A stretch of 63,568 nucleotides of DNA, filler included, from Sphacelaria rigidula (taxonomy: Eukaryota): assembly GCA_964200075.2 (NCBI GenBank). It is 8 parts of 8 records of this genome, joined end to end, with 100 filler letters (N's around TTAATTAATTAA, not from the genome) between each part and the next. Parts side by side here need not be neighbours in the genome. Positions count along the whole stretch, not along the records: positions 47,753 to 55,610 come from CAXNAA020013205.1; 7 more parts are not named here. One strand, 5' to 3'. Under the pieces are notes generated by a model. That model had not been told where the DNA came from and searched no databases. It saw nothing but the letters and a program-made list of their open reading frames with translations. Below, in pieces: positions 1 through 63,568 of the stretch (position 1 is the stretch's first letter; every line of letters begins with the position of its first letter). The translations under genes were made by a program, and so were the position numbers.

Positions 1-531
1 TTCTACAATCTTCGCTCCTGTCCGATTTCTTTTCATTTCGGTATCAACTCTACCTACGCGTTCCAACAGCTCGGAAAATTTCACTGCATTTCGGTCCATC
101 TCCTCTTGGAACTCTTGCCGTGTCTTTTCCACTTCTAGTTTATCGATTCTCCATTTGTACAGCTTCCTACCCCGCCTATTTCTTTTAGCTCTCGTCTATT
201 GTCTTTCTGTCCATATCAGGCAGTGATCTGTGGTTCTCACGTCCTCCGCGCACACATGTACTTCCATTCCTTCACTATTTCCCTTCTCTACCACTATATA
301 GTCAAGAACGGAGCATTATCTCTGCCCTTTGTATTCCCTCGTCCATGTCCATTGCCCCTCTGGATTTAGTACTCTACCGTTCAGCGTCACAACACAAGGT
401 CTTACCCGCACCGGGATGTCTCGTACATACATCACTCTTCCACTCCGTGTACGATTCACCATGGGTCGCCAACCCACTGGTGCTTCCAAGTAGACCTTTG
501 CCGCCGAAAGATTCGCCAACGATGCCCCCAC
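1..531 (-). mobile_element. Degenerate non-LTR retrotransposon (LINE) fragment, C-terminal part of the AP-type endonuclease
   Basis: The minus frame reads ...VTLNGRVLNPEGQWTWTREYKGQR*CSVLDYIVVEKG...VRTTDHCLIWTERQ*TRAKR...KLYKWRIDKL. This contains the LNGR, T-W/F, S-x-LDY and DH motifs of LINE endonucleases, with two in-frame stops, and it runs off the contig end. Confidence 0.7.
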
Positions 532-1417
532 ACTTTGTGCCAGCTTCTATCCTCCAAGATCTCAAAAAGCCTACAGCACGTACCGCTTGGTGCTCCTTCT
601 CGTAGGTCATGTGGTCGGTCATCGGCAAGGTGTTTGTTTCGTGAGTGCAGTAGGTCTTGACGTTTATGCCATGCACTGTCCACCCCTTCCCTTCACTAGG
701 CGCCTTTTGCACCTCATGTCGGAAATTTCTGAAAATGGCTGACCAGACTTCCACCGTCTAATGAAAACCGGTAAGGTTTTACGGGCATCTCACCACGAGA
801 CCCCAACTTCCATGTGAATTGGCGTGAAGGGAATGATGACCCTACCCTGTCCGTAGTGGTTATATCTTCTGCATTTTCGATTTGCATGTAAGGTGGTCAG
901 CCTTCACGCTGTTGGTTACATGTCTACGTTTTAAATTTATTATCGTCTGGTGTTTATTATAATATTGGGGGGGGATCTCGGTTGCTTTCCGACCTGATAT
1001 GGGACAGTAGATCCGTTATTTTCCGCGATTCCACGTTCATGTTTGGGTAGGCACTTTTTCGGAGGAGGGTTATCGTAGAAAGTGTCGAAAATTGAAAAAA
1101 TTAAATTGGTGTGCATGTTTTTCATGAGCTGTGGGCGTGTCGCCTTCGGGTCGGGAGTGATTTTCGATTGGTTTAGGTATAGCGCGGGCAGTTCCAACTT
1201 TCTGACCACCACCCTCTTTTCGGGATGAAAAGGGGGAGAGTGCATCAATTTGTGTATTGTCCATTGAAAGATTGAGGATTGATTTTTTGTGACGAGCGAG
1301 GCTACACATGGCCGAGGAGTGCAGTTGATTGTTTTCTCAAAAACGATTTCATGGTCATGGAGGTTCCCGTCATAAAGTTTGGAAGCGAGCCCGACCATGT
1401 CGCTTGTGTACGGGGGC

Positions 1418-1482
1418 GTACTCATTCGTTGCTTGCCTTAGTTGTTTGACCATTGACCACGAATCCCTTTCGAGACGGAGCA
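1418..1482 (+). repeat. Dispersed repeat, short subfamily A (GTACTCATTCGTTGCTTGCCTTAG...GAGACGGAGCA)
   Basis: Near-identical copies lie at about 18288-18352 (+), 19538-19596 (-), 19850-19905 (+), 20217-20312 (+), 28221-28297 (+), 31669-31726 (-), 41710-41752 plus 42196-42215 (-, split by an insertion), 44137-44232 (+), 47499-47556 (-) and 48103-48167 (-). Confidence 0.9.
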
Positions 1483-2499
1483 TGTGCACGGGGAGGGGGG
1501 TAACCGGCAGCGGTTTGTCATGATGCCGTAATGTCAAAACCGTGCGTTGTATATACTGTACGTCTATCATGTGACCACGGCTGGATACCTGAGGGGTCAG
1601 TCAGAGTACGACAATCAATCAATAAAAAATCAACCAACACACGTGGACATATAGCACCGTGTGGGGCGCACTGTGCAGGGTCCGTACAGGGTCCTCCACA
1701 GTCCTTGTGAAAAACACTGACAGTGAAAATGCAAATCTGTACCTGTCGTAGCGTTCTTGTCGAAACTCTACAAGCAACCCTGTAGAGAGGCCCTCCCATT
1801 TTTTTTTTTGAAAATTCCAAATTATTTTGGTACAAAATCTAAAACTTTATATATTTTCAATAGCTTGTCCTGCTGTCCGAAATAAATTCCTTTTTGCAAA
1901 GTTCGGTCATGATAGACCAAGTGTCCCAAATGTTTCTGAGGTGCCAGTTTTCAAGGCAACTGTACCCAAGTTCTCTGGAAAAAGTTCAGAGTTCAACCAC
2001 TACAGTAGTGGGTGGTCTAGCTATTCATTTTGAGGCATTTTGTGATTTGTTCGTGATTGGCGATTTTCTTGAGCTTTTTTCGCTCGCCACTGCCTATCAC
2101 ATTGAGGATCTGAGGATATTTGTATCCGCTCCATATTCCAAGAAAAAAAACATCATCTGTACGCAATATTGAGTGACTTACGGGCTGACCGGTCATCGGG
2201 GGTCCTGCCACGTTTCAGCCCAGATTCTTACTCTTCGGTATTTTCGGTTGATCGAGCCTGTCCCGATCATATTTCTAAATCAATGCACAGTTTAATTTTT
2301 TTATAAGTCTGCCTAATCATTGCAAAGGAGCCAAAAAAATGTGTTTCACGGTCAATAACACCCTCCTGATGAACGGGGTATTTACTCGTTTCGCCCGATA
2401 ACACCAACTAGCACTGACTTGGGCACTGTATTTCGAGGATGATTTGTTTATTGTACCAAAATCTACCGACGGTAGCAGTTTCGAGTTCTATCGGAGAGT

Positions 2500-5400
2500 A
2501 GTACGCGAGGAAACCCCCGAAAGCCCGCTGAATAGTTAGACCGCCCACTACTGTACAGCCACGAGCTCGTAACGTTTGCTAGAAGTGAAGCAATTGACTG
2601 GGTGTTCACTATGTCGGAAGGCAATACGTACGATATGGAGGTGGGGAACAAGGCGGTATCCTTGACGTATTTTGAGGTAAGGCACGGAAAGGGCACTGTA
2701 GCCGCAAACGTCGGAGCGAGGCAGATGTTGGTGGCGAGTCTCGAACATAAACGGGACCGGGGTATTCTGCTCCGAATTCCGTCTCCTGCAGTTGTGTGGC
2801 GTGAGTTGGATGAATTCTACGGCGCCAAGACCAACGGGGTTGGGTTAGTGCTTCTGAAAAAATATGATCACGTGAAGATTGGAGTTCGCGATGATCCGGT
2901 CCAAAAATGAATCGAGATGGAAGAGGTGGCGAGAGAGTTGCACTCTCACGACACCACCATCATCCTGACGGAGGCGTAGAACCTCTTCAAATTTGTCAAT
3001 ACGACTTGCCTGTGAGTACAACTATCAAAAGCAGGTGCTGGAGGAGCGCGAGGGGCCACTCACGAGGGAAGTCGCAGTGACGTCGGTTCGAAAACGTTTC
3101 GAATCGGCACTTTTCTAGCAGGAACTCGCCAAGGGGAAGAAGCTTTTCTGCAGGAGACCAGGTCCTTACCGTCAAGGGCCAACCCGGCAAACCTAACGGC
3201 TCACATCAGAAGGGCAAACCGGGGAAGATGCACAACCCAGGTCGCGGAGGTGACGGGGGCCAGGGCAAAAACAGCCAGTCGCCAGCTTTATCGTCAACGA
3301 GCCAGTCGGGGGCTGCGACGACGTGGATGCCATGTCAGAAGATGACTACACATCGAGCGAGAGACTGTCGGACAGGTTTTGCGGTAGGTGCGGGAAGAGA
3401 GGACATCAACTGATTGACTGTCAAAGCACTGTAGAGGACGCGGCGATTGTGATGGGCGTGGTGGAAGACTTCGTCGACGACGACTCCGGTTGCTCGGATG
3501 CTGATGCAGAAGCTTTCACCAGCATTGATATGACGGTGAATGAGGTCAGCACAGGCGAGTACACGTTTGTAACTGAGAGGGGGGGAGTAGAGTCGTCAGA
3601 TGGGGGCGAACCGTGGGTGCTTGACACAGGGGCCACTTCGCACGTTTCTCCTGATTCGAGTAGGATGACGGATTATAGAAAATGCAGTGGTAGGGTACTA
3701 CGGTGTGCGAGCGGTGGTACCTACCCGATCGTGGGAAGAGGTAATTTGACTCTATCTTCATGATCTAACGGACGTGATGTAGTCTTGCATTTGAAAAATG
3801 TAGACCACGCACCTTGTGTTCGTTACCATATGTTGTCATTGACCAGGATGTCTAACGCAGGTCACACCTACATTGTGTCTAGCAACGGCTTCCGGGTTGA
3901 GTTGAAGTCAGGAAATACCCTGAAAATCCCCGATCAGCACAGACAACTGAAAATGTAGTCCCAACGCATCTATCCAAACGGTCATGACAAGCATGCGTCA
4001 GCATGTGCTGTGATTGCCCCGGGGGAACTACCTAACCCCCAAGTTGATGATATCAACGACTTCCACTGCAAACACACGCACTCCCACGAGGACCGGCTCC
4101 GGCAGACAGCACAGCAGCTCGGAATGGAGCTGCGCGGCGAGTTGAGACCGTGCCGAGGATGCTCGGAAGGAAAAGGACTGCGACGGCCAATCCCAAGATC
4201 AACTCACACACGAGCAGTTCAGCCCGCATCCAGAGTGTTTGTCGATCCTGCAGGCTCAAAACCAGTTAGATCTCGGGGCAGAACATCGTACATAATGATA
4301 GTACGTGATGACTGCTCGCGGCATACTAGATTGTTTTTTCTTCGCACAAAGGACGAGGCCGAACAGTACTTTAGTAAGTACATCGCAGAAATTCACCCGC
4401 GAAAAATCGACAAGGTTCGCAGTGATGGTGGAGGTGAATTCTTGGAGAGGGCGTTCAAGGAACTATGTGATTGAGAGAAAATAAAGCAAGAGAAAACAAC
4501 TGCTGACTCCCCACAGTTCAACAGCGTAGCTGAACGGGCAGTTGTCATGATAAAGTCGGCCGGCCTTGCAGCCAAAACTCAGGCATCGGAGATGCGCCCG
4601 AACCAGAGTATTCCAACTAGCAAGAATCTGTGGGCGGAACAAGCTAACGGGGCATGTCATGCTTTGAACTGTACTACGACCTCGGCTAACCCGAGCAACA
4701 AGACGCCACACGAAATGTGGCACGGAGTAACACCGGCAAACAACCTTCTCCCTTTCCTAAAGCCCAGGTTTTGTAGGGTTCAGAGGACAGACAAGTTACA
4801 ACGAAAAGCTCAGAGGTGCTGGTACCTTAGCCCAGCCCTAGGGTACCCGCGCGATGCTGTGAGAGTGATGACGGAAACAGGACAAACTATTACGATCAGG
4901 TACGTAAGATGGGCGTATGTTCCCCCTACTCCTCTCCCCGCCCCACAGCAAGCGATTCCGACACCCGATGAAGCGATGGATGACAAAACCCAAGGAAGGC
5001 CGGCCGGCAGCGAGTCCGCGGAGCAAACCCCGGTGGTGCGTGCTTCATCTCGCGGTTCACGCCGCGTATTGTTCTCGCTCCCCAACACCGAACTGGACGC
5101 AAACGCCATACAACAGACCCCCGCTATTGGCGGGGGGGGGATATGACCTCGCCGCGTCCTTGCAGAGGCGGGGGGGGGCGTGAGATTTTACAAAACCCAG
5201 TTCAGCATCTCATTGATGACCGGCTCGGCGCCGCCCACACCGCCGTCGTGGGTTGCGCCGACAGCATCGGCGACAACGCCGACAGCCGCAGCGCCGATAT
5301 TACCGCTGACAATGCCGACAGCCGCAGCGCCGACATCGCCGCCGACAACGCCGACAGCCACACCGCCGACAACATCGCCGACAACGTAAACAACAGCAGC

Positions 5401-7494
5401 AGCGCTGACATCACCGCCGACACCGCTGACAACTGTCGACACCCCCGAGCGCAACGACGGGGGGGGCGATGGAGCTCCCGGACTCCCAAGGACGGAGCTA
5501 CGCCGTCTTGCACTCGACGACGAGTTGTCTCTGCCTCCGCAAATGGCAGGGCGCACGCGCAGTGCGACGAGAGCGGCAGCCGATCAGAACGAGCTAGCAT
5601 CGGCGGCAGAGGAGCTGGAACTGGAGAAAATGCTGGCATGGGGAAGAGACGAATATTTTCCCCGCGTGATGGCGAGGGCTCAAGCGAGGGCTCAAGCGAG
5701 GGCTCAAGCCGAAATTGTACTTTATGAAATGGCGGAGAATGGGTGCGGGATGCGGGATGACGGACCTGATCACTGCAGTAGCCGGAACAGAGGTGGGAGG
5801 CAGCGCGGTGATGCTGATCGACGAGACTTTTGCGGAACAGGAGTATGTTTGTTTTTCGGCCGTTAACGGAACAAAGGCAGAGCCCAGTTTTGGTTTGCCT
5901 TCTCTCATCGGTTTCCACGTGAGAGAGGTCGAACCTCCCCCCCGTAACAGTAGAAGACATAGGAGAATCGGAATATAAGGCAATATGGTTGAGTGTCATG
6001 CGTGCGGAACTACTGAATGGGCATGAAACCGCAGGTACATTCTCAGGAGAAGAAATACCAAAAGGAGTCAATATAATTACTGCAAAGTGGGTGTTCGGTT
6101 GGGAAACCGCCCCTAACGGTGCGATCACTAAAGCGACGGCGAGACTCGTAGCGCGTGGACTTGGCCAAAGATCGCGTTGACTATTTTGAGACGTTTGCAG
6201 CCACACCAGCCATGACATCAATAAAGTTGGTCATGGCCACGGTAGTGCAAAATGGATAGCCACTGTATCATTTCGACGTTACACAGGCTTTCGTACGAGC
6301 AAAAATGAACACGAATGTGTTCATGAAGCTCCCAGACGGGCGTGGCCCCTTGACAGATAGCGCGGTAATACTGGAGAAATCCATATACGGAGTTAAGAAA
6401 GCAGAGAGTCAATGGCCCCTCTTCCTGGAAAAAACGTTGACGGAGGATGCGGGGATGTTACAGAGATATTTTGACCCGGGTATCTACAAACAGGAGGAAA
6501 GGGGAAGCGTGTGTGCCATACTCGTTGTGCATGTGGACGACATCCTAATTGGGGGTGAAATAAAAAGAGTGGAGAAAGTCTGAGATACCCTAAACAAAAG
6601 ATTTCCGACCAATTCTGTAGATGAGGACCAGTGGTATATGGGGTGTGCCATAGAAAGGGACTGGAGAAGGGGTACCATGTATGCAAATCAGACGACCTTC
6701 ATCGACACCATGCTGAAGCGTTTCGAAGTTATGGGTTTTTCTGACATTCCTGCCTCAGTATCAGCAAACTTAGAACCGGTAGGGCAAGGAGACAAGGTGG
6801 TGAATAGACCGTACCGGAGTAGTGTAGGAGGGTTGGTGTGGTGGCTGGGGGTAACCATGCCTGACATGGCAAATGCAGCCCGGGACCTGGCCGGTCAATC
6901 ACATAACTCATGTGAAAGGCACTGGCGAGGGGTGTTGAAAGTTTTAGCGTATCTTAAGACAACCAGGAATTACGATCTGACTTTCAGTTGAGGGGAAAAT
7001 ATGCTCTCGGTCTATTGTGATGCTACCTACGCGAAGAAAGAGACAGACAGGCGATCAGTTTCCGGGGTAGCAGTGATGTACGGGGGATAGCAGTATCGGT
7101 CATCAGTCGAACGCAACACTACGTTACCCTATTAACCACCGAAGCTGAGTATGTGGCTATGGCAGAAGGGGCGAAGGAATGTATGTTTGTCAGATCGGTA
7201 CTGTCCTTCCTACGACCAAGGGTTGTGTTGGGACGACAAGTGGAGTATGACATTGTTCTCTGTGAGGACAATGGGGGGGCCAAGGCTCTAGCCGACAACA
7301 CTCTCAGCTCGGATCGTAGTAAGCATATCGACGTGAGGTGGCATTTTATTAGGGACTTGCTTAGGACGGAAGCACTAAGGATCGTTCATGTGGAGTCACA
7401 GTGGTAACACGCTGATATTCTTACAAAGCCGCTCCCAATCACGCTGTTCAAGAGGCATAGTCGCACCTTGAGGAACAGGGGGGACAGCGAGTAG
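2500..7494 (+). mobile_element. Degenerate Ty1/copia LTR retrotransposon, internal gag-pol region
   Basis: Domains occur in copia order. Gag-like ORF 2602-2910; CCHC knuckle CGRCGKRGHQLIDC (~3380-3421); protease WVLDTGATSH (~3614); HHCC HCKHTH...CRGC; integrase VFVD/VRSDGGGEF/NSVAER (4010-4900); RT KWVF..KATARLVARG, DVTQAF, VHVDDILI (5990-6990); RNase H TTEAEY, EDN, KHIDVRWHF, ADILTK (to ~7494). There are many stops and frameshifts. No LTR pair is visible, and the 5' boundary is approximate. Confidence 0.95.
5268..5432 (+). repeat. Imperfect GCCGACA-based tandem repeat (about 33-nt period) inside the copia integrase-RT linker
   Basis: Repeated gccgacaacgccgacagccgcagcgccgacatc-like units. 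A 12-nt unit (ggctcaagcgag) also occurs about three times at ~5677-5709. Confidence 0.8.
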
Positions 7495-7859
7495 GCACAT
7501 ATTTTGTTTTTGCGTGTGTCTTTCGATTTGTCAGCTCTAGATGTTCCAGTTCATGGTTTCCATAATGCATCTGCACTTGTGTCGGATGAACCCGCTCACG
7601 CTACTTTGTGGGGCATGGGTTTGTAGGGCGTTTCCCGTTGTCAAGTGCAGGTGCCCTGGCCTGGGCGTCTGCGAAAAAGGGCTGTTTGTTTCTGAGCACG
7701 AGCGATGGGATTTGTGTGATGGGGGGTTTTTCTCGGAAGGCTGAGTTTCCTCCTTGAAACGTTTTTGTTTTTCAACTTTGAATGCTGAGGTAGAATGGAA
7801 GCTCTAAGAGAAGTCTTATCGAGCGTGAGGCCAGTGGACTCTGGAGAAGTCCCTCATTG

Positions 7860-7959
7860 NNNNNNNNNNNNNNNNNNNNNNNNNNNNNNNNNNNNNNNNN
7901 NNNTTAATTAATTAANNNNNNNNNNNNNNNNNNNNNNNNNNNNNNNNNNNNNNNNNNNN
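7860..7959. other. Artificial contig spacer (N44-TTAATTAATTAA-N44)
   Basis: Identical 100-nt spacers lie at 7860-7959, 15819-15918, 23778-23877, 31737-31836, 39695-39794, 47653-47752 and 55611-55710. Confidence 0.98.
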
Positions 7960-10270
7960 TTTGCGCGTGCCCACATCTCTCGAGTAACATGTTTTTTATC
8001 CGTTTTTTTTCGAGTCCCGGGTGCCAATGGCCCCCCTTATGACGTGCGTGAAAAATCTGGAGCGAAAATGGTCAAAATAGCGTGTTTGGCTGTTTTCGCG
8101 TTTTTGGCCATTTTTCGTACCTTTGTTGAGCAAAAAACGATAATGTAAACCTTTTCCAGGCCATTGCCCAAAACGAAATCCACGAGTGGGTAGAAACCCG
8201 CCTACAGCCATTGTATAAGACTTGAGGTGGAACCAGGCAAAAAGATGGTGCGCTACACACGACCGGGGAGCTCCAAACCAAGGAATGCAGGTCCGACAAG
8301 CGACATCACTGCGAAGCTTTGAAGAAGGCAGGAGAGTCGGCACTGGTATATGGCTGAAAGGGTGACACTTGAGTGACAAATCACCGTGTTGGATGCAAGA
8401 ATACTGTTTGTTGCTGTGCGCCCGTACGTAGCATGCGGAGACAAAAGTATGGAGATGTGTGGCATCCACGCAAGTCGAACCGGGTCTGCAGCACAGAGAC
8501 GGTGTTGCCCATCATGTATAGCTTCCATGGGAAAAAGAACTGCGTGAAATGGTTTTGGGCATACTGTTCGCGCCACGATGATCCGCAGGCACCCCTGGTG
8601 GGGAAGGTGGACCGCGTGAAGTTTGACAATTGCACCAGTTTCTTAATAAATCTCTATATAAACACTGTCATCCACCGCTGCACCCTTCTGTATTTATATT
8701 ACTGTAATTGATGTACGGTAAATTCTTGTACTGTATCTGAAATATAAAAATTGTGGTGCTGCATTCACTGGACCGTTGAATACTGTCTGCGAGTGTCAGT
8801 AAACACCGAAGGGTTACGGAGGGTATATCGTTGGTTGCAATGCGGTACACTGAACTGGGCATCGATACCTTCAGGGCACGTTGATTGATCCACAGGGCGA
8901 CCCCGCACGCCAACACCGTCGGTGTCGGGGTGCAACACACGTTGCACCCCGATCCGCTCGTGTTGTTTGCAGCGCCCGTGCCGTGCGGTCTGTAGAGGTG
9001 TACCATTATTGCTGCTAGCTGTAGTGTCGGCCCAGCCCTAAGCACGCATGCAGCGGGCGACGCAACCACCGGTGTCCTGGCGCTGGACCACATTGATCAG
9101 GCGTTGATATGTGAAGCCTGTGTCTTCATGTCGGCTGCGCTCGTGATTGGAACGCAGGTTAAAGGGGTGGGGCATTATCTCAGCGTGTCCCGAGGTCCAC
9201 CTTAACAACAGCCGATTGTAGAGATGACGTTGACCGCAAAAATGAGGCTCCAGCCCAAACATAGTGCTTTCCCAACACCTACGTTGCCTTGTTGTATTGG
9301 CATCAGCTCTCTTATCGCACAGGTACTTCTTCACATCGGTTTGCCGACTCCGTGAGATCTCATCGCTGGGCAAAACTCTCGCCCAGCCCTCATACCCCAC
9401 GCCCCCCGAACATATCAACGAAAAGCACAAATGGTTGGCTCAACGGCGGAAGTTCACGGCATCGATAAAAATCTCCGACAAAGTGTATACGCTAGTCAGA
9501 AGCATCACGACAACCGAGAGGGACACTGCAAGTGTGGGGAAAGCACAGTATTGGAGTTGAATGCCGTGTCCGTGGAGATCTAATCGCATAAATTTGTCCC
9601 TTTGATACGGGGTTGCCCTCCCCCTCCTCCACGCCGAGCACGCCAGTAACCAACGATGGTTCAGGCCCTATGTTATCCTCACGCTGTTGTTCTCAGGCGC
9701 AAATACATCGCCTCCATTATCTCCCAATGAATGACTTGGCTCCTGTGTCGTGAATGTGCGAGTTTCGGCGGATATCATACACGCTGGACGCCCATGTGTG
9801 TACCCAGCTGAGCGGCAGAGGCGGATCGGCAGCACATGGGTGATGGTGACAGTCGTCCTCGATCGCGCAATCGTGTCTGCCTTCATCATTACTCTGTGCA
9901 TTTCGCAGTGCAGGGGCGGTGCAATCCGGCTATTCAAGCGCCAAGCGTACCGGTTGGCGAAGGGTTGCTATTGGTAACGGTGAACGAAGTGAGTCCCGGG
10001 GGTGACAGCGGCGACGAACCACAGATGATCTCGGATGAAGAGTGTGAGCGCCGTAGCAGCACGTCATCGAAGACACAGGCGAGGACGTATTGGAATTGTA
10101 CTTGGATCGGATGAACGATTTGTGAGAGAGTGGTCAACGCACAGGTATGATACCAAGAGCTTCGGCGAAGCAGGTTCCGGTCAATAGTTATGCGCTACTG
10201 TCACCCCTCGTCTATTATGATCCCTAGGCCCGTGTATCGACTGCAATCTCGGAGAACTCTTTTGCCGTTT

Positions 10271-10694
10271 AACAGTGGATTTTCGACAATGGGGTTGAAA
10301 AACAAAATGAGGTTCAACTCAAAAGCCGTACTTTCCCTGACCTAAATTCATAAGAAATTACTTTCATACGGACGACCTCATCCTTTCCGACCTCCCAAAC
10401 ACTATATCGAGGGGTTCCTAGCCTTCCGTTCCCCCAAAGGGTATGTGCGGAAGCACTCTTTTGCCCCGATTGTGTGGTGGAAAAATGACGTTTTTTGGCC
10501 CTAAAATCGTACTTTGGTAGATACCGTTTGAGGGAACGGAAGGCTAAAAATCCCCCGAAGTAGTTTCAGGGGGGTCGGGAGGGATGGGGTCGTCCATATG
10601 AAAGTCATTTGTCATGAATTTAGGTCAGGGAAAGCACGGCTTTTGAGTTGAACCTCATCTTTTTTTTCAACCTCATTTCTAAGAATCCACTGTT
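10271..10694. mobile_element. Foldback MITE with AACAGTGG..CCACTGTT ends and a GTTT target-site duplication
   Basis: Imperfect inverted arms of about 175 bp (10271-10444 versus 10521-10694), flanked by GTTT at 10267-10270 and 10695-10698. A related sequence lies at ~55575-55610. Confidence 0.85.
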
Positions 10695-12260
10695 GTTTGA
10701 TATATAGTTGGATGGATGGGGCTGCGGTGTGGTTGCAGTAATTTCGATGTTGCAATCCGTGATTTCGTGAGAGAAGGGGAGCGCAATGTGGGTGTCGTGT
10801 ATGGTATTGGAATATTGCTGTCGATGAGTGAGCTACGGGAAACCAGACCTCGTGGGAGTTTCGCGCACATGCTGCATCGGACTTATGCCGATCAGTCATG
10901 ATGCGCGGCGATGCCGTCCCATTTCCGGTGCTGTCGTGAGGTATGCCCCCCCCCTCCCTCCCTCCCTCCCTCTCTCCTTCCCTCCCTCCCCGGGGTCGAA
11001 ATAAGCACGACTCTGGCTCGCTGACCCTCTCTGCACCTATTTATCACCGTGTGCGCTACATTTCGCCTCAGGTGCACCAACAGCGGCGAACCCAGACTGT
11101 GAGGCCGCCAGGGATTGTATCGCGGATGGATGGTGATCATGTACAATGTAATGTGGTCCCATGGAAGAATCGGCTGTCGGTCACATCGTGCGCTTTACAT
11201 CTCCGTGCGATATGTGCAGATTTGCCCGCGGTGGCGGCGGTGGAGGGGTCAAGGGCGCGAGTTTCTGTCCGCTTTTCCCCCGTAGAAATTCCTAGGATTC
11301 GTTGGATATCCAACGACGCTGGCGCATCGTTCGTCTTGATGTGGGCGGCCGACATTTTCTCCAACGGTGTTCCGGCTTGAACTTGCCGCTGCGCAGGATA
11401 CAGTAGTCATACCATCAGGGTATCGCGTGTTGAGGGTAGGTGTTATTTCTGCGGACATTGTGCGTTTTGCAAGAAACACCGGCACTTGTACAGGCGCCTC
11501 CAATTTGTTACTCCCTGGAAATAGCAAAAAGACCCGATGCAAGACTGCGAGAATCATGCGTTTTCCTTCCCCATCAAAATGTATTGTTGACGCGACCTCT
11601 TGCAATGTCTTATCCCAGGATTGTTTAGGCTTCATCTTGTCTTCGAAGTGGTTTTCGGGGATGTATGCAGTGAAGGCCCCGCACGTCAGGCGGCTAGTAA
11701 CACCTGGAAAAATACGCTATGAGGTTTTTCGCCGGCGTTGGTCTACGCACATGGTTTAGTTATTGTGGAACTGCAATATCCGACAAATGCTATAGTTCGT
11801 TCTTTTTACAAAATCCGCCGCAAGTCCTACAGTTAAGTCTTGACCCGAAGGCCATTTGTGATGTGTTAAAGATTTACGTGGTGGACTGTTGGCATTTCGC
11901 TGTCGATTTTCAGCCGCCGAGAGGTTTGGGCAAATGTTGGCAGCTGGCAATAACAAGCCTTTTCCGTCGATACCCTTGTAGAGGACCTTCATAATCCCCA
12001 CAACACTTCGTGGCCGAACCCGCTCTCCATCACAAGGGCGGTCATGTAACAAGAAAAATCAAGACCCGAGCACCTTCGCGTTTCGTGTACGCGGCAATTT
12101 CGTTTACGGCCGAGGTAGAAAATTCCAATAAAAACGATCAAGCGGTTGCAAACTGTTTCGTTTCTTTTGTTGAAAGCGAATTCGATCTGTTTTTTGCTTC
12201 ATGCATTTTATTGAGTCGAACGCTTTTGCTGAGATAACAATTTCGGGCGCGACTACTACC

Positions 12261-12739
12261 GTGAGGCCGGATGTTATGGCAAACTGATTTTTGGCGCACG
12301 GATTGTTCACCTTGGGGACATTTGACCCCCTTATTGACCCCCAAACAGGGAAAATCGCCAACACACGTCTTGAACACTTTGCATCACCCCACAGAGAGGA
12401 GCCTAGCCCACTTTTCAGATTCGCTTGGCTCCGAGGTTTCGAGTTTGGCCGCTGAACAAACTTTGGTGTGCAAAAATCCGTGCTTGCCGACCCCCGCCAG
12501 CTTGCCCAGTATTCTGTGGAGATCGCCATGGATTTTGTTGCACGCTGAGTTTCCTTCAGCGGCCGCTCTCGAAACTTTGGAGCCAAGCGAATCTGAAAAG
12601 TGGGCCAGGCTCCTGATGCAAAGTGTCCAAGACGTGTGTTGGCAAGTTTCCCTGTTTGAAGGTCAAAAAGTGGCTCAAACGCCATAACAGTGAACAATTC
12701 GTGGGCCAAAATTCTTTGTGCCATAACATCCGCCCTGAC
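12261..12739. mobile_element. Foldback/MITE-like element with inverted arms of about 220 bp
   Basis: For example, ggatgttatggc...cccacttttcagattcgcttggctcc is inverted relative to ggagccaagcgaatctgaaaagtggg...gccataacatcc. A second copy (centre plus right arm) lies at 23878-24139. Confidence 0.85.
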
Positions 12740-15700
12740 ATAACCCTAAAACGGACAAACCGCTGCGGAACGGTATCAGCGAAGGGATGCGATCGTCCCG
12801 AGGTGTAAGGCTCCGTCTAAACCTCATGTTTGAGATAATTACTCGTGGGAGGGCCCAACACGCGATTTCCACCGAGATACTTTCTGTACATACCATTAGT
12901 ACGAGAAACCATCGGAGGGTGAGCTGTCGCATCCAAGACCCGACGCGTTCGCGGACCCTGTACTTCTTGCCATCGTACTGGGTGGCGAGTGGCCGAAGGC
13001 GTGCAAATAGGATGGCGATAATTTACCGCATCTGTGATATGCGGTGTAACTGCATATCACTGATCATGTATCTTTCCACGGTTCAGTACTACTGCATTCT
13101 CAACTTTTGAAGCGTTTGTTTTGTCTGTGGGTTTCTCCACCGTGTCCTCACGAATCGGTTTCAAATTTGGCACAGAGGTACAGCACAACACAGACAGCAT
13201 ATACGCTGTCCGGCGGCACGTGAAGGGGCGGGTGGATTGTGTTCATGTGAACAGGTACACTGAGTGAGCATGCACATGTGCGGATAGATTAATGCGGACG
13301 TGCGGGTACTGGTAGTCGAGTGTGTGTGACTACAGCACCCCGCTCACGGCAGCGACGACGCTGCCTGCTGAGCACACTCAACATCTGATCCCCCAGTCAT
13401 AGGGCCAACTCAGTCTAGGCACTCTCCAATAATACAAAAGATAAAACTATCTATCCTTCGCCACGGACCACGGAATACACCAGTGTTACAACCGGTTGGG
13501 CAGAATAGCGGAACAAGGTGATAGGCCTGCTACAGTCATGGGCGCGCCTGACCCCCCAAAATGAGCCAAAAAAGTATCACCGACCAAAAGCACGAACAGA
13601 CCGGAGATCTCGTTCATCCCCTGAATATGCACGCCGTAAAATCCCCCCAATTACTTGTGATTTGAGTGGGGCTTCCACTCGACGATTTATCATTTTTGTT
13701 GTCCCGGGCTACAAACCACGGCGTACCTAGGCTACTCACCGGCGTGTATTTGTCCAAGCTACAATCTGGAAAGATTGGGGAACCAAAGGAGTTGTGGTGA
13801 TCGAGAAAGTCGCAAAAAAACCATATGTTTTCCACCTAATTTGTTATAAAACTCGAATCTCGATGAGATGAAACAATTCGATCAGCGAGTTTTTAGCTGC
13901 CGTCTTGGCGCAGATGATGCAAAAGATCGCACCCCAATCGATGGTCTTGACGATGAGTAATTGCGGCAACCGTTTGGGCTACGGGCGCAAACCAGCACCT
14001 CCAACCCTCGCCGGTTTTCACGACATGCGAAAACGTCACCCCTGTCCAACGGCCTCCGAATAGATTACACCCATGGATGACTCTTGATACTGCAGATGGT
14101 TGATACATCGCATGTGTGGGATGTTCGGCAGGTGTAGAATTTGAACCTTTGACCAAACCCCTAGAGGCTTCCGTGTGTGCGGATGTTTATCCCCATCTGT
14201 GCATCGCTTGTAATAGTGGCAACAATGTTTTCGTGAGATTGAGAATCTACGATACGATTGAGAGCAGGCTTTACATGGCTTTCAGCGGCCGGGTGTGTCT
14301 GCATCATCAATAGACAAAACGCTTACGTCGCAAATTGGTGCAAAATCGCGTCGATAGAGTGTGTGACATTCATTGCAATATTTTGGACGCGGGATACGTT
14401 ACCGATACTAAAAAAGGTATCGGACCCGTAGCACATGGGGGATTTTCAATTATCATTTGCAAGCCTTGGCATCGGTAATGATAACATGGCGCCGGTGGGG
14501 CCGGATATCTCTTTCGATTGACCAGGAGGGGACTGTTCCACGTGTCATTTTCCAACGAGCCAAATTTCGCCGATGTGCCCTAGACTCGTCCACCCCATCT
14601 CCATCACATTCCAGCCGCCCAGTCTCCATCTGCGAAGCATCTTTCAAAACATTTGGTGAGTTGTCATTTTGCGGAGAAGTGAAGGTAGCTCACAGAGACG
14701 AATTTGTGCGGCGCTGTCGTTGGAGCGTTACTCCGTTGATTGACGGGTCAAGGTCGTTTCATTTGCACAACACGGAGGGAAGAGCAAATCATGCTGTTCC
14801 TGCGTGCCAAGTGGTCCGTTCGCCAAACCCACGGGCACCTATCTGCACGGTATTGTGTCGTGTTGGCTCGCCGCCTGTTGTACAATGAGCACGAAATACA
14901 GAGGTCTTGAGAGACTGCGGACGATGAGACGGTCTCTGGTACAGCGGCCAGTCACCACTTCATCGATAAGTGATGTGTGGAGATGAGCGAGATAACGCAC
15001 TGGATACAAAAATCACCTCTACCTCAACCGGTCAACAAGTAACATACATCGTACTGTCCGCATCCGCAACGATATCCTGTATTGTTTTACCGCAGGTGAC
15101 GTAAGAACGAGACGTGATGGATTCCACACGGGGAAGGCACGACCTTAGCGATCGCGCGTGCAGACCGCTTATGGGCATCGTGCACTCCACAGGTGTGAGG
15201 CACCTCTACTGTTGTAGTACATCGATGCAGACGGAGTGATTTCTCGTCGCACGTTTTGACGGCGTCTTGATATGATGCACATGTCACTCCACATTTCTCT
15301 AGTGTGCTGCAGTATGCGATTTGAGCTGCGTGGGGGACTGCCTCGTGTCCCAAACGCGTTCTTGTTGGAAGGGGTCCACGAAGGGAGGGGCTACCACTCT
15401 AGGTACTGTGTATAGTATGGTTGCCCCCTTCGGCGCATGTACGATTTCCGATACGTCGCAACCCCTCGTGATCATACAAACACGCACCGCGTGCAACTGA
15501 GCTCTGAAGGTCATGACATGTATACACGGGTAGTACAATTGTTTCTGTTCCGATTGTCCCATACTGGAAAATATACTTCCGCTGTTTCATAAGTCTGGGA
15601 AGTTATGGACTTTTGATCGTTCCGAGTATGCACACTATTCCGATCATCCTATAGTTGGGTTCGTTGTGTTGTGTGTGTGTTGTCGTCCCATTTATTCTAG

Positions 15701-16080
15701 GCACCAGTCTACACTTTTCGGTATATGTGGGCGCATCAGCCGGGATCACACAGGAGGAAAGTGAACACAAGAGCTTTTTCTTTTTTCTTTTTTTTTAATA
15801 CCCCACCCTCCTTCTGCGNNNNNNNNNNNNNNNNNNNNNNNNNNNNNNNNNNNNNNNNNNNNTTAATTAATTAANNNNNNNNNNNNNNNNNNNNNNNNNN
15901 NNNNNNNNNNNNNNNNNNCGTCCCGGCTTTGTAGGGATGCGCGGTCAGTGGTCATATGACTATGGCATGCAAGATCATGAATACACCTTGTCACTGGTTG
16001 GAAGACTTGAGGTGTACCGGTAGTTCCATGTGATTATTTTGTATTGGTTCTTGTGACGAGCGTACGCCGATCGTGCCCAG

Positions 16081-16393
16081 GCGTACCCATTGTTCAGCGG
16101 CTGTGTGAGTGGATCCTTTGCGCTGGATTTGCGCCTGCCCGTGCACCGGCTGGCTGCCGTGAGACTGGCCGAGGCGGAAAACTTTCAACAGCTTGAACTG
16201 AGGTGCGAGAGAGATGGAGATTGAAACACACACATAATTTTTGTTGGAAAAGAGACAATCTAGCGCGCAGCGTGTACTTGTATAATATCACATTGGAAAC
16301 GAACATAGGCGGTCTTGTGAGCATGGAAATAGGAGAGAGGAGAGGGAGGGGGGGGGAAAGAGAGAGAGGGAAGGAGAGAGACACACACACAGG

Positions 16394-16485
<92 letters not shown>

Positions 16486-16486
16486 A

Positions 16487-16517
<31 letters not shown>

Positions 16518-19500
16518 CAGAGACAGAGACAGAGACAGAGACAGAGACAGAGACAGAGACAGAGACAGAGACAGAGACAGACAGAGACAGATACAGAGGG
16601 ACAGAGAAAGAGAGAGCAAGAGAGATCGGAATATAGTTTTCCGTCGCCACAGACTATGGTACGATCATAGTGGCGGAGATGATCTGTCAAGAAGAAAGCC
16701 ATAAGGCAGCGCGGGGCAGATACCATTTACGCTTGCGTGCTCACTGCTCGAAGTCAAAGAGAGAACAGGAGCTCCGTAGACACGACGAAAAACCAAATGA
16801 AAAAATCGTACCCACTTTCGAGCGAGAGGCGGCCGACAAAATCGCAGGCCCCGGGCCAGTACCGTCCGCTAACATAAGTCATCCTCGCGTCTCTCGGGTC
16901 ATCTTGCGTGTGCTTTGGGAGAAAAGCGCCGAGGAGTACATTTATAACATCTCGAGTTGAGTTGTTTTTCCTGTCATGATGGCTTCGGGCATGAGCCAAC
17001 TTCAATCTACTCTGATCTTGCAACGTGCCCCTGCCCAGCTCAGCGCTACACGCAGTAATGGGATTGCCAATTGCTTCTGAAACGTTGATATCTCTCGGCG
17101 CGCAGATTGCGAATACACTGCCAGCGCTGCGCAAGAAGCGAGACATTGTGGCTCCCGTTAACGTACTCTCTCGATGTGTTGCTGCAGGAAACGCTCAAAC
17201 ACTTCGAGTGAAGATGCCCATGACAAAGAAACGCCCTCTTCGCAACTAGCCTCCTTTGTTGGATTCAGGTAAGCCTTACAGCTGCAGAAGAGCTGTGCTG
17301 CATTGTTGGTATGTCGTACGATTCGCACAGTGGTTGTCGTTTGCGATACGCTGTGCCACTGAACATTTCTGCACCCGTTTTTATTGAAGGAGGTACCTGG
17401 TAAGCAAGGGACAATACAGTAATACTAGTGCAATTACGGGAATCTACTGACAGGACATGATGAGTGAGGCTGACTCTCGATTTGCCCGATGCCATTTTCC
17501 AAACGTTGGAGAAGGTGGCGAATACACGTCTCCTTCCTATCGTATATCCACATTGACATCTTCCCGACCTCTCTACGGGCGGACAGGGAAATCGAGGTGT
17601 GCGGAGAAGGGGGGGGAAGGGGTAGTCGGGTATCCCTTGCACATGGTTGTACGTCAACGCAAGAAAGAGAGCCGACACAATAAGTCGGTGAAGGCCGACG
17701 GGCTCCGTAGGAGTGCTAAAAGTCATGATCCAATGCTCGTTGATAATCAAATTCAACGTCAAGTGCAAGGCAGGTACCGAGCAACAGGTGGTTGACTTGA
17801 GTTGACCAGGGACTCGCCACGAGGAACTGGCGAGGGGAAGGAGAGCGGTGGGAATGGGCGGGGGGGGGGGGTGTACTCATGCTCTTGCAAGCGCGAAGCA
17901 CCGTGATGTCTTCGGCGAGTCGCAAGAAGTGTGACCTGCATCCGGCTAAGATTGCCCGGTATGAGGCAGACTAATTATCTTGCATACGGGTGGCACCCTC
18001 GAATGAAATGCTTCATTGTCTGGTATCACTACTTCCAGAGACAGCCTTAGGGTACACACTGTCTCATGAGTATTCCATCATTCAAACATTACGTAGTATG
18101 GTCATCCCCATTGCGCGGAGTTGACGCTTCCACCCCGCACAATATGATCTAGCTCGACGACCATCACGGTTACCGCAAAAAACATGCAAACGAGAAATAA
18201 AACGTAGTCGGTTACCTAGTTTACGCAGTGAGAGGCGTGATTTACAGCGTCGTTGCCAAACGACACCAACCCTTAATGGAGAGGGGGGTACTCTTACGTT
18301 GCTTGCCTTAGTCGTTTGACCATTGACCGCGCATCCCTTTCGCGACGGAGCAAAAAGTTGAAGGCGGGAGGAGTGGGGGGGCTTAAAAGTAATACGAACA
18401 TATACATAGATAAGAGTTGTGGTGCAAAACATCACACTGGGAACGCAGCACTAGCAATGATAGTTGAGCTCTTCGTTTGTCTGTCGTCATGGCATATCAT
18501 TGTATAGGGGTGGGAAAGTACGAGTAGAAAAATGGGCGATTTTACATGGGGCCCCTGATTTGCTCACACCGTTGTTGTTGCCACTATCGTGCGATATTCA
18601 CTGCAGTTTTTTCGGACACGAAAATTATTCTGGAAAATCGACGATGAATAACTTCGGGTGTAAGCTTTGCAGGTCGAACTGTCATGCAGTCTACGTTTCT
18701 AGGGAGAAAATACGCAAACGGTGAAGCCTTCTTGGTTTTTTTATTATGTTTGTTTCCGTGTAGGTACAGCGCGTCAAAAAACAAGTCCCCGAGGTACCAG
18801 TGCGGTGATGCGCGAAATTTTGATTCTTCACTCCTCTTACTTTGCAGTGATCCTTTGTGCTGCAGGTGAAATGTTTGGTAGTGTTAGCAAATTCTCTGTA
18901 CTGTAGACACCTGTAGCCAATGCTTAGAGTACTCATGTGAGGAGTTCATGAATCTTCGACAGATACCTGAGGTAACGTTACCCTTTTTGGTTAAAAACGG
19001 TAAATTCTGTGCTGTAGACGCCTGTAGCCAACGCTTAGGGCACTAACGTGAAGAGTTTGTGAATCTTCGACAGACACCCAAGTTAACTTTACGCTTCCCG
19101 TTGAGGAGGGTAAATCACCATGATTGTTTTGTGTATCGAAAACTGACCACCTCTTCACATCGGCGCGACACAGGGTAACCATGTCCACGTTGTGACTAGA
19201 CGGCTCCGAGTTCAAAACCCTGATCGCTAGCCGTGTCAAGTGTGAGATGACCGCCGAAGTGTAGTTGGGAAGAAGAGTCGCAAACTTTGTGGGGAATGCG
19301 AATGATGCTACGGCAGGGGAGAGGGGGTGTTTCATTCCACGAAGTACAAGGGGTCACAGATGTGTCAGACGACCTAACTATTCGCGGTGCGTTTGTATTT
19401 GGGTGAAAGCGGTGTCTAGTACTATGAATGAGAGTGCCTTATTGGAAACAAGCGCGTTCGAACAAACGTTGTTGCTTTCAACGGCAATTTGAGGTGGACC

Positions 19501-22500
19501 ACGAAATGGCCGAAAATACCCCCTTCTCTACGCCCCGTCTCGTAAGGGATGCGTGGTTAATGGCCAAACAACTAGGGCAAGCAAGCAAATGAGTGCGCCC
19601 CCGGTCCCCCCGTCATTCGTTCCCGAGCGCAATTCACGAACTCATAACGGGGGGGAAAAACTGTGGGATGTTGGCTTAGGCGACCAACACACGCGAGAGA
19701 TATGCAAAGACGAGGTATAAACCATCCCTAAGATTGGCGAGCCAGCGATTTAAGTCAACTCTAGCGATCTCTTCTCGTCACAAAATGCACGAAGAAGCGC
19801 GTCAAGGGCGAGGGAGGAGGGGGGGGGGGAAGGGCGTATATAATGATTTTTTGCTTGCCTTAGGCATTTGATCATTGACCACGCATTCCTTTCGAGACGG
19901 AGCACCGACCGTGGGGATGCCGTGGTCATATGACCATTGACCTCGCATCCCGACAAAGCCGGGACGGAGCACGCCGGGTTTTCGCCGGACCAGACTCGTA
20001 ATCAATCACCAAGCGCGAAGCGCCATGATATTTTCGACAAGTCGCAGAAGGGTGGGCAGCATCCTGCCAAGATTGCTCGGCCCGAAGCGTACTGATTATC
20101 TTGCATTTTTGGATGACAGTCGACAATGCGTTGCTCCAATTATTGGTATCGCCACTTCCAGAGACAGCCATAGGTTCCACACTGCCTCATGGGTACCTCA
20201 CCGAGCAGGAGGGGGGTACTCATTCGTTGCTTGCCTTAGTTGTTTGACCATTGGCCACGCATCCCTTTCGGGACGGAGCACGTTTCCTACTCCTAATAGA
20301 GACGCCTCCAACATCGATCAGGGGGTAGATTGGGAAGTCATGCAAAATTCGAAGCGTAGTACACTGACGAAAAAATGGGATGGTTCTGTCTGCCGTAAAC
20401 ATACACGTGCACACGTATATCTATTCTAGGAACGTGAGATACAAACCGACAAGACCAATTGCTAGGCCGGTGTTGACCCCCGAAAGCGGTGCCGGTAGCG
20501 GAGACGGGGTTGACGGCGAAGGGGAGGCTGCTGGACAAACAATCGCTCAGAGTGGCGAGCGGAGTGCTTGGGATGAAGGTAAACTAGCACACCGAGGGCT
20601 GGGGACAACGAGTAACTGCGCCAGTCCGGCCATCGAATGAGAATAGCAAAAAGATGGGAGCAGTGTGAACAGTTATTATTTTTTCCAGACCAGTCGTTTA
20701 GTATTGGGCTGGATCAGTGGGTCTGACATTTTGTGCGTTTACTCTGGGGATCGCAGGTGACCACGCACCGCAGCCTGAGGGAAATAACTCGCCCAGAACG
20801 AGCGCAGCAGTCGTACAGGGGAAAAACGGTGGAAAAGGTTCGCTCAACAAATTACCCGAGAATTTCTTTCGAAAAGGTAAAAGGCAGGGCTTACGACGAC
20901 ACATGAAGCAAAGGAACCGCAGAGTCACTACAGGCAGAAGACGGTACGCGAGGAAACTCTGACTATACTAGACATGGGCGGGGGGATTGTTTTTTTTCTT
21001 TCATTTTTCAGGAAGAGAGTCCTGTCGCAGGTTAGGAGCCCCCTTGGATTACGGACACTGTTTTTGGTTCGGGACACCCCTTTGTGGATCCGGACACCCC
21101 TTGCTGGATTCGGACACCCCTGTTGGGAAGCGGCGACCCCTGTCCGGAACCGGACACCCCTGGCTCAAGTCCCCCGTGCTTACTCCACTCCCGCCCTCTC
21201 GGGTCCCCCTCCTCCCGCTCGACTCGCTGCGACAATTTCCAATTACAATTATACATGGTGCGGAAGAGTTGTTCGATTGTAGCTCACAGGTTCGTGGATT
21301 CTCAGTAGCGATTGTGTTCGACGGTGTTGTCCATGCGTGCGTTGTTCTCGGCCCAATACTCCCTGTTACGGACGCCATCCATCATGATCTTTTCGTGCCG
21401 GTCCATTTTGTGAACAGAAAAAAAAGAAGCGGAGACGCTTCACTTTTCTTACCCATGCTTCGGCGGGACACATGAGTTCGAGGAGAGTGATGGTGATGGG
21501 ATGTCACGAAAAACGCAAAGATATTCAGTCAACGTTGATTGACTGAGTAGCTCAACGGCTATTGTAACATTTTGACAGAAGCTAATCCCAGACACTGTCT
21601 CACCCAATGCTCACCCACGTACCGTCCTGATCATTGTAAGGATGGCACCGAAACCTCCTGTGCGTGACCGCGGGAATGAATGCCGGTCGCACGCTCACTC
21701 ACAGCAGGCAATGCACGCAAAAATACCCATCTTACGGTGCAGGTCTCCGCGATACAAAGTCGGGGGTGTTGGAGCTGGACTTTGTGGCTGCATGCGCGCC
21801 TCCGGATGGAGCACAGGCCATGAGCGACTTGCAGCTGTCGAGATTACTCCACCGTTGCGGACTTCTGGATCCACAATACTGGTACTCGTACTTTGATACT
21901 TGTCTATTTTTTCTTCTTTTGCTTTTTGGGTTGAAAAAACACTACTATACATGTATGATGATGCGTACGCATCTTGAACGTGTACGGCATCTCTTGCTGC
22001 TTTCTGCTCCTTGAAGTCATGTTCAACTCGCGGGGAATCTTGATGTTACCTACCGTCCCGCAGTATATGTACTATCCTACCTTCTGCTTTAACCATCTCG
22101 AGTTTTTCGCTCCACCGCCTTTTTTTTCTCCTCGCACACGGCTGGGCATCTTGGTGCATTCAGAGTATTGCCCCTGCACAACCTAACGCTAGGAGGAGCA
22201 AGCCGATTCATGAGTTGCCAATGTAACAATATTGAGTGCGATTTATCGGGTGACATGAGGTATCGGTGTGTGTGAGCACATTTTTTTGTCGTCATCTAGA
22301 CATGTTCCAATCGGAGCTTGCTTGCGAATCGGTGGATAAAACAATACGTTCAACAGGAAGCAAGTATACGAATATCGGTCCCAATTTCGGATCATGTCAT
22401 ACCCTGGACAAAAATAGATTCTATTGTTAAAAAAATGTACTGCGTACAGTATGGAATCTATTGCCTGTTGCAACAGGCGCAATGGTCGATACTGTACGCA

Positions 22501-23156
22501 GTACAATTTTTTACTGTGTATTTTATTGTCCAGGGTTGTCTCGACGATGAACGTACTTCTGGGCAGTGTGATCACTATCTTCGGTGGGGCTACCGATTCA
22601 CCACGTTCGCCACTTTTTACGATAGCCCCCCCCCCCAAAAGTGCATGGTTTCGGGAGGCAAAACCTTCACGAAAATCGAAATAGGAAACGCCGAGCACAA
22701 CGAGAAGCTGAGAATTCCGACGCTTGGGTTCGTTCTAGCCAATGTCGCCAAAATGAGGCGCTCAATGCAGCCTGAACCCAAACATCAGGCGATGTATGGC
22801 CATTTTTTCCGTGATATTTTTGAGCTGGTTTAGGGGGGGGGGCTATCGCAGAAAGTGTCGTTCGTGGAAAACTTGTTCCATCTCACCGTATACATTCCCC
22901 GAAATATATTGATCTTCAAAATTAATCTCTCTTCCTGCCTCTGCTTTCATAATACTTGCTCTATAATACCACAAATATTATTAAAGGTCGGAGTATCTGC
23001 GACCTCCAAGTTTTCCGCTGTCTTTCCCTGACCTGATTCGGCTGCTGAGGGTCAAAGGGAGGGGAGATAAACGACTGGCCAAGCTGCTGGTGCTTTTACT
23101 GAGGATCAAGAACTCGATATACAAAACCATCCGAATCTCGAGAACAAGAAAGGAAG
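16081..23156 (+). CDS. Partial multi-exon gene, uncharacterised protein
   Basis: Phase-compatible GT-AG exons: 16081-16202 (AYPLFSGCVSGSFALDLRLPVHRLAAVRLAEAENFQQLEL), 17188-17268, ~17465-17773 (acceptor uncertain), 20430-20578, 20757-20876, 21743-21881 (GLRDTKSGVLELDFVAACAPPDGAQAMSD...) and 22987-23156. From memory, the G-x-F/Y-x-LDL...R and G-x-LELDF motifs resemble a repeat seen in uncharacterised LRR-associated protist proteins; this is unverified. Confidence 0.6.
16333..16625 (+). repeat. Compound microsatellite (AG)n/(GT)n/(AGAGAC)n
   Basis: Directly visible. It lies in the predicted intron 16203-17187. Confidence 0.97.
17873..18272 (+). repeat. Dispersed repeat, long subfamily B (internally deleted copy), followed by a subfamily A copy
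   Basis: It matches 44436-44923 and 44949-45451, starts with GTACTCATG after a G-run, and ends ...cgacaccaaccc. Confidence 0.88.
18889..19097 (+). repeat. Diverged tandem duplication, period about 113 nt
   Basis: The unit aaattct..tg.ctgtagac.cctgtagccaa.gcttag...gaatcttcgacaga occurs at ~18889 and ~19002. Confidence 0.85.
21040..21165 (+). repeat. Minisatellite, unit of about 20 nt with a CGGACACCCC core
   Basis: Five to six imperfect units (tggat.cggacacccct) in the predicted intron 20877-21742. Confidence 0.8.
22401..22536. mobile_element. 136-bp palindromic MITE-like element (ACCCTGGACAA..TTGTCCAGGGT)
   Basis: The 11-bp termini are perfect, the inner arms are gtactgcgtacagtat/atactgtacgcagtac, and the centre is gcctgttgcaacaggc. 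A related half copy lies at ~48699-48755. Confidence 0.75.
22611..22856. repeat. Inverted-repeat-bounded element (cacttt.t.cgatagccccccccc / gggggggggctatcgcagaaagtg)
   Basis: Inverted repeats of about 24 bp lie about 245 bp apart. A related motif, ggagggttatcgtagaaagtgtcg, occurs at ~1065. Confidence 0.55.
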
Positions 23157-23416
23157 GTGATGTCAATTCATTTTGTTTTTCCCCCCGTCATATTCTCAGA
23201 CCTCCCCTCGCCCATGACGAGTGCAAGATCTCTAGGGATGAAACTGTCTCTCTCCCCGATGTACAGTGTGTCTGACATTTTAGTAATTGCGGATTGGGTC
23301 AGCACTACCTCACGACGCCGAATTTTGGTGAATATTTTTCTGCTTCTCGTGTCCTCACGTTTTCAACGATGTAAACGACTTTCTACGATAGCACCCCTCC
23401 CCCCCTCCCGCTGCTG

Positions 23417-23715
23417 AGACACCCATGAGGCAGTGTATAAGCCGTGGCTGTCTCTGGAAGTGGCGATACCAGAAAATAAAGCAACTCCTCGTGGGTTGTC
23501 ATCCAAATGCAAGATTTTCAGTAGGCTTCGGGCCGAACACTCTTGACAGGATGCAGCTCACCCTTCATGCGACTCGACGAACACACCACGGCGCTTCGCG
23601 CTTGGTGGTTTGAGGGCAAGCCTGGACAGGCGAAAACCCGGCATGCTCCGTTCCGGCTTTGTAGGGATACGAAGTCAATGGTCTGATGACTACGGCACGC
23701 ATGATCATGACTACA
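23417..23715 (-). repeat. Dispersed repeat subfamily B, partial
   Basis: Reverse complement of the first ~300 nt of the 44949 copy, followed by C-runs at the contig end. Confidence 0.88.
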
Positions 23716-23877
23716 CCCCCCCCCCCCCGCCTCCCCCTCCCCCCCCCCGGCCCGCAAGGGCGGCGGGGCCAAAGGTCNNNNNNNNNNNNNNNNNNNNNNN
23801 NNNNNNNNNNNNNNNNNNNNNTTAATTAATTAANNNNNNNNNNNNNNNNNNNNNNNNNNNNNNNNNNNNNNNNNNNN

Positions 23878-24139
23878 CGACCCCCGCCAGTTTGCCCAAT
23901 AATCTGTGGAGATCGCCGTAGATTATGTTGCACACGGATTTTTGTTCAGCGGGCGTTTTCGAAACATTGGAGCCAAGCAAATCTGAAAAGTGGGCTAGGC
24001 TCCTCTCTATGGGGTGATGCCAAGTGTCCAAGACGTGTGTTCCCCATTTCCCTGTTCGGGGCTCAAAAAGTCGCTCAAACGCCAGAAAAGTGGACAATCC
24101 GTGGGCCAAAAATATGTGTCCCATAACATCCGGCCTAAC
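23878..24139 (+). mobile_element. Second copy (right half) of the 12261-12739 foldback element
   Basis: It aligns by eye with 12488-12739 (cgacccccgccag.ttgccca.ta.tctgtggagatcgcc...ccataacatccg). Confidence 0.85.
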
Positions 24140-25778
24140 CTCAAATATCCGAAATCGCAAATATCCTCGATTTTTATGTTGTGCTGTTGTATGTGCGGAT
24201 ACACCGCGTGTTTTCGGAGTTAGCGTGCGCAACGTACAGTCGTATGCATCTGACTCAAAGTCACGGTGGAGGTGGAGCGCAAAACGCATCCCGCATATAA
24301 TATGAAATAACAGTCTTGAAACCATGCCAGGGGGGTGGAGGTCCTATCTCTTATGGTCAAGTTTCGCCTCAGTTACTATGGACTCGGGAAAATTTCGAGT
24401 TTGCTTATTTGTTCAGATCCTATTGTATATTTCTGACCCTTTATTAAGCAGAATTATGAACGACCGAAAATACTGTTTGAAGACCGGTCATTGACGGATA
24501 GTGGCGAACATCATGACAATTGACAAATAGTGGTACAAACGCGTGCTCACTTCGCTGATGCCACTGCTTCATGACCCTCGGTTTTACTCGAGTTAGGCTC
24601 TGAAGGCGGTCGTTTCTTGGGGAAGATCACTTGCCTTATGAGTATAATCCAAACGTCACAAGTCCAGACCATTATCGCACAAGGTTCTCGATGATACCGC
24701 TATTTGATTGTCGCACATTAACGTATCTCCGAGGGACCCAGCCATGGCCTCGAGGTAGAGAGATTTGCGACAGAGAGACAGAGACAGAGAGGGTAAAGTA
24801 ACTGCTGTGTTGCCCATCATGCCGACGCGATGGGCAGGATATACCTATCAGTCCTAAGAGCGTTGGATGCACTACTTCCAGCCGTCTGCAGTGGTGCTAC
24901 AACCCGCACGCAATCCTCGCCGTGGAAAAATACTGGCGGAAAATGAATTTGCCGCAATCAGCGGCCAGCTACAGTTGATTACCGCGATTGTGTTATATCG
25001 CGGTACAATCAAGGACGGGAATATCGTGCCCGTGACAGCATCAAAGTGTTGCATGCGAAACAGGTGTAGCGTAGGATTGCTGCCTACTGACATACAGCGG
25101 CAGAGTTGGCGTAGTGACTGGTGGCGACTGCAGGCTGCGTCCTTTCATTCAAGTACACACGAGTGCGTGATGAGTCAGAAGCATAACTTAAATTTTTCTT
25201 ATCCGGAAGGGGATGGTACGGATGTTACTGTTCGTCATTACTGAAAGATACTCGCCATCATTCGCCGACGACCACCTCCCAGCAGGCTTTTCGGACGTTA
25301 GACAGATCCGGTTCCCAAAGGATCAAGGAAAGCCCAATTTCATCTGTGTCCGTATTTGCCCATTCGATCTTATTGAACCTGTTACTGAGGATCCCTGAAA
25401 CCGGAAAATAATCTGGGAACCAAGTTCACCGGTAAAATTCCGCAAGAGAGGAAATGTCAGCACGCTGACGAGGTCGGGCTTCCTTTGAGGAATACGCATA
25501 TGTGTGAATGTCGTCCTGTGAACATAAAACGGCGAGAAAGTTCCGCCAACTGCTATTGTAGTATTTTTTTCTTGCCTATCAACCAGCCTGTACGAGTACC
25601 ACATCTTGTAAACATCGTTCCCAGCCTAAGGTCCTTTGAGCCGTCGTGCACTTGGACCTTCATTTCGCAACTTGTCGAACAAATCAAAATATGATTGACT
25701 TGTATGGTATCTCCTACTATGTTCGTTTGATTGATTGATTTCGCACTTTAACTGTGTGCTTTACCGAAATCTCCTCAG

Positions 25779-28700
25779 GAAATACGCCTAATGCCGAGGG
25801 ACGAAGCCGGCACGAAGGGTCCCTTCACGGTGAGAGTTGGGCCCATGTTGGACGCTTCGCTGCTGGATTCTGAGTCTGATGAGCGAGAGATGCAGGGTCG
25901 TCGTCGCTACCGGGTAGACCCCAACCAACATCTCTCCGTCGAAGTGGAATTCAGGCGACAGACTCAGGCAAGTTGATCCGTATTTCGAAATCGAGTCGGG
26001 GTGTCTTGAGCCTCGACTTGCACGGACCCTACGGTAGTAGTGTTGGGACTGATGGATATGTTTATTTCCGGCACTATGTATGTGTATTCATGCATCTTGG
26101 TGGAGAGGTGGTGGTTTTGATAATTCAACCTTCAAGGGCACGCTCCACTCAGGGTGTTCTGCACCACTTAACGACGAGGGATGACAGAGAATCCCACACA
26201 ATTTATGTACCGTACTCATGTTGAAGGCCTGAGACTTGAACTCGTGTTCAAAGTGTAATGCCAGTGCTGTGACCCAGGTGCTGGGACGTCCGATCTGGGC
26301 GAAACGTGTACTGTGTAAGAGAGGCCCTCTCTCACACACAGCAGAACACTGTAACAACTAACACAGGGCATATGGAAGATGACCACGGACAACGGGTACG
26401 TTCCACTATTCCAAGGACGGTGGGTGTTCGGGCTTCTAAAATAGTGGGGTCCCACGTGAACGCGTAGTGCAGGCTGGTTCAGGGGAAGAACCCGAAATAT
26501 TGTTTTGGCAAACGATTTCTTCACACATAACAAAGCGAAATGAGAACCAAGTGTCTACGAATTTCTCGGGATGTAGGAGGAAACGTGACGTGTTCTCCTT
26601 GTCAGTGCTGGCCCGTGGTGGGGATATCAAGGTGTACAGGATTTAGTGTAGGGTAAATATCCGAATACTTTGTTGCACTCGTAAATGCGCTACGTACTTT
26701 TGCACTTGATGCGCACCGCCGATGGTGTTGTGCATCCAGCACAAAGCCATGGAAAGACGGAGCGCGATTCGTAGTCTGCACAGAATTGAGAAGATATCCT
26801 GAGATGAGGTGAGGGGCGTTAAGCCAAACGTAGCACTGCTTGTAGCCAATGGTGTATGTATTCCTCGCCAGATATCCAGCAGCGATGATGCTATGGAAGT
26901 GGTGCAGAATCTCCCAGGGGGTCCTTTGAAGAGTTCAGTAGGTAGCTCATCCGGGCCCATCGCTTTGCCATTAGCCGTAGCTCTCAGGGTCTCCTCAGTT
27001 GCACTTGGGCTCGGCGGGTCTCCAAGTGAAAGCGCTGTCAGTCGTTGTGCGATATCATCGATGACGGCTTGGCCGGTATTTATCCATATGTCATGCAGCA
27101 AAGTGGAGGTTCGCCGAGGGCTGTTGGGTGCGAAGCTACCAAGGAGCTGCACCGAGGCGCACACGATGCTGTGTTCTAGAGTCCGGTGACTTGGGTGGTT
27201 GGAAGCCGACGGTGACATTGCGAACAAGCCTGCGATGAATGTACCGTATGAAGATGTAGTCAATGCGTTCCCTGTTTGCGGGATGATTTGCAATACTCTC
27301 GAACGTACGCAACGTGCCTCCCCTGGGGGTCGGGAAAATCGTGTTGACCAGGGCAAACCTGTTATAACCCGCAAAATGTAGCGAATAGGGGCCGTTGTCG
27401 TTTGCTCGGGAGTCCCGGCCGTATGCCCCTATTAACCACTAGTCATCTCCCACTCTTACCTGGGTCCTAGCGTCAGCATCCATAAAAACAAACAGGTGGT
27501 GATTGTTGGGAAGCTGCACGATGATCGACTCCTTGACCGCCAACCCGATCCCGTGTTGTCCAGCCCTTCCCTTACATTCTCTCACCCTGCAGCAGAAGAC
27601 GCAGTTCCCGCGGCAGCCAACTCAGATCTGCTCGGTTTCGTTGTCTCGTGCAGTTCGATGACGTCACAACCCACCGCTTGACTCTTTTGCAGAACCACCT
27701 CAGCAGGGCTATCCCCTTTCTTTCCCGTAAGGGACAGTGCATGGACGTTTTAGGTCGCCACTTTGAGTTCCCCTATGCGCGGCCTTGCTAATAAGTAGCC
27801 TCATCTGTAACCGCACGCTTTTGTGTTTGTTATGCCCGCCTTTTGGGTCTGTTTCCTCCTTATAATATTACGCGCGAGTTTTGTTTTTCGCCCCGATTTT
27901 TTCTTGGCACGTCGATCGTGGTACTTGCCTTGCGTTTTGGTCTCACGGGGAGGGTTGCAGCCGTCCCAGCTCGCGTCGGCCGCTGGCTCGAGTCCGCCGA
28001 ACCTGGCACATTTTGCACCTGCTTCATCTCCATCGACGTGTTTTCCGTTACAGTGCTCCAACTCTGCGTGAGAGTTGGGTCATTTGAACACTATTTTTCT
28101 CACCATGATGCCCAGTGTCTCGGCAACAGCGTGAACTGACTGCTCTCACTTTTTTGCGGCTTGGTGGTCTTCGCGCTTGGCTCAAAATCGCGTTGTCGAA
28201 ACAAATGGTATGTAATTCCCTTCGTTTGGTCATTAACCACGCACCCCTTTCGAGACGGAGCACCGTTCTTACTCCTTATAGAGACACCTCCAACATTTCG
28301 GCACGACGATTTCGGCAAGGGGGGGGGGCGGGGGTGGCCAGAACCCGTAGAGGCAAAGCCGGAGGGTGACGTCGACTGCAGATTCATGAAGCATGTCGGC
28401 GGTTACAGATTGCCTTCGGTTGTCCTATCAGCTGCTCAGGCCTGCATCACGCAAATGAAGACAAAGATCCAAGGGTGTAAAGACAGTAGCAGCTCTGGAG
28501 GGGAAAGTATTGACGATCACGATCGTCAGTTTCATCGACTTTGCATTGACGATCGGTGACACCTGGTGCTTCTTTCTCACGCAATACCTCAGCCCCTACG
28601 TTTGTGCGTTGCCACCAAGCGCCACTGTTTTTTTTCTCGTGCACTTGGTTCCACACAACAGGCAGGGTTTTGCGGCAAGTGGCTGACGCTCTCTTTCAAA

Positions 28701-31089
28701 AAGGTGGAATCGCCGCCGCCACACTTGCCAAGATTGAATCTGGTGGATCGAATCGAGCGAACGTTCGTGCTGGGTACCAAGCTATTGGCCCAGGCTGTGG
28801 ACGGTGGCACGAATGCGGTGCTGAATTCGGACGCCCCGAGATTTCTACCTCAAGCGCACCGCGAATGGTTCGACAGTGAACAGGCGAGCACTACGAATTC
28901 CCCGTTGCCACAGCTGTAGCACGCAGTCTTGCAATTTCAACAGAAATAGGCAGTTCCACTCTGTACACCGGGGCCGGTGCTCGTTCCCTGCCGTCTGCGA
29001 TCTGAGAGCGACCTTTCTCGTGCTTGATGGCCGGTGTTGGGTGCAACGATTTGCGCACCTACCCTCTGTTTCCCTGCGTTATGTTGGTTACAAATAGACC
29101 CTGACTAGGTAGATGTTGAGTACTCTCTCATCTCAAGTCCGGGCCTCACGTCCCGGAGGGTCTCCCTTAGCTCATGGCACATAGTGACCTATAACCGTCC
29201 CTGGGGAGTTGACAGCTGTCTCGGCCGGAGGGCAGGCCAAGGCGTTATATTTCCTCGTTCCCGATTTGATCCACCTTGCCCGAAATATGAGGCTCGAGAA
29301 CACCAGTAAGTAGCATGTAACGTCGGCAGCTACCCGCTTTGCCTATTCGATTAGACGTTGTGATCCAGTACGGTCTTCATCTTCACGGCGCAAAAACGAT
29401 CCTTCGTCGTGTGGTACTTATTCCCTGTGCGTTGTACCGCAGGGCATCGTGGAAATTCCTCAGGCCAGCAACCCGTTTCATCTCCCGAAACTAAGGGAGC
29501 TGGGATTGTTGGAGTACCAAGTGCCGCAGCAGGTGGAGCAACGGTTCAATCTGTGAGTAAAGAACTGAGAGTAACGTGCGATACCCCCCGGTGCGGTACT
29601 ACGGGCATGAGAATGGCGGGCTCTCATTTACGCATTAGGTCGTCCTCCAATATCAGAAAGTGTGTAGCTCGTGACGCTGCGCTAGTTTTTGCACAAAAAT
29701 CCTAGTCTCGCTGCTAGAATGCATGACCCCGTCATGTGCCCGCCCATGGATGCCGTACTGTACCTTGATCCATTGCGGCGCGCGCTGTACGCGTTGTCCC
29801 TCTCACCCTGCCGAATGCGATGGATCGATAGCGGAGCAAAGTCCAAAGTGCCATGGTTGGTCGCCAGTACGCAAGAGGTGATGCACGTGGCGGGTATGGA
29901 TGTGCGGGGGGGACAGCTGGAGAACTACGTGGCGAGGTTTCAGGTGGGAGCTGCAACAGTGACTGTGTTTTGCTCTGCAGTGTGTTTTTATGTTGTATAT
30001 GTGCCTGTAGATACCGCTTTTGCCGCTCATCTGCGCATGTTGCCCGTCTCGTGATGATGTCTCATAAATATACCTCTCGTCATTTCGCGTCGTACGCGTG
30101 TGTGCAGGCGTTGCTTTGGCTGGAAGAGTGTCAGATGAAGTGGGACGTCAACCAGTACGACTTGCACGACATTAGCATCGACCTCGACGTCAGGAGATAC
30201 AGAGAGGATGATCCCAACAGCACGTGAGCACTGCTATTAGTGTGTGTGTTCCGTAGACATGTGTCATTTCATAAAGTGTGCATTATGTTCTCGCTGTGCC
30301 GCCGAAAGCCGTATGATTGCTAATACATGTTGTGGAATCATATTCAATCTCTGTTTTCCTCCCTGCAGCGTTTTGCCACGACCGTAGGTGTCTAACTAGG
30401 TGTGAACTGGGAGATTTGTATCTCTCCACCTAGACGGGGAAAACCGACTGCACCGGGATGCACGCAGGCCCTGTCGCGGTAGCTTTTCGCTGCATTAACT
30501 TCTTAAGCTGAGGGATGTCCGATCACCTAGCGTCCGCTATTCGGGCATGCAGTACCCCTCTCATGGACTTAGCACCTCGCGTTCCCAAAGTCGTCCCCAT
30601 TTGTCCGCCCTACTCGAGTACACACCCACCGCTCCCTCGTCCACCTTCTCTTAACTCTTGATGCTTTCGACGTCGTCCACCCCCTATCGTGAGTCAGTGA
30701 ATATACTCACACAGTATTCAGTGAACCTCTGATGCACGTTTAGTTCGTCAGACTTGCCTCCAACCTGCATAATAGTGCTCATCTGATGCTCCCGTTTGAT
30801 GATGCACAGATTGGTGGCTCGCGTGTCAGTCCCCGGTGTAATGGAGAGCCGGCCCAGGCTAGCCATCGGCGACGTGGTGAGGCTCCGACCCCCGGCCCTC
30901 AAACAGACACTCAACCACTCCAGCACCAACGTCGACACCAGCACAGACGCCATCTCTGACGGCAGTGTCGCAGACTCCCACGACCCTAGCGCTGGGGCCA
31001 GCGGCGGTGGTATGCGGGCGGGGCAGGCGGGATGGAATGGGGTCCGACACGGTCTTGCGGTAGCGGGTGAACCTGCGTTCGAAGTGAAG
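25779..31089 (+). CDS. Partial MOV10/SDE3/Armitage-like SF1 RNA helicase (region N-terminal to the helicase core)
   Basis: Phase-compatible exons: 25779-25967, 28662-28883, 29443-29552, ~29718-29943, 30108-30223 and 30810-31089. The joined peptide contains [34 protein letters not shown] and [19 protein letters not shown], matching the MOV10/SDE3 pattern NY..F..LL..EE...YD...VPGL.E.RP.L..GD. The helicase motifs lie beyond the contig end. Confidence 0.8.
26640..27790 (-). mobile_element. Degenerate, internally deleted LINE (RTE-like) in a helicase intron
   Basis: Endonuclease N-terminus ELKVAT*NV..L...[10 protein letters not shown] at ~27640-27775, and the pre-RT motif [17 protein letters not shown] at ~26925-26975. 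Confidence 0.8.
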
Positions 31090-32999
31090 GTACGGTGTTT
31101 GATGCCGCGTATTTTGGTGGGTGGAGCGCCATAACACAGCGAGGAAAGGGTGTCGGGTGTAGCCGAGATGTGCGAAAGGCATCACTTTGCTTGGAAACAT
31201 TGTACTTGTCAGGAGAATCTAACCTCGATTCTGCTCGTACGGCATGGCCCACGCAACAAAAATCCGTCGTTCATGCGGCACGGGTTAGAGCGTACATATT
31301 TTGCCGCCCGTCGTTCGTACTGCTCGAGTCAAATGGACGTCTTTTCCACGTGTGGTTCGTGCGGCATGAATCGTCATACGTACATTCCATTCCATAGCGC
31401 GAATGGGACACATAAGTTCCCCTCGTGTGATTCGTGCAGCACCTATCGAACGTACAGCTTGCTCAAGAGCGATGCGTGTCGGAACGTATCGTACGATGTA
31501 TGAAGCAAGGACAAAATGTCCCCCGCAGATGTACAATGATAAGTAACCCAGAGAGAAGTGCATTCCCATATTTTCCATCGTTTTCGGGAGCCACAAGTTG
31601 CCCTACAACGACGCGTCCTTGCATCACGGCTACACAATAAATAACCCATTCCCCCCCTTCCCGCCCTGTCTCGAAAGGGATGCGTGGTCAATGGTCAAAT
31701 GACTAAGGCAAGCAACAAATGAGTACGCCCCCCCCCNNNNNNNNNNNNNNNNNNNNNNNNNNNNNNNNNNNNNNNNNNNNTTAATTAATTAANNNNNNNN
31801 NNNNNNNNNNNNNNNNNNNNNNNNNNNNNNNNNNNNGTGCTCCGTCCCGGCATTGTGGGGATGCGAGGTCAATGGTCTGATGAATATGGCGTGCATGATC
31901 ATGATTACACCCCCCTCCCCCCTCCTCCCCCCGAGTGTTTTGGAGGGCGGGCAGCGTCCTTGGATCCTTGTACAACCTTCACACATTCAACTACAACGTT
32001 GAGACTTCGATGCAAAAATTGTAATTTCCAACTTGGTGTCAAAATTGGGGGTAAGGGTGATTTTCAACCCGAACATCAACTTAAAAGTGTAAGTTTTGCC
32101 TCTCTGAACGTGAAGCAATCTGCTTGAGTCAACGCATAGTAGCCTACCCACAGAGTGCACAGCCTTTTCTTTTTTGCGGGGTCAGATATCAGACAATGTC
32201 AAAACAAATCTGCATACAGGTATAGATTTCCGGCGTGAAACGTGTGCTCTTTAGGTCGTTGGGTCACTTGCACCTCGCACTTTGTAGCTGGAACTGCTTG
32301 TACTGTACTACCGCTCCGGTGGTCGCATCCCAGGGCAGCCAAGCACGCAAGATGTACTGCAGCTCCTGCGCCAACAACTTTTCACGCGAGAGAGCAGGGC
32401 AGCAAGGGCGTCCTACGCAGCGTGCACGTGTGCTTCTTGCGTTTTGGTGCAATTGTGTACATACTTGCGATGCTGCGGATACGTTACCACTAGTGAACTT
32501 CTGCCGAGGCGGGCACACCCTCGGTGGGTTCTGTATGCAACATGCGCACACGTGCACAGTCGCGATCAAGCCGCGGCAGCATGGCCTCGATATGGCGGGC
32601 AAGATAACAGTAGTGCTGCTACGGTGGCAAGAGCACGACATTGGGCTGTGCCGTACATACCATCGGGATTGATTGCTGGGGTTCACGGGGGATCACGCAC
32701 CTCTCGGCAAGTTGAAAACACAACGCATTCTAATAGTAATGTAAATTGGATGGCGGTTATATCAGTATGAAGATACCACAGACCTCTGAACAGAAGATCA
32801 ACCACCTTCGCGGTTCAGTAAGCACATCGCCCCTTGTGAGACTAAAAACCGCTGTACCAACCATTGAAAAAAAGGTCCGTGAACGTGCGCGGTACTCAGG
32901 TTTCCATGAAGCCAAACATCAGTGGGAGACGCATCCAATCTACACAAAACTCGTGTTCGCAGACGTGTCTTGGAATTTGGTTCTAAAAACATAACGTAC

Positions 33000-33590
33000 C
33001 GCGTTTTTTTATCCGCTGTTGTACGCCGATGCACCACTTTTTCTGGTGAGTTTCGTGAACTACGGCTCCTACGGTCAAGATCCGGGCTCTTCGCTATCAA
33101 AGAGTTCAACCAGAGTTGGAGGCTCGAATTGACAATTGTTCCAGCATCTCCACAATTAGCACCGACACGCTCGTGAAGTGGGCGCCTGAAGCCAACACGG
33201 CGTTGACCGATATAGCTCCCCGCGCCCGTTGATCGGGCAGATATAACTCGGCAGGGACATGATTGTCTTGGTCCTCGACCGGCACCGGCTCCGCAGACTG
33301 ATGGATCGTAATCCCCACTTGGCGCCACGGCTGCACGCTCGGCGCATCCATAGACGCCCCCGCTGGCGTCACCGGCACCGCCGGCGGGTACGAAGCCCCG
33401 CCCGCAGAGCCAAATTTCAGCTGAAAACCGGCCGGCTCCGCAGCCGGCGTCTCGCCTTGCTCTGCTGCCGGCGGCGCCGGCACCGAGCCCGACACTAGAG
33501 AGGTCGGTCCCACCTGCACCGCCCGTTGCGGAGCAGCAGCCCCTGCGGCTGAACCGAACCCAGAACCGGACCCCTGCTGACGCCGCTGCC

Positions 33591-33634
<44 letters not shown>

Positions 33635-34680
33635 GAACTCGGCTGTGCACCTCCACCGCTGGAGGATCCGCCGCTGCCGCCACCACGACTACCTCGTCTT
33701 TTGTGATTGCGAGGGTACGCGGCACTCGTCTGCCCAGACTCCCCCGCAAAAGGCGTTGGGCACTTCCGTGCGATGTGACCGACCTGGCCACACTGAAAGC
33801 AAGTAAAATTGGAGGCGGCACTGCCTGCGGATTTGATCCGTGGTTACGCGAGCTCGAAGACTGCGGCGACGAAGTGGATGATTTCCCGAATACTTCGACC
33901 CGCCGCCATGCCTGAGCTTCAGCCACCACGCTATCCATGACTAAATACGGGTCCGACTTCCAATTTGTTTCGTGCTGTAGCTATACAAGCACGGCCTGCT
34001 TAGATTCCGCCGGTGCCAGACCCTCCACCATCGCTTTCGTGACCACCGCAGCGGGCCCTGGGCGAAATTTCCCATCGGACGAACGATAAATCATTTCCAC
34101 GTTGGGATTTTCCGAAAAATACGTCTCCAACTTACCCATTATGGACTCCACCCTCTCACCCATGGTCCTTCCCTTGTGGTTCATTGCGACAGCCTTCGCC
34201 ACGGCCGCGGACGCCTGAGTAAGCTCTACCTCCGCTCCTGCCACATGCCCTGCGTGCTTCTTTATCGCTGCGGCCAACTGCAGGGGCGTTATGGTATGTT
34301 TTTTGTGGAACCTTCTCGCGAAGACGCGCTGCAAGGGGGTAAGCACCAGTTGCGCCATAGAAACCACCTGATGCCTCACCGCACCCCCTGCATTCGCGTG
34401 CTCCACCCTCCTTTTGTATTCCATGTTTTTCGTTTAAAACTATCGAGAGGCACCCTCAGAACACAGACTCCCGTAACGGGGCGGCCGCAACTCTTCCCTT
34501 GGAACGATAGGGGTTGCGGTCGTTTCCGCGGGCTCTACTGCCGGTATCTCAGCAGTCGACATTCTCGAGCGGAAAATCGAAGATTTGTGAAACCTTTTCG
34601 AACTTCAGATCACACCTGCTTTCTTCGCCGCTCCACACAGCTCTGGGATCCTATAAACACCCGCTGTACGCAGCTCCAGT
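33000..34680 (-). mobile_element. Degenerate Ty3/gypsy-type gag-protease remnant
   Basis: Gag-like ORF 33981-34424; frameshifted CCHC knuckle CFQCGQVGHIARKC (~33760-33802); Gln-rich linker (CTG repeat ~33592-33633); aspartic-protease-like VNAVLASGAHFTSVS (~33165-33210) with the catalytic D replaced by A. No RT or integrase is seen, and the boundaries are approximate. Confidence 0.72.
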
Positions 34681-35464
34681 AAGTCTCCAGTCTAGATCAA
34701 TCACGGGCCAGCCGCCTTTGCAGCTACCTCAGCTTGAAGCCTCCTCACCCGTCCGTGAAGCTCTATGCCCGAAGTTAATCACAAGCTGTCCAGACGTCTC
34801 CCTGCTGAAAATTTTAGCAGTCTCAAACGATAGCTCCTACTAGCACGCCTGCACTAGCACTAATATCGATGTTGTGACGCTAGCAGGTTGCCAGTACTGC
34901 AGCGTCTAAATGCTGTTGAGGGACTCCCCAGTTCCACTAGCCTCAAGGTCTCAGTTGTCAGCCTTCACAACACCTTATCATTACCGGAGTGAAAACCTGC
35001 AACGCCGTACCATCAGGCCTGGGCTACACAGCAAGGGTCGTCATCCACAGGATGTCCTTGTCCCAGGGTCATCATCCAGGACCCACTATATACTCAACCG
35101 TGACGGCGTGATTTCGCCACAGTCTAGAAGAAGTTACGTGAGGGATGGGGTTAGGGCTAGGAGGCTTCACTTGGAGATCTAGTCTCATACATAGGTTCGA
35201 TATTTCACGACAAGCTTCACTTTCCGTGACGAGAAACGTCCTATGTATCAAGTTAAATTTGAAGTTACTATCACCTGCCCATGACACCTTTTATAACTCC
35301 ATGGTTCAAAATTCAAGTGGACGTTCAACATTTCAATTGCAGGTTCGACATGTCAAGTTCGAGAGTCCGCTATCTTGTTGAATCTCTATGTAGCGGTTCA
35401 ACGAAGGTTCATTTAAGTTGAAGTCATGATAAATATGGCATAGTGTGCGGAAGTAAGTTTCTTC

Positions 35465-35720
35465 CACTAGGAGCTTGTGGTGAGCAGTGCGCAGACTCTC
35501 GAAGTCCTTTGAGCGCAGCGTCCACACAGCACGCCTGTATAGCATAACTTTCACCGTCCCCGCCATGAAGAGCCGGATCGTGAGCGACAGCGGAGCGGTG
35601 GGTCGATTGAAGAATCGAGGGCTACACCGAAATGACGGGTGCACGCGCAGTGCTAATGCCGTGCGTGATTTCCGTGGAAACGTCAGTGTTTTCGCTGATA
35701 GTGTTACCAACGTGAACACA
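35465..35720 (-). mobile_element. LINE (RTE-like) RT C-terminal fragment
   Basis: ...LSLTIRLFMAGTVKVMLYRRAVWTLRSKDFESLRTAHHKLL resembles the K.RL...V...LLYG...W.L region of RTE-clade RTs. Confidence 0.65.
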
Positions 35721-35779
35721 CTCGGCCATATATTCGTACTGTTGATCTATTTTTACCGTCGGGGGGGACGTTCGTGCAG

Positions 35780-37328
35780 GAGTCCGATGGCGGGGTGTTC
35801 TTCGTGGAGAGCGGATCGTCAGCTCAGTTCATGGTGCCCATGGCTTTCGACCATAACTCCGTGTCAGCCGGGTATTCGGGAGGAGCGGTCTACGCCGGCG
35901 GCAAGGTGAGCAACGCACTACTATACGCAAGCAGGCTGAGAAAACGGTAAATGTCTCTGACTGACTATTACATCATCTCGCGACGCGTATCATGCGACGG
36001 GTAGTACTGCACTTGACTCAGGGGGGGGCAGGCAGTCATCGAATAAGCTTGGAACGGCACCGAGGAGGACAAAACGTGCGGCGTGTTGATTCTTATCGCA
36101 TATTGAACTCAGCGCGATTGCTGCGAGGGGGGAACGGACGGTGGTTTCTACGTACAATGCATACAGTGGTATACCTTAACTCTTGTTTTCACTTTCGGTG
36201 GATTTCTCCTACCTTACTGGAAGGTGTCTTTCGACCATAGCGTCGTTTTCAAGGAGAACCAGGCATTGAGCGACGGAGACTACGATGCGGGCAACGGCGG
36301 CGCGATCGCTATCGGCGAGGATGGAGAGGTGGTCTTTCACGACTTTTCGTACTTCCAAGGCAATATCGCCAACAGCGGGGGTGACGGTGGCGCGATGGCG
36401 AACCTCGGCTCTGTTGTGTTCGGGAGGGAGAGTTACTTCGAAAGCAACGCTGCATTCGGTGAATAAATATACACCACATATATATGTGTGTGTGCGTGTA
36501 TGTTTGTGTATCGCATGGGGTTGGGCGTTTGAAGGTATGATGGCATATGTTTGTGTGATTCGGTCATTTAATCTCTAACGCACGGAAGTGCGCTTGTCAT
36601 CTATTCAGAGAGCGAAGATTAGATGAGCGTTGGTACAACGCCCATCTCCACGAATAGTTGCATCTATTGTATATGTCGACCAGAGTCGACACTTGGCGTG
36701 CTATCGATAAGTTATACTAAAGTTTCGATCGGGAGCAAAGGTGCCACAATGAGCTCTCTACACACAATTATTACCCGGTTCCAGCTCGCCCCTGTCTCCC
36801 ATTTTCATTCTTTGCTCAGAGAACGGAGATGGGCTAGGTGCTCAGGGCGGAGCAATATTCACCGGAGAGGTTTCCACCACCATGTTCGAGCGCCGAACCA
36901 GCATGCATCTCAACGAGGCTAGTAGTGGTGGCGCGCTGTACAACCTCGGCGTAACCACTCTCGGAAGTGCAGGGTTCATCAGGGGCAACAGGGCGAAGGT
37001 CAGGAGTAGTGATTAGCGTTGCATAGTTCGCCTCTTTTGCGCCCGCAGAACCTTCTCCTGTGAAACGTAGTCGGGATCAAAGACACCAGTTTTGTTTTCG
37101 CAAAATCATTGGTACCATGCATGTATGCTGAACCAAGGGTCATACTATAGTTCGTGACCGCTCCCCACATCCCGACTGAGGTGAATCAACCTGATAAATG
37201 AATCCGACTGCCTTGGTGGTCACGATGGCCAGGGCAATGACAGAGCGGACGGTGGCCACATCTACACGAACGGGATGCTTTACTTCGTCGGCAGAGTCAA
37301 CCTACGCGAGGGTGGCGCCAATCGCGAT
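35780..37328 (+). CDS. Partial Pmp-like (polymorphic membrane protein, beta-helix repeat) surface protein
   Basis: GT-AG exons in compatible phases: 35780-35905 (ESDGGVFFV...FDHNSVSAGYSGGAVYAGGK), 36224-36458 (FKENQA..GNGGAIAI..FQGNIANSGGDGGAMANLG..FESNAA), 36820-36998 (QGGAIFT..NEASSGGALYNLG..GNRAK) and 37233-37328 (DGGHIYTNG). The FxxN and GGA(I/L/V/M) motifs alternate. The first and last exons were not located. Confidence 0.85.
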
Positions 37329-39640
37329 GTGAGTTTTCGAAAACAAGAGCCCAGCGATTTACTCCAGAGTATGTCGCGTCTCGAGTTGGGCGACGACTTC
37401 CAAACATCGACTTTTACCATACCATGGTGCCAATCAGCAACGGCTGCTGGCAGCGATTGTGAACATGCACTTGTGTAGACCAGCCCGTATCAGGTTTACA
37501 CGTTACACGTCTCACGAGTTCGAGTCCTACTCGCGAGACTTGGACTCGTTGAACAAGTCGAAGGCAAATTTCCTTCATGATCTGTCTGAATCAAGTCGAA
37601 AGTCTACTTCGCTGCGTTGGGTACCGTCACGGTTCCACCTCAGTTGGAATTTACTGTGGGAAAAATCGAAGTTTGCGAACGGCGCGCGAGCACACGGCAC
37701 GTCGTCGATATCGAACGCACTTTTCGCACGTGTAGTGCCTATTGAGTATTGAAAGGATGCAGGGTAACCATATTTCGTTCACCCAAGATGGGAGAACACG
37801 ACGTGAAACAAGTCACCAGATATTACAAAAGGAACTTTTGTTACAGCTACTGCAACCGGACCGTTGATCCCTTGAGACCACGGACTCGTCTCGATGGAGG
37901 GGAGGGGTTCAAAGTGCAACAACGAAAAGCGGTTGTCCTTAGAGCAGGAACCCGCACAATCTGTACGGGTCTGCACTTCAGTCACTGGACGGAGCCCATC
38001 ACGTCCTGTTGACTGCTATCAATGCGACGAGGGGTCGTGTGCATCCACTCATGGTCTTTGCATTATCGTGCAATCTCCATCTGGGATGATATCATACTTA
38101 TCTGGGTCATCCCACCCGGGATATCAATGTCCACCTAGGATATCAGATTCATCTGGGGAATGGACACTCTAGGACGACGTTCCAGATGGATATTCACATT
38201 CCGAATGGACATCCTGAATGGATATTCCGGGTGGAAGTTGCAAGATAATGCAAGGCTGCTCACCACCGTGGATAAATACGGCGGTCATACTACAGCTGCA
38301 GACACCTTTGCCAATTTGTCTGCCACCATCAGTGGAGTTTCCTGTACCACCAAGCCATTACATCACTCTGATTGTGAACGTGGTATACACAATTATCCAC
38401 CTATTTCCTTAAATGTAACCTATATCCTAGATGATTACTCATGTGCCCTCGGGAAAGCACTCCGACATCTGCAGCTTTGGGTACGAGATATGTTCCTTGG
38501 TCGCCGATGTGCGGCGTTTCAGACATATCCGCTGTCACAGCACCGGCCGTGTCCTGAAAGTGCGTCTCGGAGTTGCGTTTCGACGTCCGGTGCTCGCACG
38601 ACGGGACTCAAGTTAGAACCATGCTCATTTTTTCCACATGATCCGCATGATTCGAGTCAGAATCGCCCGTACCTTGGGACAAGACAATCACTGGTATAGC
38701 TCGAGTCAGACAAGCCCTCCTTTTCCCGACATGTCTAGAATGATCCAAGTCGAGCTCCTCCTTACTATTCGACGAGACGACAGTTAGGTTCAAGTCGACC
38801 TCGTTCTCAGGTCTCACTTTCCTCTTCCGATATGACCAGTGTAGCTCGAGAACATACCACCGTAGACTCGGGGCGTTTGTGATTTGTTAACCGCGACTTG
38901 ATTCTAAATGCCACCTAGCCGTGTTGATAGCGTGGGCCAAAGAACGTGTGGAGCTCTGACTTTTGGGTTGGATTTATACGTACATGGTCGTCATACCGAA
39001 CATACCTGGCGTATCGTGCATCACAGGGCGCTGGGATCTACATCGACGACAAGGGTTCGGTCACCGCGGGCGACGACGTCAATTTCATCGACAATTTGGC
39101 GGTGAGAAACATGTCATGAATCACCTAATCGATTTTATCGTCAGTCGAGCATTAGTTCGGTACACGTTATTGGTCACTTTTGAACAACAGCACTCGCAAG
39201 ACTCAGCACCCGGTGGACCGTGAGCCTTCAGTGGGTGAAGGTAATATTGGTTACTGCCGATCAACCACTCGGACGATTAAACAATTTTTTTTCGACCATA
39301 CAGTAGTCAACACTTATGGGGGAGTGTTCCATTGAAAGAAATTCTATAAGATTTCCTGGGTACCAACTCTCATCATGGTTACAGTTTGATGCCAAGCTTT
39401 GGGGATCGGGAAATATGCGTGCCCCTACGCAAATTGCAAGAAAAAAATCTACCGCCAATTTTGAGGGGGTTACGGGCTAAGTGCTTGTCGGGGGTCATTC
39501 GCGTGGACAGCCCCAAGTTCTCGCTCTTTGATATTTCCGCGCAACCGAATCGATCTTGATCCTTATGATGAAGAAAAATCTCAAGCTCAGTTTCACATAC
39601 TTCCAAGATATTTGATGCGCTTTGTGACGGTTTAACAAAC

Positions 39641-39694
39641 AACTGACTAGACTACTGACGAGTCAGCGCTGACTGGTCAGTAGTCTAGTTGGTT
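39641..39694. repeat. 54-nt near-perfect palindrome at the contig end
   Basis: aactgactagactactgacgagtcagc|gctgactggtcagtagtctagttggtt, with 3 mismatched pairs out of 27. Confidence 0.85.
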
Positions 39695-39794
39695 NNNNNN
39701 NNNNNNNNNNNNNNNNNNNNNNNNNNNNNNNNNNNNNNTTAATTAATTAANNNNNNNNNNNNNNNNNNNNNNNNNNNNNNNNNNNNNNNNNNNN

Positions 39795-39861
39795 GATTTT
39801 AATCCTCCGGGTTCTCATCCTCAATCAAAAGCACCATCCTCAACATAGATGATTGGCTGTT
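39795..39861. mobile_element. Right end of another copy of the 41753-42195 foldback element
   Basis: tttaatcctccgggttct.atcct.aat.aaa...ccatcct.aa...gatgat.ggctgtt matches 42132-42195. Confidence 0.8.
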
Positions 39862-40155
39862 CCAAGGGACCGGGGTCCGGAAAATGAATCCACGGGAGAA
39901 AATCGGCTGTAGACGGACTAAATTCCACATATTTGTACAAATACGGATTGGTTGGCATGAAAATGGTCTGAGACCCCCGGTGAAAAAATCACAGTTTTAG
40001 TTTTACGGTTTTGGACCTGCGCGTTGGGAATAATAGTGTGACCAAAACCCAGCAGAGACGTTCATTTTGTTTCTGGTTTCGTGGCATCTTGGGTATGTAG
40101 CCACGAGGAGAAACTGCCCATGTCGGGCCACGCACATGATCTACTCGATTGTTAC

Positions 40156-43100
40156 CTGCTCCATCCGCTCGTACGAGGTGACCTCGGTATGGTACACCAC
40201 ATCGTCCAGCGCCCACTTCTCCGCCTTGTGTTTTCGAGTCACTTCTTGCTTCATCGCAGTCAACATTCCCTGCGCAGTCGAGAGAGGCGTGCATGTCGAC
40301 GCAAATAAGGCGTGAATTGCCGAATGACTATTTTTCAAATGATTTACCGGGTCCCGTTAAGACAGGTGCGTAATTAATTGTGCGTTGTTGAATCAAGTGC
40401 AGGGAGTTGAAAGTTGGCGTTTATAGGCGACAAATTGAGTCTGCTTGTTGTCAACAATTATATTGACGGCTACCCCACACCTTCAACAGGGCTAATTAAT
40501 TTGTGAAAGAAGAAAACTCTAGAGTACTTCATTCAAAGGGTTGAAAAAAAGATGATGCATGTTGTGCTACATCTCCGGTAGAGTAGGGGAGAAACTCTGT
40601 GCCGCACTGCTCAGCTCCATAGCCTAAGCCAGACGATCTCGACAAGAGAACTATCAACGAGGGAGGACTCCAGTAGCACTGGCCTCGTGCTCGACAAGTT
40701 CTTTATTTTAACTTGTTATTATTGCGGAGTGATCTTCAACAAACCACATCGTGAGCCAGCAGCAAGGAGCCACACACAACAGATAAGGGCCATCGATCCA
40801 GGATCCCCTGTCCTCTGCCACTGCTCCAATCATGCATGCGATTATACTGAAACCTAGGGCTTATTGGTATCATTTGGCTACAGCTCCCTCCGGCCGTGCT
40901 AGGTTGTCTTCGTAGGCTGGGCGATCTGTCGTTGAGATTGAATTGTTCACGAGCGAGCTATAAGCAGATTGAAGATTGTCCACCTCCGACGCAAACCCAC
41001 CCACCTGCCAATACAATGAGTGATGTTCGTCGATTGCTTGCCTGTGGGTTGAAGAAACCCGTGAGCCAGTAGCAGGTAGGTCGTCCATTGTTCAGCCAAG
41101 CTCTATCCTGCTCATCGCGAGTGATGAGGGAGCTGAACCATAACCCCAGCGTTGGCAGAATCCACGAGAACTCGTCCCCCGTGATGGTGAAGGCCCACAG
41201 CCGGGGCACCTTTTTAGTCGAGAAGTACGGGAGAGGGTGTGCATAGAGAGGAGTAGATGCACGCCTTTGGGGGAAGGGCACGCCAGAAGCGGCAAGGGTG
41301 CCGCGTGCAAGTCTTCGATACGAACCCGGGGAGTAGCGTATCCGCTTCGTTCTCGGTGAACTATGTACTGTACTAGCCGTACGATGCGTAGTAGCGCCGG
41401 CGTCACCTACCACCCCCCTTGAAAACCAAAACCATCGGTTGAAAACTGTAGACGATGGCTTTGTCTGAATTCAAACATGGTTCGAGAGTACGACTTCTGC
41501 ATTATTTCCTGGAAGCTGGGTTACATATTCTTTATACCGTGGAACATGGTGTACGAGACCCCTGAGTAATACACGAGCGCCCTCACCCCCCCGCGCGCGC
41601 GCCTCAAGAAAATGACACTGATCGCATGATGCGTTGTCGGCTGTTTCTCGCACAGTACCAGTACTAACTGTACTGTACCGCCGTGCGTAGTACGTCACCC
41701 CCCTCATACTCCGTCTCGAAAGCGATGCGTGGTCAACGGTCAAACGACTAAGAACAGCCGATCATCGAAATTGAGAATGGAGCTTTTTATTGAGGGTGAA
41801 AACCCGGAGGATTAAAATCTTCGTATCCTCACCAAATCTTTCAAATATGGTTTTATTCCTTCCCCTACTGATAGCTTTTGACAACTACTACACGCCCTAC
41901 AAATTTGGATTTCGAGAACCGAAATGCTGGAGTCCTAGATGAGGACTAATTTCGGGGAATTTAGGTGATCCGATCGGATCGCCGAAATTCCCCGAAATTG
42001 GTTTTTCACCCAGGACCCCAATATTTCGGCTATCGAAATCCAAGTTCGTATGGCGTGTAGCAGTTGCCAACAGCTACCAGTAGGTGAAGGAATGGATCCA
42101 TATTTCGAAGATTTGGTGTGGATACGAGGAGTTTAATCCTCCGGGTTCTTATCCTTAATAAAAAGGTCCATCCTTAATTTCGATGATCGGCTGTTTAAGG
42201 CAAGCAACAAAATGTGAACCCATCCGCCCCCCTCATACTAGCACCCCCGGGCGATGACTACTCGATTTCAAGAAGCTCATGGACCGGGGGTCGTATAGTG
42301 CGCACTACATCCTATGGCAAATGGCACAAAAAGAAAGTGTTTGATGGCTGAGTCTCACTTTCGCGTCGTAGACAGCATAGAGCGTCTCCTGGAGCTCTTC
42401 CGTCATGACGACCTCACCCTTGATGGCTTGCTGGAGCTGTGTCAAGATGAATCGGACTTTCGCGACCACCCTCTGTAGCCGTTGAATCTCCTGCAAGTGC
42501 AATGGTGGTACAGCGGGTCGTTGGAGAAGAATCGACGAAACAAAAGCCATCGCAGAGTTCGTTATTGATCAGCTAGAACAAAACTGTTGAGGGAGGTATA
42601 TATATATATATATATATTTATACATATATCTACTGTACATCCGAAACGTCGAACTACAGCGGACCGGTGACGATAGATTGGAGAAGCGATCGCCTCGTCA
42701 AAAAGAGGACGGAATCAGAAATTTCTTGAGGTGTCACGCTAGCTCGTACCGCGCAAGCTCCCGTGAAAAATCCCCCCATCGATGTCAAGCTATTTTATTT
42801 TATTTTCTGCTTTTTCTCTTGTCTTTTGTTTTGTATCCCCTTTTTTTCTCGTCTCTTCATAGTCTATCTACCCTGTTCGTCTGCTCTACGTTTTTTTTTT
42901 TTTCTGTTTTTTTTGCTTTTTCCGTCACTCTCCTCCAGGGAATGTTTGAGATTTGTTTTGTCTCGGGTACGTCTATCGTGTGGACAATGACCACGGTTGG
43001 ATCATGACTACATCGGGGGGTCAGTTAGCAGTTAAAGTGCAATAATCAAGTCAATCAATCAATCAAAAGCAATCAACCAATCAACCAAGCAACCAATCAT

Positions 43101-46100
43101 AATCAATTAACCAAAAACCATGTCCGGTCGTTTTATCGTCTACGCCCATCACCTGGAAGAGGAAGATATTCAACGGCACGGCGAGGCCGCCAAGTTTCTG
43201 CAGTTTGGCTTTGTAGTCGTCCTCGATGTAGTCCTCCGGTAGTCGCTCCAAAAGCTCGCTAGCCTTCTCGTACACCACGTCTTCACGACTCGCACCGCCC
43301 CCACCCCCTCCACCCTGACCAAATGAGAAATCACCACGTACGTACGTGTGTTGGAGCGTTTGGATGCTTATCGACGGTAAATCCATTGAACGTCAAACCC
43401 CGCGCGGAACCGACGGCATTTATCGCGCGCACGGTAGTGTTTCCGTGGATATATTATCCTAAAACTTGATAGCACACATGTGCATAGTTTTCAGGTCTCG
43501 CGTCTAAGGGGTCTTATCAACGCAGATTTTTTCTTTTCAGATTTTTTGTTTTTCCTTCGCTTCGTTGCGAAAAATTGGGATATCCCCCCGACTGCTCCCG
43601 GACAACAATTGCTGAAAAACGTTCCGACGCTAGATGTTTAGAGATATTTGTAGTCAGCCTCAAATCGATCTATCTATTGCCTGACCTGGTGAAAAAATCT
43701 GCTCTCAATTGTTTCGATTTTTTTCTTCCTTACAAAAAGTAGGAGATTTCGGGGGGGAAAAAAAGACGATGGTGATACTCCTAAGAAGTACCAGAGTTTG
43801 TCTGTGCTTGGTTGAGTTTCACACGGAGATTGCGTGTCTTGTTGTTGTCCTACCTTCGGCTGTGTGTTGCCCAAGGTACCAAACAACGCGTTGACCTCTT
43901 TAACTCGGAACGTCAAGTCGGCATTCGGGTGTAGGCCGAAAATTTCCGGCGTGTCGATCTCCGGGAAAGTCTTCACGTAGTCCTTGTAAACTCCCAACTG
44001 CTCGGAGCTACAGGAAACGATGCACGGGGGGGGGGGGGGGGGGGGGGGGGGTCGCTTTTTNNNNNNNNNNATTAGGGGGGAAATTTTTCGGGCTCGTCTC
44101 CGCGTTACCCTGGACTTCTGGGGCGGGAGAGGGTCGTACTCACTTTTTGCTTGCTTTAGTCATTTGACCATTGACCATGCATCCCCTCGAGACGGTGCGC
44201 GGTTCCTACCCCTGATAGAGACACCTCCAATGTTTGGGCGCGTATCACGTTTTTTCCCCATATATTACACAGTAATCTTTTACATGTCTTACCCATGAAG
44301 GGGGGGGGGGGGCGGGGTGGGTAGTCTTCTTCCTTCGGCCGGGCGTTCTTAAANNNNNNNNNNGTTTTTCCCCCTGTTTTGCCCAATTATCTTTTTCCTT
44401 GTTTTCCCCGGGAGGGGGGGGGGGGGGCAGGGAGTGTAGTCATGATCTTGCATGCCGTAGTTGTAATATCATTGAGGTTGCATCCCTACAAAGCCGGGGC
44501 GGAGCACGCCAGTTTTTCGCCGGACCAGGCTCGCAATCACCAAACGCGAAGCGTGTGAAATGTTGGGCGAGTCGCGTGAAGGGTGAGCTGCATCCTGTTA
44601 AAATCGTTCGGCCCGAAGTGTACCAATAATCTTGCATATGAATGACAGCCTCGAATGAGTTTCTTCATTTTCTGGTACCTGCACCTCCAGAGACAGCCAT
44701 AGGTTACGTTGCGTCACGAGTATCTCGCGATTTAAACATTGCGTTGTATGATCACTCTCGTTGTGCGGAGTTGACGTTCTCCACCCCGCATAGTATGATC
44801 TAGTTCGACAACCATCATGGTTACTGCAAAAACAAATGCGAGGAAATAAACGGTAAACCTGTTTGCCTAGCTTACGCAGTGTGTGGCGTGTTTTACAGCG
44901 TCGTTGCCAATCGACGCCAACCCTGAAAGGGGGAGGGTTGGAGGGGGTGTACTGATGATCTTGCATGCCATAGTCATATGACCATAGACCTCGCATCCCG
45001 CAAAGCCGGGAAGGAGCACGCCGGGTTTTCGCCGGATCAAGCTCGCAAATAATCACCAAGCGCGAAGCGCCGTGGTGTGTTCGGCGAGTCGCGTGTAGGG
45101 TGAGCGGCATCCTGCTAAGATTGGTCAGCTCTAAGCGTGCTGATTATCTTGCATTTGGATGGCAGCCCGCACTGAGCTGCTTCATTTTCTGGCAACACCA
45201 CTTCCTGAGACAGCCACGGCTTACACACTGCCTCATGGGTGTCTCACCATGCAAATACTACGTAGCAACATCACCCCCCTTTGCACGGAGTTGAGGCTCT
45301 CCCACCCCGCACAGAATTATCTAGCTCGATTACCATCATGGTTACCGCGAAGAAGCAATCTCAAGCGCGCTAAAACAATCGGTAACCTGGCTGCTCAGCT
45401 TACGCAATGAATGGCGTGTTTTACAGCGTCATTGCCAGCCAACGCCAACCCCCACTAGAAGGCCGAGACAGAATACGCCGGATTTTCGCTGGACCAGGCT
45501 GAAAACATAAAGGGGGCGCGGGCGAGGGGATAACGACCCCGGAAGTATGAAAAAAAATCGCGTACTCGTAGAACAAGTGGATGCGCACACGCTGCTTTCC
45601 CTGCCCATGTTGTCGAACTATACACTTTCTGCGGCGGGGTGACCCAAAATAGAGTACGTCGTATGAGAGGATTCACAATATATATATTTCAGATTCAAAG
45701 CGATATTTTGCGACGGTTCGTCCCCATGTTTTCCAAGAGCTGTGTTGTATCCCATGCATCAGACACAAAAGCAGGCGGCATTAGGCGTCCGCAAAGGCGC
45801 ACTCGAGATTCTCGAACGCAGCAGCGCTTACCTAGGAATTGTGTACTTGAAGTCCTGGGGTATGCGGAATATAGGACTCGGAGGGTTGTAGGTGAAGCTG
45901 TCCGCGCATGTGTTGGGAGTAAGCCACACCTAGACGTGGCGTCAATCCATAAAGCATGGAGCATGACCGAGCAATTTGCGAGGCCGTTACGTTTTCGGGA
46001 CCTCAGATACCCTCACGATCCGTGGTGTAGTGTGGATGGCAGGGTGGTATGAAACCATTTCGTCTCAAGTAAGGGCACATACACTCTAAGGAACTTCTCG

Positions 46101-47027
46101 AACGGCCGGGAAAACCCTGTCGGCATGTACTCTCCCTATGCTGCCCACTTTATGGGCTGTCGAACCTGATATCAGTTGGTCGGATAGGTACTCTTTGTAG
46201 AAGGTCGTCGTCAAGCACCCACGCAAACTCCGCTCCTGTGTGACGCACACAATTTCTGACCCAAAACCGAGGTTTCGGCAAAGAGCACAACTCAATCTGT
46301 GCCGTGTGTGCTGAAAGTACGTTTGAAAACGCATGTTCGCGGCTGGTGTATCTTCACCTGCGTGTACGTCTTGAACATACGCCGGTCCAGGTTGTCTGTG
46401 ATCTTGCCCCCGTACTGCACCTCCGACACCATGTACTGAAATGTTGGCCAACTGCGATATCAAAAACATGCGAGTTTACGAGGGGTGTTTTGATATCTTT
46501 ACCGTAGCACCGAGACGGTTGATTGGTTGATGGATTGATTATCGCACTTTAATTGATCCCTCAGGAGTCATGATCCAGTCGTGGTCAATATCCACATGAT
46601 AGACCTACCCAAGGGGAAAAAAGCAAAATGGGAACACTCGCTGAAAACTAGTGGGGAAAACAGAAAGGAAAAACAGACATCGCATATCTCCACTCCTTCG
46701 CTTTTTGAACTGCAGCTGCACCAATGCAACACCGACAATTGCCCGGGCGAGAATCAGGCTCAAGTTAGTCTCAGGCTTTCATAGCTAGTTGGAGGAACGG
46801 CAAGATTGTCGTTTGTGCGTACCTGATGGGCCCATTGTAGAGATGTTTTTCCAAGAACAGAATGCATGCGGTAAGGTCGCCGTTGTTGTACTCGTATGGG
46901 ATGCACCATCCCAGCGGACCAAACTTCCTCCGCTCTTGCACCTGTGGGAAGAGGGTAGTAGCCGAATGCGTGCATGCGACAAATCTCCGAGGTTGACAAC
47001 AACAGCAACAGCAACAGCAGCAGCAGC

Positions 47028-47074
<47 letters not shown>

Positions 47075-47381
47075 CGCAGGGATATTCTCCGGGGAGACGA
47101 TGTTGATTGAGGGAGATGGTGGGCATATTTTCAGCCCGTTGAGTATACGCAGTAATGTTGTACTTTTTAACGAAGTACGTCTGCAATGACGAATGATCTT
47201 TGGGTGGACGTACATCGTGTGAAGCTGCGCACAAACGTACCACAGAGTGCAGGAAGCACAGGGAGAACAACAGCTGCCTCCATTGAGCGGTCTCCACCCT
47301 CTCCAGTCGCTCCTGGTCCACGATAACTGTGTAAGATCGTAGGATCCCGGCCTTCAATCCAGCTGGCGGCTCGTTCGTAAC
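40156..47381 (-). CDS. Axonemal dynein heavy chain, outer-arm gamma (DNAH5/8, ODA2-like) type; partial, AAA6 to C-terminal domain
   Basis: Nine phase-compatible exons: 47381-47241 (VTNEPPAGLKAG), 46941-46823 (VQERRKFGPLGWCIPYEYN), 46451-46358 (EVQYGGKITDNLDRR), 45929-45832, 44007-43854 (DTPEIFGLHPNAD), 43314-43153 (PLNIFLFQ), 42490-42359 (EIQRLQ), 41209-41042 (TLGLWF..GRP..YWLTGFFNPQ) and 40269-40156 (GMLTAMKQEVTR..WALDDV). Confidence 0.96.
41753..42195. mobile_element. 443-bp spacerless foldback MITE with AACAGCCG..CGGCTGTT ends and a TAAG target-site duplication
   Basis: The whole element is an imperfect palindrome centred on gatccgatcggatc (~41967-41980). It interrupts a subfamily A repeat (acgacTAAG|element|TAAGgcaagcaac), so the empty site is known from other copies. 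Confidence 0.92.
44436..45451 (+). repeat. Two tandem full-length (about 500 bp) copies of dispersed repeat subfamily B in a dynein intron
   Basis: Copies at 44436-44923 and 44949-45451 are separated by a G-rich linker. Other copies lie at 15919-15985 (-), 19916-20200 (+), 31837-31908 (-), 57021-57484 (-), 58260-58290 (-), 61580-61956 (-), 61980-62030 (-) and 63463-63568 (-). Confidence 0.92.
46997..47074 (+). repeat. (CAA/CAG)n microsatellite in a dynein intron
   Basis: Directly visible. Confidence 0.95.
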
Positions 47382-48280
47382 CTAGGATAGGGTGAAGCAG
47401 TGCGGCCGAATATAGGCTGAGCGTTTTCTCATGCTTCTTGGGTTTTTTAGAGGGCGGGAACGAGTCAGGCTAACCCCCCCCTCCCCCTCCGATAAGCGGT
47501 CTCGAAAGAGATGCGTGGTCAATGGTCGAACGGCTAAGGCAAGCAACGAATGAGTACGCCCCCCCCCCCCTCCGATTAGACGACAAGAACAGAAAAACAG
47601 CAGGGGCAGACGGAATAGCGAGTTAGTTTCTCAAGTACGGGGGAGATGGAATNNNNNNNNNNNNNNNNNNNNNNNNNNNNNNNNNNNNNNNNNNNNTTAA
47701 TTAATTAANNNNNNNNNNNNNNNNNNNNNNNNNNNNNNNNNNNNNNNNNNNNCTCTAACCCTAACCTCAGGGGTGTTCAAATTCCGATGCGGTCCTCTAA
47801 GCACGCGGTCCTCTCACGCATTACAGTGTCCTGCTTCACTGTCTCAGCGGGGCATCCATTGATGTACTACTCCTGTGAAGTGCCCCGAATGAAAACGCGG
47901 CGTAACCTCTGCCTCCACCTCATCCATTTAATTCCGCATTACAATGATTCCGGACCATATGACGTCACATCTTGTTGGTAAGGTCCAGGCGTATCCCGTT
48001 TCCCCCCCGCGCATGGAGCACATGCGCCCTTGGCCACACTTCGTTTTCCAGAGAGCCGTTCCGGGCAGCTTTTGAAGCTTTTTATTTCCACTCCCAACTT
48101 CGGTGCTCGGTCTCGAAAGGGATGCGTGGTCAATGGTCAAACGACTAGGGCAAGCAACAAATGAGTACGCACCCCCATCTCCGTGTTGCATCCGAACATC
48201 AACGTGTCAACAAGAAACAAAGCCTGTACCGCCAAACGTTCCGGGAAAAGCCGGTCAGACCGAATGTAGCCAGGAGGGGG

Positions 48281-48606
48281 TGTAATGCGTGAGAGGACCC
48301 GGTGCTTCGAGGACCACATCGCGGTTCGAAACACCTCAGCATTGACGTTTTTCAAAACCAATCGGGCCAGTCCCGGCACGGACCACGCCCCTGACTGTAA
48401 TGCATGAGAGGACCGCGTGCTTAGAAGAGCGCGCTGTATTTAAAAATACCTCAGGATCAATGTTTTTCAAAACCAATCGGGCGAGTCCCTGCAGGTACCA
48501 CGCCCCTTACCCTAACCCTAACACTAAACCTTACCCTAACCCTAACCATACGAATGTTCAAATTCCGATGCTGTCCTCTAAGCACGCGGTCCTCTCACGC
48601 ATTACG
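48281..48606. mobile_element. Partial plus complete copy of the TGT..ACA telomere-repeat MITE
   Basis: A partial copy at 48281-48395 is directly followed by a full copy at 48396-48606 containing ccctaaccctaac. Another right end lies at 47753-47825. Confidence 0.85.
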
Positions 48607-48759
48607 GGAGTTCACACGCAAGACAGCGGATTCCATCGACAAAAAGTGAACTGGGTATTGTATTTTTTTTTACTAATAATGCGTCTCTTCCTGTAGATGA
48701 TAGATTCCACTCTGTACGCAGCACACTTTCGATAATGTAATCTATTGTACAGGGTGTGG

Positions 48760-48975
48760 TGTAACGCGTGAGAGGACCGCGTGCTTAGAGGATCGCATCT
48801 GAGTTTGAACATCCCTATGGTTGGGGTTAGGGTTAGGGTTAGTGTTAGTGTCGGGGTTGTGGTCAGGGCCGTCGTTCCTGCAGGGACTGGCCCGATTGAG
48901 TTTGAAAAACGTCGATCATGGGGTGTTTTGGAGTACGGCGCGGTCCTCCAAGCTACGGTCCTCTCACGCATTACA
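48760..48975. mobile_element. 216-bp MITE with TGTAA..TTACA terminal inverted repeats, a GTGG target-site duplication and internal (GGGTTA)-like repeats
   Basis: The TIRs are tgtaacgcgtgagaggaccg / cggtcctctcacgcattaca. GTGG lies at 48756-48759 and 48976-48979. The interior has ggggttagggttagggttagtgttag. Confidence 0.9.
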
Positions 48976-51450
48976 GTGGTACAATCTCTGTGTTGCAATG
49001 TTGATATTTGGACGAGTGCAGATTCGTCCATCTTGTTGCGATGGTACTATCAAGCATAGCGCTTACTCTATTCAGCGAGGGCTCTTTTCTCGAGTTGGTC
49101 GTCCAATTAGTATAGTTGACTGCGAAGAGTTTCATCCTGAGTATTTCACTACTGTGAAGTGCAGACTGAAGACCCGCTGGTCTCGCAACTACTAGAATAT
49201 TTGAAGATGGAGTTGCGCTAGCTTCTCTTTCGTAAGATCTAGACTATCATATACTCATGTGTTGAACTTGCCATTCTGTGCAACTGCCGAAGAAGATTCT
49301 AGTTCCGGCGAGAGACTATCCAGTTCCAGTTCGAATGATCAGGCTGTACTGTAAGACTGGTGCTTGTGTGAAGCTCACCCACCAAGATTCGTTGAGCGAA
49401 CGTTCTCATGGGTATCGTTTCTGGGCTGAGGGGTAGATACCCCCCAGCACGGTTGCATCACTGCTGGGCACGACGAAATGTCATGGCCTGAGTGGACGTT
49501 GAAAGCTTCAGCATCAAAAAGACAGAAATGCGTCGAATCCAAAAAAAGTCATCGCAACATGATAATATCTTCAACCATACGTGATCAGCACGCGAACAAA
49601 ATTTTGAAGTGAGGCAGTCAGCGTCGTACAGATTTTCGACCAGGTCCCAGGACAGATGCCGCAAACTAGTTCACATGGGTTCCTGACGTACGTCCCCGCC
49701 GGCTTGTTGCCACCGCCAAAAGTCACGCTAACCCCCGGTCATCACTCCCACCGAACGTCGCATCTTCAGCAGCAGCTTCGAGGAGTCGCCAACAGAACGG
49801 TAAGTGCCCCAATTCGGTGTACGACGTTCCTGGCGCAGACGTCGTGTCGGTGGAATTCGCCGACACACCCTGGTTCACGTGAATACAAGTGAAGACTCTC
49901 GGACACACTTGAACATCAAACCCTGGATGTTTCTTTCCCACACTGAAAACTCCCATTTTCCCAAGCGGCACCCCCCGTCGAGTCATCCTTGTCCCAAAAT
50001 GCCGTGGCTGACTCGGCATGATGATGTGTAGTACTAGTATACCCAGAAGAGGCCGTGTTGTAGGCCGTGACCGCAGCGATTCTAGGGATCGGTTACACGT
50101 TTGCGAAGTCATGGATGACCCCTGTCATCACGAACGAGTACAGCGACGGCGCTGGGCATGAACTTGAGTCGCGGAGTAAGCAGGGAGGAGCGGGTAGAAC
50201 TACCGTTTTATCGTCTGTATCAATGTGTACGAATTCACCTGACCACTTTTTTGGCGCTCCGAATCACTTGGGTACATGTGGAAGTTGAGACGAACGCGTG
50301 CTTGCAGGACCGCATCGGAATTTGAACACTACTACGATTACGGTTAGGGTTGGGGTTAGCGTTGAGGTTATGGTCGGGTTGCTGCGACAGCCCCCCACCT
50401 CCCCTTCAAACCAGCTCACTGCAATTGTTTTCACACGCCCGAGCGCACGATTATCTTCACACGCAACTGGTTTGTACAGCGCCTCAATCGACTCTCGTCG
50501 TGATTTCTATGTAGATGAGAGGGAACCTTCACCTCTGGTCGTTAAGGTGTACTACAGAGGCACGCCACCCCGACGAGAACCTTAACCACAACCTCGACCA
50601 AGATTTACCGAAAACCCTCGTGCGGCGTGGGTTCAGTATTTCCTATTCGAAGTGCGCCGTACCAGCGCTTGGGACAGTTGCCACCTCGCGGCATCTAGTT
50701 TGGTTCCCGGTCGGGAATCGAGTATAACTTGAGTACATGCCGTTGTGTACGACTGATCGGCGAGGTCCACGGTCGGACGGTTATACGTTGCTCACGAGAA
50801 ATAGCGGCCTTCGTTAGGAGGTCTAGTGCGGCGTAGTCACTAATGCACGCGTGCGATGTCTTGGTCGCGCTTTCTCTCATTATGTAGCGCGAGAGCGATG
50901 AATGTCACGTCGGACAGCACTGGCCGGCGTCGCGCAAGATATCATCCTGTCCGAAAAAAATGAGTAGTGCCTGATGAAGCCCTTCGGGCTAGCGGGGGGA
51001 CGTGAGGAGATTAGACAGTACCGGCGCAGTATTTGCTTGGTCAATTGCTCGACGGCTAGGATATAATTGGGTATATAACGTGAACGCAAACGGGAGCACG
51101 CCATCCGCTCCGTAACGGCTTCAATCGTGAGAGTGATATCTTGGAACCATCTCGATTGCTCAAAAAAGTACCCAAGTGAGCTTCCCCCTCATTTTCCCGG
51201 CAGTTTCATGACATTTTCTCATGCAGAGTAAACTTGAATGAATTGACACGTGAAACTAGCGACCCTCATGCCGAGTTTTGCCGTCCTCGATATTCGACGC
51301 GTTGCTTTGGTGACCCTGGTGGTTGACGAAACTATGAACCACGGGGGCCTTGAGGCAGGCACGTCATGGAAGGGGCATACATGAATTTCCGCCACACGTT
51401 TTCACCCCTGTCCTGATTCCCGTTCTGTGTCCGAACACCAACAGCACACC

Positions 51451-52877
51451 ATGTGGTCCGCCAAGAAGCTGTACCTGTGCGTGGTGGGGATCATCTTCTG
51501 CTTGGTTCTGTCATCCAGTCCCGCAACGGGGGGTGAGTCGTGTCGTCAGCCCCATTGAGAAACGGTGATGTCTTGAAGACTAGTCCCGACACTGGGAGCT
51601 TCCTTGTTGAGTACGAGGTGGTCAATAGAGGGTTGACGTTTCCACCCTCGATGAAAGTCTCCGGCATGTATCCCGTGGGACGTGGGGTGTTTTCTCGTGG
51701 ATCGAATTGACAGGGTGCCGCTCAGATGAGGAATGAAAGTGGTTATACAACTGTCGAGGGTGTGAAGCAGGGCGCCGACGACCAGGGACAACACTCTTGA
51801 TTTGTGTAATTTTTTTCCCGTGGTATTTGTAGGCGAACGGGTAGTACCCGAGAAGTCGTGAGCACTGGACGTTCAAAAGCGCTGGCAGATGTCGACACTT
51901 TGTCGGACACTTTGAACTGACAACGGTCTTGATACTCGATGTCCACCCTCGACTGCTGTAAACTCCAGAGTCCACGGCTGCGGTTGTGACGACACGGGAA
52001 ACCGCGACTTTGAGCGAGGAGGCGCTAGCCGCGGCGGTGCCAGGAAATCCACTCGGTGTTTCGGCGTCGGACGGTAAGTGAGGGAACTGAATGAGGCGGG
52101 GGTTGTCGGCTAACTTGTCGTGGTATCGCTTCACCAACATATACAACCGTAAGTCCGATGCATCGAATCTGAAGAATGAAATTTGACCGGCGCTTTATAA
52201 CTGTAGAGCAACACATTTGTGTAATCCACATCCAGAGGCCACATCTTGAGAGATGCTGCCGCCGTTCCCCTTTTGCAGCTAGAGTGATGCTACCGTCATA
52301 TGTTTCTTGAGGTTATGGTGTCGAGAGCGCGGTGTTGCAGGGACTCGTCGAATCGATTGTGGAAGGAATGTGTCTCATAGGATGATGCGGTCCATGGATC
52401 ACGTGATTTTCGCACTCAGTACACCTAAATCGGTATATCGTACGGCTACGTAGTGTTTTTTGTAACGATGTGCACACTGCCTCTGCTCTCGTATTCCGTG
52501 CGACGCTCGATCTCGCCCGTGCAAACCCAGGCGAGGAGCACCGAGGGCTTTCCAAGAAGGGTAAGAAGGGTAGGAAGGGCAAGAAGAAAGGGAAGAAGGG
52601 CAAAGGCAAGAAGGGGAAAAAAGGCAAGAAGGGCAAAGGCAAGGGCAAGAAAGGGAAGAAGGGAAAGAAGAAGGGGAAGAAGAGCGACGACTACGATGAC
52701 GATGATCACTATGACGATGATGACCACTACGACGATGATGACCACTACGATGATGACGACCACTACGACGACGATGACTACCACTACTACGTCTACGATG
52801 ATGTCATCATCTACTCGGATGGCCACCCGGACGGCGCCGAATACATCTACGAAACCACCGACGACCTTTACCGCTAA
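51451..52877 (+). CDS. Complete three-exon gene for a secreted 177-aa Lys/Gly-rich plus Asp/His/Tyr-rich diblock protein
   Basis: Exons are 51451-51532 (MWSAKKLYLCVVGIIFCLVLSSSPATG, signal peptide; donor GTGAGT), 51969-52073 (donor GTAAGT) and 52531-52877 (GEEHRGL-S(K/G)43-S-DDY(DDDDHY)4DDDDYHYY...LYR*). Both introns are phase 1, and the total is 534 nt. Synonymous codon variation within the repeats supports a coding function. Confidence 0.85.
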
Positions 52878-53869
52878 CCCGATCACATCTGACATTGCCA
52901 TGAGGGAGCCATCGCGCCGCTGGGACCGGGTCCGGAAACGCCCCCGCGATATGATTCTTTCGCACGGGTAGTCGAAAGTCATACGATGCATGGTGCATTG
53001 GTATCGGGCAGGGTTCCGGGAGCGGGCGACACTGTTCACGTGTGTATGTTCGTGGTCGCCGAGCGGTTGTTGAGCACCACCTCATGGGTTACCGCGATTT
53101 TCATCACTGGTGTACGATGTTGATATTGTGCGCACCGTCCGATTTCTCGTCCACGGATACATTTTTTCGGTGTTGCCGAGGGTTGATCGCTTCTCCTGGA
53201 GGTGTGGACACTCGTGAAAACCCCCTGATGAGTTGATACTGCTGAGATTTGCGCACTGTCCTCTTGGTGTACCGAGCACAGCGGTCGCGTTGACGGATGT
53301 GAAAGATGGAAACTAGGCATCGGCACGTCGGTTGTTTATCTGTAATTGTAGCTTGGGCATCATGCGGCCTGACGGCACAGACTGCCAAACATTGTGTTCT
53401 ATTACGCGCGCTGTTTTATAGCCATCGGTCACTCGTTGACTCGGCGGCCAAGTGAGTTGTATGACGTAGTGTGTACTTGAGATCTGGGTGTGCATGTTGG
53501 AGCTCCCGCTGTGGAATACCATGGAAACAAGTAGAACCTTCCGCATTATGTTTGACGACGGGATCAGTAAGTGAAGCGGTTCCCGGCAGGATCGTTGATG
53601 TGTGTGACCGGTTCGGCTGCGATGAACCCCTTTGTGCAGAGCGTGTAATCCTCGGACGGGAATTGCTCATGAAAGAATCGAATGCCCGGACCCACCTTCA
53701 GATGGACGTATCTAGTCAGGGGACGAGAGGGAAGGGTCGAGAGGACGAGCATTTTTATTGCCACGGTGGATCACCTGCGGAGAATGTACGCGTGATCCAG
53801 ATGGCTTCATTGCGGTCTAGAGGTCGAGTCATCCGAGAAGTTGCTTCGAGACGGACGTGAAATATTCCC

Positions 53870-55535
53870 GGTACGCCGCGCGTTGTTGCGTAGACATTTT
53901 TGGCTTCTGCACAATCATTGCTATGCAAAGAAGATTTTTTCTCCCGTGGCCCGTGACGAAGGATAAGAGGAAAGGTGTTTCATGCTTTGTAGCCGAGAGG
54001 AACGTGTGCAAGTATTGAACAGGCCATGGTGTGCTGTAGCAGGGCGCTACGTCAGCGGTTACTGCAATGGGTGCTGATCCCGAAACAGGTGACAGTATCT
54101 GAAAACCCACACACATACTTCTCCGTCAATTATACACACGATCCAGAATTCACACACCGGTGTGGAAATTCAATCATTCTTGATGAAAGCTGGAGACCGA
54201 GTAGAGGAAGTGAACGGGGGGGTCATCGGCTCTGCTGCCCCGTGCTCGCAAACGAGAATATCCAAAGACCCAAACTGATCACATGCCGAATCTCGTCTTG
54301 GGCAAGACCACGGTGAAACGTACAATTTGCCGTCAGGAAGAATTTTGAATGCTAAAATTCCGATTCCACACGAAGCGAAACATTTGTCCTTGCTACAAGT
54401 TCCCTGATGAAATGATGCCGCACGTCAACGTGCTTGGAGCTGGAATTTGTCACAGGGTTCATCGCAACCTGGATATCCCTCTCACTATCGGGAAGGCACG
54501 GCATCACCATCTGCGGCTACATGCTACGCCACACACACTCGCTGGCACAAGAACCCTTTCCCCCTTCTCTCCCGCGTAAGTCTGCTGCGAAATCTTGATA
54601 GTCCTCGATGTCTCTCATAGTGTAGTCCAGAATACCGATGCAAACCTCCAAGATTCCTCACCGGAACTATCTTGTCGAGTTCCACACCGTACTCGCCACA
54701 CCTCCCCTTGTCTCCCACCGTAGACATGTCGTCTGCAACTACTACGAGTATGATGATTATCCTACCATCATTCATCAATCGAAGTACACATAAATCCGCC
54801 AAATATTGCTCAAATCCAATGCCTCTCAAGCACTTTGCCAAGTGGGTATGCCATTGCCTACTCGTTTTTTTTACCTATATAATGAGCGATTGAGTCTTAC
54901 TATCTTCCAAGACAAGCTACCACAACCAGGCGGCAAGCGCATGAACACATCCTCTTCCAACTCGGACTGAACAAAAGCTTGCTCTACGTCAAAACGACGC
55001 AATGCAAGATTCTTTTCACAAGCCATAGCCGCCAACAGACGCACACTAGAAACAGCTACGGTGGGGGCATCCAGTTCTCAAAAATCTACGTTCGCTCTCT
55101 GCATGTCTCCTCTTGCTACTAATCTCGACTTCATCTTCGTGGGCCAGCCAAACTCATCCGCCTTCAAATAATACACCCATTTAGCATGGATGTAATTCTC
55201 AACTGGTTGCTATTCGGCAGCATCAACAGTCCCTGCGTCGAAGATGCTCCACCATTCCCGGTCCATGGAGCCTTCCAAAAGTCCACCGTACTCGGAGTTG
55301 ATTGCTTGCGCATAGCCTTTCGGCACCTTCAGGTCCTTCGAAGGGCACTGAGCAAGCTCGGGCGGATCGGGCGGCGGGCGGTCCTCATGCTTAGCTGCTT
55401 CAATGTCCGCCCGCGTCGCCAGCTTTGGTGTATTCCGCATCGGCGGCCGCCCGCGCCTCCCAGCATCTACGACGTCACGCGTGAGGAGAGCAGACAACAA
55501 AGACTGTTTGTCTATCTGCTCCATAAGATCCATGC
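53870..55535 (-). mobile_element. Degenerate Ty1/copia fragment (RT and eroded RNase H)
   Basis: The minus strand reads VPKGYAQA..MDRE, AKWVY..KSRLVARG, APTVAVSSVRLLAAMA..FDVEQAFVQSELEEDVFMRLPPG..RLNRSLY..SRQW, LVVVADDM, with stops and frameshifts. Confidence 0.9.
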
Positions 55536-57020
55536 TGTAACAACAAATTGTGCGAATTGAGGTTTAACTCCGAGATGAGGTTCAAGCCTAAAACAGTGCT
55601 TTCCCCAGATNNNNNNNNNNNNNNNNNNNNNNNNNNNNNNNNNNNNNNNNNNNNTTAATTAATTAANNNNNNNNNNNNNNNNNNNNNNNNNNNNNNNNNN
55701 NNNNNNNNNNCATCTTGCGGCACGACCAGTGTGCTCTTGCCTGGGCATGTCAGGTGTGCGTGTGCCTATCCGGCGCAACGGTCTATCGTAATTCCACCGC
55801 ATTTTGTGAAACGAACCGTCTTCAGACACGCTATCGCACGAAGAATTGGGACGTACTCGGCACTCAATGCAGTACAATAACATCATCGCCAATAGTATAC
55901 CAATCGAGCAGCGGCGGTGCCTTATGTTACTAGGTTAGTCTGCAGTTAACAGCGATATGCCCAGGTCGTGCTGATTTGGGAAACTTGAAGAGTTGTCGTG
56001 ACGACAGAGAATACTGGGTTTACTGCCGGCCCAGCTCGTGGCGGATACAAGAATTTTTCCAGCAAAAACCGCTTGCGACATGTGCTGTAACGAATCTCAT
56101 TCGTCATGTAGCTTTCTCCCATGTGCGGCATCGCTCGTGAAGCGAGCTGTTGAAGCTAACAGTCCCCGACCCTTTCCCCACGATGACCTCCCGTCTGAGC
56201 TCGAGATAATTGAAACTACGGAACATGATTTCCACTCGTAGAACGTACACCTCACCGTCATACACCGCCCCCATAACATTGACAAGGAATGGCATTGCCT
56301 TACCTCCTCGAGGGACGTTCAACGCATGACGTCCTCGTCACACGCATGTGATATGTGACTGGCAGCACAAGTTTTGGTCTCGTATGCTGTCGCTGTGTGC
56401 TTTAAACCTGGCCGATTGACGTCACACCCTCGACAGTATGTGGCCAGTAGTTGCGATGGACGAAAATACGCACTGCATGACGTTTAGGCCTATTGCAACA
56501 CTTGTTGGCTGACAATAGTTGTAAAATGCCTATACTTTACGGCAGTACGAATTGTGTCGTGCAAGTTTTGACCATATATTGCCCAGGGTGTAGTTGATGA
56601 TATACGATGAGACAAATTAGTCAGGAAGGCTAGGGCCGTGTTCGGATCCCAGCGTACCACCCCAGATGATGCAACCGTATGCCACTGGATATGTGTGTAC
56701 CTTGAAAAGGACGTGTGTTGCTCATCCCGTGCGCTTGTCGAGTAAACAATTTGATTTAAGTATATAGAGACTTGATCAAATCACCGGCCCCAACTCAGAC
56801 CCCTCGGAAGGCAGATCAATCCACACACAAACGTGCCGATAGGGTGGGTGAACTGTTGGCCGGCATCATTGTCACATGAATAATGACTTATGACGCCGAC
56901 GATCCACCTCGGCGATTATACGGATATCGGCCAGGGGAGGAGCTTGGCAAACACGCAAAGGCTGAATAACACAGCAACGACTGGATGTAGTACATCCCCC
57001 CCACTCCCCCTTTCCTTTAC

Positions 57021-57484
57021 GTGTTGGCGTCGGTTGGCAACGATGCTGTAAGATATGCCATTCGCTGAGTGAGCCAGGCAACCAGGTTACCGGCGGTATT
57101 ATCGCTTCCGTGTTCATCAGGGCAACTAGCCATGATGGACGTCGAGTAAGATCATTTTGTGCGGGGTGGGAAATCTCCACCCCGCGCAGAGGGGATGGTT
57201 GAATTACGTAGTGTTTGGATGGTGAGACATTCATGAATCAGAGTAACCTGTGGATGTCTCCTGAAGTGATGATACCAGAAAAGGACGCAACTCGTTCGAG
57301 GCTGTCATCCATATGCAAGATAACTTGTATCCTGCGGGCCGAACAAATTCAGCAGGGTGAAGCTTACTCTGATGCGAATACGCACACATCACGGCGCTAC
57401 GGGCTCGGTGATTGCGAGCCTGGTCCGGCGAAAACTCGGCGTGCTCCATTCCGGTTTTGCAGGCAAGAGGGATCAATGGTCATA
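57021..57484 (-). repeat. Dispersed repeat subfamily B, near full length
   Basis: Reverse complement of 44436-44923, preceded by C-runs. Confidence 0.88.
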
Positions 57485-57689
57485 CTTCCTCTGTGCCATA
57501 AGGAAAGCCCGTCATGATTACATGGACTTTCAGCCGTGTCCGATGCCGCAGGCGATATCTGTTTTTGAAATCTTCGGTCTGTTTCGAGCCGAATCCATTT
57601 TTTTTTTTTTGCACACACTACCCTGCATGCCCGAACGGCCGGTAACTATCAGTCGGCCTGAAATAGGCCGTACTTCGCCTTTTTCCAGG

Positions 57690-58020
57690 GGCTGAAAAGT
57701 GTAGAAAAAAACGACCGACCGATTCGTCTTTCGATCTTCCGCAGCGCAGCGGCCTTTGTTGGGTTAAGAAGTGACGGCAGCCCACTACGAGTCTCGTTTG
57801 AGAGGTCGAGCTCCCCGGTTCCGTCGATCTGAGTTTTGCACTCGAACCAATGTTTTCTAGGGTCGTCACCAACACCATAATGCTCCGCCATGGGGCCCAG
57901 AACGCCCTTGGGCACCCTTGTTTTGCCTGGTGGAATGGCCAACGCTATCTCTACCGCCATGGCATAACGTTTGCACAACGATAGCTCGGCGCCCCGTTTT
58001 CGTCTTGGGGGGGGTGTTCA
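57690..58020 (-). mobile_element. Possible Tc1/mariner-like transposase N-terminal remnant
   Basis: ...MAEHYGVG..PRKHW..CKTQIDGTGELDLSNETRSGLPSLLNPTK resembles an HTH followed by the RSGRP linker of Tc1/mariner transposases. No DDE/D domain or clear TIR is seen. Confidence 0.45.
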
Positions 58021-60170
58021 TCGTTGTTGCAGGAGGACAGGGGGCGTTCAAACGTCAATGATAACCTAAATTCTCCGAACATTCTCGAAAACGTTCTCAT
58101 TTTTTCAAAAAAACGACCGAAATTCCCAGTTGTCGACCCACTCATCCTCAGTAAGTACTACACGCTTTTTTTTCATGAGCATCACCACATCTACAGCTTT
58201 TGAACAAACTCATCAATAGCGTGACCCTCATCACGGACTTTGCTAATGGCACCGAGGATGTATGACTACGGCATGCGAGATCATGAGTACACCCCCCCCC
58301 CCCACACACACACACACCGTCCCCTCCCACCGTCCAGTGGTATCTTCCTTCAATAGTGTGGAGGCATTTCGCTGCGAGACGTACGTTCCAGTAGCTTGAG
58401 TCGTGTTTCGCAGTTTCAATTCACTTGTGCTCAGAGAAAGGGCATCGTGGAACGAGAGGGGGGCACTGTCACAATCAAGAGCTGGCTTCTCGGGCCAACC
58501 CCCACGGTGGAGAAGGCCGAATCATGCAGGAGATCCGTCACCGCACATATCGAAAGCGATTGCTGCCTGAAAGATATCTGTATACGCTAGAACAGGGCTA
58601 AGCTGGTGCAGGGTTCTCTAGATGCGGGCTCCACCCCGTGCACGTCGGTTTCGAAACACGTGAACCGTAGAATATACTGCTTGTTGCCTGCGTTTGGCAC
58701 TGCATACCAACCGCAGCAGTGACGCGTTGGGCGGCACTATCTGCTCACTGCACAGCGGCAAGGTGCAGGGTGACATGGCACATCGCAGAACGTCACATCC
58801 TCAGCGTATCCCCGTGCTGTATCGATTCCCCGCTGTCTCACAGTTCTTCACAGCATGAACGCAGACGCTTGTACTGCAGCCAACGTTTACGGGGGATATC
58901 ACCCCTCGCGATGCGGTACATCGGTAACCCACATTTTGTACAGCTGTCCGTGTTCCAGCTGAGAGTGCGTTTGCCCTAGGTGGCGCACGCAGAAGTGAAG
59001 GGCCGCCTCCGCCGCTATAATGGCTGCCTGTATCTTCGGTGGAGCTTTATGATAACACAGCCGCTATGGCGCGAACCCTGCCTGTAACATTTCACACTAT
59101 GGAGATTCCTACAGCAGTCTCGAAGTGTAGTGCGTGCAGTCAACGACTGCAACCAGAGGTACTACGCAAACTGGAGTAGGAAATAGGTTCTACACTGTGC
59201 GCAGTACACTTATTAACTGTAGGTCGGTGCAACGCAGGAGTTAGTTAGCTACTCGTACGGGGTCCACCACACGAGTCAAGGTCAAGACACGTTCACAGAA
59301 CTCAACTGCAATTTGCGGCAAAGCACGCAGATACATAATTCGACGGATCATGTATTAAATGCACATGCACGTGTCTTACATGCATATGTCTTATGGGACT
59401 ACGGTAACAAACCCATACAAACTTGACATAGCCATTAGATTGTGGACTCAAGTTGACTCCACTGCGAACAACTGGGCGAAAGACTGGAAGTCCACAAGAT
59501 TTCATGACAAGATGACAAGATGACGACTGGCTTCGACGGGGGGCGCAGTCCTCAGCCCAACACACTACACTTGACCATCCTGTCCACGCCATGGTAAAAT
59601 CCGTTACCTGCTCCTACCTCACAACATACGAATATCGTCAGTGGAAGTGCGTGCACATGTATTCACAACAATCATACTGGATCTAGGATACCCTGACCAG
59701 TTTGGGAATCAACCATTTAACATTTCCATCCCTTGCTGTAGAGCAGTTACTGTGCCGTTTCCGGACGTATGAAGTAAGGGGTCGCAACGCAAAGCCCGTA
59801 TTCGGTTACACCGCAAAACACGAACGAGCGCCGAACCGTTCGAGGAGCGAGAGGCCGTTTCTTAAAATATTGTCCCCGGCAGACCTTCAACGCTGGCTAT
59901 CTCGACGCTTATGTACCTGGGTAGCTCTTCACCCTCTCCAAGCATCACCTCCAATGGATGATGGCAGCATGCTGCGTATTCCATGGCGCTCAACGCTTCT
60001 TTGTTTTTTGTTGATCCTCTTCAGCAGGGAGTGTCAGTTTCTGCAAACCTTTTGTCTGATTTCGAAATCATCCAACCGTGAGAATCTACTACTCATCGCG
60101 TTTGCCATTATGTGACTCGGGCCTTTCTTTTCTCTGGCTGCTGTTGTGCCCGCCTCCTTCCGCTCGACAG

Positions 60171-62708
60171 GAAGACGAGAGGCGCGTACTGATGAGAAAT
60201 AAGCGCCTGGCAGAAGCGCTGGGTATCAGGGCGGCGCTCGGTGCCGGGGCAGCGATCGGAGGGGCGAAGGTCGGGATGGGTTTACGCACGATGCACAATG
60301 TTGTGGAATACTTTTCATGCAGATAATGTTGGGGGCAAAGGTCGGGACGGGTTTACGCACGTTGCATGATGTTATGTGATACTTTTCATGCAGATACGGG
60401 CTGGGCCAGTCAAGAGTAGGTGTCAATCTCGCTCAGGCGACGCATGGCGCGATATCAGGAGTTAGATGCTGAAATTTTGACTGCAGCTTTTTATGATCGA
60501 GATCCAGATCACGTGAGTAGCGAAAATGAAAGAAACAAACAAGGAAGTTGTGGGCATTTCGAATTTAAACAAAAACAAGATAATGTCATGAGCCCAGAAA
60601 AAAGCAGAATCTGCAGCTGCTCACGTAGACATCATACTTGGAACGGACCTCAAGGCTATGTCCTGAATGGCGCTTGTTCGATTTTGTTACATGTATTCAT
60701 GTGCCCCCCGGTTCTCGAGTAGGCCTTTTTTCTGTTGCTTTTCAAGGCATTCGGATCTACAATCAAGCAGTTTAATTTTCCTGATGAGACCGCTCCTTAT
60801 AGCAAACAAAAGTATAAATTTGGAAAATTGGCTGTATAGAGCTTACGAGTCGTTTCACGCCCTCCAAGAGGGCTAGGCGGGTTTTGACACCCGAGAATAC
60901 CTTGCTGTACTCGATGAGACGGTTCCAGCACACCTGTGCGTCTTTCCGATGGCTGCAGTTTTTTTCTTGCCCAGACTTGCATTATTCTCGGAGATCGCTC
61001 ATTTGTTTCGGAGGTCGGTCAAGTCCACATAAATTCGCGAAGTTTTTCTGCACTTGACCAGTCTCCGAGAAAAATGAGCAATCTCCGATAAAAGGCAAGT
61101 CTGGGCAAGAAGAAAACTGCGTCCACCGGAAAACGCACAGGTGTGCTGGAACCATCTCAACGAGTACAGCAAGGAATTTCAAGATGTCAAAATTCGCTTA
61201 CAAATAACTCCCTTTTAGGGCGTAAAACGACTTGAAAGCTCCCAAAAGCCACTTTTCTAGACTTATATTTCTGTTTGCTAATAGCAAAGGCCTGATACCG
61301 ATGAACTGTGCTCATACTTGTTTTCATGGATTGCGCTACGTTCATGGACGAATCATATCATAGGCTAACCGGTGTTGCAACCGATTCCCCCAGTCACGTG
61401 TTGCCTTTTTCTTGAGGTTTTCCTTGAACACGGTGTGCAGGTTGGGGCGGGCGGCGCCCTTTTGTGAAATGAGGGGTACTGCGGCTACAAAATGATCAGG
61501 CTCCCCATCATGAGCTCGCAAGGAAATGGGGTCGGAAAGACATAGTACCCTTCCCCCCCAGATTCGAGGTTGATGAAACCATGATGGTAGTCGAGTTAGA
61601 TCATGCTGTGCGGTGTGGGAGAACCTCAACTCCGCACCAAGGAGATCATAGTAGTGGTGAGACACCCATGAGGCAGTATATAAACCGTCACTGTCTCTGG
61701 AAGTGGCGATATAAAAAAATGAAGCAGCTCATCGTAGGCTGTCCTCCAAATGCGAGATAATCAGTTGGCTTGGGGCCGAAGAACCTTATCAGGATGCAGT
61801 TCACCCTTCATTCGACTCACCGAACACACCACGGCGCTTCGCGCTTTGTGATTGAGTCCGAGCCTGGTCCGGCGAAAACCTAGCGTTTTTCGTCCCGACT
61901 TTTAGAGGGATGCGAGGTCAATGGTCTGGTGACTGTGGCATGCATGGTCATGAGTACCCCTCCCCCCCACCCCTAGTGGTGTAGGGATGCGAGGTTAATG
62001 ATCATTCAGCTACGGCATGCAAGATCATGAAAACACTCACACCTACCCCACACACATCCATCCAACCTCTTCAAGCCCGCCCGCCCTGGGCATACTAATG
62101 GGGCCCTGTTTTCACTAGGTGCTGTTCTTCCGCGTGTTTCCTGTCGCGTAGGTGGGAACGTCAGCGGATGGCTCGGCTGTGGCGATGGGGCTCGGGGACG
62201 GCTTAGACGCCATTCGCGACCACCTGACCAGGACGAACTACTCCACTTTTCTTGTTGCGTGGGCAAGGTGAGAGAATACGCTGTTCTTCGTTTTCATTGT
62301 CCCCTTCCCCAATCCGTGATTCCAATCTTTCCCCTTGATCAAACATATTAGTTGCTGTCATCCATCCGCCCAGGGGTCGTCCATTTTGTTTGACACCCTG
62401 CTGAACCCTTTTGGAACCGAACCTTCAGAACGATCAATGAGGGTAGTCAGGACTGACGTGTCTGGCGTCTGCACGAAACAGTGGCGTGTTGCTGAAAATC
62501 CGCGTGTGTAACCGCAGGGTCGTGACGAAGACCGAAAGTTTCGATTTATTTTCAGGTGCAGGGTACGCATTAGGTAGTGTACATCTAATGTAACAAGCAG
62601 TATCGGTCGTGAGCTTCCAACAGGGTGCTGCGACCGGCGGGCCGCCCGCCACTTGTGGCTTTGGATGATACTTTGGTCCCCATCACCTTGCCACGCAGCC
62701 CTCTGTGA
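60171..62708 (+). CDS. Possible 3' exons of an uncharacterised gene
   Basis: Phase-compatible exons with good splice sites: 60171-60269 (EDERRVLMRNKRLAEALGIRAALGAGAAIGGAK), 62152-62267 (VGTSADGSAVAMGLGDGLDAIRDHLTRTNYSTFLVAWA) and a terminal exon at 62624-62708. No motif was recognised. Confidence 0.5.
60261..60395 (+). repeat. Tandem duplication (about 70-nt period) spanning a splice donor
   Basis: The unit ggggc.aaggtcggga.gggtttacgcacg.tgca..atgtt.tg..atacttttcatgcagata occurs twice. Confidence 0.88.
60800..61280. mobile_element. Foldback element of about 480 bp (TAGCAAAC..GTTTGCTA)
   Basis: Long inverted arms, for example ccttgctgtactcg.tgaga.ggttccagcacacctgtgcg versus cgcacaggtgtgctggaaccatctcaacgagtacagcaagg, centred near 61037. 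No TSD could be resolved. Confidence 0.85.
61580..61956 (-). repeat. Dispersed repeat subfamily B, partial, with a further short copy at ~61980-62030
   Basis: Reverse complement of the 44949 copy, ending in catgagtac followed by a C-run. Confidence 0.88.
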
Positions 62709-63568
62709 TGGGAGTGGGTCGCCATTTCTCACCTTGTTGCATGCGGCAAATTTTCTTCGAACGGTATTAGCGTCGCGGCGCGCATGCATGCAACAGTATA
62801 GTACCGTACAGTGTAGCACGCCTCTCCAACTGAAGCAGCAGCTGCCGCTGCATACGCCCTTGCACGTTCTGGGCAATTCTCCGCTACCGAAACCAGCTGC
62901 CTATATACAGCTTTGTCATCCCCGTCCCCAACATACATGTGGACTGCACACTGCAAGTCATCCGCAGAGAGATACGTAGAATTCATGACGGTATCTCATT
63001 TTGTCTTTCCACAGCCCACCTGGGTTTAGTGCCTCGTGAAAATGACCACATCGTGGCATGTACGCTCCTTCCCGTTCTTTCCGGTCCACCCTGTGTTAGT
63101 GTAAATTACTACCCTCAAGTATAGAATTGAGACCCGAAAAATACTCCGGAAAAACTCAGGAACGGTTACTAGTAATACCATCGAACCAAGCCGCGACCAT
63201 CCTGCACTTGGAAACCTGGAGAGGCTTATCTGGGCCAGGGATAGGGCCCCCACACGATTGCAGTGGCATCACACTCTACAACAATCCCTGCGCTGGACGT
63301 TTGGGTCTGGTCGATAATTTTCGCCTCGCCGTTGGCAGGTTGCTCGAAGACTTATTTTTAAGTATTTCACTGACATGGGATCAACCCTGTCTTAGTGGGG
63401 ATCCGGTCCCAAAAGGGTTAATACCTGCCCCCCCTCCCCCCCCCCTCCTTCCGGGATTGCTAGCCTGGTCCGGCGAGAACCCGGCGTGCTCCGTCCCGGC
63501 TTTGTAGGGGCGGATCCCCGATGGGGTTGGCGTCGGTTGGCGATGACGCTGTAAAACACGCCACTCAC

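Follow-up and report, generated by a model that had tools for sequence, protein, structure and literature searches.

Architecture of the locus

The window analysed here, a stretch of 63,568 nucleotides of DNA from Sphacelaria rigidula that is composed of eight joined parts, harbors on its plus strand a spliced gene of at least four exons, whose 177-residue product combines a signal-peptide-like N-terminus with a short pro-region, a polycationic lysine/glycine block and a polyanionic, aspartate-rich C-terminal block. The features of the locus are listed below, together with the contigs of X1 and X5, two sets of public runs from two studies, that cover them.

49786..49799, plus strand: 3' end of the non-coding leader exon (5' UTR), from the 13-nt loose end of two X1 contigs
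49800..51444, plus strand: leader intron, 1645 nt, GT..AG, with donor GTAAGT at 49800 and acceptor AG at 51443-51444
51445..51532, plus strand: coding exon 1 with 6 nt of leader; start codon at 51451; residues 1-27, signal-peptide-like; covered in X1 and X5
51533..51968, plus strand: intron, 436 nt, GTGAGT..CAG; joint in four X1 contigs and one X5 contig
51969..52073, plus strand: coding exon 2; residues 28-62, Ala/Thr/Val/Glu-rich pro-region; X1 record 3 and X5 record 9
52074..52530, plus strand: intron, 457 nt, GTAAGT..CAG; joint in one X1 contig and one X5 contig
52531-52877, plus strand: last coding exon; stop codon TAA at 52875..52877
52542..52550, plus strand: codons of R67-G68-L69, the sole RxL motif, directly before S-K-K-G
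52554..52682, plus strand: K/G polycation block of 43 residues, namely 28 K, 14 G and 1 R; KxxK occurs 20 times, overlaps included
52683..52874, plus strand: acidic Asp/Tyr/His block; 64 residues, among them 28 D, 2 E, 13 Y and 6 H
52878..53600 at least, plus strand: 3' UTR; X1 records 6-8 (depths 7498, 7500 and 3628) and X5 record 13 (52696-53600)

When joined, the segments 51451-51532, 51969-52073 and 52531-52877 form 534 nt in a single reading frame, which specifies 177 amino acids followed by a stop codon, and all splice boundaries are canonical (G/GTGAGT..CAG/A and G/GTAAGT..CAG/G). We treated X1 and X5 as RNA-like because their contigs, matched to positions 50800-53600, join exons and leave introns out; their RNA type is presumed from this behavior. 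The junction 51532/51969 (GT..AG) is spanned by four X1 contigs (depth ~13950, shorter side 26 nt) and one X5 contig (side 88 nt), the junction 52073/52531 (GT..AG) by one X1 contig (depth ~11850, side 28 nt) and one X5 contig (side 105 nt). The sides of the X1 contigs fall under the bridging rule of 31 nt, whereas the X5 contig satisfies it, and a single X5 contig of 502 nt (record 9) contains all three coding exons joined to each other. Both junctions proposed in the first-pass annotation are thus joined in the contigs of X1 and X5, whose GT..AG joints also bear out its three-exon model and the strand. Since the joints are GT..AG, the strand is fixed, and since the exon phases run from the ATG at 51451, so is the frame; other frames and the opposite strand, which are open over the repeat, were rejected on these grounds.

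In the RNA-like runs, the introns are either uncovered or represented about 1000-fold less than the exons. The intron at 51533..51968 has a depth of 0 in X1 and X5 and of 26.9 in X9, a DNA-like run with even coverage of exons and introns (26.9) and no joint, and the intron at 52074..52530 is covered by one unspliced X1 contig (record 4, depth 9.69). The mismatch-free X1 contigs of the gene reach depths of ~3600-12300, compared with 0-10 in the introns and 0-4 in the upstream flank, values that describe expression poorly; contig depth is also inflated by related transcripts in repeat bins. Among these contigs, record 3 covers the exon at 51969..52073 at a depth of ~12260 with 0 mismatches. The 3' UTR may end at ~54350, judging from a 1096-nt X1 contig that begins at 53255. 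The locus is a genuine nuclear gene of a brown alga, which is spliced and transcribed in abundance.

The locus is neighbored by a dynein exon that is 98-100% identical to proteins of Laminaria, Sphacelaria and Ectocarpus and at most 84% identical to the matches below the top eight, every one of which either has no name or does not belong to the brown algae. That its best named matches are brown algae at 98-100% agrees with the earlier assignment of the host to a non-diatom stramenopile. On account of these dynein matches, an oomycete was rejected as the source.

Leader exon and upstream start codon

The X1 and X5 contigs stop matching the genome at 51444-51448. The 13-nt loose end that two X1 contigs carry before 51444 has one match in the window, at 49786-49798, followed by G/GTAAGT, which places the end of the leader exon at 49799; the leader intron therefore measures 1.65 kb. 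X5 record 9 provides 133 further nt upstream of 51444, and the leader exon probably comprises at least 133 nt and reaches back to ~49667, if these nucleotides are colinear with 49667-49799, as we infer.

An ATG at 49656 lies in frame with the coding sequence. Across the leader exon, no stop codon interrupts the frame between this ATG and the one at 51451, and the first stop further upstream is at 49605. Initiation at 49656 would add 50 residues and give rise to a 227-residue protein with an internal hydrophobic segment, which could be membrane-anchored or cytosolic; alternatively, the open reading frame may not be translated. We regard either scenario as rather improbable. The X5 contig with 133 nt of upstream sequence would, if colinear, end at ~49667 and thus downstream of this ATG, and the leader of a related transcript shows a one-base length difference just before the start codon (loose end, compared by eye), so that the frame of the leader is not kept. 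Moreover, the synonymous-only variation and the in-frame indels described below argue that the main reading frame is translated. If transcription began upstream of 49656, the hydrophobic segment would become internal and serve as a signal anchor or as nothing; even as a signal anchor, it would still leave the charged blocks on the lumenal or extracellular side.

The predicted precursor and its charge pattern

The signal peptide noted in the first-pass annotation has, by rule, the classical build expected for entry into the endoplasmic reticulum. It starts with an n-region containing K5 and K6, continues with a hydrophobic core of 14 residues (mean Kyte-Doolittle value over 11 residues of up to 3.33) and ends with S-S-S-P-A-T-G, which places small residues at positions -3 and -1 (A-x-G) before E28 and makes cleavage near G27/E28 likely. 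Beyond the signal peptide, the 177-residue product contains neither Cys nor a further hydrophobic segment, and its C-terminus is not of the KDEL type. Judging from these features, the protein probably enters the secretory pathway. Import into stramenopile plastids depends on Phe, Trp, Tyr or Leu after the signal cleavage site; as none of these residues follows the likely cleavage site, plastid targeting was rejected as a destination.

The pro-region of 42 residues ends with R67-G-L69, the single RxL motif of the protein. The processing site postulated earlier is therefore placed like the one in the diatom 'RXL domain', which is outlined as a pro-region that follows the signal peptide, ends in RXL and is cleaved off by an endoprotease (PMC5525289, PMC4557024). 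The composition of the two blocks that follow matches the counts of the first-pass annotation exactly. The K/G block, 64% of which is lysine, is encoded by an imperfect DNA repeat (71-80% matches) with mixed codons (22 AAG, 6 AAA and four Gly codons), and the acidic block consists of four perfect DDDDHY units and then a less repetitive C-terminal end rich in Tyr, Ile and Val. The identical DDDDHY peptides are encoded by units with 0-4 synonymous differences. A contig from organism C, compared by eye, carries an in-frame deletion of 3 nt at 52803, one replacement and two third-position changes, and contigs from organism B show 1 difference in 369 coding nt, as against 7 differences in the 905 nt of X5 record 13, most of which belong to the 3' UTR. 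The synonymous variation in the DDDDHY units, the in-frame deletion and the lower number of differences in coding than in untranslated sequence suggest that the main reading frame is under coding constraint. No second K/G or D/Y/H block is present in any of the six frames of the whole window.

The part of the protein downstream of RGL (residues 70-177) has 30 charges of either sign and is thus electrically neutral (FCR 0.56, NCPR 0.0, kappa ~0.65). Its sequence-charge-decoration value is -22.2, whereas 2000 shuffled versions had a mean of -1.55 and an extreme of -7.67. Its high FCR, near-zero net charge and segregated opposite charges fit the block polyampholytes or self-coacervating IDPs, a physical class rather than a homology family, to which the segment is assigned from sequence alone. 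A single-sequence AF2 model of the protein is almost entirely coil (pLDDT 60, pTM 0.17).

Searches for related proteins

A protein search with the 114-residue product of the last exon, in which 8000 candidates were scored, returned none at E<=0.01. Among 1.84 billion representatives, phmmer found one match to the same product (E=2.5e-4), a 184-residue protein with a K/S/A-rich and then a D/E-rich part, which we rejected as a match in composition because it lacks a signal peptide, the K/G periodicity and DDDDHY. Likewise, no Pfam family matched the 114-residue product at E<=0.01, the ESM Atlas contained no usable match to the whole last-exon product or the tail, and none of 591 pattern matches in metagenome contigs was confirmed. 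Among proteins of 62-200 residues at E<=10, none shares three words with residues 75-114 of this last-exon product, its less repetitive tail, a comparison that an annotation with 227 residues would escape. The first-pass statement that homology to the diatom proteins was not shown still holds, as no homologs were found in the protein, family and metagenome searches.

The protein searches brought up no orthologue from another brown alga; this absence is weak evidence because of low-complexity filtering and because the gene is apparently unannotated. Indeed, the protein collections searched do not seem to include it. The papers searched contain no description of a secreted brown-algal protein with K/G and D/Y/H blocks, nor of brown-algal RXL processing. 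In X1 and X5, loose ends and variant contigs reveal further transcripts of the same build. Their leader and signal exon resemble those of the present gene and they, too, have K/G(/S) and D/H/Y runs, whereas their pro-region has diverged.

Comparison with known systems

The label 'silaffin/cingulin-like' that was initially given to the protein stands with respect to architecture, but not with respect to serine content and repeat arrangement. Silaffins and other RXL-domain proteins (Sil1p, tpSil3, the cingulins CinY and CinW, the silacidins and silicanin-1), as far as they are portrayed in the diatom literature consulted, likewise possess a signal peptide and a short pro-region ending in RxL. 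The diatom biosilica proteins, in the accounts given by PMC5525289 and PMC4557024, and the protein described here also have lysines clustered as KxxK, with 20 overlapping motifs in 43 residues in the present case, as in the KxxK/pentalysine definition of silaffins. Y-type cingulins, as depicted there, have a Tyr-rich beside a Lys-rich part, and diatom RXL-domain proteins are, in the same accounts, of low complexity, disordered and without a fold, as observed here.

Screens for silaffins use a threshold of ~18% each for K and S. Silaffin-like domains are rich in both residues and rely on phosphoserine, which gives the zwitterion, whereas the lysine block considered here is K/G-rich with 2% Ser (6% in the whole protein). 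Moreover, the diatom proteins consist of alternating repeats with one RxL per repeat, whereas the present protein has one K block, one acidic Tyr block and one RxL; it shows neither the alternation of KxxK with Tyr/Trp domains typical of Y-type cingulins nor the Ser/Asp/Glu repeats, each ended by RXL, of silacidins, its acidic block being composed of Asp, His and Tyr, with 2 Ser in 64 residues and no RxL. Finally, silaffins occur in diatoms, whereas the host here is a brown alga. Homology to silaffins is neither shown nor expected, and the likeness is one of build only.

A comparable combination is found in Siliplant1 (Slp1) of sorghum, which is described as a secreted, disordered and highly expressed protein with Lys-rich, His/Asp-rich and Tyr-rich segments, RXL motifs and zwitterionic units (10.1101/518332). 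According to the same description, Slp1 is Pro-rich (20%) and on the whole basic, with a pI of 9.28 and seven mixed repeats, whereas the present protein has two long pure blocks with a net charge of 0 and no proline-rich scaffold. In sequence, they bear no relation to each other.

The cement of Phragmatopoma, our preferred working analogy, contains basic Gly/Lys/Tyr/His proteins and the polyacidic Pc3, which are packed as complex coacervates. It involves charge-matched condensation in secretory granules, Ca/Mg and, for setting, oxidative Tyr chemistry. The protein described here similarly pairs a K/G-rich polycation with a Tyr-interrupted polyanion. However, the charges of the cement reside on separate proteins and its anion is phosphoserine, whereas here they are found in one chain and the anion is Asp. 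The cement belongs to an animal, the sandcastle worm, and the resemblance would at most reflect convergence.

Further parallels exist in other secreted proteins. In defensin precursors, a cationic segment is balanced by an equally charged anionic propiece in the same precursor. The present protein likewise comprises a signal peptide, a cationic segment and an equal anionic segment, but its cationic block has no hydrophobic face or cysteines, and its anionic part is C-terminal, longer and repetitive. RxL motifs also occur elsewhere in SAR, namely in the Plasmodium PEXEL (RxLxE/Q/D), the Toxoplasma TEXEL and the oomycete RxLR motif, where R-x-L likewise follows some tens of residues behind the signal peptide. 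The motif reported here reads R-G-L-S-K and thus has neither the x-E/Q/D nor the R of these signals, and host targeting is implausible for a photosynthetic organism that lives free; what might carry over by analogy is no more than the notion that an RxL-specific protease is shared. Aspein and Asprich of mollusc shells and glassin of sponges are secreted and have long poly-Asp or His/Asp runs, as does the present protein; however, they have no attached polycation, stem from mineralising animals and show no homology to it.

Proposed function and alternatives

The reading that we favor, at somewhat less than even confidence, is that the gene encodes the secreted precursor of a polycation/polyanion pair that acts as a cross-linker of alginate and fucan, a coacervating cement or an adhesive. 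In the order of the precursor, a signal peptide of ~27 residues would be followed by an acidic Ala/Thr/Glu pro-region ending in R-G-L, a polycation of 43 residues and a polyanion of 64 residues. Because the charges of the two blocks are equal and opposite, the chain would neutralise itself in the ER, the Golgi and vesicles, and it may be packed in the secretory pathway as a dense coacervate. Outside the cell, the pro-region would be removed at RGL, and the blocks might be split from each other at the K-K/S boundary. The polycation could then be trapped by the polyanions of the wall or mucilage, alginate and sulfated fucans, and link them ionically, while the Asp/His/Tyr block would bind Ca2+ or metals and contribute 13 tyrosines that could be cross-linked by oxidation or halogenation. 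The end product would be a cement that stiffens the wall, seals it or serves as an adhesive. In line with such a role, brown algal walls are reported to consist mainly of alginates and fucans (PMC6736953), and alginate is described as being gelled by lysine-rich peptides and poly-L-lysine (PMC6315368). It counts against a cement that the many K-K pairs could expose the chain to shredding by kexin-type proteases and that, at the ionic strength of seawater, purely electrostatic complexes of ~30 charges may be weak.

Several other functions would be compatible with parts of the evidence. The protein could be the precursor of a defence peptide, in which the K/G polycation is an antimicrobial or antifouling product that acts on membranes or surfaces and the Asp-rich block a propiece that neutralises it until extracellular processing. 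This possibility, which we consider unlikely, would suit the exact charge balance of +30/-30, the order of signal peptide, pro-region and cationic block, the precedent of charge-neutralised propieces in cationic defensins and the very high transcript level with diversified related transcripts, which is usual for defence peptides. However, the K/G block has no hydrophobic, aromatic or Cys residue and can therefore form neither an amphipathic helix nor a disulfide fold, and an alginate wall would immediately bind any free polycation. In addition, the supposed propiece is longer than the peptide and highly patterned (four DDDDHY units with synonymous variation), which suggests a function of its own. 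A lower probability still attaches to a role as an ion, metal or halogen buffer in a secretory compartment or the apoplast, with the Asp/His/Tyr block storing Ca2+, metals or iodine (as iodotyrosine) and the K/G block ensuring packing or retention in the wall. The 28 Asp of the tail indeed come in runs of four and are accompanied by 6 His and 13 Tyr, a strong halogen metabolism that involves vanadium haloperoxidases is described for the apoplast of brown algae (10.1101/2024.02.19.579948), and high iodoperoxidase activity is reported for sori (PMC11333212). Nevertheless, the exact match of positive and negative charges suggests that the blocks act on each other, rather than one of them being a passive anchor.

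Equally improbable, in our estimation, is a mineral template, that is, a brown-algal analogue of silaffins and Siliplant1 in the deposition of silica or of the Asp-rich shell proteins in that of CaCO3. The signal peptide, the RXL-ended pro-region and the 20 KxxK motifs resemble diatom biosilica proteins as outlined in PMC5525289 and PMC4557024, a Lys peptide of Siliplant1 is stated to precipitate silica (10.1101/518332), and biogenic silica is reported at wounds and sori of the kelp Saccharina japonica, in an account in which no protein is named in the text consulted (PMC3434887). By contrast, silaffins depend on serines for their phosphorylation and zwitterionic self-assembly, and these are lacking in the K block (2% Ser); sequence homology to biosilica proteins was absent in our searches, and the resemblance is unspecific because any polycation precipitates silica in vitro. 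Besides, mineralisation is not known from most brown algae. There is only a slim chance that the protein is a brown-algal counterpart of silaffins, whose RXL-processed Lys-cluster peptide would, together with its own polyanion, template the silica of kelp wounds and sori. A secreted, self-neutralised wall or adhesive material remains our preferred reading.

Implications

To our knowledge, few proteins of the extracellular matrix and the adhesives of brown algae are known, and the accepted picture of this matrix comprises alginate, fucans, phlorotannins and haloperoxidases. The leader exon, the 3' UTR, the related transcripts, the net-zero charge after RGL and the dynein-based assignment of the host to the brown algae are new here. 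For materials science, the protein would represent a natural and maximally simple self-neutralised diblock polyampholyte for sea water, and it is an easily synthesised candidate for an ionic cross-linker or a one-component coacervate cement of the alginate wall. In the alga, it may be a protein partner in wound sealing or in the adhesion of spores and holdfasts or, less likely, an agent of silica deposition in kelps. Were it a silica template, it would offer a first molecular handle on brown-algal silicification, and RXL processing and silica deposition by polycations would be common to photosynthetic stramenopiles, rather than inventions of diatoms. With this gene, the diatom-type succession of a signal peptide, a pro-region with RXL and a lysine cluster is extended to a stramenopile outside the diatoms, which bears on the age of this processing route.

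Gene structure and transcription

Splicing the three coding exons by coordinates (51000-53400 read) yielded an open frame of 534 nt, comprising 177 codons and the stop TAA, with canonical boundaries throughout (G/GTGAGT...CAG/A and G/GTAAGT...CAG/G).

51451-51532 (+), first coding exon
51969-52073 (+), second coding exon
52531-52877 (+), third coding exon

The stretch was found in twelve public sequencing runs, four of which were compared over 50800-53600. In the DNA-like run X9, exons and introns were covered at an even depth of 26.9, one 2475-nt contig matched without mismatch, and no exon-exon joint was seen over 50800-53600. In X1 and X5, two runs from two studies with two organism labels, whose RNA nature is an automated guess ('RNA?'), contigs covered the exons and not the introns: the depth across 51533-51968 was 0 in both, and that across 52074-52530 reached 4.7-9.7 in X1, from a single unspliced contig. 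The first-pass annotation had predicted the junctions 51532/51969 and 52073/52531, and contigs of both runs are joined exactly there across GT..AG introns, the former in four X1 contigs (depth about 13950) and one X5 contig, the latter in one X1 contig (depth about 11850) and one X5 contig. Our bridging rule asks for 31 nt on the shorter side, of which the X1 junction contigs have just 26-28 nt; X5 record 9, a 502-nt contig, joins all three coding exons with sides of 88 and 105 nt and thus firmly bridges both junctions. The GT..AG orientation of the joints places the gene on the + strand, and the exon phases select the proposed frame, encoding a Lys/Gly (K/G) and an Asp/His/Tyr (D/H/Y) block, among several frames open across the repeat; the other frames and the opposite strand are thereby excluded. 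The depth of X1 contigs that match the gene perfectly is 3600-12300, versus 0-4 in the 5' flank; since contig depth is a poor expression measure and the repeat bins (up to 5x10^5) also sum related transcripts, our claim is limited to the gene being abundantly transcribed relative to its surroundings.

The genomic match of the contigs ends at 51444-51448, directly after an AG. Thirteen loose letters of two X1 contigs have a single match in the window, at 49786-49798, followed by G/GTAAGT, which places the end of a non-coding leader exon at 49799, with a 1645-nt intron behind it; X5 record 9 carries 133 further letters on the leader side. Downstream, contigs run past the stop to at least 53600, and the 3' UTR may extend to about 1.5 kb, since one 1096-nt X1 contig begins at 53255. 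In the leader, the frame of ATG 51451 stays open as far back as a stop at 49605 and includes an ATG at 49656, so that transcription from upstream of 49656 could possibly give a protein of 227 aa whose hydrophobic segment is internal. We consider a differently started or non-secreted product improbable: an X5 contig would end at about 49667, if colinear with the genome, which argues against the upstream ATG, and the leader of a related transcript shows, by eye, a one-base length difference just before the ATG, so that the leader frame is not kept.

Genomic surroundings

The host had been taken for a non-diatom stramenopile, correctly, and is a brown alga. A dynein heavy-chain exon of 60 aa, located at 41039-41218 (-), is 100% identical to its counterparts in Laminaria digitata and Sphacelaria rigidula and 98% to that in Ectocarpus sp.; its top eight matches (three from named brown algae) are 92-100% identical and the rest at most 84%, the named non-brown matches among them (pelagophyte, oomycetes, diatom) being at 72-78%. 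Long introns, copia-type elements and microsatellites also occur in the window, whose further features are:

3254-6230 (+), copia-type retrotransposon remnant with a CCHC zinc-knuckle gag-like ORF, stop-broken frames and an integrase core (Pfam rve below gathering score)
7860-55710, paired 44-base N runs recurring at intervals of about 7.9 kb, plus two 10-base runs (44061 and 44354); these resemble masked stretches more than assembly gaps and leave the gene studied untouched
16094-16726 (-) and 46760-47381 (-), long di-/trinucleotide microsatellites producing spurious Cys-Leu, Ser-Leu, poly-Leu and poly-Val frames
33106-33843 (-), ORF containing long poly-Gln/poly-Ala runs besides a CCHC zinc knuckle, probably the gag of another retroelement, overlapping other-frame ORFs that arise from simple repeats
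40958-47381 (-), axonemal-type dynein heavy-chain exons (Pfam Dynein_C 40958-41470, AAA_lid_11 43674-44159)
48826-48850 and 50335-50375 (+), short degenerate telomere-like runs (TTAGGG/GGGTTA), one upstream of the leader exon and the other within the leader intron
54500-55540 (-), by eye resembling the beginning of a polymerase region of copia type, just past the long 3' UTR

A predicted secreted block polyampholyte

Predicted layout of the protein
Signal-peptide-like N-terminus, 27 residues: two Lys, a 14-residue hydrophobic core, P-A-T-G before Glu28
Pro-region, 42 residues: Ala/Thr/Val/Glu, net charge -5, ending E-E-H-R-G-L
K/G block, 43 residues after one Ser: K, G and R only (28 K, 14 G, 1 R)
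D/H/Y tail, 64 residues: 28 D, 2 E, 13 Y, 6 H, with four perfect DDDDHY units

The three-exon splicing and every block count of the first-pass annotation were reproduced, and a six-frame scan of the 63.6-kb window detected no second K/G or D/H/Y block. Judged by its sequence features, the N-terminus is predicted to be a textbook secretory signal. Plastid import in stramenopiles requires an aromatic or Leu residue after the signal peptide, and the predicted signal has no such residue; Cys, N-glycosylation sequons, a second hydrophobic segment and a retention signal are all absent from the chain that follows. The RxL motif occurs once, at the end of the pro-region. From Ser70 to the C-terminus, 30 positive face 30 negative charges (net 0; charged fraction 0.56), with a charge segregation (SCD -22.2; kappa about 0.65) far beyond the minimum of -7.67 SCD in 2000 shuffles, making this region, by physical definition, a strongly segregated, neutral block polyampholyte. 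An AF2 model built without alignment predicts coil (pLDDT 60), with a short hairpin in the Tyr/Val/Ile end.

The reading frame is kept, as repeat, organism B and organism C data, though small in number, all point the same way. The DNA of the coding repeat is imperfect (65-94% matches over 11 repeat rows), but at the peptide level the repetition is exact: any two of the four DDDDHY units are separated by 0-4 site differences, all synonymous, and Lys and Gly codons are mixed. A contig from a run labelled organism C (52740-52965) has an in-frame 3-nt deletion at 52803 and three substitutions, read by hand as one Ser-to-Ala and two third-position changes, and in the organism B contigs 369 coding nt contain a single difference, versus 7 in the 905 nt of record 13 (mostly 3' UTR).

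Related sequences

The gene belongs to a family of related transcripts and loci. On 50800-53600, X1 contains 601 contigs at a likeness of at least 88%, many at 90-95%, whose loose ends include a leader similar to that of the gene studied. In the related transcripts the signal exon shows a 3-nt gap and 8 differences, the start of the pro-region is similar though diverged, some K/G runs include Ser, and further D/H/Y runs occur; X9 holds other loci sharing about 40 nt of D/H/Y-coding repeat. Individual contigs illustrate further arrangements:

51530-52530 (+), X5 record 10, a related transcript whose signal exon, again with a 3-nt gap and 8 differences, is joined to the last-exon region; X1 loose ends suggest a diverged pro-region exon between the two
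52643 joined to 52755 (+), an X1 contig (depth 11.7) with 18 other letters between and the frame kept; either the assembly took a shortcut across the repeat, or this is a shorter variant or relative in which the K/G and D/H/Y blocks are reduced

Two word-indexed protein searches returned no homologue, Pfam no family and two ESM Atlas searches no match; the sole match of an exhaustive phmmer search of 1.84 billion representatives was rejected as compositional, and none of 591 pattern matches in metagenome contigs was confirmed. The searches did not recover the product of the gene itself either, which thus seems absent from those collections. Given the low-complexity correction and length limits of the searches, the lack of matches is weak evidence that relatives are absent.

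Possible function

The first-pass annotation described the product as silaffin/cingulin-like, and its observations were confirmed, and were extended by the leader exon, 3' UTR and related transcripts; its interpretation is supported in part. In diatoms, the 'RXL domain' comprises a signal peptide and about 30 residues ending in RXL, which are described as removed by an unknown protease (PMC5525289, PMC4557024), and Parmalean silicanins are reported to carry it too (PMC10328945). The likeness to silaffin and cingulin precursors lies in this layout, with a signal peptide, an RXL pro-region, KxxK clusters and an adjoining Tyr-rich part. However, the protein lacks the Ser-richness of silaffin-like proteins, the alternating repeats of cingulins and the RXL-per-repeat arrangement of silacidins, shows no homology to any of them and falls outside these groups; its motif, R-G-L-S-K, also departs from the PEXEL and RxLR definitions. 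Secreted low-complexity polyelectrolyte precursors are a known kind, and the literature searched (main texts) contained no description of such a protein, or of RXL processing, in brown algae.

A role as mineral template would fit reports that biogenic silica is laid down by a kelp at its sori and where it is wounded (PMC3434887) and that silica is precipitated by Siliplant1 of sorghum, which has RXL sites and parts rich in Lys, in His/Asp and in Tyr (10.1101/518332). However, the serines that define silaffin-like domains are missing from the K block, and the ability to precipitate silica in vitro is common to all polycations, leaving this role with a low probability, as low as that of a buffer for ions, metals or halogens. 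A defence peptide held in check by a neutralising propiece is also unlikely, if somewhat less so, as the K/G block is devoid of hydrophobic residues.

Composition and host biology lead us to favour, with slightly less than even confidence, a secretory precursor of a self-neutralised polycation/polyanion pair. The nearest working analogy is the coacervate cement of sandcastle worms, in which the charges are matched. Equal and opposite charges on one chain would keep a polylysine-like peptide with 29 charges off acidic lipids and polysaccharides during export, and would also favour dense packing. Outside the cell, alginate and sulfated fucan form a much larger pool and would compete to bind the K/G block, much as polycation-alginate competition is reported to underlie alginate-polylysine gels (PMC6315368). 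The Asp/His/Tyr block, once released, could bind Ca2+ or metals, and its tyrosines could be cross-linked by the apoplastic haloperoxidase/H2O2 system, which has already been linked to adhesion and to the cross-linking of walls in brown algae (10.1101/2024.02.19.579948).
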